The position numbers were made by a program, and so were the translations under genes. 32,000 nt of DNA from Candidatus Electrothrix sp. GW3-4 (lineage in GTDB: Bacteria > Desulfobacterota > Desulfobulbia > Desulfobulbales > Desulfobulbaceae). The notes beneath the pieces were generated by a model. It had not been told where the DNA came from. It searched no databases and saw only the letters and a program-made list of their open reading frames with translations. The stretch is taken from assembly GCF_037902255.1 (NCBI RefSeq), contig NZ_CP147990.1, forward strand, positions 3,630,001 to 3,662,000. Reading direction: 5' to 3'. This document shows positions 1 to 32,000 of the stretch, in pieces; position 1 is the stretch's first letter, and the number at the start of each line of letters is the position of its first letter.

Positions 1-17
1 ATCCGAGCAACAGGACG

Positions 18-218
18 TTACTGAGTAATAACATTTTCTGCGGCAGGTCCCTTGGCACCGTCAACAACATCAAAAATTACTCGCTGACCTTCCTGCAGGC
101 TCCTAAATCCCTCGGCTTTAATTGCTGAATGATGGACAAAAACATCTGAACCGCCATCTTGCTCAATAAATCCGAATCCTTTGGAATCGTTAAACCATTT
201 TACTGTTCCTTCTGCCAT
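18..218 (-). CDS. Cold-shock protein (CspA/CSD family), 66 aa
   Basis: ORF 18..305 trimmed to the ATG at 216-218, which is preceded by AAGGAG. The product [33 protein letters not shown]... carries the RNP-1 (KGFGFI) and RNP-2 (VFVHH) cold-shock-domain motifs. Confidence 0.9.
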
Positions 219-488
219 TGTGACACTCCTTGCTACGCGGTTTCTTTGCGAAACCATTTTGAAAAAAAGCGGATTCCTGTTACGAAGTCCTGGTGCAGCC
301 TGCATCCCAGCCTGCGGTTTACAATATTACATACAGCCGACGCCGCAATAAATCAGTACTGATGTATTATCATATATAAACTACGACAGAAAAAAACAAG
401 CATTTTTTCACGTAACCCACCAGAAACATAGGGAAGAATAAACGAGATCCGAGTTTTTCCCCTGTGCCACAAGAAAATTTCAGCGCCC

Positions 489-525
489 TAAAAAAAGAAA
501 GAGCAGGCATTTTTCCGCCCCCTCT
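489..525 (-). terminator. Rho-independent terminator downstream of the RND permease gene
   Basis: The minus-strand RNA reads AGAGGGGGC-GGAAAAAU-GCCUGCUCU, a 9-bp stem with one G.G mismatch and one G.U pair. It is followed by UUCUUUUUUU and lies 6 nt after the stop codon at 531-533. Confidence 0.5.
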
Positions 526-530
526 CCTCC

Positions 531-3500
531 TTACTCCATCTGATCCGCCCGCCGGGCAGCAGCAGGCTCCACAGCTTCCCTCTCTAACCAAACACCTGTC
601 TGCAAGCGGCCCACCACCAGACGCCAGTCGTTCACGATAGCTAATAGACTGGGGATCAAGACCAACGTCAAGATAGTGGACCCCACAACCCCTCCTGCCA
701 GGGACAGGGCCATAGGAATAAGAAACTGGGCTTGCATATCAGTCTCCAAAATCAATGGCGCAAGACCGCCCACAGTGGAAACAGAAGTGAGAAGGATAGC
801 TCGAAAACGGCGTACTCCCCCCTTGATCACAGCATTATGAAAAGACATACCCTCGGCCAAATTTTCATTAATGCGCTCAATAAGGACAATCGCATCGTTG
901 ACGACCACCCCGGTCAAGGCGACCATGCCGAACATGGACATCATAGAAAGGTCATAGCCCAGGAGGAGATGGGCAAGAATAGCGCCAATAATACCAAAAG
1001 GGATACTCACCAGAATAATCAACGGTTGAATATAAGAACGAAAGATAGTGGCGACAATGACAAAAACCCCCATTATGGCCAAGGGCACGCTCACCTTGAG
1101 CGGAGCAAAAGACTCCCGCATATTTTTCTTTTCTCCCTGAGTGGAGACGTGCAGCCCTGGATAGCGCCCCTCAAGCTGCTCAAAGAATGGTACCAAGTCA
1201 GCAAAGACATCCTGAGCATTAGCCCGTTTCGGATCGACATCTGCGGTAACCGCTACCCTACGCAGGCCATCCGTACGGGTAATAGCAGAAAATCCCGGTC
1301 CAAACTCTGTATCAGCGACCGAGAGCAAGGGCACCTCCTTCCCAGTGGAAGTACGAATACGCATCTGCTGAAAATCCGTCACCCGGCTCCGTTCACCCTG
1401 GGTATAGCGCACCTTGACCCGAATATCATCCTGCCCCCGCTGCACCCGAAAGGCCTCTTTTCCATAAAAGCCCGCGTTGACCTGTTGGGCCAAATCCTCA
1501 ACAGTCAGACCGAGCGTCCTGGCTTCCGGCTTCAGGGTCAGGCGAAATTCATTTTTCCCAGGAGCATCATCAGAACGTATCTGAACAACCCCATTATAGC
1601 TGCGCAATTTCTTCTGGAGCTGCTCTGAAGCGGCAATAATATCCGGCATCCTGTTCCCCTGAATCCAGAACTCCAGCTCTGCACCGCCAGGCCCGTGCGA
1701 CTCCCCCTCAAAGGTCAATGATTTTGCTCCAGCAATAGAGCCAATCTCCTCTTCCCAGGCAATCATAAGCTCATTGGAATGTACCCCACGTTTTTCCTCG
1801 GGAAGCAGGATAAACTGGACCGAGCCCAGATGCGCTCCTTTTTGCCCCCGTTGCTGAGAACTCAGGCTCTGACCAACCAGGATCATTCGCTGTTCAATCA
1901 AGGGCTCACCACTCACTGTGTGGGTGCGCCCGGCGACCTGAAGAAAGGCCTGCTCAATTTTTTTCAAGGCCCGATGGGTGGCATCTACCGGGGTTCCTTC
2001 GGGGAAAGAAAGATTGGCTGTGGCCACAAAGCTGTCGGTTTTTGGAAAGACCTGAAATTTAACCATCCCTCCCTGAACCAATCCTACAGCCAGCAGAAGA
2101 GAGGCTATGGAGATAGCAAGAAAGATATAGCGCCAGTGCAAGGCCCAGGCAAGAAAAGGAAGATAGACTCGCTTAATGAAGAGATCAAGCCCCCTCTGTA
2201 CAGCCCGCTGAAACAACTGCAAAGGGTTCCATGAACGAACAGGACGATGCAAATCTGGCAGATGGCTCAGATGGGCTGGCAACAAAAAAAGACATTCCCA
2301 GAGGGATACCAGCAGACTGGCAATAACCACAGTGGGCAGGATCTCGATAAACTTGCCCATGACCCCGCCGACAAAGGCCAGCGGGATAAAGGCCACTACC
2401 GTGGTGGTCACGGCTGCAATCACTGGCATGGCCACCTCCGACACACCCTCCACCGCAGCCCGCACTGGAGAGTGCCCTCTTCTCCGGTGAACGTAGATGG
2501 CTTCGCCCACCACAATGGCATCATCCACCACAATACCGAGCACCATGATCACCCCAAACAGAGAAATCATATTCATGGTCTCGCCCAAGTACCAAAGGAT
2601 AAACATGGCCCCGGAAAGCGAGATAGGAATCCCCATGCCGCTCCAAAAGGCCAGGCGAAGGTCAAGAAAGAGCCAGAGCAGACAGAAAACCAAGATCAGC
2701 CCCACAGTTCCGTTCCTGGTCAACAGATTGATGCGGGCCCGCAGGGCTCTGGTGTTATCATAAAACGTTTCCAGCTGGACATCAGGAGGCAGTCGCAGCT
2801 GTTTCTCTGCCACGTACTGCTGCACAGTATCTGCAATGTGGATGGCATCCTCCTCTTCGGTTTTAAAAACCATGACAAAGGCAGCCGGTTCTCCGTTCAC
2901 CTCAGAGATGATCGGATCCTCAGTAAAGCCATCCCGAATGATCGCTAACTGGTCAAGCCTGAGCGACTCACCAGAAGCCTTAGCCAGCACCACGATCTCA
3001 GCAAGCTCCTCCCCGCTATATTTCCTCCCCATAGTGCGGAGACGAATCTCTTCCTCTTCCGTACGCAGGGTTCCTCCGTGCAGATTAACGCTGGATCGAC
3101 GCACCGCCTCGGCCACTTGGGCAAAGGTCAGTCCATAGCGACGGAGCTGCTCTTCAGAGACCTCGATAGAGATCTCGTAATCCCGGGTCCCAAAGGTGTC
3201 GACCTGAGAAACACCATCTAAGGAACGAATATCATCCCTCAACCCTTCTGCCTGGGCCTTGAGCTGTTTTTCTGACATTTCACCAGACAGGGCCAGCAAT
3301 ACCACGGAATTACGCATGGTCAGTTCGGTGATCACCGGCCTTTCCGCATCCACCGGAAAAGTAGAAACAGCATCGACCTTGGACTTTACATCATCAAGAA
3401 TCTCACTAATATCTCTCCCTTCCTGGACATCCACCAGAGCCGTGCCCATATTCTCAGCAGCTGTGGTCGTGTATTGCTTGATCCCCTCTATACCTTCCAG

Positions 3501-3713
3501 GGCCTCCTCAATTTTAAGGACAATGCCCTCCTCCACCTCCTCTGGGTCAGCACCAGGATAGGCAACCTGGATGAGGATTTTATCAACGGAAAACTCTGGA
3601 AAATTCTCCCGCCGCATGGATGACAGGGCCATGGCTCCGCCCACCAATATCATCAACAAAACGATATTGGCAAAGACCGTGTTGGAGGCAAAGGCCGTAA
3701 GGATTTTTTTCAT
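531..3713 (-). CDS. Efflux RND transporter permease subunit (AcrB/HAE family), 1060 aa
   Basis: Length of about 1060 aa. The N-terminus MKKILTAFASNTVFANIVLLMILVGGAMALSSMRRENFPEF is typical of the family, and the architecture is duplicated 12-TM with two large periplasmic loops. ATGA overlap with the upstream adaptor gene at 3710-3713. Confidence 0.95.
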   Translation of the reverse strand: MKKILTAFASNTVFANIVLLMILVGGAMALSSMRRENFPEFSVDKILIQVAYPGADPEEVEEGIVLKIEEALEGIEGIKQYTTTAAENMGTALVDVQEGRDISEILDDVKSKVDAVSTFPVDAERPVITELTMRNSVVLLALSGEMSEKQLKAQAEGLRDDIRSLDGVSQVDTFGTRDYEISIEVSEEQLRRYGLTFAQVAEAVRRSSVNLHGGTLRTEEEEIRLRTMGRKYSGEELAEIVVLAKASGESLRLDQLAIIRDGFTEDPIISEVNGEPAAFVMVFKTEEEDAIHIADTVQQYVAEKQLRLPPDVQLETFYDNTRALRARINLLTRNGTVGLILVFCLLWLFLDLRLAFWSGMGIPISLSGAMFILWYLGETMNMISLFGVIMVLGIVVDDAIVVGEAIYVHRRRGHSPVRAAVEGVSEVAMPVIAAVTTTVVAFIPLAFVGGVMGKFIEILPTVVIASLLVSLWECLFLLPAHLSHLPDLHRPVRSWNPLQLFQRAVQRGLDLFIKRVYLPFLAWALHWRYIFLAISIASLLLAVGLVQGGMVKFQVFPKTDSFVATANLSFPEGTPVDATHRALKKIEQAFLQVAGRTHTVSGEPLIEQRMILVGQSLSSQQRGQKGAHLGSVQFILLPEEKRGVHSNELMIAWEEEIGSIAGAKSLTFEGESHGPGGAELEFWIQGNRMPDIIAASEQLQKKLRSYNGVVQIRSDDAPGKNEFRLTLKPEARTLGLTVEDLAQQVNAGFYGKEAFRVQRGQDDIRVKVRYTQGERSRVTDFQQMRIRTSTGKEVPLLSVADTEFGPGFSAITRTDGLRRVAVTADVDPKRANAQDVFADLVPFFEQLEGRYPGLHVSTQGEKKNMRESFAPLKVSVPLAIMGVFVIVATIFRSYIQPLIILVSIPFGIIGAILAHLLLGYDLSMMSMFGMVALTGVVVNDAIVLIERINENLAEGMSFHNAVIKGGVRRFRAILLTSVSTVGGLAPLILETDMQAQFLIPMALSLAGGVVGSTILTLVLIPSLLAIVNDWRLVVGRLQTGVWLEREAVEPAAARRADQME

Positions 3714-4930
3714 TCTTCTCCTGCCTCCTTTTGAACTGGCTGAAGGACAGGCTGGACCGACTGAACAGGGTCAAGGATATTAACCAGACTCTTTTCCAAA
3801 GGATTTTCCAGCCGAGTGACAATGACCTGCTCCCAGTCCTTTAACCCACCAGTAATAAAGGCCATATTTTCCTCAATCCGTGCCACCTCCACCTTCCGGG
3901 TGTGCAGACGACCTTCCTGAACAACATAGACCGTCTGCTCGAAGCTCACGGCTGCTCGGGGGAGCGCAAAGACGTTATCCAGAGCACGCCCCTCAATATC
4001 CACCCGGCAAAACATTCCTTGCACCAGAGGGAAGGTAGCACTCTTCTCCGGCTGCAAACGAATCGCCACGGTCAGGCTTCTGGTCTGGGAATCAAAACGG
4101 ACCACTCGATCAAGAAGACCTTGAGCGCGCACACTTTCTTTTTCCGTCCAAGTCAGATTGCACGCTGTTTTTTCCGGGAGCCCGAACCAGGATTGGCCAT
4201 CATTCTTTGTCTGAAAACGGAGCCATTGCACCGCATCACGGCTATCCAGAGGAACCTGCACCTCAAGATCCCTGTCATCGGTCAGGGTGAGGAGATTTTT
4301 GCCCGCAGTCACATATTCGCCCTGATCCACAAAGAGCTCAGTGATACGACCAGTAAAGGGCGCTCTAATCACGCAGCGGGCAAGCTGGAGCTTGACCTGA
4401 TCTATGGTTTGTTTGACCTGGATGATCTGGTTACTGATGGCGTTGACTGCCTGCTCTCCCTTTTCCACCGTGGATTGAGTCCCAACCTTTTTCTTGGAAT
4501 AGAGATTGCTGACCCGCGCATACTCCTTGCGGGCAAGCTCAAGGTCGCGAACCAGACTCTTGAGACGGGCCTGCGCACTTTTTAGGTCCAACCGGAAATC
4601 CTGCTCATTAATCTTATACAAGACCTCATCTTTCTCGATAATCGCTCCAACCTGGAGATCCTTATGGGCAAAGATAACACGCCCACTGACTTCAGCAGGT
4701 AAGGTCACCTCGGTGCGAGAAACCACCTCTCCATAGCCGGAAATAACAACCGGAACTGTTTTCGCCTGGACCTGAACCACCTGAACCGGCAGTGCGGGTT
4801 CTTTTCTCTCCACCTTTTGCGGCGCTTTCTTCATTCCCTTGAGCTTCTTCATACCGATGAACCCACTGGCAAGAATCAGCAGGCAGAGAACAATCCGCAC
4901 GAGTAGCACCCCTGTTTTTTTCATCTGCAT
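3710..4930 (-). CDS. Efflux RND transporter periplasmic adaptor subunit (MFP/HlyD-like), ~406 aa
   Basis: ORF 3710..4990 trimmed to the ATG at 4928-4930, which is preceded by AGGAAAG. There is an N-terminal membrane anchor (MQMKKTGVLLVRIVLCLLILASGF), then coiled-coil/lipoyl/beta-barrel-type sequence. The gene is translationally coupled to the RND permease. Confidence 0.9.
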   Translation of the reverse strand: MQMKKTGVLLVRIVLCLLILASGFIGMKKLKGMKKAPQKVERKEPALPVQVVQVQAKTVPVVISGYGEVVSRTEVTLPAEVSGRVIFAHKDLQVGAIIEKDEVLYKINEQDFRLDLKSAQARLKSLVRDLELARKEYARVSNLYSKKKVGTQSTVEKGEQAVNAISNQIIQVKQTIDQVKLQLARCVIRAPFTGRITELFVDQGEYVTAGKNLLTLTDDRDLEVQVPLDSRDAVQWLRFQTKNDGQSWFGLPEKTACNLTWTEKESVRAQGLLDRVVRFDSQTRSLTVAIRLQPEKSATFPLVQGMFCRVDIEGRALDNVFALPRAAVSFEQTVYVVQEGRLHTRKVEVARIEENMAFITGGLKDWEQVIVTRLENPLEKSLVNILDPVQSVQPVLQPVQKEAGEE

Positions 4931-5559
4931 ATTGCTTTCCTTTGCTCCTCTTCTCAAGAGGAGGCTCGTTGTATCGAAGAAAATAGCCACTAATCACCAG
5001 ACAACATATCAACTGACTGTCAACAAACGATCCCTTGCCACATTTACTGTCTTTTTTATCTCTTATCGATAGATTTTTCAGTTCTGCTCCCAACTTCTTC
5101 CCCCTCACTCTTCTCCCACGGGAGGCCTTCCCATTCTGTTCTTAAGGCCCCTCAGAGCAGGGCAAACGCACGACTTGTTCATAACAAATCAAAAAGTTGC
5201 ACCAGAAACCTTTTGGACACCCAGATCAGTCAAAAGAATGCTACAGCATCTCTTCGACACTTTCAACAGCTCTAGGCAACTGTATTTTTATCTCATATCG
5301 CCAACCTACCGCGATCTTCAAATTAAGGTACAATACATACTCCCCCAAACACTCAACACCCACCGAATCTTTTTTACCCAGGCAAAAACACGGATGGCTA
5401 CTTAATACCTAACCCAAAGAGAAAAACGAGATCCTCTCTCATCGCTATGCACTGCCAAGATCCAAGACAACCTATTGATATAAAAAATACTCTTAACAAA
5501 AAAAACAACTCGCTCTTTCAGAATGAATACTCACCTACGCCCCCATTTTCACAAAAAAC

Positions 5560-5595
5560 TTGACTTTTTTACCCACTATGCCGGATTATATAAAT
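5560..5595 (+). promoter_or_regulatory. Putative sigma70-type promoter (TTGACT, ~18 nt, GATTAT/TATAAAT-rich)
   Basis: TTGACT at 5560-5565 is followed by an AT-rich TATA-like block (GATTATATAAAT) at 5584-5595. It sits directly upstream of the hairpin-rich segment and about 370 nt upstream of the next CDS. Confidence 0.3.
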
Positions 5596-5596
5596 A

Positions 5597-5835
5597 AGGG
5601 TTGAACTTGCTCCTCAAGCAAGCACCTCGCTTTCCCATCGAAACAGGAGAGCTGAGAAGAAAGCCACAGCCGTCGCGAGGCGGTGTCGGAAAGCCACGGA
5701 TCTCTCGGGAGGAGACCGCCGGGTTGCCACCTTGTACTTCTTGATGTCTAAAAATCTTTACATTACGACATCAATGCACCAAGGCAAGCTGCCCGGCTCA
5801 AGCTGCTGGCCATATCAAAAGCCATCTTTTCTGCT
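5597..5835 (+). promoter_or_regulatory. Candidate structured 5' leader / cis-regulatory RNA (class unknown)
   Basis: Hairpin CTTGCT-cctca-AGCAAG at 5606-5622. GNRA-capped hairpin GCCGTC-GCGA-GGCGGT at 5669-5684, flanked by the direct repeat AAAGCCAC(A/G)G at 5660-5669 and 5690-5699. GGCGGT (5679-5684) can alternatively pair with ACCGCC (5715-5720). An 8-bp inverted repeat TTGATGTC...GACATCAA lies at 5741-5774. Confidence 0.25.
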
Positions 5836-5966
5836 TAACATCCTCCCCCTCGTACTTTCAAACCGACCTGTGTAAAGGACGAACTCCTGCTCTGTGGCCA
5901 TAGATACTTTTGCTCGTCCACCAGAACGCATACTTATCTTTCAGAGAAGAAAAGGAGGAGGGAGTA

Positions 5967-6869
5967 ATGACAAAAAAAATCATGGCAGTACTTGCTCTGC
6001 TGCTCATCTTTATCGCACCAGGTTTAGCTGCTCAAACAATCAATAGTGGTAACGTTAAAATAGGTATCCTTTCTTGGCGAGGGCCATTGGGTTTTAAAAA
6101 GAGCTGGGAAGGCACTGAAAAATACCTTACCAAGGCACTTGGGAGAACGGTGACCATTCTCCCCTTAGAATTTAAAGAGGTGCTGCCTGCCGTAAAGCAG
6201 GAAAAGGTCGATTTTTTCACTGCCGACCCTTCCATGTTCATGAGTGCCAAGACACAATACGGCGCAAGTGAAGTACTAACCATGAAGCTTATCAATGCCG
6301 ATTCTGTTGGTGCTGTGATCTTTACAACAACAGGAAATCAGAATATTAATAAACTTTCTGATCTCAAAGGAAAAAAGTTTGGCGCCTTACAGCGATGGTC
6401 ATTTGGTGGCTGGCAGATGGCGGAAAAGGAATTCCGCAATGCAGGGCTTGACCCCTACCCCTTGCTGCACACCCTACGTTTCTTTGACAAACCCAATGCT
6501 GTGGTGAGAGCCGTTCTTCGTGGACAGGTTGATGCTGGCACCGTGCCAGCCAGCATTCTGGAACGGCTGGCAAAAACAGGAAAGATAAAGATGAGGGATA
6601 TGAAAATCCTCAGAGAAAAGGATTACCCTGATTTCCCTTATACCTGCTCAACAGAACTTTACCCTGGCTTTCCTCTGGCCAAAACAGCGACTGTTGGTCA
6701 TACCTTAGCCCATGAGATGGCTGATGCACTCAAGGCCTTACAACCGGGAGATAAGATCCTGAAGGCTGCCCGGATCACGGGTTGGGTTGACCCGCTTGAC
6801 TACGCAGACATTGAAATCGTTCAATCACAGCTCAGAGGCGGGGGCTACACCGGACGACGCATTCATTGA
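5967..6869 (+). CDS. PhnD-like (phosphonate/phosphate-type) periplasmic substrate-binding protein, ~300 aa
   Basis: ORF 5910..6869 trimmed to the ATG at 5967, which is preceded by AGGAGG. It has a signal peptide (MTKKIMAVLALLLIFIAPGLAAQ). The type-2 periplasmic-binding-fold sequence (VKIGILSWRG...EVLPAVKQEKVDFFTADPSMF) resembles the PhnD-like family. Confidence 0.75.
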   Translation: MTKKIMAVLALLLIFIAPGLAAQTINSGNVKIGILSWRGPLGFKKSWEGTEKYLTKALGRTVTILPLEFKEVLPAVKQEKVDFFTADPSMFMSAKTQYGASEVLTMKLINADSVGAVIFTTTGNQNINKLSDLKGKKFGALQRWSFGGWQMAEKEFRNAGLDPYPLLHTLRFFDKPNAVVRAVLRGQVDAGTVPASILERLAKTGKIKMRDMKILREKDYPDFPYTCSTELYPGFPLAKTATVGHTLAHEMADALKALQPGDKILKAARITGWVDPLDYADIEIVQSQLRGGGYTGRRIH

Positions 6870-6881
6870 GCAGGAGCCGCC

Positions 6882-7295
6882 ATGAAATATCAGCTGATCT
6901 CATCTGGACGACTACTCGCCGGATCCGAGGAAAAAGAGAGTATCGCTCAAATTCAGCGTATTACAAAATTATCAGAAACACAGGTCTGGAAATCGCTGCT
7001 AAATGACAAGCCAAAGAAACTGCTGAGCTCCTATGACAAAGAAAAGATAAAAAAAGCGTCTCTCGCCTTGCGCAAGGCTGGCTTAGAGGTGAAGGTCCGG
7101 CAGGTCCCCTCGGTGGAGAGGGGTGGAGGGCCGGGAGATATTGCGCCGAACAAAGAAAAAAGCAACAGGGGAAAAGAACGAATAGACATGCTGCCCTATT
7201 CTATTACTCCGCCAGAAAAAAGATCTCACTCTGGATGTTATCTGGCAGCTCTTCTCTTGTTCCTTATCGTCCTGCTCTACCCGACACACCTATAG
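6882..7295 (+). CDS. Hypothetical small protein with a C-terminal transmembrane anchor, 137 aa
   Basis: The ATG lies 13 nt after the upstream stop codon and has GGAG upstream. The N-terminal half is charged and a single C-terminal hydrophobic helix is present (CYLAALLLFLIVLLY). No family recognised. Confidence 0.55.
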   Translation: MKYQLISSGRLLAGSEEKESIAQIQRITKLSETQVWKSLLNDKPKKLLSSYDKEKIKKASLALRKAGLEVKVRQVPSVERGGGPGDIAPNKEKSNRGKERIDMLPYSITPPEKRSHSGCYLAALLLFLIVLLYPTHL

Positions 7296-7339
7296 CGCTA
7301 TAGCCCCCTACAACCTGATCTTTATTGTTTTTTCGACGC

Positions 7340-7360
7340 AAAAAAACCATCTTCAGATGG
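7340..7360 (-). terminator. Putative rho-independent terminator for the BtrH_N-like gene (possibly bidirectional)
   Basis: CCATCT-tc-AGATGG hairpin at 7347-7360, preceded on the plus strand by a run of 7 A (U-run on the minus strand). It lies between convergent genes. Confidence 0.4.
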
Positions 7361-7398
7361 ATGCATGGTGTCCTGTATCGAACTCAGGTTACTTCACT

Positions 7399-8424
7399 TC
7401 ATGAGGCAAGATTCTCGCGCAGCCAATCCTTTAATCTCCAGAAAGCCTGCTCTTCCAAGTCAGCGCAGCCCATGATCCTCTCAGCCATAACAGAGTATGT
7501 GTCATCCAAACCGCCCCGTCCCTTACATATCCGGGCTGCCATAACCGCAAATTGCCGCCAGCGATCGCCTGCCTCGGTAAAGAGGGTCGCTACATCAAGC
7601 AAGGCCTGATCGTGAAGTTCCTTACCGCTTTCCTGAAGAAAGGCAGCATACATAAAGCGAAAGCCGCCCCCACCAGTACCTATTTCCTCCTGCATGCGCA
7701 CGGTATGGCCGAGATGCAGCTCAGCGCTCTCCTTGCCCAGACGTTCCGGCCAACGCTCCAGCCTTTTGGCCAGAAAGCGTATCCCTCTCACCCCGATGAG
7801 GGGAAACGGGCTCCCGAGCATCATCCGGCAGACAGAGCGGATCCCCTGCCGGATCAAGGGGGTGAGCTCCAGCTGCTCAGGCGTCTCGCTCAGATAGTAC
7901 ATCTTGCCCTTGGGGGCCAAGGCACCGGCAGCAAATCTGGCCCGGACCAGATTCGGGGCCGGGCAACGCACCGGCTGAGGAAAGACCGGATCACTGATCA
8001 GGTATTCATCGCCTTCCTTGCCATAGACCACCAGGTTATGGGCATTAAAATGAAAACGCAAGGCCCTGGGAAAATAAGGAAGCCAGAAGACCCCGGTCTG
8101 CAGGCCCACGGGAATGGAATCGGCAAGGGCCGCGTCCAGCTCCGCCATAGCCTGTTCCTGGCTCCTGAAACGTTTTTCAACCATCCTGATGCCGGAAATC
8201 TTGGCAAAGCGCTTCAGGATATGACCAGCCGCAGCCCGATAGGTCACCAGGGGCAGGCCGTTGATCCGAATAAAGGGGAAGTAGCCAAAAAAAAGCCCTT
8301 CACCAATGCCAAAGGTCATGGCCTCAGAGAGCCTGATACCATGCCAGTTCAGGATGCTGGCAGCGGCTCCGCTTTCGCAATGGGCTGATTGGGTATGGGG
8401 GAAATCAATGGTTAGGTTTTGCAT
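7399..8424 (-). CDS. BtrH N-terminal domain / DUF4872-type protein (papain/C39-like fold), 341 aa
   Basis: The N-terminus FPHTQSAHCESGAAASILNWHGIRLSEAMTFGIGEGLFFGY matches the characteristic HCES...LSE..FG.G.GL pattern of BtrH_N proteins. The length fits the BtrH_N+DUF4872 architecture. Confidence 0.75.
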   Translation of the reverse strand: MQNLTIDFPHTQSAHCESGAAASILNWHGIRLSEAMTFGIGEGLFFGYFPFIRINGLPLVTYRAAAGHILKRFAKISGIRMVEKRFRSQEQAMAELDAALADSIPVGLQTGVFWLPYFPRALRFHFNAHNLVVYGKEGDEYLISDPVFPQPVRCPAPNLVRARFAAGALAPKGKMYYLSETPEQLELTPLIRQGIRSVCRMMLGSPFPLIGVRGIRFLAKRLERWPERLGKESAELHLGHTVRMQEEIGTGGGGFRFMYAAFLQESGKELHDQALLDVATLFTEAGDRWRQFAVMAARICKGRGGLDDTYSVMAERIMGCADLEEQAFWRLKDWLRENLAS

Positions 8425-8436
8425 ACAAAGAGAGGC

Positions 8437-8856
8437 TTACTGCTGATTATAGACGGGATCCTTGAGGATCCCTTGACGAAGGTCTTTTGAGGAGACGAGA
8501 AAGACCTTCGCATACCTGTCGAGTGTTTTCTGACCCAGGCGGCGAAAGAAAAAAGGGATCAGATGAAGGCGGACAAGACAGCGGGCCTGACCGGTGTACC
8601 GGGCCAAGAGGCCAATGTCCATCTGATTGGCAATCATATAATAATGAAGACAGCTCACCCGGTCCTGGGCGATCTTTTCCTTGGAGGCGGCAATATGTTG
8701 TTCTATCTCCTCCCAGGCCTGGCGGTTGACAATATTTACCGGCTGCCAGACAGAGCCGGGGATCAGCTCCTGCTCACCCTGCGCATCTGCAATATAACTG
8801 ATGGTGTGCAGACCGCCGGTGACGCTCTCTTCTCTATCATCCTGCTCGTTCTCCAT
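8437..8856 (-). CDS. Hypothetical protein, 139 aa
   Basis: The start codon abuts the stop codon of the upstream PagL-like gene (TGA at 8857-8859, ATG at 8854-8856), with GGGAG upstream. No recognisable family. Confidence 0.6.
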   Translation of the reverse strand: MENEQDDREESVTGGLHTISYIADAQGEQELIPGSVWQPVNIVNRQAWEEIEQHIAASKEKIAQDRVSCLHYYMIANQMDIGLLARYTGQARCLVRLHLIPFFFRRLGQKTLDRYAKVFLVSSKDLRQGILKDPVYNQQ

Positions 8857-9465
8857 TCAGAAAGTCACTCCCACCAGAAACTTATAGGCGTTGAGCGGAT
8901 CATTGGCTTCCTCGCTGCCGTTATTGGAGATATGGTGGTAACGTGATTCTATGAGCAGTTTACGGTTCTCCGTCCATGCATATTCCAGCCCGATGCCGAA
9001 CTGGTAATTTCCATTAAGATCTGCTCCCATCCCTGAAATATCGGCAAAATTATAGACCGGGCCACCGCCCCCGAACAGATAGGGCTGCCAGATCGAATCT
9101 GCGGTGAAGGTGTAGGCACCGAGAAAATTTATTGCCAACATGGCTGATTCATCCGGACTGAGCACCAGGGAGAGAGGGACTTCGAGCAAGATGGAATGAA
9201 AGCCCCTGTACCAGCCCGAACCCATCTCAGCGATGATCCGATGGCTATAACGGGGGATCAGCTCCAAGGTCTTGACCCGCTCTTCGGTCTCGCCCCAACC
9301 AGGGACTGACTGACCATAGCCACCAAAAACAACCCAACCATCCTGAGAAAAATCAAAAGGGTCAACCAGCTCTGCCGCATTTGCCATGCCCCTGCTCAAA
9401 AGGAGGATGACAGCAAAGGCGCAGAGAAAGGATAAGGAACGAAGGAACAGCATATATTTCTTCAT
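8857..9465 (-). CDS. PagL-like outer-membrane acyloxyacyl hydrolase (lipid A deacylase family), 202 aa
   Basis: It has a signal peptide ending in ANA and a C-terminal ...LVGVTF typical of OM beta-barrels. SRYHHISNNG resembles the His-x-Ser-Asn catalytic motif of PagL-type enzymes. Confidence 0.65.
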   Translation of the reverse strand: MKKYMLFLRSLSFLCAFAVILLLSRGMANAAELVDPFDFSQDGWVVFGGYGQSVPGWGETEERVKTLELIPRYSHRIIAEMGSGWYRGFHSILLEVPLSLVLSPDESAMLAINFLGAYTFTADSIWQPYLFGGGGPVYNFADISGMGADLNGNYQFGIGLEYAWTENRKLLIESRYHHISNNGSEEANDPLNAYKFLVGVTF

Positions 9466-9570
9466 AACAGTCTCTCGCTGAAGAGATCATGGAGGCGATA
9501 AGGGGAAAGTTGAGCGGCTCGACTCCTGTTGATAGCATATCAGCATTATTATATAACAAAGCCGGAAAAG

Positions 9571-10395
9571 TCAACAGACTCCCGAAGGACTCCTTGCCTT
9601 TTCCTGGAGCATCACCGGAGCTTGCAGGGCCTCCGCCATCGGGATAACCCTGTGTTTCTCTGCCAACCACTTGAAGAGACGTTCGAATTCCCTGTACAGC
9701 AGCTCGCGGTCTTCCTCCTGAAAGGCCGGAAGATCATGGAGCATGATAATATCGCCGGGATGCAGTTTATTGATAATTTTTTCGCTCAACCCAGCAATAT
9801 TGCGGTTGCCCCGATCAAGGGCGCGACAGCTGTAATTTACTGCACAAAGGTTCTCCTGCTCCAAGACCTTTTGGAGACGCGGACCGGTGATCCCCACCGG
9901 AGGCCGGAAGAGCAAGGGACGGACACCGTAGCCTGCCAAGACCTCCTGGGTTGTGTGGAGATCCTCCTGAATCTTCCGGGCAGTGCGCAGCATGAGAAAA
10001 TAATCATGCTCCCAGCTATGGTTGCCGATGCTATGGCCAGCAGCCAAAATCTGCTGGATCAACTCTGGATGCGCGGCCGCCTTTTTCCCGATCACAAAAA
10101 AGGTCGCAGGCAGACGGTAATGGGCAAGGAGCTCCAGCAGAATGGGCATAACTGCGGGGGACGGTCCATCATCAAAGGTCAGGACAATCCCCTCTGTTCC
10201 CGCTTGGGCCCTGCTGATGATAGGGAGAAAAAAACTGGTCCCAGGAAAAAACGGGGCGACGAAACAGAGAAACAGGAAAACAAATGAAGGGAGGGGGACC
10301 AGAGCAGGAGCGAGAATAAGGCAGAGCAGAGCCGCCAGCAGAGCGATGATGCCGATCTTTTCGCCTTTACAAAGTTTGTCGGAGATTCTCAACAT
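9571..10395 (-). CDS. Polysaccharide deacetylase family protein (NodB homology domain), membrane-anchored, 274 aa
   Basis: NodB motifs VLTFDDGP, ATFFVIG and GHSIGNHSWEH are present. The N-terminus contains hydrophobic helices. Confidence 0.9.
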   Translation of the reverse strand: MLRISDKLCKGEKIGIIALLAALLCLILAPALVPLPSFVFLFLCFVAPFFPGTSFFLPIISRAQAGTEGIVLTFDDGPSPAVMPILLELLAHYRLPATFFVIGKKAAAHPELIQQILAAGHSIGNHSWEHDYFLMLRTARKIQEDLHTTQEVLAGYGVRPLLFRPPVGITGPRLQKVLEQENLCAVNYSCRALDRGNRNIAGLSEKIINKLHPGDIIMLHDLPAFQEEDRELLYREFERLFKWLAEKHRVIPMAEALQAPVMLQEKARSPSGVC

Positions 10396-10841
10396 CGCCT
10401 GTTACTGGAGGGAAGCAACTCTCATTGGATATACTCGATGAAGCAGAGCCATCATTCTGGCTAAATCAACTTTTAACCATCTTGCATGAAAAGTAAACAG
10501 AAAATCACTGCTGATAGGATGGAGTGTACCCAGCCCGCTATCACAGGCGAAAATCAAACCGCGCAGTGATGTGGGTTACAGGGCGGGGTCGCGAGTTCGA
10601 ATCTCAGATTCAGGGCAATAACAAACCGGGTCACGCACTACGCACGCACTCAGTCAAACACAGCAGACATATCACGGTCGATCCTGCATAACCCGCTTCA
10701 ATACTTCTCCCCCCCTTTTCCTCGTCTATTTTCCCCCATTGTGTCAACCGTGCCAACTATTGTAATATATTTGAACTGCTGGAAGTTTAAGGATTGAGAA
10801 AGGAAAAAGACACAAGGAATAATTCAACATGTTTTTTTATT

Positions 10842-11081
10842 ATGAAACGGTTTGCTCTTTATTACAAGAAAGAACGTTTATCTCATTGCAAACTTCATGG
10901 CGCAATTGAGGCTGAAAATAGTACAAACGCATTTATAAAGGCTGTTAATACCATTCGAGCAGGCGGTCTTGATCCAGATGAATTTAGGGAATTTTATATC
11001 GTCCCTGTCACCCCTGACAACTCAGTGCAATACAAAATGCAATGTTACGGATGGGACGAGAGCGGAGATTTTCCGAGATAA
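10842..11081 (+). CDS. Hypothetical small protein (79 aa from the ATG at 10842; start uncertain)
   Basis: It is the only sizeable ORF in an AT-rich gap of about 1 kb. There is no convincing RBS and no family is recognised. Confidence 0.3.
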   Translation: MKRFALYYKKERLSHCKLHGAIEAENSTNAFIKAVNTIRAGGLDPDEFREFYIVPVTPDNSVQYKMQCYGWDESGDFPR

Positions 11082-11256
11082 CAACTGATAATGAAATATC
11101 GTCGTGGACTAACGCCAGGCTGTCGGGCTTTATTTCTGTAAATGGTGTAAACAAAGCCTCTTAAAACATACTGATACAAATATAATCAGCTAGATAAGGT
11201 AGACTCACCAACCTCTCACGCCGGTAGCCCGAACTACAAGGTCAAACCCCAGCCCC

Positions 11257-11294
11257 AAACAAAAAAAACCGGGCCACGTGCGGAACGTGCCCGG
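11257..11294 (-). terminator. Rho-independent terminator downstream of the SulP gene
   Basis: CCGGGCCACG-tgcggaa-CGTGCCCGG hairpin at 11269-11294 (9 bp with one bulged C). It is followed on the minus strand by a U-run of eight (plus-strand A-run at 11261-11268). Confidence 0.6.
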
Positions 11295-11474
11295 TGAGTT
11301 GAGGCAGAACGGCCTCCCAGAAGAGATACTAAGCTCCTACCGTTCCAAGGTCCTCAAACAGCACAACATGCTGTGGTGTTTGCAACCGGAGTAGTGCGAG
11401 CCCAGCGCCAGATCACATGGACATTACCCCATCAACCTGGAAGCCGAAAAAATAATCGGAGCATCTTCCTGGCG

Positions 11475-13052
11475 CTACACAGGCGAGTAATCCTCAAACC
11501 CATCCACAGCAACGGTGTACTCAGGGTCTTCGATGATGTCGACCTGAATGAGTTTATCTGCCTTATGGATAAGTTTCCGACAATCAGGGCTGAGATGGAG
11601 CAGACTGATCTTCTTGCCTGCCTGCTCATATTTTTGGGCCAATTTATTGATGGCCTCAATACCAGAATGGTCAGCGACCCTGGATTCCCTAAAGTCGATA
11701 ATAACTTCATCAGGATCGCTTTCCACCTCAAACTTACTGTTGAACATCTGCACGGAGCCAAAGAAGAGCGGCCCGAATATCTCATAATGCTTGACCCCGT
11801 TTTCATCAATGCGCTTTCTCGCCCTGATGCGGATGGCATTTTCCCAGGCAAAGACCAGGGCGGAAACAACAACCCCGGCAAGCACTGCAATGGCCAGATC
11901 AAACAGCACGGTTAAGACCGTGACCAGGAGGATGACCAGGGCATCGGAGAGAGGGATTTTATCAAGGACACCAAAGGTACTCCAGGCAAAGGTGCCAATC
12001 ACAACCATGAACATCAAGCCAACCAGGGCCGCCACCGGAATCATCTCGATATAGGTAGCGCCAAAGAGGATGAACAGGAGCAGCGACAAGGCCGCCACAA
12101 TGCCAGAGAGCCGTCCGCGTCCGCCTGACTTGATATTAATGATACTCTGGCCGATCATTGCACAACCGCCCATGCCGCCCATAAAGCCGTTCACAATATT
12201 GGCAGCGCCCTGAGCAATACTTTCCTTATTGGCATTGCCGTGGGTATTGGTCAATTCATCAATAAGATTCAAGGTCATCAGGGACTCAATCAGGCCCACA
12301 GAGGCAATGATTGCAGCATAGGGAAAGATAAACGCGAGGGTTTCCCAGCTCAAGGGAATAACCGGGACATGAAAGACGGGTAATCCGGCCTGGATACCGG
12401 CTCCCCCTTTGGCCTGGACAAAGGACAGGACAGTTTCTGTCTCAATCCCGGTGAAGATGACCAGCAAGGCAACCGTGATAATCGCGACTAGGGCAGCTGG
12501 CACCTTGGTCGTGAACTTGGGCAGGACATAAAGGATGGTCATGGTCAGGGCAACGAGTCCAAGCATGGTATAGAGAGGTGTGCCCTGCATCCATGCGCCA
12601 TCGGTCTTGAACATCTCCAGCTGGGCCAGAAAGATAACGATGGCCAGGCCATTGACAAAGCCCATCATCACCGGATGGGGGATGAGACGAACAAACTTAC
12701 CAAAGCGGAAGACCCCGGCCAGGACCTGCAACAAGCCAACCAGCAGGAGGGTGGCGAAGAGGTATTGCAGACCAGCACCCTCGCCCCCCATCTCTGTCCC
12801 TGTTTTGACCAGGGAGACCATAACAATGGCTGTGGCACCGGTGGCACCGGAGATCATCCCGGGACGACCACCAATCACTGAGGTCACCAAGCCCATCATA
12901 AAGGCCCCGTACAGACCAACGATCGGCGATACACCGGCAATAAAGGCAAAGGCAACGGCTTCCGGGACTAAAGCTATGGCCACCGTCAGCCCGGAAAGGA
13001 CGTCGTCTTTAACTGTACCTCTTTTATGCTCTATGAACTTAAATCTCTTCAT
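11475..13052 (-). CDS. SulP-family inorganic anion transporter with a C-terminal STAS domain, 525 aa
   Basis: The N-terminus DVLSGLTVAIALVPEAVAFAFIAGVSP and the multi-TM core are typical of SulP. The C-terminus YEIFGPLFFGSV...IIDFRESRVADHSGIEAINKL is STAS-like. Confidence 0.95.
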   Translation of the reverse strand: MKRFKFIEHKRGTVKDDVLSGLTVAIALVPEAVAFAFIAGVSPIVGLYGAFMMGLVTSVIGGRPGMISGATGATAIVMVSLVKTGTEMGGEGAGLQYLFATLLLVGLLQVLAGVFRFGKFVRLIPHPVMMGFVNGLAIVIFLAQLEMFKTDGAWMQGTPLYTMLGLVALTMTILYVLPKFTTKVPAALVAIITVALLVIFTGIETETVLSFVQAKGGAGIQAGLPVFHVPVIPLSWETLAFIFPYAAIIASVGLIESLMTLNLIDELTNTHGNANKESIAQGAANIVNGFMGGMGGCAMIGQSIINIKSGGRGRLSGIVAALSLLLFILFGATYIEMIPVAALVGLMFMVVIGTFAWSTFGVLDKIPLSDALVILLVTVLTVLFDLAIAVLAGVVVSALVFAWENAIRIRARKRIDENGVKHYEIFGPLFFGSVQMFNSKFEVESDPDEVIIDFRESRVADHSGIEAINKLAQKYEQAGKKISLLHLSPDCRKLIHKADKLIQVDIIEDPEYTVAVDGFEDYSPV

Positions 13053-13396
13053 CTTTTTCTACATCCATCTCCTTCATGCGTCATATAAGCATAGACCGGC
13101 ATAAACAAGCTGAACCACTCCTGTGTTTTGAGTTTTTAAAAATACAAAAATTACTCCATCGACGTAAGGGGTTGTTTATAGCATTTATTCGGCCTCAAGG
13201 GAATGATTCTTTTTGGTGATAGGGGGAGATTTCCGGTAAGAGAAGAGCAATGAAAGAACGGAGACGCGGGAGTAGAGAGAGGAAGGCAACTGGCTGTTGA
13301 CAATACGGTTTTATTACTGGTACTGTGCCCAGAAAAGATCTACCTGTTTAGATTTATTTTTCCAGATTACCCAACCTATTCAATGTAGGAGTATTG

Positions 13397-14656
13397 ATGA
13401 AAAATTTATTTCCAGGGTACTTTAGAGAATCCCAAGAAAATCTGAGAGAAATTTGGGATTCTTGCATTTTCGTATTTGATGCAAATATCTTACTGAATTT
13501 ATATCGATACTCAGATACTACAAGAAACGAATTTTTAGGCTTACTAGAAAAGATAAAGGATAGAGTCTGGCTGCCTCATCGGGCTGCCGAAGAGTACCTG
13601 AACAACCGGTTATCAGTAATAGACCAGCAAGAACGATCATATGATTCAACGATCAAATCTATCGAAAGTCTAAAAAGTGATTTAGACAACGCTAGGCAAC
13701 ACCCTTTTGTCAGCAAGCAGACTATGAAAAAATTTGATTCTGTAGTTCACGCCTTATGCGAGGAGCTAACCCATAACAAAGAAGTGCATACTCAAAGAAT
13801 ATCAAATGACGAAATAAAAAATTCAATCTCTCAAATTTTTGAAAATAGAGTTGGCTTGCCTTTTGAAAAAGAGAAATTAGAAAAGCTAATTATTGAAGGC
13901 GAAGAGCGCTATAAACAAAAAATTCCGCCAGGATTTAAGGACGGATCGAAATCCACAGACAGCGAAGTGTTCAGCGAACGGTGCCGAAGATTTGGAGATT
14001 TAATTGTTTGGAAGCAAGTTCTAGAACATTCTATCGAAGTTGCCAAAGGCGTTGTACTTGTTACAGATGACAAAAAAGAAGACTGGTGGGAAAAATTCAA
14101 AGGTAAAACTATTGGGCCCCGCCCTGAATTGGTGAAAGAATTTAAAGAACACGCGAATAATACTTTCCATATGTATCAAGCTGACCGGTTCCTTGAGCTA
14201 GCGCGGGAAAACCTCGACGAACAAGTTAGTCAACAGATCGTTGAAGAAGTTCGTGAAGTAATGCGCCGAGACAAAATGGCTTTTCGTAAAAAACAAAAAC
14301 TTGAGAATGTTAGCCGCCAAAAAAACAAGATTAACAGAATGATGAAAGAGTTAGAACATGCTCGTTATCAACTATTAGAGCATCAACACGAAATGGTTTC
14401 ACTACAAGAGAAGGATCATATGCTGGAAACAGAAAGAATGGAGTTGCGAAAACTCAGAGAAAGTTTCCCAGATGATGAATGTGAAATTGAAATGGAGCCG
14501 TTCATACGGCATTACTCTGATTATCATTTAGTCAAAAGGCGATTAAAAGAATCAAAAGATAGGTATCAAGAGTTACAACATCGAGCCATACAGCTGGAAC
14601 ATGAACTGGCCCGACAAATGAAATACATCAAACGAGAAAATGCAGCTGCCTCGTAA
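13397..14656 (+). CDS. PIN-like domain protein (PIN_8/DUF4935-like) with a long C-terminal coiled coil, 419 aa
   Basis: ATG at 13397 with TAGGAG 5 nt upstream. N-terminal IFVFDANILLNLYRYS and later VLVTDDKKEDWW match PIN-like nuclease acidic motifs. The C-terminal ~140 aa are highly charged and heptad-like. The gene is markedly AT-rich. A possible promoter is TTGACA at 13297-13302, then 18 nt, then TACTGT. Confidence 0.75.
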   Translation: MKNLFPGYFRESQENLREIWDSCIFVFDANILLNLYRYSDTTRNEFLGLLEKIKDRVWLPHRAAEEYLNNRLSVIDQQERSYDSTIKSIESLKSDLDNARQHPFVSKQTMKKFDSVVHALCEELTHNKEVHTQRISNDEIKNSISQIFENRVGLPFEKEKLEKLIIEGEERYKQKIPPGFKDGSKSTDSEVFSERCRRFGDLIVWKQVLEHSIEVAKGVVLVTDDKKEDWWEKFKGKTIGPRPELVKEFKEHANNTFHMYQADRFLELARENLDEQVSQQIVEEVREVMRRDKMAFRKKQKLENVSRQKNKINRMMKELEHARYQLLEHQHEMVSLQEKDHMLETERMELRKLRESFPDDECEIEMEPFIRHYSDYHLVKRRLKESKDRYQELQHRAIQLEHELARQMKYIKRENAAAS

Positions 14657-14694
14657 CATTGCTGCTGACTCTGATATCCTTCACCACGCGCCTC

Positions 14695-14915
14695 ATCTCA
14701 ATCATACGTGTGGCTTTATCTCACAAGCACTTGTGAGATAATCTCGATAATGCGTATGAGATAAAGTCAATAACGTTTGTGAGATTCAAAACTGCCTACT
14801 TAGGAAGAAAAGAGATAAGCACTTGCGAGCCTCCCTCCTAACTACTTATCTCCCTCTCTCATACGTACATTCCACTGCGCCACCGCTCCCCGATAACGCG
14901 ACGAGCTTATCTCAG
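14695..14915. repeat. Cluster of at least 7 copies (both orientations) of a TTATCTCA(C/T)A / T(G/A)TGAGATAA motif, including a perfect 12+12 palindrome
   Basis: Perfect palindrome TTATCTCACAAG-ca-CTTGTGAGATAA at 14716-14741. Further copies: TATGAGATAAAG (14755-14766), TTTGTGAGATTC (14776-14787), GAGATAAGCACTTGCGAG (14812-14829), TTATCTCCCT (14846-14855) and TTATCTCAGA (14907-14916). TCATACGT recurs at about 14702 and about 14860. Confidence 0.7.
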
Positions 14916-15093
14916 AAATACCCCCCCCTTCACCTTTCCCTCCTCTTCCTCCTGATTCCCTGCCAGCCGAAGCCGCAGAGACGCAGGTTCCCGTGGCTTG
15001 CGTGCAGTTGTTTTCGCCATTCCAGCAGAGCCGGAAGCCTTCTTCCAACTGGGGAATACCATACTTGGGGCGCAGGACCCGGCTGAATGCCAT
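14912..15093 (-). pseudogene. Decayed copy 1 of the 3' end of the protoporphyrinogen-oxidase-family gene (frameshifted, ~60-bp internal deletion)
   Basis: It aligns by eye with 19165-19403. ORF 14842..15093 begins MAFSRVLRPKYGIPQLEEG, and 17 of these residues are identical to ...FSRVLRPKYGIPQLEEG of the intact gene. A second frame reads LPALLEWRKQLHASHGNLRLCGFGWQGI, against YPVLLDWRRQLHASNDNLHLCGFGWQGIG in the intact gene. Confidence 0.8.
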
Positions 15094-15154
15094 TTCTTTG
15101 AGATCTGAACAGCCCTGATCAGATTACGCCCCAGAGTTTTGAAGAAGCCTGCTC

Positions 15155-15532
15155 CTATCGTAATGTAACAAATGTCTCAAGAGGAATCCTTTCCCTTTTA
15201 CTTGCACCGATCACCTCAACCCCCTGCGTCCCGATTATCCCTTTCAGGCTGATCGCTGTCGTCCATACCGGTTCTGGATGAGGACCGGGAATAGCCTCTT
15301 TCAATCTGCCGCCGCATCCTCCTACAACTTCAATCTCCCAATATTCGGGCTGGTCATCATATTGATGGGGAACCAATTTCACGTCAACAACACCGCTGAC
15401 AAGAACTTTCCCGGTAACTATCAGTACATGAACATCATCCCAAAGAGTAACAATACCGGTATGTTCAAAATCAACGAGTCGGCAGCCTGTGGAGAGGGGT
15501 AATTCATAAAATGCCTTGATACTGTCTTTCAT
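15155..15532 (-). CDS. Hypothetical protein, 125 aa (cargo between the two gene-fragment copies)
   Basis: ORF 15155..15604 trimmed to the ATG at 15530-15532, which is preceded by AAGGAG. No family recognised (MKDSIKAFYELPLSTGCRLVDFEHTG...YWEIEVVGG...). Confidence 0.55.
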   Translation of the reverse strand: MKDSIKAFYELPLSTGCRLVDFEHTGIVTLWDDVHVLIVTGKVLVSGVVDVKLVPHQYDDQPEYWEIEVVGGCGGRLKEAIPGPHPEPVWTTAISLKGIIGTQGVEVIGASKRERIPLETFVTLR

Positions 15533-15631
15533 AGCTCTGCTCCTTGTGAAATTTTGCAGAAAAAAAAAACAACAACCATCCCTTTCCTTAAAGCAGAAAT
15601 CCACGGAGATATCAAGAATTATACTGTCCAG

Positions 15632-15730
15632 CCCCCCTTCACCTCTTCCTCCTTCTCCTCCTGATAGCCAGCCAAAGCCGCAGAGATGCAGATTCTCATT
15701 GCTTGCATGCAGTTGTCGTCGCCACTCCAG
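15632..15730 (-). pseudogene. Decayed copy 2 of the 3' end of the protoporphyrinogen-oxidase-family gene (~100 bp, same internal deletion)
   Basis: cccccttcacctcttcctccttctcctcctgatagccagccaaagccgcagagatgcagattctcattgcttgcatgcagttgtcgtcgccactccag aligns with 19176-19338 and with copy 1. The plus-strand ORFs 14823..15086 and 15516..15776 share QPKPQR(R/C)RF...LACSC.RHS. Confidence 0.75.
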
Positions 15731-15784
15731 GCAAAGAACGTCTATGAATGAGCAGGTAAGCGGCGCATTAAGCTGAAGCCAGGT

Positions 15785-16810
15785 CTACCTAATCTCTTTC
15801 CTCGCTTCAGCTGGAGTTTTCCCGGACCAGCGCTTAAAGGCCTTCCGAAACCCCCGGTCACTTGCAAAACCCAGCCGAAAGGCTATCTCATCAATACTGA
15901 GACTTTTATCGGCCAGCATGCCCATCGCATTGACATATCTGACCTCATCCAGCAGGCTCCCCGGCGTAACATCATCTGGCAGACGTCGACGTAACGTACT
16001 GATGCTCATACCCATGCTCCGAGCCAGACCGGCCACCGAGTAATCCCCCTTGATCGTATTACACATGGCAGCCCGACGGATATCTGCAATCCCGTCTGCC
16101 AAGTCCAGACCGAGTTCCTGACGCAGACGCTGCAGACGCTGCTCCAGTGAGCATCGCACTTCCTGACTCCCTCGACGATTCGAGCGTTTTTTCAGCTCCT
16201 GGGTACTGAGTACCAGGGCATTAAACGCAGCTCGAAAGCTGACCGGGACACCAAAAAAATCCCTATAGATGGCAACATCTCCCCGTGCCTTATGACGAAA
16301 CTGGACGCGGGTCAATAAGCCCTTGCCAAAGCACTCCTCTATGATTCGGGCCCCGATGCCAAGTCCGATTTCCGCCCCCATCCCCTGATCGACCTCGCTC
16401 AGCGGCTGGCTGGTACGAAAAAAGGTCTCTTTTGAAGCGGAAATCGCTTTGATTTCAAGGCGGTCAGCAAGCAAATCGCAATGATCGACAAAGAGATCCA
16501 GCATGGTCTGCGCATCAGGGGCACGAAGCAGGAGTCTCCCTGGAGTGCCGAAATAAGAGACCGGAGCAATCCCTGCCAGCTCCAGCGCTATATTTCGTTC
16601 TGGAAAATTTCTGATCAGCATTTGGAAGAAATCTTCAAAAAAGTCTTCAGGTAGATAATTTTCAGGATCCATCAGTCGACCGGGCTCGATGCCGGTTTCC
16701 TTGCTGATGTATTCTACGGACAAGCCAAGATACGCCGCAAAAAACACAGCAACGGTCCCCATGCTGCTCAGCATACGACATTCCCTAGGCGTTATACAGA
16801 ATGGCTGCAT
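15785..16810 (-). CDS. AraC-family transcriptional regulator (N-terminal ligand-binding-like domain plus C-terminal HTH_18), ~341 aa
   Basis: ORF 15785..16900 trimmed to the ATG at 16808-16810, which is preceded by GAGGAG. The C-terminus SVAGLARSMGMSISTLRRRL...IDEIAFRLGFASDRGFRKAFKRWSGKTPAEARK is a classic AraC dual HTH. Confidence 0.9.
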   Translation of the reverse strand: MQPFCITPRECRMLSSMGTVAVFFAAYLGLSVEYISKETGIEPGRLMDPENYLPEDFFEDFFQMLIRNFPERNIALELAGIAPVSYFGTPGRLLLRAPDAQTMLDLFVDHCDLLADRLEIKAISASKETFFRTSQPLSEVDQGMGAEIGLGIGARIIEECFGKGLLTRVQFRHKARGDVAIYRDFFGVPVSFRAAFNALVLSTQELKKRSNRRGSQEVRCSLEQRLQRLRQELGLDLADGIADIRRAAMCNTIKGDYSVAGLARSMGMSISTLRRRLPDDVTPGSLLDEVRYVNAMGMLADKSLSIDEIAFRLGFASDRGFRKAFKRWSGKTPAEARKEIR

Positions 16811-17401
16811 GAGTCTCTCCTCATAAACAATAGGACAAATACTTTTTAATAACGCTGCCTGAAAAGTTCCTTTTTTTGAGGCATAACAGCATGGAAGCAA
16901 AACAAAAAACGACGTACTATTTAAGTATAGAGATGATTAAAAACAAACCCGACTGTATTGCCAAGGTATATTTTCCAATCATGACCCCACGTTACTCGGG
17001 AAAATCGGAAGATAAAGATAGATAAACAAATAATCATACAAACCTATTAACCAATTTACGAAATCAAAATCTCATCAAAAAAACAAAAAAAGAGAGATAC
17101 TGGAATGATTGCCCGTGAAGCCGTAAGAATATTGATGCTCAGCCCGATCTATTTTCGTCTGACAGCTCGGCAACGCCTTGAGCTGGTCAAGGAATACTGT
17201 CAGGACATGAACAAGTTCAATATTAGCAGAGAAAAAAAATGCTGACCTCAATGTTCCGTTTTTTGCTTCATAAAGGCATGGGGGCAAAAGGATCAAATTT
17301 TCACAACAACTCACTGACGAAAAACCAGAGGGTTATTCCGCACTAACATATCAGAACAAAATAAAAAAAGCAGCAAGATAACATTACAAGAGGAGGATCA
17401 C

Positions 17402-19024
17402 ATGCCCGAAATTACTCGTCCCAGCGGCTTAACTATTTCCCTGCCCGCTACTTACAGAATTGGCACGCTCAGGTCTGAACCGGAAAGCCCGCCGCGTAAT
17501 GCCGAACCCCGGCGGGGTGGACGTCGAGCAGAACCTCGGTCCAGTAAGGAACGGAGGTTCGAAGGAGCGGAAGCGTTTCCCGAGGGAACAGCTATGCTCA
17601 ACGCCCTGAAAGAGCAGGATATGCAGGTGGTGGACAGCTTTACCCTGGAACCACTCCGTTATCGAGCTGAGGCTGCTGACGTGCGGGAAAAACAGAATAT
17701 CAGGCTCCAGCAAGATCTTCAAAAAAACGAAGGTGCTGTGGTTCTTATTGCGCAGAAAGGCGTTTATTCCTGGGTATTTCCAAAAGAAGAGACAAAGACC
17801 CTGCAATCCGATTCCCGCCAGAATGTACGGGGGCAGACTGCCGCCCGATCCGCCAATTTTCACTTTGATGTGCAGTCGCTCAGCAAGGCCGGAAAAAAGG
17901 CGACGCAACGTGGAAAAACAACGGACTTCATATCCTCTACGATCATTGTCATGAAGTTTGTCGCTCACCTTCCTGTCGATTCAGCAATAAAGTTTTTGGA
18001 ACGCAATGTCGAGCCCGGCCTAGTGCTCATCACCTCTCAAGACGCCGGGCAGTGGCTTCGGGTTGAAGATATGCGTTCGATCACCTTACCTACGGATCGC
18101 CGGGCTAAAATACTGCTCCTTGTTCACGGTACCTTTTCAAGCACCACGGGCAGCTTCGGTGCCCTCAGTTATACAGAGCCGGGACAGAAGTTTCTGACCA
18201 AGGTCTTGGAAAAATATGACATTGTGATCGGATTTGATCATCGCACACTCAGCGATGATCCGAAGGCCAATGCTCTGGATCTGCTCAAAAGACTTCAGCA
18301 GGGAACCTGGCCGCATCCCCCTAAGGTGGATGCCATTGCATTCAGTCGTGGTGGCTTAGTGTTACGTTGGCTGGTACAGCGTCTGTTACCTGTTGCTGAC
18401 TGGCCAGCCCGAATTGAACGGGCAGTCTTTGTCGCCTGCACGAACGGCGGCACTATCTTGGCTGAGCCGGAAAATTGGCATGCACTGGTTGATCTGTATA
18501 CAAATCTTGCTGTCGGCTTAAGCCGCCTGCTCGGGATGATACCTCAGGCCGCTGTGCCGCTGAATATTTTTTCCGGCATCCTGCAGGGACTCGGAGCGTT
18601 GGTAAAGTTTATCGCAACCGAGGCGGTGAGCGGCGGTGCGGTGCCAGGACTGGCTGCCATGGAGCCAGATGGCGAGTTTGTAATCCAACTCAACAGCAAC
18701 GCGTCAGCAGCGCCGAAAGAAACTCAGCTCTATGCTATAACCTCACAATTTGAGCCCAAGCTGTCCGGTGAGACGTATGAGCCAGAGGAACTGGCACCCG
18801 AGTTTACCCTACGCCTGGCAGATAGACTTGTCGATCGGCTCATGAATAACGCCCCCAACGACGTCGTGGTTGATACCGCATCCATGACCACATTTGATCC
18901 AGATACGCAGCAGCTCGTACAGGATAAATACGAGTTCGGTGTAACCTCGAAAATCTACCATCTAAATTATTTTACCCGTTCTGAAGTAACCGAGATCCTT
19001 ACCCATTGGCTGCAACTCGAATAA
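17402..19024 (+). CDS. Alpha/beta-hydrolase-fold (esterase/lipase-like) protein with an Arg/Pro/Glu-rich N-terminal extension, 540 aa
   Basis: ATG with AGGAGG upstream. ILLLVHGTFSS...IGFDHRTLS...AIAFSRGGLVLRWL resembles the oxyanion-hole and nucleophile-elbow (xSxG) arrangement of serine hydrolases. The specific family is not identified. Confidence 0.65.
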   Translation: MPEITRPSGLTISLPATYRIGTLRSEPESPPRNAEPRRGGRRAEPRSSKERRFEGAEAFPEGTAMLNALKEQDMQVVDSFTLEPLRYRAEAADVREKQNIRLQQDLQKNEGAVVLIAQKGVYSWVFPKEETKTLQSDSRQNVRGQTAARSANFHFDVQSLSKAGKKATQRGKTTDFISSTIIVMKFVAHLPVDSAIKFLERNVEPGLVLITSQDAGQWLRVEDMRSITLPTDRRAKILLLVHGTFSSTTGSFGALSYTEPGQKFLTKVLEKYDIVIGFDHRTLSDDPKANALDLLKRLQQGTWPHPPKVDAIAFSRGGLVLRWLVQRLLPVADWPARIERAVFVACTNGGTILAEPENWHALVDLYTNLAVGLSRLLGMIPQAAVPLNIFSGILQGLGALVKFIATEAVSGGAVPGLAAMEPDGEFVIQLNSNASAAPKETQLYAITSQFEPKLSGETYEPEELAPEFTLRLADRLVDRLMNNAPNDVVVDTASMTTFDPDTQQLVQDKYEFGVTSKIYHLNYFTRSEVTEILTHWLQLE

Positions 19025-19109
19025 AATTTCCTCTTCTAGATTATGCCGCTTTTTCTCCAATTCCGGCAGCTGCAGCCAAAAATACTTGATGAGGAGACAT
19101 CCAGCAGGC

Positions 19110-19131
19110 CCCTGGCCTTTCGAGGCCAGGG
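19110..19131. terminator. Strong GC hairpin between convergent genes (possible bidirectional terminator; no U-tract)
   Basis: CCCTGGCC-tttcga-GGCCAGGG, a perfect 8-bp stem, lies between the stop codons at 19024 (+) and 19165 (-). Confidence 0.3.
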
Positions 19132-19164
19132 AGCCGATGAAAAATAGAGACTAACCACCTACTT

Positions 19165-20580
19165 TCAAAAATACACCCCCTTCACCTCGTCCTCCTTTTC
19201 CTCCTGATACCCAGCCAAAATACGCTTGGCCATTTCCCAGGCCTGTTTATGCATATCATTGATGCCGATCCCCTGCCAGCCGAACCCGCAAAGGTGCAAA
19301 TTATCATTGCTCGCATGCAGTTGCCGCCGCCAGTCCAGTAGGACAGGATACCCTTCTTCTAATTGAGGAATACCGTATTTCGGTCGCAAGACCCGACTAA
19401 ACGATGGTGGTTCTGGGAGATGAATGAGCTGCTTCAGATCCTCATAGACTTTTTCGACCAACGCCTCATCAGCAAGGTCTAGTCGTTCTGGATGCCTACG
19501 CCCACCGACCAAGGCTTCCATCAGAACATGGCCTTCAGGGGCCCGGCCCGAAAACATATGCGAGGAAAATAGGGCACCGAGGGCAAAACGTTGCTCCTGC
19601 TCTGGGGCAAGATAGCCAAAACCGAAAGGAATATTCGCCTTGTCTGTAAAGCCAAGGGCGACTGTGGCGATACGGGCTTCTGGAATCGCAGGAACAGGCG
19701 GCGCAGGCAGGTCGCTGTCCGTAAGAAGTTCCAGACAACGGTTCACTGGCAGAGCAATGATCAGGTGTCGGGCCTGTAACTCCAGCTGCCCGGTTCGCAC
19801 CACCCACCCTCCGTCAACCTGGACAATGGAGCGAGCAGCTGTTCGATACATGATCTCTTTATTGGGAATCAACTTGGCTGCCATGGCCTGGGGGAGCCGA
19901 GCCATTCCTGCCTTAAAACTGGTCATGGCAGGCAGACCTTTTTTCTCTTTTTTACTGCCCTCCTTCTTGCTTTCTTTACGAGCAGCCCACATCTTATGCA
20001 CAGCACCTTTCAGCACCGAACCATGGGTTTGCTCCAAATTATGCAGACCAGGCATAACCGCTTCCAGCTTCAGCCGATCAATATCACCGGCATAGGTCCC
20101 CGTAAAAACAGCATCGGCAAAAGGCAATAAAGACTTGCCAAAACGATGCGCTACCCATTGGGCCACAGTTGGCTCATCAGATAGAGGCTTTTTCCAGAGA
20201 TCGCCGAGCACCCGCAGCTTAGCAGGCCAAGAAACCAGTGGTGCCTTGAGCACCTTGCCAGGGCTTTGGGGAATGAGCTTCAGCTCACCATCAAGACAGA
20301 TATAGCGGACAAATTCGGAGAGAGGGGCCTTCTCGACCTCCTCGGTCAAACCTGCCTCATGCACCAGGACCCGGCTTTCCAGGGCATTATCCAAAAAGCC
20401 GTGGGCACCGGCCTCGGCAAGATAGCCCTCCTCAATATGCGAGCGAACAGCCCCACCGGGATGATCCCCTTGCTCAATAATCAGTAAAGAGATATCAGGC
20501 TCTTTATGTTTCAAAAAGGTAGCTGCAGCCAGCCCGGACAGACCGGCACCGATAATCAATACGTCAGCAGATGGTTGCAT
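19165..20580 (-). CDS. hemY: FAD-dependent protoporphyrinogen/coproporphyrinogen oxidase family protein (HemY-like), ~471 aa
   Basis: ORF 19165..20748 trimmed to the ATG at 20578-20580 so that the dinucleotide-binding motif DVLIIGAGLSGLAAA is N-terminal. Further family-typical segments are HPGGAVRS, EAGAHGF, ...LHLCGFGWQGIGINDM. The upstream extension would overlap the kinase gene. Confidence 0.8.
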   Translation of the reverse strand: MQPSADVLIIGAGLSGLAAATFLKHKEPDISLLIIEQGDHPGGAVRSHIEEGYLAEAGAHGFLDNALESRVLVHEAGLTEEVEKAPLSEFVRYICLDGELKLIPQSPGKVLKAPLVSWPAKLRVLGDLWKKPLSDEPTVAQWVAHRFGKSLLPFADAVFTGTYAGDIDRLKLEAVMPGLHNLEQTHGSVLKGAVHKMWAARKESKKEGSKKEKKGLPAMTSFKAGMARLPQAMAAKLIPNKEIMYRTAARSIVQVDGGWVVRTGQLELQARHLIIALPVNRCLELLTDSDLPAPPVPAIPEARIATVALGFTDKANIPFGFGYLAPEQEQRFALGALFSSHMFSGRAPEGHVLMEALVGGRRHPERLDLADEALVEKVYEDLKQLIHLPEPPSFSRVLRPKYGIPQLEEGYPVLLDWRRQLHASNDNLHLCGFGWQGIGINDMHKQAWEMAKRILAGYQEEKEDEVKGVYF

Positions 20581-20740
20581 AATGATAAACCATAAAGGTA
20601 TTCTTTCTCGTGATTGAGACCTCCGCCTCTTGCGCTGTCTCACCAAAGAGAAGTTCAAGGAGAAAAATAGGATATTATATCCTGACCCTGCAAAGGTCAA
20701 GCAGGAACAAAAAAACAGCTCTGGGCCCCTGACAAGCTGC

Positions 20741-23458
20741 TCATTCATCTTCTTCCTGCGTTACACCTAAGACCTGACTGACAGTGGCCGCCAATTTACT
20801 CTTGAGCACAGGCTTCATAAGATACGCCTTGATCCCTAAGGACTTGGCTTTTTCTTCGTTGATCATTTCACTGAAGCCGGTACACAGGATAACCGGAATA
20901 TCAGGATGTTGTTCCAAAATCTTTTGAGCTAAGTCTATCCCACTCATCTTGGGCATGGCCATATCAGTGATGACCAGGTCAAAGGCATCAGGCTGTTGGG
21001 CAAATATCTCCCAGGCTGCAAGGCTGTCGGTTTCTATCGTCACCTGGTAGCCTAATTGCATGAGCATATAGCGTGTAATATCTACAACGGCCTCTTCATC
21101 ATCAATAACAAGAATATGCCCTGTACCTGTGGGATCCTTTTTCCCAGCCAGGAAGCGCTCATTGGCCCGCTTTGCCTCTTCCTTCAACTGTGGCAAATAC
21201 ACCCGAAAGGTTGTCCCCTGTCCCGGCTCCGAATACACCGATATCGAGCCTCCATGATCATGGACAATGGCATGGACCGTGGCAAGCCCCAACCCGGTCC
21301 CTCCTTGCTCTTTTTTAGTAGTGAAATAGGGCTCAAAGATCTTTTCGATCATATCAGGTGCGATCCCATGCCCGCTATCACTCACCTCTATCAGAATATA
21401 CTCCCCAGGCTGCAACCCTATTTTATGCAGCGATTCCTCTGCCGTCAGGGTCAGAGGATGCATGGCAACCCCCAATATTCCCTCTGTTTCCATCATGGCC
21501 TGGTAGGCATTGGTACAGAGATTAACCACCACCTGATGCACCTGGGTTGGATCCGCCATAATCTTGCCGCAGGCATTATCTATATTTTGCTTAATCGCAA
21601 TAGACGCCGGGATGGAAGAGCGGAGCAGCTTTAAGGCCTCTTTAACAATAAGATGCGGTTCTACCGGCTGTAATGCCTGTTCTGTCTGCCGACTGAAACT
21701 CAGGATCTGCTTGACCAGATCCCTGGCCCGAAAGGCAGCGCCGTATATTTGCTGGGCCTGAAAGCTCTCCACCGACTCCTTAGGCAGACTTTCGCTCAGC
21801 ATTTCCGCATATCCCATAATGGGAGACAAAATATTATTAAAATCATGGGCTATGCCGCCTGCAAGCGTACCTATCGCTTCCATTTTCTGGGCCTGTCGGA
21901 CCTTAGACTCGAGTTGTTTCTGCCCAGAGATATTTTTGGCAAAGCAGACAATCGCGGTCAGCTGCCTTGTCTCATTAAAAATAGGGGCAGAAGAGACAAG
22001 AAAAAAATTCGACTTTCCATGATATTGATGCTCAATCTGACAGGAAAAAGGTCTCTGCTCCCGTATTGATTTCACTGCCGGGCAGTCTTTGCAGGGAAAA
22101 GATGCCTCACGGAACAACTCAAAACATTGCAGGCCTACCAGCCCTCCTGGCTGGACGTCAAAATACTGCCCTGTCGCCCTGTTGGCCCGCAACACCCGCA
22201 GGTCAGGGTCGAGAAGAAAGATTATCTCATTAATAGCATCAAATGTCCGCTGCCATTCATCACGGGCCTGGACCAGAAGACGTTCAGCCTCCTTTCTGGC
22301 GCTGACATCCTGGACATTCATTATTCGCCTGATTTTTTGCCCTGCACTATCACGCACCACGGTGATATTCACCTCAACAGGAAAGCTCCCCTCTGCTTTT
22401 CGGAGATGGCGTGATTCAAAAATATGATGTCCTTCTTTCTCTGCCAGCTGCACATGTTTGCCAATGTCATCCTGAAATCTTTTCTCGACAAGAGCAAGAT
22501 AAGGTTTCCCCTGCAGCTCTTCAGGGGAAGCGCCATGCATCTCTGCAAAGGCCGGATTCATCATATCCAGCGAGAATGTCTCTGCCGTACTCAAGGCTAT
22601 TCCCCACTGGGCATGCTTGAAAATCTCCGCCCATTCCTGCAACTCGGTCTCATGCTGCATTTTTTTCCGAAGTTGAGACCGCATCTTGTTATAAAAGGCC
22701 CAAAAGACAGGGAGCAGAGCTAACCACAACAGGGCATAGACAAAATAAATATGTCGCACCACATCGTCATAGACCTTTTGAAAGGATGCCAGGGGCAACG
22801 CAATCCCCACTCCGCCACGGATATCCCCCTCTTTATAACCCTGCCAGGCATGACATTTTAAGCAATCAGCCTTCGTGACCATGGGACGCATAAGGCGAAG
22901 ATAGGGATCGTTTTGTATCTCTGTATATTCTACAACCTCTTGCGTACCCTGCTCAAAGGCGTGCAAGGCCTTTGTCTCCCACTCATCAGGGGCATTCTCC
23001 GGGTTGAGAGGCCGCAAACTGGTAATTCGTCCTTTTACTCCGTACAATTTTTCGAATTTATTCATCATCTGATGGAGCATATAGGCCGGATTCATCAGAG
23101 TAAGTTTTTTACCAGAGGGTGTAACAATATCCCTTTCCGGGATGTGGCTCAGATTCGGGTTTGGCGGTGTTTCCTCAGTAATGGGCACATAGACGCCCCC
23201 ATGAGAAGAGGCCCAAAAACGAAAGGCCTGATCCTTATTGAAATGGGATCGGGCCTCGTTTTCCACCAGTTCCGCCAACTGACGGCGCTCAACATGAATA
23301 TTCCAGGCAAGGGACATCCCGATAATAAGCGTCCACAGGATAATACCTGTCAAAAAAGCAAGGTAAAGCGTTTTAAAGGGAGATGGTTGCATATCGTCTT
23401 TCGGTTGTTTCTGAACGGTTGAACTCAATGACGTATTTTGATGAAAATGCTTAAGCAT
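20741..23458 (-). CDS. Hybrid sensor histidine kinase/response regulator: TM, DUF3365 (CxxCH heme-binding) sensor, PAS, HisKA, HATPase_c, REC; 905 aa
   Basis: ATG preceded by AAGGTGG. Periplasmic YLRLMRPMVTKADCLKCHAWQGY...IRGGVGIALP is DUF3365-like with CLKCH. H-box GGIAHDFNNIL; ATPase GGTGLGLA; receiver ILVIDDEE...LVITDMAMPKMSG. Confidence 0.9.
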   Translation of the reverse strand: MLKHFHQNTSLSSTVQKQPKDDMQPSPFKTLYLAFLTGIILWTLIIGMSLAWNIHVERRQLAELVENEARSHFNKDQAFRFWASSHGGVYVPITEETPPNPNLSHIPERDIVTPSGKKLTLMNPAYMLHQMMNKFEKLYGVKGRITSLRPLNPENAPDEWETKALHAFEQGTQEVVEYTEIQNDPYLRLMRPMVTKADCLKCHAWQGYKEGDIRGGVGIALPLASFQKVYDDVVRHIYFVYALLWLALLPVFWAFYNKMRSQLRKKMQHETELQEWAEIFKHAQWGIALSTAETFSLDMMNPAFAEMHGASPEELQGKPYLALVEKRFQDDIGKHVQLAEKEGHHIFESRHLRKAEGSFPVEVNITVVRDSAGQKIRRIMNVQDVSARKEAERLLVQARDEWQRTFDAINEIIFLLDPDLRVLRANRATGQYFDVQPGGLVGLQCFELFREASFPCKDCPAVKSIREQRPFSCQIEHQYHGKSNFFLVSSAPIFNETRQLTAIVCFAKNISGQKQLESKVRQAQKMEAIGTLAGGIAHDFNNILSPIMGYAEMLSESLPKESVESFQAQQIYGAAFRARDLVKQILSFSRQTEQALQPVEPHLIVKEALKLLRSSIPASIAIKQNIDNACGKIMADPTQVHQVVVNLCTNAYQAMMETEGILGVAMHPLTLTAEESLHKIGLQPGEYILIEVSDSGHGIAPDMIEKIFEPYFTTKKEQGGTGLGLATVHAIVHDHGGSISVYSEPGQGTTFRVYLPQLKEEAKRANERFLAGKKDPTGTGHILVIDDEEAVVDITRYMLMQLGYQVTIETDSLAAWEIFAQQPDAFDLVITDMAMPKMSGIDLAQKILEQHPDIPVILCTGFSEMINEEKAKSLGIKAYLMKPVLKSKLAATVSQVLGVTQEEDE

Positions 23459-23553
23459 GCCACCTTACCGGACGACATCAGAGGTAGACCGGCAGAGAAA
23501 TCCCTGCCACCCTCTATGCATAACAGGCTTATCATCTCTCCCCCATCAACATC

Positions 23554-23581
23554 TTGACAGCAGGCTAATCATGCTTATTGT
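23554..23581 (+). promoter_or_regulatory. Putative sigma70-type promoter upstream of htpG (TTGACA, 16 nt, TATTGT)
   Basis: Perfect -35 TTGACA at 23554-23559, a 16-nt spacer, then TATTGT at 23576-23581, about 90 nt upstream of the htpG ATG. No sigma32-type CCCCAT -10 element is seen at the right spacing. Confidence 0.3.
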
Positions 23582-23671
23582 TGCGGTTTATTAGAGTAAG
23601 GATAATTACATATAACCACAAATGAAAACCCTGAACCATTAAAAAAATACTCCATCAAAAGGATAACCATC

Positions 23672-25552
23672 ATGAGTGCACAGGTTGAAACCAAACAATT
23701 TCAGGCAGAGACCCGAAAGGTTCTCGATATCGTCATTAACTCGCTCTACACCGAACGAGACATTTTTGTCCGTGAGTTGGTCTCCAATGCTTCAGATGCC
23801 TTGGAAAAATTCCGTCATCTCTCCCTCACGGAACAGCCGGAATTCGATGCCCATGTCCCGCTGGAGATCAATATAGACTGTGATGATAAAAAGCACACCC
23901 TGACCATCACCGATACCGGTATCGGCATGACACCGGAGGAGCTTGAGGAAAACCTGGGAACTATTGCCCATTCCGGCTCGGGGAAATTCGTGGAAGAACT
24001 GGCTGAGGCTGCTAAAAAGGATGTCAGCCTGATCGGCCAGTTCGGTGTCGGTTTTTATTCCGCCTTTATGGCCGCAAAGACCGTTACCGTGCAAACCCGT
24101 TCCTGGGATGGCAGCGAAGGACATGAGTGGCATTCCGACGGCAATGGCTCGTATACCATCAGTCCCTGCCAAGGCCTGCACCGGGGTACCAAAATCATCA
24201 TTGAGCTGAAGGACGATGCTGAAGAATATGGCCAGAAATTCACTTTAGAGCGCATCATCAAGCAGTACTCCACCTTTATCCCCTTTCCGGTCAAGGTGGA
24301 AGGTAATAAGGTCAACACGGTTGAGGCCATCTGGGGACGCTCCAAAAGCGAAATCAGCGACGAGGAGTACAACGAATTCTATAAATTTGTGGGGAATGCC
24401 TACGATGAACCTACCTTCCGTCTCCATTTCGCTGCTGACGCACCGCTGGCCATCAATGCTCTCCTCTTTGTACCCAAGGATAATTTTGAAAACATGGGGA
24501 TGGGGCGCATGGATCCCGGGGTCAACCTCTATTGCCAAAAGGTACTGATTGACCAGCATAGCAAGAGCATCCTGCCGGAGTGGCTGCGCTTTATCAAGGG
24601 TGTGGTGGATTCCGAGGATCTTCCCCTGAACATCTCCCGCCAATCCCTTCAGGATAATGCCCTGGTGATGAAACTACGCAAGGTCATCACCAAACGTTTC
24701 CTCAAACACATGGCAGAAGAGGCCAAAAAAGACAACGAGAAATACCTGGAGTTTTGGAAGACCTTTGGCATCTTCCTCAAAGAGGGGGTCACCTCTGATT
24801 TTGAATACCAGAAAGAGCTGGCAACCTTACTTCGTTTTGAGTCTTCGGCCTCGGAAGCAGGCAGCATGATCTCCCTGCAGGAGTACGTGGATCGGATGGC
24901 AGAGGGACAGGAAGAGATCTACTACATCAACGGACCCAGCCGGATCGCCATTGAAAACGGCCCCTATGTGGAGATGTTCAAAAAACGGGATATCGAGATC
25001 CTCTACACCCTGGAGCCCATTGACGACTTTGTCCTCTCGCATCTGGGTGAATTTGACGGCAAGAAACTGCTTTCCGCTGATCGGGCTGACCTGCGCCTAC
25101 CGGAGAGCACCGAGAAGAGTGATGAAGCCCAGGATGAGGCTGGTGAAGAAAAACTGGCCGAGGCAGTACAGACCTCGCTTTGCAAATGGATGAAAGAGGT
25201 CCTGGGCGACAAGGTCAAAGAGGTGAAGCCATCCACCCGTTTGGTGGATAGCCCGGCCATGATCGTTAATACTGACGGGTATATGACCTCATCAATGGAG
25301 CGAATACTGGCGGCGCAGGGCAAGAGTGGTCAGGATAATCCCATGATGATGAGCGGGAAAAAGGAAATGGAAATCAACCCAGCCAGCTCGCTGATCAAAA
25401 AAATGGCTGATCTCCGTACCAAGGATCAGAATTTTGCCAAGGAGATTGCTGAGCAAATCTATGATAATGCCATGATTCAGGCAGGTCTTCTTGTTGATCC
25501 ACAGGAGATGGTGAACCGAAATTACCGCATTTTGGAGCGGATGTCGGCGTAG
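23672..25552 (+). CDS. htpG: Molecular chaperone HtpG (Hsp90 family), 626 aa
   Basis: FQAETRKVLDIVINSLYTERDIFVRELVSNASDALEK, ITDTGIGMT and GQFGVGFYSAFM are GHKL ATPase motifs of Hsp90. The length is typical and the RBS is AAGGA. Confidence 0.97.
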   Translation: MSAQVETKQFQAETRKVLDIVINSLYTERDIFVRELVSNASDALEKFRHLSLTEQPEFDAHVPLEINIDCDDKKHTLTITDTGIGMTPEELEENLGTIAHSGSGKFVEELAEAAKKDVSLIGQFGVGFYSAFMAAKTVTVQTRSWDGSEGHEWHSDGNGSYTISPCQGLHRGTKIIIELKDDAEEYGQKFTLERIIKQYSTFIPFPVKVEGNKVNTVEAIWGRSKSEISDEEYNEFYKFVGNAYDEPTFRLHFAADAPLAINALLFVPKDNFENMGMGRMDPGVNLYCQKVLIDQHSKSILPEWLRFIKGVVDSEDLPLNISRQSLQDNALVMKLRKVITKRFLKHMAEEAKKDNEKYLEFWKTFGIFLKEGVTSDFEYQKELATLLRFESSASEAGSMISLQEYVDRMAEGQEEIYYINGPSRIAIENGPYVEMFKKRDIEILYTLEPIDDFVLSHLGEFDGKKLLSADRADLRLPESTEKSDEAQDEAGEEKLAEAVQTSLCKWMKEVLGDKVKEVKPSTRLVDSPAMIVNTDGYMTSSMERILAAQGKSGQDNPMMMSGKKEMEINPASSLIKKMADLRTKDQNFAKEIAEQIYDNAMIQAGLLVDPQEMVNRNYRILERMSA

Positions 25553-25564
25553 GCTTGTAACTGT

Positions 25565-25596
25565 AAAAAAATAAGGGCGCGGCAATGCCGTGCCCC
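25565..25596 (-). terminator. Rho-independent terminator for the minus-strand 347-aa gene (may also stop htpG transcription)
   Basis: GGGCGCGG-caatg-CCGTGCCC hairpin at 25575-25595. It is followed on the minus strand by a U-run (plus-strand A-run at 25565-25571). Confidence 0.55.
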
Positions 25597-25699
25597 GTTC
25601 CTACACCAACTCACAAAAGAGGTCACAGAGATCTTCGTACACCGATAGCGTGCCCTACCCTCTCCATTGCGAATTACCTCGCGGTGGGGTTGTCTGCTG

Positions 25700-26743
25700 T
25701 CATGGTGTCGGCCTATGCGTCAATGCTGGCATAAAGATGAGCCAGTTGAAGTCACTAAGAACCCCCGCCCCTCCAAGGACCACATCCTTTCCAGAATTAT
25801 CAGCTCCTGCTGTTACAGTTACTTCAGTAGCGCCAGCAAAGCTCGTCGCATCCTGATACCACTCATTAAACGAAGCTCCGTAAGACTCAAAAACCTGCAG
25901 CTTATGGGGACCAGCTGGCAGACCCTTTATTTGATATTCACCGTTGCCATTTGTTTCAGCATATCCTCTCCAAACCTGATTGCTGTCATAGGCGTCAATC
26001 CAAGCACCCACAACCGGGTCACCTGTCCCATGATAAGTGACCGTCCCAGAGATACTGCCACCGAGGGCGAGAGCGGCATTCACCACATGAGTATCATCTA
26101 ATGCTGAGATTGTTATGAGATCGGCGGTTTCCTCCTCCTTATCATTATACCACTCGGAGACATAGTCAGTAGCCACCGCAGAAAAACGAAGCGTATAGCT
26201 CCCCACTCCCAAACCGGCAAGAATATAATCACCATTTTCATCGGTAAGATCCGAGCGTATCAAATCATACGTCTCGTTAAACAAATGTACGTATACCCCA
26301 GCTATAAAAGTAGCGGAGTCTCCCTCAACAGTTATCGTTCCAGATATTTGAGCATTGCTTGTGACCAAGGATGTGATACCAAGATCGACAGTACCTGTTT
26401 CAGAAACTGGCACCAGATTCGCGTCGTCCTTAATTGCTTGATTATTATACCATTGACTAACATAATTGGTTCCATAGGTGGAGTAGTGCACCTTATAGTC
26501 TCCTGCGGCCAAATCAGTCAGAATATAATAGCCGTCTACGTCAGTCTTATCACCGAACAGCCAGTTTCCACTGTCATCATACACGTCCACCCATAAATTT
26601 GGAATAGCAGCACTATCGGACGCTTGCTTCACATATCCTTCTATAGCTCCGGCCTGCGTTTCGGCAACAGCTAAAAAAAGAACCAAAAAAATTAACAGCA
26701 GCGTTAAAGGTAAAAACCTACAAGAAAATGATCCTTCTTTCAT
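25700..26743 (-). CDS. Secreted protein with three tandem carboxypeptidase-regulatory-like (CarboxypepD_reg/Cna-B-like) repeats, 347 aa
   Basis: It has a signal peptide (…LVLFLAVAETQAGA). Three modules of about 95 aa each contain (I/S)(E/S)G(Y/T)V...D.NG.Y.I..L..G.Y.(V/L)...(V/F)S(Q/E)WY(N/Q)(N/D). RBS GGGGGAG; TATAAT at 26767-26772 on the minus strand. Confidence 0.8.
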   Translation of the reverse strand: MKEGSFSCRFLPLTLLLIFLVLFLAVAETQAGAIEGYVKQASDSAAIPNLWVDVYDDSGNWLFGDKTDVDGYYILTDLAAGDYKVHYSTYGTNYVSQWYNNQAIKDDANLVPVSETGTVDLGITSLVTSNAQISGTITVEGDSATFIAGVYVHLFNETYDLIRSDLTDENGDYILAGLGVGSYTLRFSAVATDYVSEWYNDKEEETADLITISALDDTHVVNAALALGGSISGTVTYHGTGDPVVGAWIDAYDSNQVWRGYAETNGNGEYQIKGLPAGPHKLQVFESYGASFNEWYQDATSFAGATEVTVTAGADNSGKDVVLGGAGVLSDFNWLIFMPALTHRPTP

Positions 26744-27094
26744 CGTAACTCCCCCATTTTGCCCATATTATATTCGACTATTACAAGATAACCATCCTCT
26801 CCTATAATCAATGGTAGCGACGAGCAAAGAAATAATCAAGCTTAAAAACGGTATATCAACTAGTGTTCAAACAACGTTAAGTTGACGAGTCTCTTCTCTT
26901 TTGTTTCCCGAGTTCGAGCACACAATATGAGAATAAAGAGCGCTCCCCCCGGCCTGCGCCCGGGACCAAACTTCCAAATAACAACAATATAAATGTGTTG
27001 TTACTTAGAAGGAAGATTATGTCCCCGTCAGTTTAACGCTCCAGCAGTACTAGTTATCATTAACAATCCGTACAATTTTAGTCCAAAGAAGGCG

Positions 27095-27589
27095 TTAGCG
27101 TGGAAATTGCTCTATTATAGAAGAGGTCGCTTTACGCAGGTAGTACGAGAGCAGAGCACAGGCAACAATGCGGAAGGATTGGAGACGCATGAACGGACTA
27201 CGCAGGTCAATTTTTTTTCTACGGGTGATAATATTCTGCACACGTCCAACAAGATGATCAACAGGTATAAAACAATCAAAAGAGCGACATGCATCTCCTT
27301 TGGTTTGCAGATACAAAACATTACTGTAACAACGACGTCGAAGCAGCCGGTGGATAAGAGGGGACTTTTGCGGGGTGCAGAAAAGAACAATATCACCCAG
27401 GCGAGGATTCTTTCCTTTAAGGGAAGAGATTTCAACTAAATCTCCGCTTTGTATCAAAGGCATCATAGATTCACCAGACACCTTAATACGCACGTTAATG
27501 CCCTCACGGAGCAGAGTACGCACAAAATCTAGCGCTCCTTGGTCGCGAATGCTGATTGTCGGCAAATCGTTCATGAACACCGAACTCAT
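27095..27589 (-). CDS. S26/S24-family serine peptidase, SipW/archaeal-type signal-peptidase-I-like, 164 aa
   Basis: VSGESMMPLIQSGDLV carries the Ser nucleophile motif. GDIVLF, IHRLL and LQTKGDA (Lys general base, TKGD) follow, then VDHLVGRV. ATGA overlap with the upstream kinase-like gene at 27586-27589. There is a C-terminal hydrophobic segment. Confidence 0.7.
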   Translation of the reverse strand: MSSVFMNDLPTISIRDQGALDFVRTLLREGINVRIKVSGESMMPLIQSGDLVEISSLKGKNPRLGDIVLFCTPQKSPLIHRLLRRRCYSNVLYLQTKGDACRSFDCFIPVDHLVGRVQNIITRRKKIDLRSPFMRLQSFRIVACALLSYYLRKATSSIIEQFPR

Positions 27590-28497
27590 TGCAACGATAG
27601 AGCCAGCTTTTCTATAGCTTCTCTGGCGCTTTGATCAGGCCGAAACGCAAGCTCAAACACAGGAATATCTTTCAACAACCTCTCACACAGCACAAGCCCT
27701 TTGCTGGTCCATTCTTCGCTATACCAAGGAATAGAAACCGTCTGAAGAAGACGATGCAGTCCTATTGACGGAGGAAGCTCCACAATCCTAGTTTGTTGAG
27801 CTTGTCGAAGAAAAATAAGTGCAGAAAGAGGTGCGGATTCATTTCGAGCGATTCTCCCTTCACCGTGCCAAGGTGTTCCCCATACCTGCCAGGTATCGTT
27901 AACAGAACGAATGATCAAACGCTCTTCGCTGAAGAGGCAATTTTGTGAATTAGAAAACAGCAATCGGCTGAGGGTAGACTTTCCTCCTCCAGACGGCGCA
28001 GGAAAAACGAGTCCCTTTCCATAAACAGATCCTCCGGCTGCATGGCTGATCAGCCCTTGCTGATTTATAAAGCTGTGCTGAAGTAAAAACAGGCTAAGTG
28101 CTAGCTTAGAAGGAAGAAGCGGCTTCTGCGTTTTGGCAATATTATCTAAGAAGAGAGCGTAATCAAACCGCTCAAACTGAGGATCAATTTCAAGTGCCCA
28201 CAAAAAAACCTCCTCAGAAGGAGTGAGGTGAAGAACCTGGAGATACCCTTTTTCCGTTTTGTAAAAACTTGATCGCTGCTGAGTAAGTATTTTTTCAAGT
28301 TGGTTAACAGCCGGTTTCCTTTCGCAGCAAGAAGCAATGTGTACCTGAAGATCTTCCGGCTGCTGCTCCGGTTTTTTTTCAAGGCGGGCAAAAGAAATAA
28401 AATCTTTTGCCCAAGTCACATCAGAGTCATTCTGAACAAGACAATATTCGGAACTGCATCGAATGGCTATGCCACCAAGAGAGCATTGAAAATTCAT
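27586..28497 (-). CDS. HPr-kinase-like (HprK C-terminal-domain-like) P-loop kinase, 303 aa
   Basis: HAAGGSVYGKGLVFPAPSGGGKSTLSRLL is a P-loop in the context typical of HprK-related kinases. The start codon lies 6 nt after the stop codon of the small peptide ORF. Confidence 0.7.
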   Translation of the reverse strand: MNFQCSLGGIAIRCSSEYCLVQNDSDVTWAKDFISFARLEKKPEQQPEDLQVHIASCCERKPAVNQLEKILTQQRSSFYKTEKGYLQVLHLTPSEEVFLWALEIDPQFERFDYALFLDNIAKTQKPLLPSKLALSLFLLQHSFINQQGLISHAAGGSVYGKGLVFPAPSGGGKSTLSRLLFSNSQNCLFSEERLIIRSVNDTWQVWGTPWHGEGRIARNESAPLSALIFLRQAQQTRIVELPPSIGLHRLLQTVSIPWYSEEWTSKGLVLCERLLKDIPVFELAFRPDQSAREAIEKLALSLQ

Positions 28498-28503
28498 TAG
28501 CCC

Positions 28504-28683
28504 TCAAGATGACCTTGGGTTCTGCAAACAGGTTCCGTTTGGGAACACCTCAAAGCATCCGCCAAGGACTTGGTCTGCAAACAGTGCAACTGTCTTGAGC
28601 TGAGGTTTCTCATATCGTTTTTTCAACGCGATATTCTTCTCTTTCTTTTTCAAACCCGTTATATTATTTTTATGTTCTTCCAT
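28504..28683 (-). CDS. Unannotated 59-aa candidate RiPP precursor peptide: MEEHKNNITGLKKKEKNIALKKRYEKPQLKTVALFADQVLGGCFEVFPNGTCLQNPRSS
   Basis: Hand-translated from the minus strand: ATG at 28681-28683, TGA at 28504-28506. It fills the otherwise empty gap between the rSAM gene (14 nt upstream) and the kinase gene (6 nt downstream). It has a Lys-rich leader with YEKPQL (YxxPxL), a Gly-Gly junction, a 2-Cys core and a C-terminal Ser-Ser. The SD is weak (GACGAG). Confidence 0.6.
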   Translation of the reverse strand: MEEHKNNITGLKKKEKNIALKKRYEKPQLKTVALFADQVLGGCFEVFPNGTCLQNPRSS

Positions 28684-28697
28684 CTTTACTCGTCATG

Positions 28698-29858
28698 TTA
28701 AGTGGTCTGATTATCAGACGACAGTGCTTTTTTCTTTCGTAATGAGCTGCTCTTACAGTAAAAAGAAACTACATTATTCAGCACTCCCGTCTCTAATACA
28801 AAGTTACTCGGACACCCTGCACAAAAACTTCGACTCTGACAACTTGAACAGGCAAAAGAGGGTGGCGCCTTCTGCTCGGGAAACTCATTACTCATTACAC
28901 TCCAAACATCGGAGATTGTCCGACCGGCAAGGAGGTCATATGAAAAATGAGGTGATATGATACATGGTTGCATCTTACCATACGGAGTAACATGATATGA
29001 TGACCGGCCAGCTCCGCAGTAATATAATTTATCCCTAAAAGACCCCACATCAGAACGCGCCGTTATCAATTTTTGCAACTCATTCCTAACCTTATCGATA
29101 GCAAAATCTGCTTCAACGGCCTCCTCATAGGGAAGACGAAAACGCAATATATCCTGAGGTCGATCCCTGCCCGTGCCATCATTCATATTCGTACAGCCAG
29201 CATGGTTATCTTCGTTGGGTAAAACAGGTATAATTGAGGAGTCATGACGAAAAGGCACTCCTAACTTTTCAGCCATTTCCCACATAGCTGAAAGCTCCTG
29301 ATGATTCAAGGTCATCACTATCGCCTTAAGGCGTAACCTGATCTTTTCACCAACAAGTCGTTTTATTCCATTAAGACATAAGGTGAACGAACCAACTTTC
29401 TGAGTTATGGACTCAAAAGTTTTTGCATTGGCACCATAAAGAGTTACGTCCACCGCTCGTGGAGGATACCGAGTGAATAAGCGTACAATACTATCTGAAA
29501 GCGACGTACCGTTGCAATATACCGAGACGAGCAGTCCTGATCGTACTGCATATTCATACACAGTAAGAAAATCATCCCGAAGCATTGGATCTCCACCAGT
29601 CAATGTCAAAAAGAGTGTCCCTGCCTCCACCATCTCATCAAGTAACCTAATGATAGCCTCTGTATTAAGTTCCTTATGACGGTACTGCCAAATCCCCTTC
29701 TGATCTCCAAGATAACAATGCACACAACGAAAATTACAGCGATGTGTCAACTCAAAGGATGCTGATATCGGTATACGAGCTCCTGCTGCACGAGCAAGAT
29801 AGCGATCAATCTCATCGGATTCCACTCCTGCACAATCTTTTTCCGTCCCTTTTACCAT
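28698..29858 (-). CDS. Radical SAM protein with a SPASM-type C-terminal auxiliary-cluster domain (peptide maturase-like), ~386 aa
   Basis: CNFRCVHC (CxxxCxxC) and GGDPML are present. The C-terminus YYCGAGRSSYHVTPYGKMQPC...FACSSCQSRSFCAGCP is SPASM-like. The ATG at 29856-29858 overlaps the PqqD stop codon (TGATG). Confidence 0.9.
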   Translation of the reverse strand: MVKGTEKDCAGVESDEIDRYLARAAGARIPISASFELTHRCNFRCVHCYLGDQKGIWQYRHKELNTEAIIRLLDEMVEAGTLFLTLTGGDPMLRDDFLTVYEYAVRSGLLVSVYCNGTSLSDSIVRLFTRYPPRAVDVTLYGANAKTFESITQKVGSFTLCLNGIKRLVGEKIRLRLKAIVMTLNHQELSAMWEMAEKLGVPFRHDSSIIPVLPNEDNHAGCTNMNDGTGRDRPQDILRFRLPYEEAVEADFAIDKVRNELQKLITARSDVGSFRDKLYYCGAGRSSYHVTPYGKMQPCIISPHFSYDLLAGRTISDVWSVMSNEFPEQKAPPSFACSSCQSRSFCAGCPSNFVLETGVLNNVVSFYCKSSSLRKKKALSSDNQTT

Positions 29859-30148
29859 CAAATTGCCACAGACAATCCTGATTCGACCAAATCTGTTATA
29901 ACTTCAAGCAAGTCTGCCTCAATTTCCTCCCTAGGTGCGTCATACTCCTGTTCGAGCAAGCTCCCTATTTCGGCAAGAGTTCGAGTGCCATCAATGGAAG
30001 ACCAAATAAGTGCCCCTGTATCATTCAGCGTATACAGTTCATCCATAGAGGCAAGCTCTCCTGAAATAGGTACCAGCAAAGTCTCATCCATCACTTTACG
30101 TGTAACTATATTATCAGCCTTTCTGTATATACTATCTAACCTCACCAC
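29858..30148 (-). CDS. PqqD-family protein (RiPP recognition element-like peptide chaperone), 96 aa
   Basis: The size and the sequence VTRKVMDETLLVPISGELASMDELYTLNDTGALIWSSIDGTRTLAEIGSLLEQEYDAPREEIEADLLEVITDLVESGL fit PqqD. GTG start; the exact start is uncertain. Confidence 0.85.
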   Translation of the reverse strand: MVRLDSIYRKADNIVTRKVMDETLLVPISGELASMDELYTLNDTGALIWSSIDGTRTLAEIGSLLEQEYDAPREEIEADLLEVITDLVESGLSVAI

Positions 30149-30170
30149 ATCATTCTCATCAATAACAATC

Positions 30171-30204
30171 AGATAAAGAAAGGCGAAGATATCTCATCTC
30201 CGCC
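30171..30204 (-). terminator. Intercistronic hairpin plus U-rich tract between the C25 peptidase and PqqD genes (terminator or attenuator)
   Basis: The minus-strand RNA GGCG-G-AGAU-gagau-AUCU-U-CGCC (30182-30204) is followed by UUUCUUUAUCU. Only about 20 nt remain before the PqqD start, so read-through is probably needed for downstream expression. Confidence 0.4.
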
Positions 30205-30222
30205 GGTTGATCGACGTCAGTT

Positions 30223-32000
30223 TTAGCGCTGAATCACAGTAGCAGGATCACCAAGAAGGTTGTAAACATCCAATAAATAGCGATCATCCCTCTGATCGCC
30301 ACATTGATCAGCATAATACTGTTTTCCCGACACGATGGCATCGCCGAGACTGGGATTTATTGGGTCCAAAAAGCTTCGATAAAACCCTTCAGACATTGTG
30401 TACGATGCATGATTCCTCACCATACCTGTGGCCCCGTAAAAAGCGCTTGCGGCACCACCAGCCTTTAGTAGCGCTGTTTCGCCTATACTATTTATCGTAG
30501 GGTAACCAAAGCTTGCAGATCCACAGGAGGCACTGAACATGAGCATAGGGTTGCCTATCTCCTGCATATCCTCAATTTCACTCGCAGTCAAGAGATACTT
30601 ACCATGACGTCCATACGCCGTCATAGTACTATGCCCTATATAATGCATAATACCTGAGCCTTGCTGCATCGCTTCAACAATCTGCCCACGGACACTACTT
30701 AACGGCTGTGTCTCTGCGGAAAGACGATTGACCGTAAAATATGGGGACATCAAAGCGGCAACTTTATCCGCAGCAGCCTCAAAGTCTCCGACACTTGGAT
30801 CTGCCCTATCCGTGATCAGCGTCAATTCAGTACTCTTATTATGGCGATTCTCTTCATAGAAGATCAATTTACTGATAAAAGAGTCAAGCTCTCGGCTGTT
30901 ATACGCCGGAATCCTCCCAAGAGCAAACTCTGGAATTTTATCATCACCAATAACATCTGCAAAGAAATTATCACTTGGAAGAAAACCAACCGGAGTCTGT
31001 ACAAGGACACTGGGGACCTGAGGATATCCATAGTCTAGATAGTTTTGATAGTCGTAAGAACCTACCCCTATCAAGGTAATATATCGAGGCACTCTTGACC
31101 ATTTTTCAGAGACATAAGCAAGGAAGTCATGCACGGCCTCAGGTGCAAGCAAACCATAGCTGAATTCATCCTGAATGTCCTCAATATCAACGAGCATTGT
31201 TGTCATTCCCTGAGAAGCTCTATATTCGGCAAGACGTTTCGCTGAATCCATCAAGCCCAAGGAGGTGATAATGACATAGTCAGCCTGATTATCCTCATTG
31301 CGTAAATATGATATCGTATCAACAACGTGGATTTCACCAGAAATAGTTGAGTCGATATTCTCCGTGATATAATAATTAGATCCCGGCTCTGTCAAGATTG
31401 TAACGTTATATTCGCCAACCTGATTTTTGCCAATAAGAGGGCGTAATCGACGAGGAGTGAATGGATCTGTCACATCAAGAGCCAATACCGTGCCACGAGT
31501 AAAACCTTCTACAGTAACTTGATTATATCCGCCGTCATTGAAGAACAACTCTCCGTCAACGGCTTGGTATGCACGGTTATAATCCAGCCCTATAGACTCA
31601 AGATAAACAACCGAATATTGGACATTCCTATTCAGACGTGAGATCAGAGTTACTTTATTATCATCCTCATTAAGCTGGTCAGCAGAAACCTCAGCGCTAA
31701 ATTGATAATCTCCCTTTTCCGACCATTCCGCCGTGCCTATTTTATTCTCATTGAGGAGGATATCCACCTTGAATGAATCAGCACTACCGTAATTCTCATA
31801 TTCGACACCAACCAAATCCACTGTCAGTATAGCTGTTCCGCTCCCTGTCATATATGGCGCATCAATAGAGTATGGCCCAGAAGTGGTATCCTTACCATAG
31901 GCAAGGATGCGAGCCCACGCCCAAAGGTCTTTAACCGGCGTGTCAATATAAATATGGAAAGGGGCACCATTTTCTTCAACCCGATTCTGCGCGAAAAATG
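30223..32000 (-). CDS. Peptidase C25 (gingipain-family) cysteine peptidase, N-terminus outside the window (partial)
   Basis: MHYIGHSTMTAYG (catalytic His context) and MLMFSASCGSASFGY (catalytic Cys context) are present. The frame stays open upstream of the first Met (31851) to the window edge: ...FFAQNRVEENGAPFHIYIDTPVKDLWAWARILAYGKDTTSGPYSIDAPYMTGSG. Confidence 0.8.
   Translation of the reverse strand, partial: FFAQNRVEENGAPFHIYIDTPVKDLWAWARILAYGKDTTSGPYSIDAPYMTGSGTAILTVDLVGVEYENYGSADSFKVDILLNENKIGTAEWSEKGDYQFSAEVSADQLNEDDNKVTLISRLNRNVQYSVVYLESIGLDYNRAYQAVDGELFFNDGGYNQVTVEGFTRGTVLALDVTDPFTPRRLRPLIGKNQVGEYNVTILTEPGSNYYITENIDSTISGEIHVVDTISYLRNEDNQADYVIITSLGLMDSAKRLAEYRASQGMTTMLVDIEDIQDEFSYGLLAPEAVHDFLAYVSEKWSRVPRYITLIGVGSYDYQNYLDYGYPQVPSVLVQTPVGFLPSDNFFADVIGDDKIPEFALGRIPAYNSRELDSFISKLIFYEENRHNKSTELTLITDRADPSVGDFEAAADKVAALMSPYFTVNRLSAETQPLSSVRGQIVEAMQQGSGIMHYIGHSTMTAYGRHGKYLLTASEIEDMQEIGNPMLMFSASCGSASFGYPTINSIGETALLKAGGAASAFYGATGMVRNHASYTMSEGFYRSFLDPINPSLGDAIVSGKQYYADQCGDQRDDRYLLDVYNLLGDPATVIQR

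Follow-up and report, generated by a model that had tools for sequence, protein, structure and literature searches.

Why does a housekeeping gene of haem biosynthesis in a cable bacterium carry behind it two further, broken copies of its own 3' end, and how did other genes come to lie between them? The question is raised by Candidatus Electrothrix sp. GW3-4 (GCF_037902255.1; genome 4.64 Mb), from which we analysed a stretch of 32,000 nt (NZ_CP147990.1:3630001-3662000), hereafter the window, in whose numbering all coordinates are given. To our knowledge, cable bacteria have not yet been grown in pure culture, and gene flow among them is known only from genomes. The arrangement described here was reproduced in two other public assemblies (Logan), with identities of 100% and 99.8%.

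The intact gene (19165..20580, minus strand), called only HemY-like in the initial annotation, proved to be a true protoporphyrinogen oxidase gene, hemY. Its 471-aa product contains a Pfam Amino_oxidase domain, scores 196.7 bits against TIGR00562 (cut-off, 97.85; residues 7-458 of 474), and is 100% identical to a 471-aa NCBI protein of Ca. Electrothrix sp. GW3-4. The open frame of hemY extends upstream to an ATG at 20748, overlapping the end of a histidine kinase gene. The current 3' end of hemY (19165..19405, minus strand; positions 72-312 of the profile model described below) is the portion repeated in both fragments, and the segment displaced is the one encoding the conserved FAD-binding C-terminus of protoporphyrinogen oxidase. 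Two GGCTGG repeats lie in this end, read as CCAGCC on the plus strand; the first stands at 19211-19216, as annotated initially, and the second at 19276-19281 instead of 19275-19280.

An nhmmer profile built from 15 hemY genes of cable bacteria, with the final 312 nt of each, detected the intact end and two fragments, and no further copy of the hemY end in the window. Fragment 1 (14912..15091, minus strand; model 72-210 and 269-312) was matched at 15091-14954 (model 72-210, E 3e-38) and at 14956-14912 (model 269-312), and fragment 2 (15633..15731, minus strand; model 138-202 and 258-301) at 15731-15667 (model 138-202, E 6e-16) and at 15676-15633 (model 258-301, E 1e-8). The recurrence of the hemY 3' end in the same orientation, first noticed from the sequence alone, is thereby established, both fragments being on the strand of the intact gene and homologous to its last ~240 nt. 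A repeat search of the window also returned two three-copy families of direct repeats, one at 14954-15035, 15659-15740, and 19267-19348, and the other at 14924-14967, 15633-15676, and 19176-19219. The similarity of the fragments to hemY is far beyond chance and is not of low complexity.

The two fragments had been described as lacking the same ~60 bp, which is incorrect. Fragment 1 has an internal deletion of 60 nt ending at ...ATC, together with an extra 1-nt deletion after codon 17 that shifts the reading frame, while fragment 2 lacks 64 nt internally, from between the two GGCTGG repeats, as well as its stop-codon region. The two gaps are independent deletions of one segment and not a single inherited deletion. 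The codon count of the initial annotation, on the other hand, is exactly right: the peptide FSRVLRPKYGIPQLEEG is encoded in fragment 1 with 11 of its 17 codons changed, and all 11 changes are synonymous. Of the 44 codons of fragment 1 that can be compared with intact hemY, 17 are unchanged, while synonymous differences account for 21 and non-synonymous ones for 6; the codon differences of fragment 2 comprise eight synonymous and two non-synonymous ones. Because the differences are mostly synonymous, both fragments were parts of working alleles under selection until recently, and the synonymous bias bears out the earlier view that they descend from functional hemY alleles and not from decayed local duplicates. 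Decay after displacement has been slight (a single frameshift, plus one or two non-synonymous changes that are private, across the fragments). The intact end and both fragments fall inside the marine Electrothrix hemY clade in neighbour-joining trees and in identity tables.

The genes between these ends form two modules, the DUF7379 and AraC genes standing before fragment 2 and a 125-aa gene before fragment 1. The cargo of the hemY-proximal module begins with a gene for a 540-aa DUF7362/DUF7379 protein (17402..19024, plus strand; Pfam E 7e-66 and 1e-12) with alpha/beta-hydrolase-like motifs, which is convergent with hemY and was absent from all related loci compared. A plasmid origin of this gene was considered and rejected, as it matches only 24-30% identical stretches inside CHAT-domain proteins. 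The second gene of the module encodes a 341-aa, QhpR-like regulator of the AraC family (15785..16810, minus strand; Pfam Arabinose_bd and HTH_18), its NCBIfam QhpR match being below the cut-off, and a conserved 46-aa ORF (17105..17245, plus strand) is divergent from it. Homologues of the AraC regulator are 56-88% identical across cable bacteria; in L009 and L029 the gene stands in the interval from hemY to sulP, and in Electrothrix sp. Rat3 (L027) it lies directly upstream of sulP. Homologues of the 46-aa ORF (62-78%) were found by tblastn adjoining AraC homologues in L009, L029, L018, L019, L036, and L005. The AraC gene is a member of a regulator subfamily found widely among cable bacteria, and the 46-aa ORF is its conserved partner.

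A non-coding trailer of 53 nt (15732..15784, minus strand) follows the AraC gene, and alignment showed its first ~37 nt to be homologous to the trailer in Rat3. This homology tentatively suggests that the trailer may hold a decayed, older hemY remnant; the hemY profile detected no such remnant in the AraC trailer of the window. The idea that the fragments extend upstream into the cargo trailers was dropped, since shuffle-controlled local alignment supports it for L027 only, in agreement with the profile search. The 125-aa ORF (15155..15532, minus strand), the cargo of the distal module, belongs to no family in Pfam, NCBIfam, or PADLOC, and a homologue with 77-79% identity is located directly after hemY in L012. 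A mobile context for this gene was likewise discarded, its distant homologues (38-49%) sitting in unrelated housekeeping neighbourhoods. Defence systems were rejected as cargo, PADLOC giving no matches for the window genes, and the cargo genes matched neither defence nor toxin families. A phage or provirus origin was rejected as well: the C-terminal half of HemY and a conserved 26-nt hemY pattern had no match in viral contigs, and a distant blastn of 14800-19450 against phage records returned none.

Beyond fragment 1, and continuous with it, lies the native sequence that once followed hemY (14858..14911, minus strand), which is found also after the intact hemY stop codon in E. laxa (L001) and after the hemY fragments in L027 and L009. 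The PIN_8 (PIN-like) gene next to it (13394..14656, plus strand; low G+C, 0.38; Pfam E 6e-64) is resident context downstream of the displaced native end, being collinear with L001 at 84% DNA identity. The far border of the variable interval is a conserved gene for a SulP-family transporter (11475..13052, minus strand; Pfam Sulfate_transp and STAS), with 91-94% amino-acid identity in L001, L002, L009, L013, L027, L029, and L033.

Comparison with about 15 related cable-bacterial loci shows where each part of the array belongs. Fragment 1, the sequence following it, and the PIN_8 gene are collinear at 83-86% with E. laxa, where the hemY end is followed by PIN_8, the only gene of that interval. 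Fragment 2 and the 125-aa gene are collinear at 81% with the hemY end and the following gene in L012, another Electrothrix, which has kept a vestige of its displaced native end after the 125-aa homologue. A derivation of the fragments from a paralogue by ordinary rearrangement is contradicted by these contexts, which are those of relatives' hemY loci. Unoccupied sites, sought on the advice of the initial annotation, do exist: in L002 and L013 hemY is followed by ~1-1.3 kb and then sulP, and the profile search found no hemY fragments in these cargo-free loci. The interval holds an HTH regulator and a DNA methylase in L033, AraC modules followed by hemY fragments in L009 and L027, and AraC without a hemY fragment in L029. 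The last locus also has an IS66 transposase, away from any fragment, which is the only mobility gene met. In Rat3 a hemY fragment, inverted relative to the intact hemY and ~41 kb away from it, shares with it an identical run of 53 nt, exactly in the segment that the fragments of the window lack; these inverted copies and their identity indicate that homologous recombination between hemY copies does occur. Taken across the relatives, the hemY-sulP interval appears clearly to be a hotspot of recombination and gene turnover in cable bacteria.

The continuity of fragment 1 with native sequence, the match of fragment 2 to L012, and the empty intervals without fragments support at least two successive displacing insertions at the hemY 3' end, as had been supposed. 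The hallmarks of a displacement array are also present: 3' fragments of varying length stand behind an intact gene in its orientation, each having downstream genes of its own. We consider it probable that the locus is a 3'-end displacement array at the hemY-sulP hotspot, most likely integrase-free and anchored by homologous recombination, a mechanism that we infer from the anatomy of the locus. Donor DNA from another Electrothrix lineage would arrive with a 3' part of hemY followed by cargo, and the incoming hemY part would pair with resident hemY by homology. Resolution could then take either of two forms: a circular intermediate could undergo one crossover, or a homologous join within hemY could be combined with an illegitimate, microhomology join at the far end. 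Homology-facilitated illegitimate recombination, which would go with the uptake of linear foreign DNA by natural transformation or a similar route, has a homologous anchor on one side and a microhomology of 3-10 nt on the other; where the AraC trailer meets fragment 2 there may be a CTGG/GCTGG microhomology, which depends on the remnant that the profile did not detect. By either route hemY would be left intact with the donor 3' end, and the resident 3' end would be pushed downstream of the cargo.

One such event would have placed the 125-aa gene before the native end (fragment 1), and another the DUF7379 and AraC genes before what became fragment 2. If the initial annotation, which listed AraC plus hydrolase and then the 125-aa ORF, meant an order in time, that order is probably reversed or else not resolvable. 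Fragment 1 starts 66 nt further upstream than fragment 2 and so cannot have been cut from a fragment already beginning at model position 138. Both fragments are without the ~60 nt that are most conserved, and this loss presumably makes the array more stable, since no other stretch of them would be long enough to recombine homologously with intact hemY. Sliding identity along intact hemY revealed no sharp recombination breakpoint; a cluster of window-private substitutions at 19422-19333, marginal in that ~5% of 66-nt windows carry as many, hints faintly that the current 3' end may be a mosaic, as the displacement model predicts.

Other histories have to be weighed against the displacement array. 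If the resident hemY 3' end had been duplicated in tandem or segmentally, and the copies had then decayed with no foreign alleles involved, it would be clear why they lie close together in the same orientation, and the short direct GGCTGG repeats could promote slippage; yet at a DNA divergence of 25% neutral pseudogene decay cannot leave 21 of 27 differing codons synonymous. Such a local origin is moreover largely refuted, and in our opinion highly improbable, given that fragment 1 is nearer to the alleles of E. laxa (87%), L003, and L033 (86-87% for the three) than to the window's own intact hemY (75%), and that each fragment is collinear with a different relative's hemY locus. Somewhat less improbable, though still not a history we expect, is an array already old in Electrothrix, whose modules and fragments the other lineages lost by recombination between direct hemY repeats. 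The window and Rat3 have in part the same junction between the AraC trailer and hemY, and the window and L012 the same junction between the 125-aa gene and the native end; the order hemY, partner gene, 46-aa ORF, and AraC recurs in L009, L018, L019, and L029, and direct-repeat recombination would restore a scar-free site such as those of L002 and L013. The fragments are barely decayed, however, while the 125-aa modules of the window and L012 differ by 19%, which indicates that the displaced ends are younger than the modules and that repeated re-insertion or transfer fits better than retention; besides, the same displacement events would still be required, only earlier.

The strongest competitor, which was also the interpretation of the initial annotation, is site-specific integration, in which the modules would be remnants of small integrative or mobilisable islands, comparable to e14 and phage 21 at icd or to the accretion of ICEs and CIMEs, inserted at an attB in the hemY 3' end by a tyrosine or serine recombinase since lost or acting in trans. 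Its hallmarks are present, since an intact hemY with a replacement end, displaced ends in the same orientation on the far side, and empty sites in relatives are the classic prediction. Several junctions and deletions also fall at CTGG/GGCTGG motifs, and fragment 2 of the window and fragment 1 of Rat3 start within ~3 nt of each other (model 135-138), a coincidence of two independent junctions that a site-specific enzyme predicts, with a chance of ~20% given five junctions. Nevertheless, the 5' starts of the fragments in the hemY model (72, 138, 135, 174, and 243) do not define one core, and the intact end agrees exactly with the fragments over runs of at most 13-14 nt, with no exact att-like core and no exact repeat above 14 nt. 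As the initial annotation had stated, no recombinase remains in the window: Pfam scans of its 20 main ORFs, including all those in the region of the array, found none, the search within GW3-4 covering this 32-kb window of the 4.64-Mb genome. Nor was one found among the cargo ORFs of L009 and L012 (Pfam) or in the Pfam lists for L020-L038, and excisionase, replication, and transfer genes were equally absent from the window and the other loci read. As cargo there are a regulator conserved among cable bacteria, together with its partner ORF, and orphan genes occurring singly; the replacement ends form no element-specific lineage but are alleles usual in Electrothrix, and the hemY end occurs in none of the viral contigs scanned. 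With no recombinase, varying 5' boundaries, no att core, and an AraC subfamily that is widespread, an integrative element targeting the gene end is unlikely, albeit the alternative that we take most seriously.

A bolder extension of the displacement array would give the hemY 3' end a role in gene exchange. Cable bacteria might exchange small modules by using it as a portable homology handle: a circle would be excised between the hemY end and a downstream copy and re-inserted by single crossover in another lineage, no dedicated recombinase being needed, and the insertion would be fixed only after the ~60 nt best conserved had been lost from the displaced copy. The pair of independent deletions in the window and the inversion in Rat3 fit this reading, which we regard as rather doubtful and offer as a conjecture. 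If it were true, displacement of the rhs type would extend from toxin genes to ordinary housekeeping genes, and there would be a testable reason for the parallel deletions and an integrase-free mobility with its own stabilisation step. Otherwise the array would be an ordinary recombination scar of no direct functional consequence, hemY being intact. When displaced 3' ends follow a gene, one need not conclude that an integrative element has been lost there; gene-anchored recombination can leave the same scar.

Gene ends displaced in this manner have precedents in several systems. The prophage-like element e14 and phage 21 reportedly bring a replacement 3' end to icd of E. coli, which leaves the gene intact and the native end at the far junction. 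The two icd ends differ mostly synonymously; such elements bring an integrase gene of their own, and their recombination takes place at a defined core. The hemY locus resembles them in its replacement end, its displaced native end, and its mostly synonymous differences; it differs in that integrase, common core, and phage genes are all missing from the loci read. In Streptococcus thermophilus, integrative elements and cis-mobilisable elements (CIMEs) have accreted in tandem at the fda 3' end, the CIMEs being flanked by conserved att sites, which are recognised by a related integrase. Tandem cargo blocks separated by copies of the gene end, some of them without a recombinase, are common to fda and hemY, whereas the boundaries at hemY are variable and an integrase-bearing related element was found in none of the relatives read.

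Closer parallels are offered by the rhs and orphan cdiA-CT/cdiI arrays, in which, as at hemY, the intact gene is followed by 3' fragments in the same orientation, with a variable extent of conserved upstream sequence and their own downstream genes. For the displacement of rhs C-termini, homologous recombination with a circular intermediate and without an integrase was proposed, and the rhs fragments are confined to the clade of the resident gene, the same phylogenetic limit as that of the hemY copies (Jackson et al., 2009; PMC2935791). What rhs loci displace, however, is the polymorphic tip of a toxin along with its immunity gene, the diversity of the tip being the point, whereas hemY encodes a housekeeping enzyme of haem biosynthesis whose ends are equivalent, whose cargo is unrelated, and whose displaced ends are functionless scars. 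Homology-facilitated illegitimate recombination was proposed for the effector-immunity modules of type VI secretion in Vibrio cholerae, where scar-free replacement by ordinary homologous recombination also occurs (Kirchberger et al., 2017; PMC5361080). The two loci are alike in successive insertions anchored in a conserved upstream gene and in the downstream shift of older material, including effector 3' ends in V. cholerae. They differ in organism, gene, and cargo, and in that the retention of shifted immunity genes is selected in V. cholerae, while no comparable function is evident at hemY. Holding no toxin/immunity pair, the hemY locus is not a member of the rhs, cdiA, or type VI secretion effector arrays; it works like them, and a pattern of displaced ends already known from other genes is found here at the housekeeping gene hemY.

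The open reading frame at 19165-20748 (-) matches the Pfam family Amino_oxidase and scores 196.7 bits against TIGR00562 (cut-off, 97.85), and encodes a protoporphyrinogen oxidase (HemY). Because its identical (100%) NCBI entry from Candidatus Electrothrix sp. GW3-4 is a protein of 471 aa, the true hemY gene is probably 19165-20580. The frame stays open for 56 codons beyond the annotated start (20581-20748), up to an ATG at 20748, and this extension overlaps the stop of a 905-aa histidine kinase/response-regulator hybrid gene (20741-23458); since hemY homologues begin with MQPSADV, the extension is probably not translated. The gene itself remains intact, and no functional consequence of the array downstream of it is evident.

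The initial annotation reported copies of the hemY 3' end at two downstream sites, which we confirm with small corrections. Two three-copy direct-repeat families tie 19176-19348 to 14924-15035 and 15633-15740 (repeat search, with which local alignments agree). A profile built from the 3'-terminal 312 nt of hemY in 15 cable-bacterial alleles matches fragment 1 at 15091-14954 (model positions 72-210; E 3e-38) and, weakly, at 14956-14912 (model 269-312; E 0.03), and fragment 2 at 15731-15667 (model 138-202; E 6e-16) and 15676-15633 (model 258-301; E 1e-8). The window holds no further hemY-end copies besides the intact end and these two, and low complexity does not account for the similarity. The whole arrangement is reproduced in two other public assemblies (Logan; 100 and 99.8% identity), so that an assembly artefact is ruled out as its source.

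Fragment 1, the next 54 nt and the PIN_8 gene form one continuous alignment with the hemY end, post-stop sequence and PIN_8 gene of E. laxa (83-86%), and fragment 1 is closer to the E. laxa allele (87%) than to the window's own intact hemY (75%). This collinearity through PIN_8 indicates that fragment 1 is the former native 3' end, which once closed hemY in this context. Fragment 2 with the 125-aa gene aligns with the hemY end and the same gene of the cable-bacterial locus L012 (81%), and has travelled together with that gene; past it, L012 has a vestige of the displaced native end, GGTCTGGCAGGG, and then native post-stop sequence. The hemY fragments behind AraC in Electrothrix sp. Rat3 (locus L027) and E. 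aarhusensis (L009) run into the same native post-stop sequence. These three collinearities point to modules that each consist of a hemY 3' end plus cargo, every insertion having shifted the previous end downstream. Being collinear with the hemY loci of relatives, the fragments cannot be traced to the surroundings of a paralogue.

The comparison covered ~25 cable-bacterial hemY or AraC loci (genome scan, metagenome scan, and contig look-ups), and the usual frame in marine Electrothrix is htpG, a histidine kinase, hemY, a variable interval, and sulP. The interval is geneless and ~1-1.3 kb long in E. marina (L002) and L013, and holds a PIN_8 gene in E. laxa (L001) and an HTH regulator with a C5 DNA methylase in L033; in L037 a large unknown gene follows hemY and the contig ends before sulP. 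None of these loci carries hemY fragments, nor does that of E. aestuarii (L029), with a partner gene, a 46-aa ORF, AraC, and several genes including an IS66 transposase. E. aarhusensis has a radical-SAM gene, a 225-aa gene, AraC, one hemY fragment (model 243-311), and three further genes, while in L012 the 125-aa gene directly follows hemY and only the vestige is present. Cargo-free genomes thus carry no hemY fragments, and the successive insertions with displacement of the hemY 3' end proposed earlier are well supported by the collinearities and these empty sites.

The sub-interval from the native post-hemY sequence to sulP (window 13279-14858) varies too, without hemY scars: it contains the low-G+C PIN_8 gene (window, E. 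laxa), the HTH and C5 DNA methylase genes (L033), the large unknown gene (L037), nucleotidyltransferase, ion-channel, and pentapeptide genes (E. aarhusensis), the IS66 transposase and others (E. aestuarii), or nothing (E. marina, L013). At 14711-14785, just past the PIN_8 3' end and before fragment 1 is reached, imperfect palindromes overlap one another (29-nt arms, 76% complementary), and both independent Logan contigs of the locus stop within them, at 14755-14758. Beyond sulP, the ~1.1 kb up to a polysaccharide deacetylase gene (10395-11475) lacks ORFs of ≥100 aa. At this place beside sulP, E. marina, E. aarhusensis, L013, and Rat3 have a gene for a 629-aa Na/Pi cotransporter, of which tblastn recovered nothing from the window; here it appears to have been deleted.

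The AraC subfamily is spread through Electrothrix and Electronema (56-88% identity), usually paired with the conserved divergent 46-aa ORF, and AraC is not foreign cargo. That ORF (17105-17245, +) shows 62-78% identity beside AraC homologues in E. aarhusensis, E. aestuarii, L018, L019, and L036, and is also present in L005, an Electronema locus without a detected AraC homologue. Its position near a PapB/QhpD-like radical-SAM maturase in E. aarhusensis means that it may encode a peptide precursor or a small regulator. The slot between the hemY stop and this pair varies by genome, being occupied by a DUF7362/DUF7379 protein in the window (17402-19024), by the radical-SAM and 225-aa proteins in L009 (11524-13294), by a 399-aa protein partly similar to the L009 radical-SAM protein in L029 (8280-9479), L018, and L019, and by a 232-aa unknown in L027 (9083-9781). 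It is a second replaceable slot with conserved flanks. The DUF7379 region has alpha/beta-hydrolase-like motifs (HG..., AFSRGG) and 24-30% identity to a portion of annotated CHAT-domain proteins, which sit on plasmids or megaplasmids of Ruegeria, Paracoccus, Azotobacter, and others.

The earlier codon count proved exact: 11 of the 17 codons of FSRVLRPKYGIPQLEEG differ, all 11 synonymously. Over the 44 comparable codons of fragment 1, after correction of its 1-nt deletion, 17 are identical to intact hemY, 21 synonymous, and 6 non-synonymous; of 21 codons in fragment 2, 8 differ synonymously and 2 non-synonymously. Most of these "non-synonymous" states recur in functional alleles of relatives (e.g., HG of fragment 1 in L033). 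The predominance of synonymous differences and of variants known from functional alleles shows that both fragments diverged almost wholly within working genes and have decayed very slightly since. In hemY itself, sliding identity gave no clear breakpoint. The stretch 19405-19339, between the fragment start points, has 70-77% identity to all relatives vs. 79-90% in its flanks, and substitutions private to GW3-4 (absent from seven close relatives) cluster at ~2x the gene average in 19333-19422, roughly the same stretch. Such divergence would be compatible with a mosaic 3' end, but ~5% of same-size windows are equally dense in private substitutions.

Fragment 2 begins at model position 138, fragment 1 already at 72. 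Since a piece starting at 138 cannot later give one with 72-137, the 125-aa gene was joined to fragment 1 in an intact gene: this junction either predates the arrival of AraC/DUF7379 in this lineage or formed elsewhere, in a lineage that was the source of the imported block. With L012 the window has in common the junction between the 125-aa gene and the native end, and with Rat3 the first ~37 nt past the AraC stop codon; only in GW3-4 has the AraC trailer so far been seen joined to fragment 2. These two shared junctions and one unique one therefore record at least three recombination events. By homology to L027, the AraC trailer may hold an older hemY remnant, which would imply a CTGG microhomology junction; the 312-nt profile did not detect this remnant.

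Homologous recombination between hemY copies is evidenced in Rat3 (JAVQMD010000001.1), where intact hemY (L032) lies ~41 kb from the L027 block (hemY fragment, 232-aa gene, AraC, hemY fragment, sulP) on the opposite strand of one contig. The intact end (L032 11230-11407) and the first fragment (L027 8789-8968) share a 53-nt identical run amid flanks of 70-85% identity, and other close alleles have 4-5 differences within it, which suggests crossover (inversion) or gene conversion between the inverted copies. The part through which they recombined, the most conserved of the repeat, is the segment that both window fragments lack. The initial annotation noted this ~60-bp gap and gave it as the same in both fragments; there are two deletions, one of 60 nt ending at ...ATC (fragment 1) and one of 64 nt between the two GGCTGG repeats (fragment 2), which are independent. 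The segment encodes GIGINDMHKQAWEMAKRIL and is present in all ~20 functional alleles examined; the longest exact match between the intact end and the remaining fragments is 13-14 nt. Speculatively, the deletions may remove the substrate for recombination with intact hemY and so shield the array from being excised or inverted. A simpler explanation would be slippage between the GGCTGG...ATC repeats with no selection involved.

The attribution of the array to integrative elements is not supported, there being no recombinase, no single core, and no long exact repeat, and the wide distribution of the AraC subfamily counts against it. No recombinase was found among the 20 main ORFs scanned in the window, which has no tRNA gene, or in the cargo and flanks of related loci, except the IS66 transposase of E. 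aestuarii, far from any fragment. A site-specific enzyme might nevertheless act in trans, mainly because two independent junctions (window fragment 2 and the first Rat3 fragment) coincide at model 135-138, and several junctions and deletions fall at CTGG/GGCTGG motifs; with boundaries scattered over 72, 138, 135, 174, and 243 and exact repeats of at most 13-14 nt, we consider it unlikely. Integrase-free displacement of the hemY 3' end, anchored by homology, seems to us the best explanation, held with reasonable though not high confidence. All three hemY ends fall inside Electrothrix allele diversity, so the donors were other Electrothrix genomes; neither a hemY end nor cargo was found in viral contigs or phage records. 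If a circle were involved, the module-fragment junction would travel with it and the displaced end would be mostly recipient-derived, which would explain shared old junctions despite recently functional displaced ends (modules sharing such junctions between genomes differ by 19%).

The hemY array belongs to a known kind, the 3'-end displacement arrays, and is unusual in its housekeeping target, its unrelated cargo, and the parallel loss of the recombinogenic core. The published models nearest to its anatomy, both without an integrase, are rhs C-terminal displacement, in which a circle with a core fragment and cargo is excised and re-inserted by a single crossover (PMC2935791), and the sequential displacement in type VI secretion clusters of V. 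cholerae via homology-facilitated illegitimate recombination (PMC5361080).

Follow-up and report, generated by a model that had tools for sequence, protein, structure and literature searches.

A block of five genes in the cable bacterium Candidatus Electrothrix sp. GW3-4 is probably a RiPP biosynthetic operon, for which we infer a six-step pathway that would end in a modified peptide. The block occupies positions 27095-30148 of the window, the 32,000-nt stretch of DNA that was analyzed. This reading agrees with the earlier note and gained support in two ways: homologous neighbourhoods keep a small ORF, and the radical-SAM enzyme resembles peptide maturases rather than AhbD or NirJ. The libraries searched yielded no paper describing the system and no curated NCBIfam model for it, and no characterised RiPP class matched, as the earlier note had supposed. 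Curated NCBIfam models of known maturases, kinases and PqqD partners all scored far under their cutoffs.

Gene order and the precursor peptide

The five genes lie on the minus strand and encode a PqqD-family protein (29858-30148, 96 aa), a radical-SAM/SPASM enzyme (rSAM; 28698-29858, 386 aa from the ATG at 29858), a precursor peptide (28504-28683, 59 aa, MEEHKNNITGLKKKEKNIALKKRYEKPQLKTVALFADQVLGGCFEVFPNGTCLQNPRSS), a ScmC-family P-loop protein (27586-28497, 303 aa) and a soluble S26/S24-type Ser/His peptidase (27095-27589, 164 aa). The close packing and overlaps first described were all correct when the coordinates were re-read. The PqqD and rSAM genes overlap by 1 nt (TGATG, 29856-29860), the ScmC and peptidase genes overlap by 4 nt (ATGA, 27586-27589), and the small ORF is separated from its neighbours by 14 nt (28684-28697) and 6 nt (28498-28503). 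The two overlaps hinge on the choice of start codon, but the tight packing holds under either choice. The rSAM gene could also start at a TTG (29861) or 11 codons downstream (375 aa, in one public annotation). Gene callers start the peptidase at its second Met (ATG 27574), which matches the closest relative and gives 159 aa and an 11-nt gap instead of an overlap. The motifs CNFRCVHC, APSGGGKST and SGESMMP...TKGD are present as reported, and a seven-Cys SPASM tail is readable.

The block had been described as more AT-rich than the neighbouring htpG and kinase genes, and its GC content of 0.441 bears this out: htpG has 0.508, and both the sensor kinase gene and the whole window have 0.485. GC is also low in the flanking genes for a C25 peptidase (0.444) and a CarboxypepD_reg protein (0.458); therefore the AT-rich stretch extends beyond the five genes.

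The small ORF stands in the public record as a hypothetical protein (WGN25_16195), and no Pfam or NCBIfam model for the peptide was found. Compared with the closest relative (L171), codons 23-59 carry 13 synonymous and 4 non-synonymous changes. Because of this synonymous excess, together with a leader/core architecture seen throughout the family, the 59-codon ORF is, on comparative evidence, a real coding gene under selection. Profile searches placed it in a family of 223 clusters, with 1,168 representatives at E<=1e-3, in which Y24, P27, C43 and C52 are invariant. The leader motif YEKPQL (residues 24-29, 28597-28614, minus strand) is of the YxxPxL type, with its Y and P invariant in the family. 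Lasso-peptide leaders have a YxxPxL motif too, at -17 to -12 (PMC10368454). If the boundary is set as in lasso peptides, which puts Tyr at -17 and Val at -2, the predicted core is GGCFEVFPNGTCLQNPRSS (residues 41-59, 28507-28563, minus strand), which holds Cys43, Cys52 and the C-terminal Ser59.

Typical family precursors share the YxxPxL leader and the Cys positions; the last residue is Ser in 119 of 120 of them, and 110 of the 120 have GS at the C-terminus. Within the core, the positions and spacings of the Cys residues are conserved and the residues between them vary. Some loci encode two or more different precursors. The cable-bacterial precursors have two Cys rather than three, and their first Cys is not followed by the Lys that is invariant elsewhere in the family; among 12 of them, eight end in Ser and the rest in SG, SLG, SA or SDP. 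As judged by sequence, the cable-bacterial version is a derived subtype of the family.

Spread of the family and the secreted C25 neighbour

The gene order, including the small ORF, is repeated across many genomes, and this recurrence is far more than chance. All four of PqqD, rSAM, precursor and ScmC were present wherever a precursor-bearing locus offered sufficient sequence for the comparison. The cassette was found in at least six phyla, the named hosts being Desulfobulbaceae, Gammaproteobacteria, Aminicenantes, Actinomycetota, Desulfatibacillaceae, Acidobacteriota and Gemmatimonadota. The test proposed in the earlier note, a conserved small ORF in homologous neighbourhoods, returned a positive result: in these ORFs the leader is conserved, the core varies and two Cys are invariant. 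By these comparisons the window locus is one branch of a large, multi-phylum family and not unique. An S26 peptidase, a secreted C25 peptidase or both usually accompany the cassette; loci without S26 carry C25, and most loci without C25 carry S26. A trio of kinase, PqqD and S26 genes recurs even without an rSAM gene, for example in Paenibacillus (L081).

A conserved gene for a secreted C25 protein, cut by the window edge, was overlooked in the earlier note. Its 3' part lies at 30223-32000 on the minus strand (Pfam Peptidase_C25, E 8.6e-68). The complete gene, in a locus identical to the window over 5,017 nt (L001), encodes 2,064 aa with a signal peptide and with the C25 domain at the extreme C-terminus. 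A CarboxypepD_reg/SdrD_B repeat protein, also secreted, is encoded at 25700-26743 (minus strand; Pfam CarboxypepD_reg, E 3.5e-28). Homologues of it lie downstream of the cassette in L004, L005/L006, L011 and L091, making it a conserved neighbour in cable bacteria.

The C25 gene raises the possibility that the modified peptide is a dedicated partner of this peptidase and not a free natural product. The peptide could serve as substrate, inhibitor or regulator of the peptidase, or a PorU-like (sortase-type) C25 could fix it as a handle to something on the cell surface; the cytoplasmic enzymes would only prepare it. Of about 19 loci whose flanks were covered sufficiently, about 15, from several phyla, have a C25 gene beside the cassette. 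In L005/L006 there is a second C25 gene, and after it come a precursor and ScmC pair of its own but no additional PqqD or rSAM gene. The secreted location of the C25 proteins fits such a role, as does the best NCBIfam match of the C25 domain, the T9SS sortase PorU (181 bits, below cutoff). However, seven loci (L015, L036, L062, L101, L107, L112 and L113) have no C25, the cassette has no peptide export gene, and adjacency alone cannot tell a processing protease, such as LanP, from a target. In addition, a terminator-like hairpin lies between the C25 stop and the PqqD start (30182-30204, minus strand; ten-pair stem and T-rich tail, a consensus match only), which suggests that the five-gene block is transcribed, at least in part, independently of the C25 gene. 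We regard a dedicated C25 partner as unlikely, although it is the strongest of the alternatives to the favoured pathway.

Assignment of the encoded enzymes

The PqqD protein matched Pfam PF05402 (E 9.4e-18, 64.8 bits against a cutoff of 23.4), and its NCBIfam matches, to the PqqD models for PQQ, lasso and ScmD, were weak and all under cutoffs. Its gene adjoins the rSAM gene in all related loci. The protein is likely the leader-binding recognition element (RRE).

The P-loop protein is assigned to Pfam PF27840 'ScmC' in precomputed Pfam annotation, with the P-loop APSGGGKST at 27973-27999 (minus strand). Its AF2 model (pLDDT 92.9) matched PEPCK by Foldseek (E 1.7e-6) and HprK/P structures 1knx, 2qmh, 1jb1, 1ko7 and 1kkl (E 2e-4 to 2e-3), the HprK/P match being modest with a TM of about 0.3. 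PEPCK and HprK/P share one common kinase fold. All 72 ScmC sequences compared keep H152, K173 and acidic residues at 191/192, and 71 of them keep R193. The lasso kinases PadeK and ThcoK have a His-Lys-Asp-Asp motif and phosphorylate the C-terminal Ser of their precursor (PMC9266682); the window protein has Glu-Glu where the lasso kinases carry Asp-Asp. By sequence, model and analogy, ScmC looks like a peptide Ser kinase. Its target Ser is uncertain, because at least one lasso kinase, BsfK, phosphorylates an internal Ser. Some family loci also contain PsmN-like NTP_transf_5 genes, and PsmN-type nucleotidyltransferases in lasso clusters act on phospho-Ser.

ScmC might instead hold the precursor, acting as a scaffold or chaperone that binds ATP or as a phosphorylase, with the C-terminal Ser used otherwise, for instance as the rSAM site. 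In favour of such a role, Pfam Hpr_kinase_C did not match ScmC, a sequence search of solved structures gave generic P-loop matches only, PEPCK rather than HprK/P was the best fold match, and Glu-Glu replaces Asp-Asp. Yet the His, the P-loop Lys and the acidic pair never vary, as would be expected of catalytic residues, one model matches both PEPCK and HprK/P, Ser ends nearly all family precursors, and a PsmN-like nucleotidyltransferase is found in some loci. A non-kinase role is improbable in our judgment.

The fifth protein scored 48.1 bits (E 1.1e-12) with the NCBIfam model of archaeal/ER-type signal peptidase I, TIGR02228, slightly short of the 51.85 cutoff, and came out barely over the Pfam S24 and S26 cutoffs. 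Its alignment to human SEC11A/C spans the SGSMEP, HR and TKGD boxes, and the homologues encoded at related loci keep S41, H80 and D99. The protein lacks a hydrophobic anchor at its N-terminus. With its catalytic Ser and His conserved and no membrane anchor, the S26-type protein looks like a leader peptidase. The predicted cleavage site is at odds with the classical rule of small residues at -3/-1 for signal peptidases.

The rSAM protein matched Pfam Radical_SAM (E 5.7e-18), and its CX3CX2C motif and seven C-terminal Cys are kept in 29-31 of 31 homologues. Foldseek searches with its AF2 model (pLDDT 93.2) placed SkfB, PqqE, BlsE and SuiB on top and anSME further down; the best solved structures were peptide maturases (SkfB, PqqE and SuiB). 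Full-length NCBIfam matches were to peptide-maturase SPASM models, which places the enzyme outside the AhbD/NirJ and sulfatase-maturase groups against which the earlier note had asked that it be checked. No NCBIfam equivalog model came near its cutoff. AhbD was rejected as an assignment, at 99.6 bits against a cutoff of 500 and with only the rSAM core (residues 35-207) covered.

The presence of PqqE among the best structures, and of the MftC model (97.8 bits) among the best model matches, also bears on whether the product could be a small-molecule cofactor cut from the conserved peptide C-terminus, as in the PQQ and mycofactocin pathways, which rely on a PqqD-type protein, an rSAM/SPASM enzyme and a peptidase, with the rest of the peptide a disposable scaffold. 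The nearly invariant C-terminal Gly-Ser of typical precursors would fit this, as would the operon itself, in which annotation and domain search of the window found no transporter or export gene. On the other hand, the MftC score falls well short of the 265 cutoff and the match is confined to the N-terminal core, the C-terminus varies in cable bacteria, and redox-partner genes of the mycofactocin-locus kind are lacking. Fixed Cys spacing, free intervening residues and multiple precursors per locus are typical of peptide products, and we give a cofactor product little credence. The proposal that there is no peptide pathway, with a spurious small ORF and an rSAM acting on a non-peptide substrate like AhbD or NirJ, is strongly disfavoured and scarcely credible: AhbD is the top NCBIfam score but only one fifth of its cutoff, whereas the small ORF is kept across phyla at a fixed position, with the synonymous excess in its C-terminal 37 codons, and a PqqD partner is present at all loci.

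Proposed pathway and related systems

In the RiPP pathway favoured here, the 59-aa precursor would first be translated, and its YxxPxL leader, as homology and motif suggest, would be bound by the discrete PqqD-type protein. The rSAM/SPASM enzyme would then modify the core, most likely by linking Cys43 and Cys52 as thioethers to backbone or side-chain carbons. ScmC, with its HprK/PEPCK fold and His-Lys-acidic-acidic residues, would phosphorylate a Ser, of which Ser59 is the likeliest by analogy with lasso HprK-like kinases. The soluble S26-type peptidase would cut off the leader, probably near Leu40/Gly41. As a sixth step, the secreted C25 protein, a conserved partner, may carry out a second, extracellular processing or be the target of the peptide.

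Among named entities, the SynChlorMet (SCM) cassette comes closest; it is defined by bioinformatics only (TIGRFAMs/NCBIfam: ScmC TIGR04249, ScmD TIGR04248, ScmE TIGR04250, ScmF TIGR04251). It likewise combines a PqqD-related protein, rSAM/SPASM and a ScmC-family P-loop protein, and one source labels a cable-bacterial homologue (P0045) 'SynChlorMet cassette...'. The earlier statement that HprK-like proteins have been tied to lasso clusters does not hold as a restriction, given SCM and the ScmC-family protein found here. The model scores set the window apart from SCM (ScmC 23 against 125, ScmD 26.1 against 100, ScmE 67.2 and ScmF 71.8, both against 400). It has a single rSAM where SCM names two, and its family includes an identified precursor together with S26 and C25 peptidases; we know of no precursor identified in the SCM description.

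Phosphorylated lasso peptides (paeninodin PadeK, ThcoK, SyanK, pseudomycoidin PsmK/PsmN and BsfK) share a discrete PqqD-type protein, a YxxPxL leader with Tyr 15 residues ahead of Val/Ile/Thr at -2, an HprK-like kinase with His-Lys-acidic-acidic, a conserved C-terminal Ser of the precursor and, in some loci, NTP_transf_5 (PsmN-like) genes. Unlike lasso clusters, the operon has neither an asparagine-synthetase-like cyclase nor a B2 transglutaminase-type leader peptidase by domain search; rSAM/SPASM and the S26 peptidase stand in for them, and the core has conserved Cys rather than the lasso Gly1...Asp/Glu7-9 ring.

The sactipeptide and ranthipeptide pathways (maturases AlbA, SkfB, CteB, PapB and SCIFF) resemble this one in their rSAM/SPASM enzyme with two auxiliary-cluster Cys sets, RRE leader recognition and a Cys-containing core, with SkfB the best solved-structure match. 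However, model scores are low (AlbA 68 against 850, SkfB 54 against 300, PapB 51 against 340), the RRE is a separate protein, and the kinase, S26 and C25 are foreign to those classes. For this operon, thioether formation is a prediction.

The S26 boxes GxSMxP, HR and KGD are shared with signal peptidase I (SEC11, SipW; TIGR02228) and with the NiSOD maturation protease SodX (TIGR02754, 20.8 against a cutoff of 63.25). SodX is a soluble S26 enzyme that takes off an N-terminal propeptide in the cytoplasm. The window protein differs from TIGR02228 signal peptidases in its sub-cutoff score and its lack of a membrane anchor, and from SEC11/SipW-type enzymes in that its gene sits in a peptide-maturation operon and not with Sec substrates.

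Operon organization and the proteins encoded

The window derives from a cable bacterium of the Desulfobulbaceae (Candidatus Electrothrix sp. GW3-4) and carries five minus-strand genes between positions 27095 and 30148. These encode a PqqD protein (30148..29858), a radical-SAM (rSAM)/SPASM enzyme (29858..28698), a 59-codon ORF specifying the precursor peptide (28683..28504), a P-loop protein (28497..27586) and an S26-type peptidase (27589..27095). All five were checked and lie where the earlier note had placed them, and the junctions that it described (TGATG at 29856-29860, ATGA at 27586-27589, and gaps of 14 nt and 6 nt beside the small ORF) are present, as are all of the motifs that it quoted. 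The two gene overlaps vary with the start codon chosen. One public annotation begins the rSAM gene 11 codons downstream. For the peptidase, both the gene callers and the closest relative point to a start at the second Met, which yields a protein of 159 aa and an 11-nt gap. The tight packing holds whichever start codons are used. The description of the block as AT-rich is correct relative to htpG and to the window as a whole (GC 0.441 compared to 0.508 and 0.485, respectively), but low GC is shared with the flanking genes, namely a C25 peptidase gene (0.444) and a CarboxypepD_reg gene (0.458). The operon encodes no transporter. An Rfam search of 25500-32000 gave no match, and the PADLOC defence models gave only a match to a generic viperin radical-SAM core. 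A GC-rich hairpin at approximately 26945-26975, downstream of the peptidase gene, was considered as a terminator and rejected, its fold being no more stable than that of shuffled sequence (z -0.05).

The PqqD protein is a clear member of PF05402 (E 9.4e-18). In the rSAM enzyme, numbered from a TTG start (387 aa), the radical-SAM cluster motif CX3CX2C (C42/C46/C49) and a complete seven-Cys SPASM motif (C282/C300/C338/C341/C347/C350/C369) are each kept in 29–31 of 31 homologues. Its best solved relatives by sequence are SkfB and PqqE, and an AF2 model (pLDDT 93.2) finds SkfB, PqqE, BlsE and SuiB as best fold matches, with the SPASM enzyme anSME ranked lower. Scores against curated maturase models (AlbA, SkfB, StsB, PapB, PqqE, MftC and others) range from 48 to 100 bits against cutoffs of 265–850, and the protein falls far below every curated NCBIfam cutoff. 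The NCBIfam models aligning over its full length are those of predicted peptide maturases (ScmE, GeoRSP, PapB and ACGX), and its gene adjoins that of a precursor whose leader is conserved and whose core contains Cys. The top-scoring models, AhbD, MftC and NirJ, cover only the N-terminal core. A heme-type identity was rejected, and the enzyme thus stands outside the AhbD/NirJ group, a point on which the earlier note had made its reading depend: both equivalog cutoffs are missed (AhbD 99.6 against 500, NirJ 76.4 against 515), with coverage confined to residues 35-207 of 387.

The P-loop protein, which contains the sequence APSGGGKST, has a precomputed assignment to the Pfam family PF27840 ‘ScmC’, as do nearly all of its 107 homologues. 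A scan at E<=0.01 against a copy of Pfam without PF27840 gave no match, Hpr_kinase_C included. Scores were 19 bits for HprK_rel_A and 24 bits for HprK_rel_B in NCBIfam (cutoffs 200), and 23.0 bits (E 4.3e-5) for the ScmC model TIGR04249 (cutoff 125). Homologues from Chlorobium (locus L056, 34.7 bits) and from locus L015 (37.3 bits) are also under the TIGR04249 cutoff. The AF2 model (pLDDT 92.9) matches PEPCK in Foldseek (E 1.7e-6, TM 0.47) and HprK/P with E-values of 1.7e-4 to 2.4e-3, at TM of about 0.3 on the query and at most 0.54 on the target. The predicted structure is a modest match to the HprK/PEPCK fold. H152, K173 and acidic residues (E/D) at 191/192 are invariant in 72/72 ScmC sequences and R193 is present in 71/72; the window protein has Glu-Glu at 191/192. 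Lasso-peptide kinases that phosphorylate a C-terminal Ser of the precursor use a His-Lys-Asp-Asp motif (PMC9266682), which the conserved His-Lys-acidic-acidic set of ScmC matches.

The peptidase scores slightly over the Pfam cutoffs for S26 (23.7, cutoff 22.9) and S24 (25.6, cutoff 23.3), and 48.1 bits against the archaeal/ER-type signal peptidase model TIGR02228 (cutoff 51.85). In an alignment with human SEC11A/C the Ser, His and KGD boxes correspond, and S41 (GxSMxP), H80 (HR box) and D99 (KGD box) are kept in 16 homologues from related loci. No hydrophobic N-terminal anchor was seen when the sequence and its homologues were read by eye.

A conserved family of precursor peptides

An ORF of 53–75 aa lies directly upstream of ScmC in all homologous loci, so the small ORF is conserved as the earlier note had expected. 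A profile built from 15 of these peptides retrieved 223 clusters from a large protein collection, and one built from 81 peptides retrieved 1,168 representatives (E<=1e-3), 298 of them at <=1e-10. No NCBIfam or Pfam model matches the peptides, and no family member is informatively named.

Typical precursors consist of a basic N-terminus, the segment (P)YEKPRLRxIELAADEVLAxGCK and a variable core. The distance from the Tyr to the first Cys is 20 in 115/115 typical precursors, and Lys directly follows this Cys in every one of the 115. The second Cys is found 12–18 residues after the first. The spacing from second to third Cys is four residues in 86/115, and in 91/115 the peptide extends for another five residues beyond the third Cys. 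A C-terminal Ser is present in 119 of 120, with 110 of the 120 ending in ‘GS’. The window precursor carries Y24, P27 and L29 of a YxxPxL leader, of which the Tyr and Pro are invariant across the family.

Judged by their sequences, the precursors of cable bacteria, including that of the window, are a derived subtype. Their leader reads LFADQVL, they have two Cys and lack the otherwise invariant Lys, and the C-terminal Ser is present in 8/12. Two precursors, the homologous protein P0163 and that of locus L095 (3048-3299), are intermediate, combining a cable-type L(F/V)ADQVL leader with a typical three-Cys GCK...C...C...GS core.

The closest relative is locus L171, whose ScmC is 84% identical. 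When the L171 and window precursors are compared, codons 23–59 show 13 synonymous changes and 4 non-synonymous ones, and codons 1–22 show 2 and 14, respectively. This pattern directly demonstrates translation of the frame and purifying selection on the leader motif and the core. A lipobox or AxA-type cleavage site at ‘AxG|C’ does not fit the hydrophilic N-terminus or the K or N that some members carry at -1, and was rejected.

Related loci and the adjoining C25 peptidase

Related loci were retrieved with an ScmC alignment. In precursor-type loci with enough sequence to judge, PqqD, rSAM, precursor and ScmC always occur together, in sources that include Desulfobulbaceae, a hydrothermal-vent gammaproteobacterium, Aminicenantes, Actinomycetota, Desulfatibacillaceae, Acidobacteriota and Gemmatimonadota. 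The interpretation offered in the earlier note holds, but the locus is not a one-off; it belongs, as one branch, to a large family distributed over many phyla. The two-Cys branch occurs in all named Electrothrix and Electronema assemblies appearing in the searches, which makes it a candidate lineage marker.

The earlier note had missed a conserved partner of the five genes. Of about 19 loci whose flanks are long enough, about 15 have a C25 peptidase gene adjoining the cassette. The C25 proteins are large secreted proteins that have a signal peptide and carry the catalytic domain at the extreme C-terminus. In the window the gene (30223-32000) is cut at the window end; the full gene, at 2081-8275 of the matching locus L001, encodes 2,064 aa, and a terminator-like hairpin separates it from PqqD. 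About 19 precursor-bearing loci encode an S26-type peptidase, and the two peptidases are distributed in a complementary way: loci without S26 (L012, L013, L096 and L097) carry C25, and loci without C25 (L036, L062, L101, L107, L112 and L113) carry S26. Locus L015 has neither within 10 kb.

One cable-bacterial contig (L005/L006) has two C25 genes and, behind each, a separate precursor and ScmC pair, without duplication of PqqD or rSAM. The giant secreted C25 protein (2,064 aa here, 4,457 aa in strain YB6) bears CLIPPER/DUF7933 adhesin-type repeats in addition to its C-terminal peptidase domain, and in several phyla such a gene adjoins the cassette. Beyond the window (L001 1-1752), the genes directly upstream of C25 encode an AAA_16/AAA_22 ATPase and a LuxR/GerE-type response regulator, which could be regulators of the locus.

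Downstream of the cassette, a secreted CarboxypepD_reg-repeat protein (window 25700-26743) is kept in cable bacteria. Four homologues (L004 12317-13105, L006 15985-17229, L011 11275-13134 and L091 2013-3419) have in common a near-C-terminal (I/V)P(V/I)YKLLLLK(K)R, which resembles a signal for sorting or processing; the window copy ends otherwise (...FNWLIFMPALTHRPTP). In several loci the cassette is flanked by genes for a glycosyltransferase, a Glycos_transf_4 polyprenyl-phosphate sugar transferase, a flippase and a nucleotidyltransferase (L008/L009/L098 1-7000 and 14289-15845; L004 14213-17445; L062 10840-11757), which hints at a link between a phospho-Ser peptide and glycan chemistry. On a metagenome contig (L107 838-6088) two consecutive PqqD/rSAM/S26 sets are accompanied by only one recognisable precursor and one ScmC.

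Some loci additionally contain genes of the NTP_transf_5 family, to which the lasso tailoring enzyme PsmN belongs. The kinase, PqqD and S26 genes also occur as a trio without rSAM in Paenibacillus, with NTP_transf_5 and an ABC transporter, and in many Clostridia. Examples lacking both rSAM and lasso cyclase are L081 8786-13101 (Paenibacillus solanacearum) and the clostridial loci L022, L023, L049, L050, L067, L072 and L087. The trio looks like a wider chassis of kinase, recognition protein and peptidase. A motif scan of the Paenibacillus and Clostridia loci gave no convincing precursors.

Proposed pathway and relation to known systems

From the gene identities, the conserved folds and motifs, the conserved precursor and the co-occurrence of these genes, we infer an rSAM RiPP system combined with a lasso-type kinase module. 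The PqqD protein would bind the YxxPxL leader. In lasso leaders this motif lies at -17 to -12, and Thr, Ile or Val is found at -2 (PMC10368454). The window precursor has the same spacing, which would place Val39 at -2 and the boundary between leader and core after Leu40, giving the predicted core peptide GGCFEVFPNGTCLQNPRSS. The rSAM/SPASM enzyme would modify this Cys-bearing core. Thioether cross-links are the commonest outcome for an rSAM/SPASM enzyme with a Cys-bearing substrate. ScmC would phosphorylate a Ser, most likely the C-terminal Ser59; by analogy with the lasso kinase BsfK, an internal Ser is a possible target. In the cytoplasm, leader removal would fall to the soluble S26 peptidase, as the counterpart of the lasso B2 protease. 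A second round of trimming outside the cell may be the task of the C25 peptidase, or that enzyme may be a functional partner or target of the peptide.

The closest named entity to the locus is the SynChlorMet cassette, which consists of the PqqD-like ScmD, ScmC and two rSAM/SPASM proteins, ScmE and ScmF. The ScmC proteins belong to the same Pfam family. However, the window operon has only one rSAM gene, scoring 67.2 bits against ScmE and 71.8 bits against ScmF (cutoff 400 each), and its PqqD protein scores 26.1 bits against ScmD (TIGR04248, cutoff 100). As all four SCM cutoffs are missed widely and there is a single rSAM, the locus is not a strict SynChlorMet member. There was no canonical SynChlorMet locus among the related loci retrieved, and Chlorobium L056 also falls under the SCM cutoffs.

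The lasso clusters share the PqqD-type B1 protein and the YxxPxL leader with the window system. In contrast, the operon and its neighbours have no lasso cyclase (an asparagine-synthetase homologue), and an S26-type peptidase is found instead of the B2 transglutaminase-type leader peptidase. By analogy, the locus may work like a phosphorylated-lasso tailoring module without the class-defining cyclase and B2 protease. Its enzyme and Cys-bearing core are like those of sactipeptide and ranthipeptide systems, but the locus falls in none of their curated families.

The literature library searched held no paper linking ScmC/HprK-like proteins with rSAM RiPPs and none describing such a system in cable bacteria; queries on HPr kinase with PqqD, C25 with radical SAM, and SynChlorMet returned nothing relevant beyond lasso-peptide work. 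The designation of the locus as a candidate undescribed RiPP pathway stands. The accompanying statement that HprK-like kinases are tied only to lasso clusters was too narrow, as relatives of the P-loop protein already have names in a Pfam family and in a bioinformatic cassette.

Both rSAM RiPPs and phosphorylated lasso peptides are known, and the combination of rSAM/SPASM enzyme, HprK-like kinase and S26 peptidase has no characterized pathway. The locus is thus a candidate new RiPP class. A more specific reading, which we regard as improbable, is a new class built on a lasso-like chassis (YxxPxL leader, discrete PqqD and HprK-like Ser kinase), with rSAM/SPASM and S26 replacing the cyclase and B2 and with a product that partners the secreted C25 protein. 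The phosphorylated, cross-linked peptide could then be the cognate substrate, a regulator or an attachment handle of a PorU-like surface C25 protease. By analogy with the S26-processed NiSOD, leader cleavage just before a Cys might yield a thiolate-rich metal-binding peptide, an outcome that we consider remote.

The analysis ties a family of about 1,170 representative precursors, marked by a strict Cys geometry and by Ser at the C-terminus, to proteins of the ScmC family and so provides a directly testable system. The recurrent link to a secreted C25 protein hints at a function beyond the usual antibiotic model. In cable bacteria, whose cell envelope biology is still poorly understood, the two-Cys branch has the gene for a giant surface C25 protein on one side and that for a secreted repeat protein on the other; under the improbable reading above, it could therefore contribute to their special cell envelope.

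Three other features of the window were recorded. The segment 13001-14500 has a GC content of 0.38–0.39, compared to 0.485 for the window, and may be a horizontally acquired insert; a 420-aa PIN_8 (PIN-like) protein is encoded at 13394-14656. A BtrH_N and DUF4872 protein, similar to butirosin BtrH, is encoded at 7399-8424, near PagL-like and polysaccharide-deacetylase genes (8857-10395). A 540-aa protein at 17402-19024 consists of the recently defined domains DUF7362 and DUF7379.

Follow-up and report, generated by a model that had tools for sequence, protein, structure and literature searches.

Kinases encoded in lasso-peptide clusters (PadeK, ThcoK, SyanK and PsmK) are known to phosphorylate the C-terminal Ser of linear precursors that are otherwise little alike (PMC9266682; PMC8498205). 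These enzymes require a His-Lys-Asp-Asp tetrad, and the phosphoserine of pseudomycoidin is decorated by a member of the NTP_transf_5 family (PMC9266682). A combination of an HprK-like protein, a PqqD homologue and radical-SAM/SPASM enzymes is already catalogued in NCBIfam as the SynChlorMet (SCM) cassette, which comprises ScmC, ScmD (PqqD-like), ScmE and ScmF (radical-SAM/SPASM) and is represented by TIGR04248-04251 and PF27840. To our knowledge, the description of these models identifies no precursor. Two other groups within the HprK superfamily also have characteristic partners: HprK-related kinase A occurs with a PqqD-family protein and a nucleotidyltransferase, and HprK-related kinase B with the ATP-grasp 'GAK' system. 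The pathways for sactipeptides, ranthipeptides, PQQ and mycofactocin share a PqqD-type recognition element (RRE; discrete or fused), a SPASM maturase and a short precursor, but we know of none with an HprK-like kinase or a required C-terminal Ser. Our literature search found no paper joining a radical-SAM peptide pathway and an HPr-kinase homologue outside the lasso peptides.

The window, by which we mean the whole stretch of 32,000 nucleotides analysed here from Candidatus Electrothrix sp. GW3-4, contains a compact cassette whose genes, according to the list of open reading frames, all lie on the minus strand. Their order is giant secreted C25 peptidase, PqqD, radical-SAM/SPASM enzyme, peptide, kinase and S26-type peptidase. 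The features are as follows.

30223..32000, minus strand: C25 (gingipain/PorU-like) domain, C-terminal, of a giant secreted repeat protein
29858..30148, minus strand: PqqD-family peptide chaperone (RRE), 96 aa (Pfam PqqD, 9.4e-18)
28698..29861, minus strand: radical-SAM/SPASM maturase, 387 aa (Pfam Radical_SAM, 5.7e-18)
28504..28683, minus strand: precursor peptide gene, 59 aa (open reading frame; selection; 199 profile matches)
28597..28614, minus strand: leader motif YEKPQL, residues 24-29, presumed binding site for PqqD/RRE (translation; conservation)
28507..28512, minus strand: codons of Ser58-Ser59, with Ser59 the proposed phosphate acceptor (translation; conservation)
27586..28497, minus strand: HprK-like (Pfam ScmC family) putative peptide kinase, 303 aa (open reading frame)
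27973..27999, minus strand: kinase P-loop (Walker A) APSGGGKST, residues 167-175 (translation; G172 and K173 invariant among 101 relatives)
27095..27589, minus strand: soluble S26 (SipW/Sec11-type) signal-peptidase-like protease, 164 aa, presumed leader peptidase
25700..26743, minus strand: secreted CarboxypepD_reg/SdrD_B repeat protein, 347 aa (Pfam)

The preliminary description of this DNA had placed a kinase-like gene 6 nt after a peptide ORF ending in Ser-Ser, and the reading frames (28683..28504 and 28497..27586) agree: the TGA stop of the peptide (28506..28504) is followed by gggcta and then by the kinase ATG at 28497. The radical-SAM/SPASM enzyme that it had reported is likewise present, encoded just upstream of the peptide (29861..28698). 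The end of the PqqD gene abuts or overlaps the start of the radical-SAM gene, and the S26-like gene overlaps the kinase stop by 4 nt. This combination of genes resembles that of SynChlorMet, and one cable-bacterium homologue is named 'SynChlorMet cassette...' in UniRef. However, the cassette here has one radical-SAM gene against two in SynChlorMet, arranges its genes in another order, contains a giant C25 protein and an S26-like peptidase in addition, and has a defined precursor family.

No lasso cyclase (Asn-synthetase-like) or B2 protease was found among the larger ORFs of the window, as the earlier description had also said; the remaining larger ORFs have functions unrelated to lasso synthesis. 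That description had allowed that lasso genes lying just beyond the window would overturn its reading. Locus L002, a 100% match to the window that reaches 6.68 kb past its end, holds in this extension the remainder of the C25 gene together with a response regulator and an AAA_16 ATPase, and nothing else, hence neither a cyclase nor a B2 protease. The pair is also absent from the related cassettes.

The fold of the 303-aa protein can be assigned with confidence from its predicted structure as that of PEPCK and HPr kinase, which would make it an HprK-like P-loop kinase. Foldseek searches with the AF2 model (pLDDT 94.2) returned PEPCK (E 1e-6) and the HPr kinase/phosphatase entries 1knx, 2qmh and 1ko7, and the family profile matched the HprK entry 1jb1 over the stretch containing the His, the P-loop and the acidic pair; phmmer, run with the kinase against PDB sequences, yielded no meaningful match. 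Only the broad Pfam ScmC family PF27840 covers the protein (a precomputed match, also present in 105 of 106 homologues). The NCBIfam matches were all weak and none reached its cut-off: HprK-related kinase B (TIGR04355; 2e-5, 23.9 bits) and HprK-related kinase A (TIGR04352; 6e-4, 19 bits) against a cut-off of 200, and ScmC (TIGR04249; 4.3e-5, 23 bits) against a curated cut-off of 125. Kinase B, the best of these, matched over the His motif and the P-loop stretch, and none of the 101 close relatives reached the cut-off of the kinase A or B model. HPr kinase/phosphorylase itself has the same P-loop kinase fold and a similar arrangement of His, GxGKS and acidic pair. The window protein, however, matched neither TIGR00679 nor Pfam Hpr_kinase_C (which marks some of its relatives only, weakly or faintly), has a different N-terminal domain and lacks an HPr or carbon-catabolite context. 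The ScmC family is large, with 7394 cluster representatives at E <= 1e-3, and its members are annotated as hypothetical or sometimes as 'HPr kinase'.

The catalytic candidates are H152, K173 and E191-E192. In an alignment of 101 relatives, H152, G172, K173, G207, P209 and W210 were invariant, R193 and T208 were conserved in 100, and the His, GK[ST]T, [DE][DE]R, GTPW and SIPWY motifs were retained. Positions 191-192 were acidic without exception: 111 of 150 representatives have DD there, and members of the close clade have EE, DE or ED. The window kinase thus carries Glu191-Glu192 where the tested lasso kinases carry Asp-Asp, so that the carboxylates are kept although the residues differ. Its His-to-Lys spacing of 21 residues equals that of the genuine lasso-cluster kinase of L034. 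The resemblance to lasso kinases that had been proposed holds for the His and Lys of the tetrad, but the protein is not of the lasso type: BLASTP against the L034 kinase, the one lasso kinase compared, gave only a 58-residue match in the P-loop region (E = 0.007), while relatives from cassettes and from Firmicutes gave 1e-10 to 1e-99, and Pfam places it in ScmC. By this comparison with the L034 kinase, the sequence falls outside the lasso-kinase clade. The nearest relatives outside the cassette belong to Firmicutes clusters of kinase, PqqD, S26-like peptidase, ABC transporter and NTP_transf_5. The YxxPxL peptides of these clusters do not end in Ser (those of L068 and L070 end in GG and that of L065 in W), so the wider kinase family is not tied to a C-terminal Ser.

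The 59-aa precursor, MEEHKNNITGLKKKEKNIALKKRYEKPQLKTVALFADQVLGGCFEVFPNGTCLQNPRSS, ends in RSS and can be divided into a leader of approximately residues 1-42 and a putative 17-residue core, C43-S59, with two Cys and a C-terminal Ser-Ser. Comparison with a 69%-identical homologue shows 13 synonymous and 4 non-synonymous codon differences in residues 24-59, against 2 synonymous and 14 non-synonymous ones in residues 1-23; this pattern indicates purifying selection on residues 24-59. A profile built from precursors found 199 homologous peptides, all unnamed. Taken together, the codon changes and these 199 homologues argue that the peptide ORF is not a chance ORF. Our figures for the C terminus, leader and core refer to the 120 matches listed of these 199. 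Among these 120, the C-terminal residue was Ser in 113 and Thr in 7, a Gly-Ser end occurred in 103, and the leader motif YxxPx[L/V] was present in all. Two or three Cys were common to the listed homologues, the stretch between the Cys residues was hypervariable, and internal Ser/Thr positions of the core showed no conservation. In an alignment of 11 peptides, Y24, P27, L34 and C43 were invariant. The pairing of a YxxPxL leader with a C-terminal Ser, first noticed in this single peptide, is thus conserved across the precursor family. The leader had been called lasso-type; the motif does stand, but it is better named PqqD-type, because the PqqD protein of the cassette scores the PQQ-type PqqD model (NCBIfam, 1.1e-9) above the lasso B1 models (about 5e-6). 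The leader also lacks a Thr at position -2. The leader of PqqA, WKKPAF...EV, resembles that of the window precursor.

When peptides were placed by position and leader motif alone, a Ser or Thr end was found in all distinct loci except L005, whose cassette peptide ends in Ser-Gly. Ser-ending peptides were also found in differently ordered loci with a radical-SAM and a kinase gene (L018, L047, L052, L062 and L063). The peptide gene always adjoined the kinase gene in the loci examined, and all five contigs that were looked up via the peptide alone carried a kinase.

The radical-SAM/SPASM protein contains the motif CNFRCVHC and a C-terminal CxxCx5CxxC. It gave sub-threshold matches over its full length to ScmE, GeoRSP_rSAM and PapB, and N-terminal matches to AhbD and MftC; its scores of 67 bits against ScmE and 72 against ScmF compare with a cut-off of 400 for each, and no model of a characterised maturase in NCBIfam reached its cut-off. 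The PqqD protein likewise scored below the cut-off for ScmD (7.6e-6; 26 bits against 100). The hallmarks of RRE-dependent radical-SAM/SPASM pathways are found here: CxxxCxxC and SPASM Cys motifs, a PqqD-type RRE, and a short precursor with a conserved leader and a variable core. By analogy with other SPASM enzymes, thioether formation would be the most likely modification of the Cys-bearing core.

The S26-like protein (NCBIfam sigpep_I_arch, 1.1e-12; Pfam S24/S26) retains the Ser/His catalytic boxes, and G39, S41, M42, P44, H80, R81, G98 and D99 were invariant among 32 homologues. Its gene was detected by tblastn in 13 of 26 related cassettes. A 147-aa protein of the Firmicutes clusters was considered as a lasso B2 protease and rejected; it is homologous to the S26-like peptidase of the window and has the Ser/His boxes. 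The C25 domain (Pfam Peptidase_C25, 8.6e-68) has the type IX secretion system (T9SS) sortase PorU as its best NCBIfam match (1.8e-53). Its gene runs beyond the end of the window and encodes 2064 aa in L002, with a Sec-type signal peptide and CLIPPER/DUF7933 repeats; a terminator-like hairpin lies between it and PqqD. The preliminary description was silent on both of these conserved partners. The family of the 347-aa repeat protein is also found downstream in L001, L004, L005 and L006, and L092 and L093 likewise have CarboxypepD_reg proteins downstream. Since it follows the cassette in the closest relatives, the repeat protein may be an accessory part.

A genome scan for relatives was seeded with a 15-sequence kinase alignment, and neighbouring genes were grouped by per-family HMMs. 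The cassette of C25, PqqD, radical-SAM enzyme, peptide and kinase, in some cases with the S26-like gene, recurs in this order in 27 further non-redundant loci. Its hosts are Desulfobulbaceae and cable bacteria, Actinomycetota, Aminicenantes, Acidobacteriota, Anaerolineaceae, Bdellovibrio and unclassified MAGs, and two listed precursor homologues have source names of Nitrospirota and Thermodesulfovibrionales. The locus had been described as a mosaic pathway. It is instead one member of a fixed cassette that recurs in many phyla, widespread and of a known kind rather than a one-off mosaic. One further neighbour family (f7) was discarded: it was an antisense ORF over PqqD and the radical-SAM gene in high-GC loci, with no Pfam match, and tblastn placed PqqD and the radical-SAM gene there.

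On balance, we favour the reading that the cassette directs biosynthesis of a peptide made on ribosomes and modified post-translationally (a RiPP), in which the kinase would phosphorylate the C-terminal Ser59. That the final residue is Ser or Thr across the listed family, with the position-placed L005 peptide (Ser-Gly) as the exception, suggests that the HprK-like kinase acts on the last residue of the precursor, as do the related lasso-peptide kinases. In the proposed pathway, whose step order and cleavage site are drawn by analogy, the stand-alone PqqD protein would bind the leader (Y24-x-x-P27-x-L29...L34...VL-G-G, preceding the 17-residue core) and hand the peptide to its partner enzymes. 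The radical-SAM/SPASM enzyme would then act on the core, where thioether cross-links from the two Cys are the most likely product, and the HprK-like P-loop enzyme would use ATP to place a phosphate on the side-chain hydroxyl of Ser59. The S26-type Ser/His peptidase, probably translationally coupled to the kinase, would cut off the leader close to the conserved G|C junction. The giant secreted C25 peptidase, whose gene lies just upstream, is a conserved partner.

Likeness to the lasso tailoring kinases extends to an HprK-like P-loop enzyme encoded beside the precursor gene, a His-Lys-acidic-acidic tetrad with equal His-to-Lys spacing, precursors alike in little but a YxxPxL-type leader and the conserved Ser at the C terminus, the presence of a PqqD-like protein in the cluster and, in one related cassette (L091), an added NTP_transf_5 gene. 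The cassette differs in lacking a cyclase and a B2 protease, in having a radical-SAM/SPASM enzyme act on the core, and in its likely S26-type leader peptidase. Several observations weigh against phosphorylation of Ser59. The kinase is only remotely related to the proven lasso kinases, with Glu-Glu for Asp-Asp; the L005 peptide and those of the Firmicutes clusters have other C-terminal residues; exporter and immunity genes are missing from the cassette; and the invariant Ser could serve the radical-SAM enzyme or the C25 peptidase instead.

The last of these points leads to an alternative in which the HprK-like protein does act on the peptide, though not at its C-terminal Ser, the invariant Ser/Thr being needed by the radical-SAM enzyme or the C25 peptidase. 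The protein might phosphorylate an internal Ser/Thr, for instance to create a leaving group before elimination and Cys addition, activate a carboxylate, or act as an ATP-dependent scaffold for a complex of PqqD and the radical-SAM enzyme. Such roles would fit a best whole-protein fold match to PEPCK rather than to a protein kinase, and a ScmC family whose members have so far had no demonstrated function. They would also fit the closest non-cassette relatives, which accompany peptides without a Ser end, and the finding that, in the loci examined that lack a lasso cyclase, the Ser end was seen only where a radical-SAM gene was present. However, the cassette encodes no lyase or other elimination partner, the core shows no conserved internal Ser/Thr positions, and lasso precursors that go with such kinases likewise have little in common besides the Ser. 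As the only RiPP-associated HprK homologues studied biochemically phosphorylate a C-terminal Ser, we regard action elsewhere on the peptide as unlikely.

It is also conceivable, but distinctly less probable, that the peptide and the enzymes acting on it work on behalf of the giant C25 protein and do not yield a free natural product. The modified peptide could then be a cognate inhibitor, a pro-peptide in trans, or a tag that the PorU-like transpeptidase domain would fix to the cell surface. Across phyla, 21 of the 24 evaluable cassettes have an adjacent C25 gene; the giant protein carries a signal peptide, and its C25 domain best matches a T9SS sortase in NCBIfam; and the cassette has no dedicated exporter. 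Against this, L018, L020 and L021 are evaluable cassettes without C25, the position or strand of the C25 gene differs in L091 and L051, the hairpin parts C25 from PqqD in the window, and there is no known route from a cytoplasmic peptide to an extracellular enzyme. Service to the C25 protein can be compatible with a kinase step at Ser59.

That this is an ordinary lasso cluster, with its cyclase and B2 protease outside the window and an accessory radical-SAM enzyme, is barely credible: the YxxPxL leader, C-terminal Ser and HprK-like gene do resemble kinase-bearing lasso clusters, but the leader lacks Thr at -2, the window and the 6.68 kb beyond it have the gene content given above, and among 83 loci (L001-L083) the cyclase PP-loop SGGxDS occurs in a plausible cyclase only in L034. 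L034 is a true lasso cluster, unrelated to the cassette. A cofactor role for the peptide, such as in a metal-binding cofactor of cable bacteria, was also judged unlikely, given the hypervariable stretch between the Cys residues of the core and the wide occurrence of the cassette beyond cable bacteria.

If phosphorylation of Ser59 is correct, ScmC-family proteins would act as kinases of the C-terminal Ser of peptides in pathways other than lasso biosynthesis, and a precursor family with a C-terminal Ser/Thr gives the ScmC family a first directly testable function. A precursor family for related cassettes also supplies the kind of piece that is missing from SynChlorMet. More tentatively, the cassettes might represent a widespread class of ribosomal peptides that has not been described before, with a functional tie to giant secreted C25 (PorU-like) proteases. 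Such a class would be marked by a PqqD-type leader, a SPASM-cross-linked hypervariable core with two or three Cys, and an obligatory Ser/Thr phosphorylated by a ScmC kinase. The apparent coupling of a modified peptide with giant surface C25 proteases is flagged here as a lead. With five to six genes, the cassette is compact and suited to heterologous expression. The closest relatives are nearly all from cable bacteria (Ca. Electrothrix and Ca. Electronema), whose cell-envelope biology draws active study, and the cassette is a feature conserved throughout this group, sometimes in several copies.

The genes considered here all share the minus strand of the window and, in 5' to 3' order, are as follows:

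30223 to the window edge, minus strand: C25 peptidase gene
30148..29858, minus strand: PqqD gene
29861..28698, minus strand: radical-SAM/SPASM gene
28683..28504, minus strand: 59-aa peptide ORF, reading MEEHKNNITGLKKKEKNIALKKRYEKPQLKTVALFADQVLGGCFEVFPNGTCLQNPRSS
28614..28597, minus strand: YEKPQL leader motif of the peptide
28497..27586, minus strand: kinase-like ORF of 303 aa, directly after the peptide
27589..27095, minus strand: S24/S26-type peptidase, with a 4-nt overlap with the kinase stop
26743..25700, minus strand: CarboxypepD_reg repeat protein

The preliminary description had placed the kinase gene 6 nt after a peptide ending in Ser-Ser. Both observations are borne out, with 6 nt separating the peptide stop codon from the kinase ATG and the translation ending as described; among 120 listed homologues of the peptide, the C-terminal residue is Ser in 113 and Thr in 7. 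The peptide ORF is a real gene: residues 24-59 differ mostly synonymously from those of a homologue on a metagenome contig, L001 (69% identical; 13 synonymous and 4 non-synonymous codon differences). Residues 1-23 show 2 synonymous and 14 non-synonymous differences from the same homologue. Eleven peptides, picked because they lie just ahead of the kinase gene and invariant at Y24, P27, L34 and C43, were used to build a profile, which at E <= 0.01 matched 199 proteins. Of these, the 120 that were listed carry no Pfam domain and, wherever the source gives a name, it is hypothetical protein; typical precursors are unmatched by NCBIfam and Pfam models. The typical pattern is M..K..YEKPRLRTIELAAEEVLAIGCK-x(9-14)-C-x5-C-x3-GS, with a Gly-Ser ending in 103 and three Cys past the leader in 116 of the 120, and hypervariable residues between the Cys. 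The cable-bacterium type found in the window has two Cys and the junction LFADQVLGGC.

As the terminal Ser was itself part of the profile, the C-terminus was rechecked on peptides lying between the radical-SAM and kinase genes and chosen by leader motif, regardless of how they end. A Ser or Thr end was present in every distinct locus but one, and leader-bearing peptides with a Ser end also occur in five loci with other kinase/radical-SAM arrangements (L018, L047, L052, L062 and L063). The exception, from Ca. Electronema halotolerans (L005, 7794-7970), is the sole cassette peptide found without such an end (...SGQSG) and could be a true variant, result from a sequencing error or require C-terminal trimming.

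A kinase-seeded genome scan gave 80 loci, in which gene order was determined by tblastn with five window proteins. PqqD, radical-SAM and kinase genes follow one another in this sequence in 27 non-redundant loci beyond the window, and 13 of 26 have the S26-like peptidase. Of the 24 loci with enough upstream DNA, 21 have C25, which adjoins the peptide cassette across phyla. Hosts include Desulfobulbaceae, Ca. Electronema, Desulfobacterales, Actinomycetota, Aminicenantes, Acidobacteriota, Anaerolineaceae, Bdellovibrio and Ca. Fredericiella; Nitrospirota and Thermodesulfovibrionales are the source names on two of the 120 listed precursor homologues. Five peptides checked by exact sequence all lie in a full cassette with the kinase, one of them (L091) additionally with NTP_transf_5, a family that hexosylates the phosphoserine of pseudomycoidin (PMC9266682). 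The pathway had been proposed to be a mosaic: its YxxPxL leader, C-terminal Ser and radical-SAM enzyme stand, and the recurrence of the same cassette in 27 other loci speaks against a one-off mosaic. Cassette parts are duplicated in cable-bacterium relatives, with two precursor genes in Ca. Electronema aureum (L093, 8543-8701 and 9892-10056, one of them between the PqqD and radical-SAM genes) and two kinase paralogues in a Desulfobulbaceae locus (L004, 6203-7162 and 7971-8888).

The kinase matched NCBIfam models at sub-threshold levels, namely HprK-related kinase B (2e-5, 23.9 bits against a cut-off of 200), ScmC (4.3e-5, 23 bits against 125) and HprK-related kinase A (6e-4), and had zero matches in the local Pfam copy; precomputed annotations assign PF27840 'ScmC' to it and to 105 of 106 close homologues. 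Since none of its 101 closest relatives reached an NCBIfam cut-off, the family forms a separate branch within the HprK superfamily. In an exhaustive HMMER search, 7394 cluster representatives fall at E <= 1e-3, of which 85 reach E <= 1e-30. The closest homologues (42-57% identity) nearly all belong to Ca. Electrothrix and Ca. Electronema, both cable bacteria, and are named 'hypothetical protein' or, at times in UniRef, 'SynChlorMet cassette...' or 'Hpr(Ser) kinase'. Conserved positions include H152 (HAAG motif), S169-G-x-G172-K173-[ST]-T, S190-[DE][DE]-R193, G207-T-P-W-x-G, N219 and S255-I-P-W-Y. Lasso kinases require a His-Lys-Asp-Asp tetrad (PMC9266682), the equivalents of which are H152, K173, E191 and E192. 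The acidic pair is EE in 57, DE in 21, ED in 9 and DD in 3 members of the close clade; among 150 representatives, 111 have DD. The AlphaFold2 model (mean pLDDT 94.2, pTM 0.91) matches ATP-dependent PEP carboxykinases (E ~1e-6) and the HPr kinase/phosphatases 1knx, 2qmh and 1ko7 (E 3e-4 to 8e-4) in structure comparison, and the family profile matches HprK entry 1jb1 (E = 0.0015) across the His, P-loop and acidic pair. The His-to-Lys spacing of 21 residues equals that of the kinase in a Paenibacillus lasso cluster (L034). The window kinase is nevertheless distant from lasso kinases: BLASTP against this one gave E = 0.007 over 58 residues, and against relatives from other contexts 1e-10 to 1e-99.

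The radical-SAM translation has a CNFRCVHC motif and the full C-terminal SPASM Cys pattern; its full-length NCBIfam matches (ScmE, GeoRSP_rSAM, PapB) and N-terminal-domain matches (AhbD, MftC) are all far under the cut-offs. For the PqqD protein the top match is PQQ-type PqqD (1.1e-9), ahead of lasso B1 models (~5e-6) and ScmD (7.6e-6). The leader, described earlier as a lasso-type YxxPxL, does contain the motif (YEKPQL), and on these scores it is better termed PqqD-type than specifically lasso-type. The PqqA leader is WKKPAF..L.L..EV. The 164-aa S26-like peptidase lacks an N-terminal membrane anchor, and its G39-x-S41-M-x-P44, H80-R81 and G98-D99 residues, kept in 32 of 32 homologues, form a SipW/Sec11-type Ser/His arrangement.

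The C-terminal Ser of linear lasso precursors is phosphorylated by PadeK, ThcoK, SyanK and PsmK (PMC8498205, PMC9266682). The most economical reading of the cassette, whose biochemistry we infer, is a four-step route in which PqqD would bind the leader, the SPASM enzyme would cross-link the Cys-bearing core, the kinase would phosphorylate the last Ser of the precursor while it is still linear and the S26-like peptidase would cut off the leader. It is also possible that the radical-SAM enzyme or C25 is instead what requires the invariant Ser. The chief caveat lies with the kinase's nearest non-cassette relatives: in Firmicutes clusters, they accompany conserved YxxPxL peptides without a Ser end (...HYVGG in L068, ...HYIGG in L070, ...DDEW in L065), and therefore the wider kinase family is not bound to a C-terminal Ser.

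Many Firmicutes loci (L068 6165-11484, L070, L050, L071, L065 and others) encode a ScmC-family kinase, PqqD, a 147-aa S26-like peptidase, an ABC transporter and NTP_transf_5, without a radical-SAM gene or lasso cyclase. The 147-aa protein is homologous to the window peptidase (31% identity, E = 5e-13). Upstream peptides identifiable in L034, L043, L065, L068 and L070 have no Ser end, and most have a YxxPxL-type motif. These loci seem to represent a distinct peptide system that is still uncharacterised.

The SynChlorMet cassette has a similar enzyme set; however, the window proteins fail its curated cut-offs, gene number and order differ, and the C25 and S26 partners belong to the window cassette. 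Outside lasso peptides, a literature search found no publication that pairs a radical-SAM peptide pathway with an HPr-kinase homologue. New here are the precursor family, its invariant hydroxyl residue at the C-terminus, and the association with C25 proteins and with cable bacteria. The cassette resembles kinase-bearing lasso pathways in leader type and C-terminal Ser but falls outside them on cluster content and on sequence clade. A lasso cluster is not hidden outside the window: the reported lack of a cyclase and B2 protease was upheld within it, where the other larger ORFs examined are unrelated and no ORF has an SGGxDS PP-loop motif, and a search beyond it, on a locus (L002) 100% identical to window 26984-32000, found in the further 6.68 kb the remainder of the C25 gene, followed in the list by a divergent response regulator and an AAA_16 ATPase only. 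Among 83 loci (L001-L083), SGGxDS in a plausible cyclase occurs solely in L034. This Paenibacillus rigui locus (7567-16571) holds two adjoining systems, one a kinase, PqqD, ABC transporter and NTP_transf_5 module, the other a complete lasso cluster with an SGGLDS cyclase, a precursor ending ...NPRFTS, a lasso-type kinase, B1, B2 and a nucleotidyltransferase-like gene.

The C25 gene (window 30223-32000, minus strand) continues in L002 (2267-8461). Its reading frame (30223-31998) is open to the window edge, so that the 542-aa ORF from the ATG at 31851 is incomplete. The full PorU-like product (NCBIfam match) has 2064 aa, a Sec-type signal peptide and CLIPPER and DUF7933 repeats, the peptidase domain forming the C-terminus of a giant secreted repeat protein. 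This protein measures 1169-4457 aa in relatives and has CLIPPER and SdrD_B repeats; the C25 proteins that precede the cassette in Electrothrix sp. YB6 and Electronema aureum are 4457 and 4014 aa long, respectively. The gap from the C25 stop codon to the start of PqqD holds a 10-bp terminator-like hairpin with a T-rich tail (30182-30204, minus strand), and C25 may therefore be transcribed separately, or read-through may be under regulation, as judged from a consensus match. Downstream of the cassette, the 347-aa CarboxypepD_reg/SdrD_B repeat protein (25700-26743, minus strand) has an N-terminal hydrophobic signal-like segment; the same family follows the cassette in L001, L004, L005 and L006, and CarboxypepD_reg proteins do so in the cable-bacterium loci L092 and L093. 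Genes elsewhere in the window are those for an RND efflux pump, a phosphonate-binding protein, a deacetylase, a SulP transporter, an AraC regulator and an amine oxidase, together with those for BtrH_N/DUF4872 (7399-8424, minus strand), PIN_8 (13394-14656, plus strand) and DUF7362/DUF7379 (17402-19024, plus strand) proteins unrelated to the cassette. Two more ORFs look, from their translations, like a hybrid sensor kinase and HtpG.

What the first reader, a model, noticed from the sequence alone, without database searches (positions are those of the whole stretch)
28504..28683. Unannotated 59-aa ORF with a lasso-type YxxPxL leader, a Gly-Gly junction, a two-Cys core and a C-terminal Ser-Ser
Hand translation of the minus strand gives MEEHKNNITGLKKKEKNIALKKRYEKPQLKTVALFADQVLGGCFEVFPNGTCLQNPRSS.

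- Y24-E-K-P27-Q-L29 is an exact YxxPxL. This is the leader motif bound by PqqD-like RREs of lasso-peptide systems (compare the fusilassin leader ...KYTAPQLAKVG...).
- G41-G42 resembles a double-glycine leader/core junction.
- The putative 17-aa core CFEVFPNGTCLQNPRSS has two Cys (43, 52). These are candidate donors for rSAM-made thioether links, or for a disulfide.

The ORF exactly fills the only gap in the operon. Its placement after the maturase gene rather than before it, and its weak SD, are the main caveats.
Basis: partly seen in the sequence, partly recalled or inferred. Interest (0 to 1): 0.82.

Follow-up and report, generated by a model that had tools for sequence, protein, structure and literature searches.

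The report
Precursor peptide of an undescribed RiPP family
The 59-codon ORF is a real, conserved gene for a small peptide that neighbouring enzymes most likely cross-link and phosphorylate; it belongs to a large family (about 750 sequence clusters) for which I found no curated protein model and no paper.

Summary
The ORF (28504-28683, minus strand) is exactly as described. It is not a chance ORF. A 69%-identical ortholog sits in the same gene order, and dN/dS is 0.07 over codons 23-59. A homologous small ORF lies in every complete related cassette recovered from cable bacteria, Nitrospira, Desulfosudaceae, Nitrospinae, Acidobacteriota and Binataceae. An exhaustive profile search finds 751 clusters at 50% identity.

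The family has three conserved features:
- a Y-x-K-P-x-(L/F/V) leader motif;
- two core Cys;
- an almost invariant C-terminal Ser (147 of the 150 best representatives).

The Gly-Gly is not conserved (8 of 27 cable-bacterial peptides).

The co-encoded set is a PqqD-type chaperone, a radical-SAM/SPASM enzyme, a ScmC-family protein and a soluble signal-peptidase-like protease. The ScmC-family protein has an HPr-kinase/PEPCK fold and an intact P-loop/His/acidic signature. Many non-cable lineages add an NTP_transf_5 nucleotidyltransferase.

Best reading: a RiPP precursor whose lasso-like leader is held by PqqD, whose Cys-containing core is cross-linked by the rSAM enzyme, and whose terminal Ser is phosphorylated by the kinase-like protein, as in phosphorylated lasso peptides. 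It is not a lasso peptide: there is no cyclase and no B2 protease. I found no curated model or paper describing it. All the chemistry is inferred.

The parts
28504..28683 (-). Precursor peptide gene (59 aa plus stop)
   Evidence: sequence. (NCBI hypothetical protein; 69% ortholog P0002). (dN/dS 0.17 over the whole ORF, 0.07 over codons 23-59). (homolog in every complete cassette). (751 clusters at 50% identity).
28564..28617 (-). Conserved leader recognition segment R23-L40 (RYEKPQLKTVALFADQVL). It contains the Y24-x-x-P27-x-L29 motif (28597-28614) and F35.
   Evidence: mean pairwise identity is 0.69 here, against 0.34 in the core and in the N-terminal part, among 27 cable-bacterial peptides. 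Y-x-K-P-x-(F/V/L) is present in nearly all members. The motif is the one bound by lasso RREs (PMC6784204).
28507..28563 (-). Putative core G41-S59 (GGCFEVFPNGTCLQNPRSS), with C43 (28555-28557), C52 (28528-28530) and the C-terminal S59 (28507-28509)
   Evidence: of 151 unique peptides, 143 end in Ser, 138 have two core Cys plus a terminal Ser, and 125 (the window included) have last-Cys-x6-Ser; 147 of 150 representatives end in Ser; the core is hypervariable in cable bacteria. The exact leader/core cut site is not known.
29858..30148 (-). Discrete PqqD-family peptide chaperone (RRE), 96 aa
   Evidence: PF05402, 9.4e-18; weak hits to PQQ PqqD, lasso PqqD and ScmD models, all below cut-off. PDB PqqD 3g2b at 1e-5 and lasso TfuB1 6jx3 at 4e-5.
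28698..29861 (-). Radical SAM / SPASM peptide maturase, 387 aa, with no N-terminal RRE domain
   Evidence: PF04055, 5.7e-18. CNFRCVHC cluster motif and a C-terminal C-x17-C ... CSSCQSRSFCAGC ... C motif; 67 NCBIfam rSAM/SPASM families hit, none near its cut-off; the closest solved structures are SkfB 6efn (5.7e-12), PqqE 6c8v and CteB 5wgg.
27586..28497 (-). ScmC-family (PF27840) protein with HPr-kinase/PEPCK fold, 303 aa; proposed kinase for the C-terminal Ser
   Evidence: precomputed PF27840; weak HprK_rel_B, ScmC and HprK_rel_A hits. AF2 pLDDT 91.9. Foldseek matches ATP-PEPCK (6.5e-7) and HprK/P (about 3e-4). H152, S169-G-x-G-K-S/T-T175, [E/D]191-[E/D]192 and R193 are invariant or nearly so in 32 homologs.
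27095..27589 (-). Soluble S24/S26 (SipW/archaeal-type signal-peptidase-like) protease, 159-164 aa; proposed leader peptidase
   Evidence: Peptidase_S24 1e-5 and S26 5e-5; sigpep_I_arch 1.1e-12; the SM.P, HR and GD motifs are conserved from cable bacteria to Binataceae, and there is no N-terminal membrane anchor.
30223..32000 (-). C-terminal 590 codons of a 2064-aa surface-type protein with a Peptidase_C25 domain. The gene runs off the window.
   Evidence: PF01364, 8.6e-68; the full gene in L033 has DUF11, DUF7933, DUF7507 and C25 domains; it heads the cassette in cable bacteria, Nitrospira and Desulfosudaceae, but not in Binataceae or Acidobacteriota. Whether it takes part in peptide maturation is unknown.
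30182..30204 (-). Terminator-like hairpin with a T-run between the C25 gene and pqqD
   Evidence: This is a consensus match only. It suggests that pqqD-rSAM-peptide-scmC-S26 may be a transcription unit of its own.
25700..26743 (-). Secreted CarboxypepD_reg-repeat protein, 347 aa, at the tail of the cassette
   Evidence: PF13620, 3.5e-28. N-terminal signal-like sequence; a homolog follows the cassette in nearly all cable-bacterial loci. Its role is unknown.

Best explanation
The ORF encodes the precursor of a ribosomally synthesised, post-translationally modified peptide (RiPP). The proposed pathway has five steps.

1. The precursor is translated. That the gene is real is shown by conservation and purifying selection.
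2. The discrete PqqD protein binds the leader through Y24/P27/L29 (and probably F35) and presents the peptide to the enzymes. This is inferred from the lasso B1 and PqqD precedents.
3. The radical-SAM/SPASM enzyme modifies the core. The most likely reaction is one or two intramolecular cross-links involving the two conserved Cys, of the sactionine/ranthionine thioether type. This is inferred, and the chemistry is not determined.
4. The ScmC-family HPr-kinase-fold protein encoded 6 nt downstream phosphorylates the hydroxyl of the C-terminal Ser, as HPr-kinase homologs do on linear lasso precursors. In lineages that also carry an NTP_transf_5 gene, the phosphate may be decorated further. This is inferred from fold, catalytic signature, co-occurrence and the near-invariant terminal Ser.
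5. The soluble SipW-like S24/S26 protease removes the leader somewhere between L40 and C43. This is inferred, and the site is unknown.

In cable bacteria the cassette is multiplied, its cores are hypervariable, and it sits between two surface/secreted proteins. In soil lineages the core is strongly conserved (CGKVQSTQSGCHQNRKxS).
For: Real gene:
- There is an ortholog in a syntenic contig.
- dN/dS is 0.07 in the conserved part, and this frame is the best of the six.
- A family member is present in all complete cassettes among 35 related loci spanning six lineages.
- The word-indexed search gave 812 hits. The exhaustive search gave 751 clusters at 50% identity.

Leader/core architecture:
- The recognition segment is 69% identical on average, against 34% for the core.
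- 12-15 residues separate the motif from Cys1.
- YxxP plus Leu is the lasso RRE contact motif, and a downstream Phe is also conserved there (PMC6784204).
- The PqqD protein matches solved PqqD and TfuB1 about equally.

rSAM step:
- The enzyme has a full rSAM plus seven-Cys SPASM motif (PF13186 in the Binataceae homolog).
- Two core Cys are present in 138 of 151 peptides and in 145 of 147 representatives.
- The closest solved relative is the thioether-forming SkfB.

Kinase step:
- The AF2 model is confident and has the PEPCK / HprK/P fold.
- The His, P-loop and acidic-pair signature is invariant.
- The peptide gene directly precedes the ScmC-family gene in cable bacteria, and the pair is duplicated as a unit in L003.
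- The pair persists without PqqD/rSAM/S26 in L004.
- The terminal residue is Ser in 143 of 151 and 147 of 150 peptides, against 6.9% Ser elsewhere in these peptides.
- HPr-kinase homologs phosphorylate the C-terminal Ser of lasso precursors, with little regard for the rest of the sequence. A nucleotidyltransferase, sometimes fused to the protease, then decorates the phosphate (PMC8498205).
- Here NTP_transf_5 is conserved next to the cassette in Binataceae, follows S26 in L017, and shares one uninterrupted reading frame with S26 in L020.

Protease: the Ser/His/Asp motifs are conserved across phyla.
Against: - No experiment and no mass data exist; every chemical step rests on analogy.
- The rSAM enzyme reaches no curated family cut-off, so its reaction cannot be read from homology. 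The two Cys could simply form a disulfide or bind a metal.
- The ScmC-family protein scores far below the HprK_rel_A/B and ScmC equivalog cut-offs (19-24 bits against 125-200) and resembles PEPCK at least as much as HprK/P. I could not compare it directly with lasso kinases.
- 7 of the 36 peptides read from the genome loci, all from Electronema-type loci, do not end in Ser, though each has a Ser within four residues of the end.
- One Dehalococcoidia cassette has a leader-like ORF ending ...GLCCR.
- No exporter lies in the operon.
- The window's cassette lacks NTP_transf_5.
- The SD is weak.
- The leader lacks the small -1/-3 pattern that type I signal peptidases prefer (own knowledge), so the protease assignment is weak.
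Confidence: 0.6

Rival explanations
1. The kinase-like protein activates the peptide rather than decorating it. It phosphorylates the terminal (or a near-terminal) Ser so that phosphate is eliminated to dehydroalanine. A Cys thiol then adds to give a lanthionine-like ring, or the C-terminus is otherwise remodelled. The rSAM enzyme does a different job. A variant of this rival: the ScmC-family protein is an ATP-dependent scaffold and does not touch the Ser.
For: - Phosphorylation followed by elimination is the established route in lanthipeptide classes II-IV (own knowledge; it is mentioned for LanM-type domains in PMC9259500).
- The last-Cys-x6-Ser spacing is kept in 125 of 151 peptides, including the window, which could reflect ring geometry.
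- PEPCK-like folds catalyse phosphoryl transfer to varied acceptors.
Against: - No lyase or cyclase gene was detected in the cassette.
- The spacing statistic is dominated by one soil clade. Within cable bacteria the tail varies from 5 to 9 residues.
- A C-terminal dehydroalanine would be chemically labile (own knowledge).
- The lasso precedent shows stable phospho-Ser end products.
Confidence: 0.15
2. The peptide is the precursor of a small redox cofactor or metal-binding molecule, as PqqA is for PQQ or MftA for mycofactocin. It would not be a secreted bioactive peptide. Only a few conserved residues (Cys, Cys, terminal Ser) would end up in the product.
For: - The parts list matches PQQ and mycofactocin: small peptide, PqqD chaperone, rSAM/SPASM enzyme and peptidase. 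The mycofactocin and PqqE models are among the better rSAM hits.
- The core is strongly conserved in the large soil clade, CGKVQSTQSGCHQNRKxS.
- No exporter or immunity gene lies in the window operon.
- PqqA has a similar aromatic-x-K-P-x-F leader (own knowledge).
Against: - Cores are hypervariable in cable bacteria apart from the Cys and the Ser. Several loci carry two different peptides. This pattern suggests diversified peptides rather than one cofactor.
- No partner oxidoreductases or PqqB/C-like genes were seen in the cassette.
- An MFS transporter gene lies beside the Binataceae cassettes.
Confidence: 0.1
3. It is a lasso-peptide precursor, or alternatively a double-glycine (class II bacteriocin-type) peptide with a simple disulfide.
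For: - It has a YxxPxL leader with a discrete PqqD protein and an HPr-kinase-like gene, as in phosphorylated lasso clusters.
- G41-G42 precedes the first Cys.
Against: - No asparagine-synthetase-like cyclase and no transglutaminase-like B2 protease were detected in the operon, among the window's large ORFs, or in related cassettes.
- There is no Thr at -2, and no Asp/Glu at core positions 7-9 whichever junction is assumed.
- GG is found in only 8 of 27 close relatives and is absent in other clades.
- There is no C39 peptidase or ABC exporter in the operon.
Confidence: 0.02
4. It is a chance ORF in an intergenic spacer, or a small protein unrelated to the flanking enzymes.
For: - The SD is weak.
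- The YxxPxL motif also occurs by chance in other short ORFs.
- No Pfam or NCBIfam model matches.
Against: - dN/dS is 0.07 and third-position substitutions dominate.
- Position and strand are conserved in the cassettes of several phyla.
- There are 751 clusters of homologs.
Confidence: 0.01

Closest known systems
Phosphorylated lasso peptides (paeninodin, pseudomycoidin and proteobacterial relatives) with their B1 RRE, HPr-kinase homolog and nucleotidyltransferase
   Same: - The leader carries YxxPxL with a downstream Phe.
- The RRE is a discrete PqqD family protein.
- A gene encodes an HPr-kinase-fold protein.
- The precursor ends in Ser.
- A nucleotidyltransferase gene occurs in many relatives, and in one case (L020) it shares a reading frame with the protease gene.

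Sources.
   Different: - There is no lasso cyclase and no B2 cysteine protease. A radical-SAM/SPASM enzyme and a SipW-like serine protease take their places.
- There is no Thr at -2 and no macrolactam acceptor.
- The kinase-like protein belongs to the ScmC family (PF27840). I could not compare it with PadeK, ThcoK or PsmK.
SynChlorMet (SCM) cassette: ScmC / ScmD (PqqD) / ScmE + ScmF (two rSAM/SPASM), NCBIfam TIGR04248-04251
   Same: It combines a ScmC-family protein, a PqqD homolog and a PqqE-like rSAM/SPASM enzyme. From my memory of the TIGRFAM description, no precursor had been identified for the SCM cassette.
   Different: - It has one rSAM enzyme rather than two.
- Every component scores far below the equivalog cut-offs: ScmC 23 bits against 125, ScmE 67 against 400, ScmD 26 against 100.
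- This cassette adds an S24/S26 protease and has an identifiable precursor.
- I did not examine a canonical SCM cassette.
Sactipeptides and ranthipeptides (SkfB, AlbA, CteB, PapB maturases)
   Same: An rSAM/SPASM maturase acts on a short Cys-containing core guided by an RRE. SkfB is the closest solved relative. AlbA and PapB models align over most of the enzyme.
   Different: - The RRE is a separate protein rather than fused to the maturase.
- There are only two Cys.
- A kinase-like protein and a terminal Ser are part of the conserved set.
- No family cut-off is reached.
- Thioether formation is untested.
PQQ and mycofactocin pathways (PqqA/D/E; MftA/B/C/E)
   Same: A small peptide, a discrete PqqD-type chaperone, an rSAM/SPASM enzyme and a peptidase. 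The functionally important residue lies at the C-terminus, as in MftA (own knowledge).
   Different: - There is no Glu/Tyr or Val-Tyr target.
- There are no PqqB/C or MftD/F genes.
- The core is hypervariable in cable bacteria.
- A kinase-like protein is present.

Membership tests
RRE-dependent radical-SAM RiPP precursor (generic) | Short ORF co-oriented with and adjacent to the maturase genes, conserved in syntenic loci | tested here: met
   present in every complete cassette. It lies directly upstream of the ScmC-family gene in cable bacteria and comes first in the operon in Binataceae.
RRE-dependent radical-SAM RiPP precursor (generic) | Coding frame under purifying selection, with a conserved leader segment and a more variable core | tested here: met
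   (dN/dS 0.07). (0.69 identity in the leader segment against 0.34 in the core).
RRE-dependent radical-SAM RiPP precursor (generic) | rSAM CxxxCxxC cluster, SPASM auxiliary-cluster cysteines, and a PqqD-type RRE encoded alongside | tested here: met
RRE-dependent radical-SAM RiPP precursor (generic) | The peptide is actually modified by the rSAM enzyme | not testable with these tools
   Needs co-expression and mass spectrometry.
Lasso peptide | Leader with YxxPxL recognised by a PqqD-type B1 protein | tested here: met
   Searches show that the motif and the PqqD protein are present. Binding itself was not tested.
Lasso peptide | Asparagine-synthetase-like lasso cyclase (C) and transglutaminase-like leader protease (B2) in the cluster | tested here: not met
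   none detected in the operon, among the window's large ORFs, or in related cassettes.
Lasso peptide | Thr at leader position -2, and an Asp/Glu acceptor at core positions 7-9 | tested here: not met
   the sequence is ...QVLGG/CFEVFPNGTC.... There is no Thr before the junction, and the only acidic residue in the core (E45) falls at position 3 or 5.
Double-glycine leader peptide (C39 peptidase-processed) | Conserved GG (or GA/GS) at the junction, with a C39-peptidase ABC exporter in the cluster | tested here: not met
   GG in 8 of 27 cable-bacterial peptides and absent in other clades; no C39 peptidase or ABC transporter.
SynChlorMet cassette (TIGR04248-04251) | ScmC, ScmD, ScmE and ScmF proteins scoring above their equivalog cut-offs; two rSAM enzymes | tested here: not met
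   all scores are far below the cut-offs, and there is only one rSAM gene. The broader Pfam ScmC family PF27840 does include the 303-aa protein (precomputed).
HPr-kinase-type RiPP kinase (as in phosphorylated lasso peptides) | HprK/P-like fold with the His, P-loop (GxSGxGKS/T-like) and acidic pair intact | tested here: met
   That these residues correspond to the HprK/P catalytic residues rests on my own knowledge of HprK/P.
HPr-kinase-type RiPP kinase (as in phosphorylated lasso peptides) | Substrate precursor ends in Ser | tested here: met
   119 of 120, 143 of 151 and 147 of 150 peptides. The lasso rule is described in PMC8498205.
HPr-kinase-type RiPP kinase (as in phosphorylated lasso peptides) | Sequence membership with characterised lasso kinases or the HprK_rel_A/B models; demonstrated phosphotransfer | tested here: inconclusive
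   HprK_rel_A/B hits of 19-38 bits against cut-offs of 200. No lasso-kinase sequences were available for comparison. Activity is not testable here.
Sactipeptide / ranthipeptide | Cys-to-carbon thioether links installed by the rSAM/SPASM enzyme | not testable with these tools
   The Cys donors are conserved, and SkfB is the closest solved structure. No equivalog cut-off is met.

The most novel reading that the evidence does not exclude
This peptide would be a founding example of an undescribed RiPP class. In it, the leader/RRE/C-terminal-Ser-kinase (and nucleotidyltransferase) module known from phosphorylated lasso peptides has been recombined with a radical-SAM/SPASM cross-linking enzyme and a signal-peptidase-like protease. 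The expected products are cross-linked peptides phosphorylated at the C-terminus. The class is widespread in uncultured soil and sediment phyla. In cable bacteria it has been multiplied and diversified next to giant C25-domain surface proteins. That placement hints at a role on the filament surface, such as recognition, competition or metal handling, rather than as a classical antibiotic.
Probability: 0.45. Interest if true: 0.75.

Novelty: new variant of a known kind. Interest (0 to 1): 0.64.

Why it matters
- **Size and annotation.** About 750 clusters at 50% identity, spread over at least six bacterial lineages and mostly uncultured, are all labelled 'hypothetical'. None has a Pfam or NCBIfam model.
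- **A substrate for ScmC-family proteins.** The find supplies a concrete candidate substrate for them. By extension it gives a lead on the SynChlorMet-type cassettes, whose precursor was, as I recall it, never identified.
- **A portable tailoring module.** If the predicted chemistry holds, C-terminal Ser phosphorylation would be a tailoring module shared between lasso and radical-SAM RiPPs. That would interest people working on RiPP evolution and engineering.
- **A simple test.** Co-expression should give +80 Da on S59 and -2 Da steps at the Cys.
- **Cable bacteria.** The multiplied, hypervariable cassettes flanked by surface proteins form a lineage-enriched feature for which I found no published account.

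Tried and rejected
- **Family models for the peptide.** Pfam and NCBIfam scans of the window peptide and NCBIfam scans of five relatives gave no hits, even at E = 10.
- **PDB sequence searches.** The peptide and the peptide profile gave nothing. The ScmC-family protein gave only a spurious YjbA hit. Its profile gave P-loop and PEPCK matches only. The fold search was needed to see the HprK/P resemblance.
- **Literature.** 'SynChlorMet', 'ScmC + radical SAM', 'HPr kinase + radical SAM + precursor + PqqD', 'RiPP + radical SAM + HprK' and 'HPr kinase + SPASM' each returned 0 papers. 'Cable bacteria + RiPP' and 'cable bacteria / radical SAM / PqqD' returned nothing relevant. The Haft & Basu 2011 paper is not held. 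Phospeptin (PMC9259500) is a LanM-type phospho-RiPP and is unrelated.
- **Plasmid search.** tblastn of the ScmC-family protein against plasmids, meant to find annotated lasso kinases, gave one irrelevant weak hit.
- **Readings considered and rejected.** Lasso precursor: no cyclase or B2 protease. Double-glycine bacteriocin: GG is not conserved and there is no C39 peptidase or ABC transporter. Chance ORF: excluded by the conservation.
- **Not resolved.** I could not settle the leader cleavage site, the rSAM reaction, or the roles of the C25 and CarboxypepD_reg proteins.
Full report
**1. The observation**

It contains Y24-E-K-P27-Q-L29, G41-G42, C43, C52 and S58-S59.

The ORF sits between a 387-aa gene ending at 28698 and a 303-aa gene starting at 28497, leaving 14 and 6 nt. 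The upstream genes are a Radical_SAM protein and a 96-aa PqqD protein. The Shine-Dalgarno sequence is weak.

Two corrections apply. First, the ORF is already called in GenBank as a hypothetical protein of Candidatus Electrothrix sp. GW3-4, a cable bacterium. Second, the bare YxxPxL motif is not significant on its own. My scan of short ORFs found another Y..P.L in this window (10840-10932, -) and several more in related loci.

**2. Is it a gene?**

Yes.
- A 69%-identical 59-aa homolog (P0002) lies in a contig with the same gene order: C25, PqqD, rSAM, peptide, ScmC, S24/S26.
- Between the two genes, codons 23-59 differ at 2, 4 and 14 first, second and third positions. dN/dS is 0.07, and 0.17 for the whole ORF. 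The other five frames give 0.3-1.5 (alignment).
- The N-terminal 22 codons are much freer.

**3. The family**

I searched with the neighbouring 303-aa protein, because it is more specific than the rSAM enzyme. It has about 100 homologs, nearly all from Electrothrix or Electronema.

An alignment of these (A2) retrieved 31 genomic loci:
- 14 from cable bacteria and related Desulfobulbaceae MAGs;
- the rest from Nitrospira, Desulfosudaceae, Nitrospinae, Acidobacteriota, Binataceae/Binatus, Terriglobia and Dehalococcoidia.

HMMs built from the first peptides found a homologous small ORF in the cassette of every locus that is not truncated. It is on the cassette strand everywhere except L029. Eight cable-bacterial loci have two.

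Gene order:
- Cable bacteria, Nitrospira and Desulfosudaceae: C25, PqqD, [peptide], rSAM, peptide, ScmC-family, S24/S26, with a CarboxypepD_reg protein added at the end in cable bacteria only.
- Binataceae: peptide, S24/S26, ScmC-family, PqqD, rSAM.
- Acidobacteriota: peptide, rSAM, ScmC-family.

A profile search of the 5.8-billion-protein collection returned 812 proteins. The exhaustive search of 1.84 billion 50%-identity representatives returned 751 at E <= 1e-3 and 209 at E <= 1e-10. None of the proteins listed has a Pfam domain on record, and those with a source name are called 'hypothetical protein'. NCBIfam has no model for six representative peptides.

**4. What is conserved**

- *Leader motif.* Y-x-K-P-x-(F/V/L) is present in almost every member.
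- *Spacing.* 12-15 residues separate the motif from the first core Cys.
- *Cysteines.* 138 of 151 unique peptides have two core Cys plus a terminal Ser. 145 of 147 representatives have two core Cys.
- *Terminal Ser.* It is the last residue in 119 of 120, 143 of 151 and 147 of 150 peptides, while Ser makes up 6.9% of the other positions. Two of the three exceptions among representatives look like read-through artefacts.
- *Dominant soil type.* KKPYxKPxFxxERVFETxAL(T/S)CGKVQSTQxxCHxNRKxS.
- *Tail spacing.* The window peptide shares the last-Cys-x6-Ser tail spacing with this type.
- *Cable bacteria.* The 17-residue segment YEKPxLxxVxLFADQVL is 69% identical on average, against 34% for the core that follows. 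This is the classic leader/core pattern.
- *Gly-Gly.* The residue after QVL is Gly in 17 of 27 cable-bacterial peptides, but Gly-Gly occurs in only 8 of 27 and in none of the other clades. The 'double-glycine junction' is therefore not a family feature.

**5. The neighbours**

*rSAM enzyme.* It has the CxxxCxxC motif near its N-terminus, so it has no fused RRE. It also has a seven-Cys SPASM motif. It hits 67 NCBIfam rSAM/SPASM models, all far below cut-off. Its closest solved relatives are SkfB, PqqE and CteB.

*PqqD protein.* It matches solved PqqD (1e-5) and the lasso RRE TfuB1 (4e-5) about equally.

*The 303-aa protein.*
- It belongs to Pfam ScmC (PF27840, precomputed).
- It has weak matches to the HprK_rel_B, ScmC and HprK_rel_A models.
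- Its AlphaFold model is confident (pLDDT 91.9).
- Foldseek matches ATP-dependent PEP carboxykinases (6.5e-7) and HPr kinase/phosphorylases (about 3e-4).
- In 32 homologs, H152 and the P-loop residues S169, G172, K173 and T175 are invariant. Position 174 is always Ser or Thr, positions 191-192 are always acidic, and R193 is Arg in 31 of 32.
- To my knowledge this is the HprK/P catalytic signature (H-x(n)-GxSGxGKS ... DD).

*The 164-aa protein.* It is an S24/S26 protease closest to archaeal/SipW-type signal peptidase I. Its SM.P, HR and GD motifs are conserved from cable bacteria to Binataceae, and it has no N-terminal anchor.

*NTP_transf_5 in other lineages.* In Binataceae an NTP_transf_5 nucleotidyltransferase and an MFS transporter lie beside the cassette. 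NTP_transf_5 also follows the protease gene in Desulfosudaceae (L017). In the Nitrospinae locus (L020) it shares one uninterrupted reading frame with the protease gene. It is absent from the window and from the cable-bacterial loci.

**6. The mechanism I commit to**

The peptide is a RiPP precursor.

*Leader binding.* PqqD binds the Y/P/L (and F35) leader segment. This follows the lasso precedent, in which the YxxP motif and a conserved Leu fit into a cleft of the RRE and a downstream Phe completes a hydrophobic patch (PMC6784204).

*rSAM step.* The rSAM/SPASM enzyme then modifies the core. The two conserved Cys make thioether cross-links the most likely outcome, but homology cannot decide this.

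*Kinase step.* The ScmC-family protein most likely phosphorylates the terminal Ser. The literature supplies the precedent. [quoted passage not shown] They recognise little beyond that Ser. In some clusters a nucleotidyltransferase, sometimes fused to the protease, decorates the phosphate (PMC8498205). Four observations here parallel that system:
- the kinase-like fold with an intact signature;
- the near-invariant terminal Ser;
- the NTP_transf_5 association;
- the tight peptide-ScmC pairing.

On the pairing: the peptide gene lies directly upstream of the ScmC-family gene in cable bacteria. The pair is duplicated together in L003. In L004 the pair is retained without PqqD, rSAM or the protease.

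*Leader removal.* The soluble SipW-like protease is the obvious candidate leader peptidase, but the junction lacks a clear small -1/-3 pattern.

*Confidence in each step.*

| Step | Confidence |
|---|---|
| Real precursor | about 0.9 |
| RRE recognition through the motif | about 0.8 |
| Terminal-Ser phosphorylation | about 0.5-0.6 |
| Cys thioethers | about 0.4-0.5 |
| Protease as leader peptidase | about 0.5 |

**7. Rivals**

- *Phosphorylation as activation.* Elimination followed by lanthionine-like ring formation is conceivable, given the conserved Cys-x6-Ser spacing. But no lyase gene was detected, and the spacing varies from 5 to 9 residues in cable bacteria.
- *Cofactor precursor.* A PQQ- or mycofactocin-style role fits the parts list and the conserved soil-type core. 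It does not fit the hypervariable, duplicated cable-bacterial cores.
- *Lasso peptide.* Excluded by the absence of a cyclase, a B2 protease, Thr at -2 and an acceptor acid.
- *Double-glycine bacteriocin.* Excluded by the non-conserved GG and the missing C39 peptidase and ABC transporter.
- *Chance ORF.* Excluded by conservation.

**8. Relation to known systems**

In its leader, RRE, kinase and terminal Ser, the system resembles a phosphorylated lasso pathway. In its rSAM core it resembles a sacti/ranthipeptide or PQQ-type pathway. By sequence it is a relative of the SynChlorMet cassette, but it reaches none of that cassette's equivalog cut-offs and has one rSAM enzyme rather than two.

Seven literature searches on the defining combinations found nothing relevant. 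The library does not cover most subscription journals, so prior description cannot be excluded.

I rate it a new variant of a known kind: an RRE-dependent rSAM RiPP with a borrowed C-terminal-Ser kinase module.

**9. Limits**

- No step of the chemistry is demonstrated.
- Two fold libraries were unavailable.
- 7 of the 36 peptides read from the genome loci, all from Electronema-type loci, lack the terminal Ser, though each has a Ser within four residues of the end.
- One Dehalococcoidia cassette has only a leader-like ORF ending in ...GLCCR.
- The roles of the 2064-aa C25 protein and of the CarboxypepD_reg protein are unknown. These two frame the cassette in cable bacteria.
- A terminator-like hairpin between the C25 gene and pqqD suggests they may not be co-transcribed.

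Noticed in passing
window 5653-5731 (+): A c-di-GMP-I riboswitch aptamer (RF01051, 49 bits against a gathering score of 35) lies about 180 nt upstream of the ORF at 5910-6869 (+).
   Followed up: no
window 30223-32000 (-); full gene in L033 2267-8461: The gene heading the cassette encodes a 2064-aa protein with DUF11, DUF7933 and DUF7507 repeats and a C-terminal Peptidase_C25 (gingipain/PorU-like) domain. A GerE-type response regulator is transcribed divergently upstream of it. The giant protein accompanies the cassette in cable bacteria, Nitrospira and Desulfosudaceae, but not in Binataceae or Acidobacteriota.
   Followed up: partly
window 25700-26743 (-): A secreted protein with three CarboxypepD_reg-like domains closes the cassette. 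A homolog occupies this position in nearly all cable-bacterial loci. Its function is unknown.
   Followed up: partly
window 30182-30204 (-): A terminator-like GC hairpin followed by a T-run lies between the C25 gene's stop codon and the pqqD start.
   Followed up: no
L035 4401-7996; L022-L027: In Binataceae the peptide gene is directly preceded by a roughly 690-aa protein with no Pfam hit. An NTP_transf_5 nucleotidyltransferase and an MFS transporter are transcribed divergently next to it in L026, L027, L035 and L036. NTP_transf_5 is also present in L022-L025. In L020 (5165-6874) the S24/S26 and NTP_transf_5 matches fall in one uninterrupted reading frame.
   Followed up: partly
L004 173-1323; L003 4711-7888; L011 11862-12038: Cassette variants in Electronema and relatives: a peptide plus ScmC-family pair with no PqqD, rSAM or protease between the C25 and CarboxypepD_reg genes (L004); two peptide-ScmC pairs in one cassette (L003); and an extra peptide gene directly after a second C25 gene (L011).
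   Followed up: partly
L030 8804-8950 (+): A Dehalococcoidia cassette (ScmC-like, PqqD, rSAM) has a small ORF at the 3' end of the rSAM reading frame (overlapping its last ~90 nt). The ORF has a YEKPKM leader motif but an unrelated core ending ...FFGLCCR, with no terminal Ser. It may be a different substrate type or a chance match (E 0.46).
   Followed up: no
window 7399-8424 (-): A BtrH_N + DUF4872 protein lies about 20 kb from the cassette on the same strand. BtrH_N is a papain/C39-like fold, from my own knowledge. No link to the peptide was established.
   Followed up: no
window 10840-10932 (-): A 30-aa ORF contains YFQPQL. It is a chance match to the same motif and shows that the motif alone is not evidence.
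   Followed up: no
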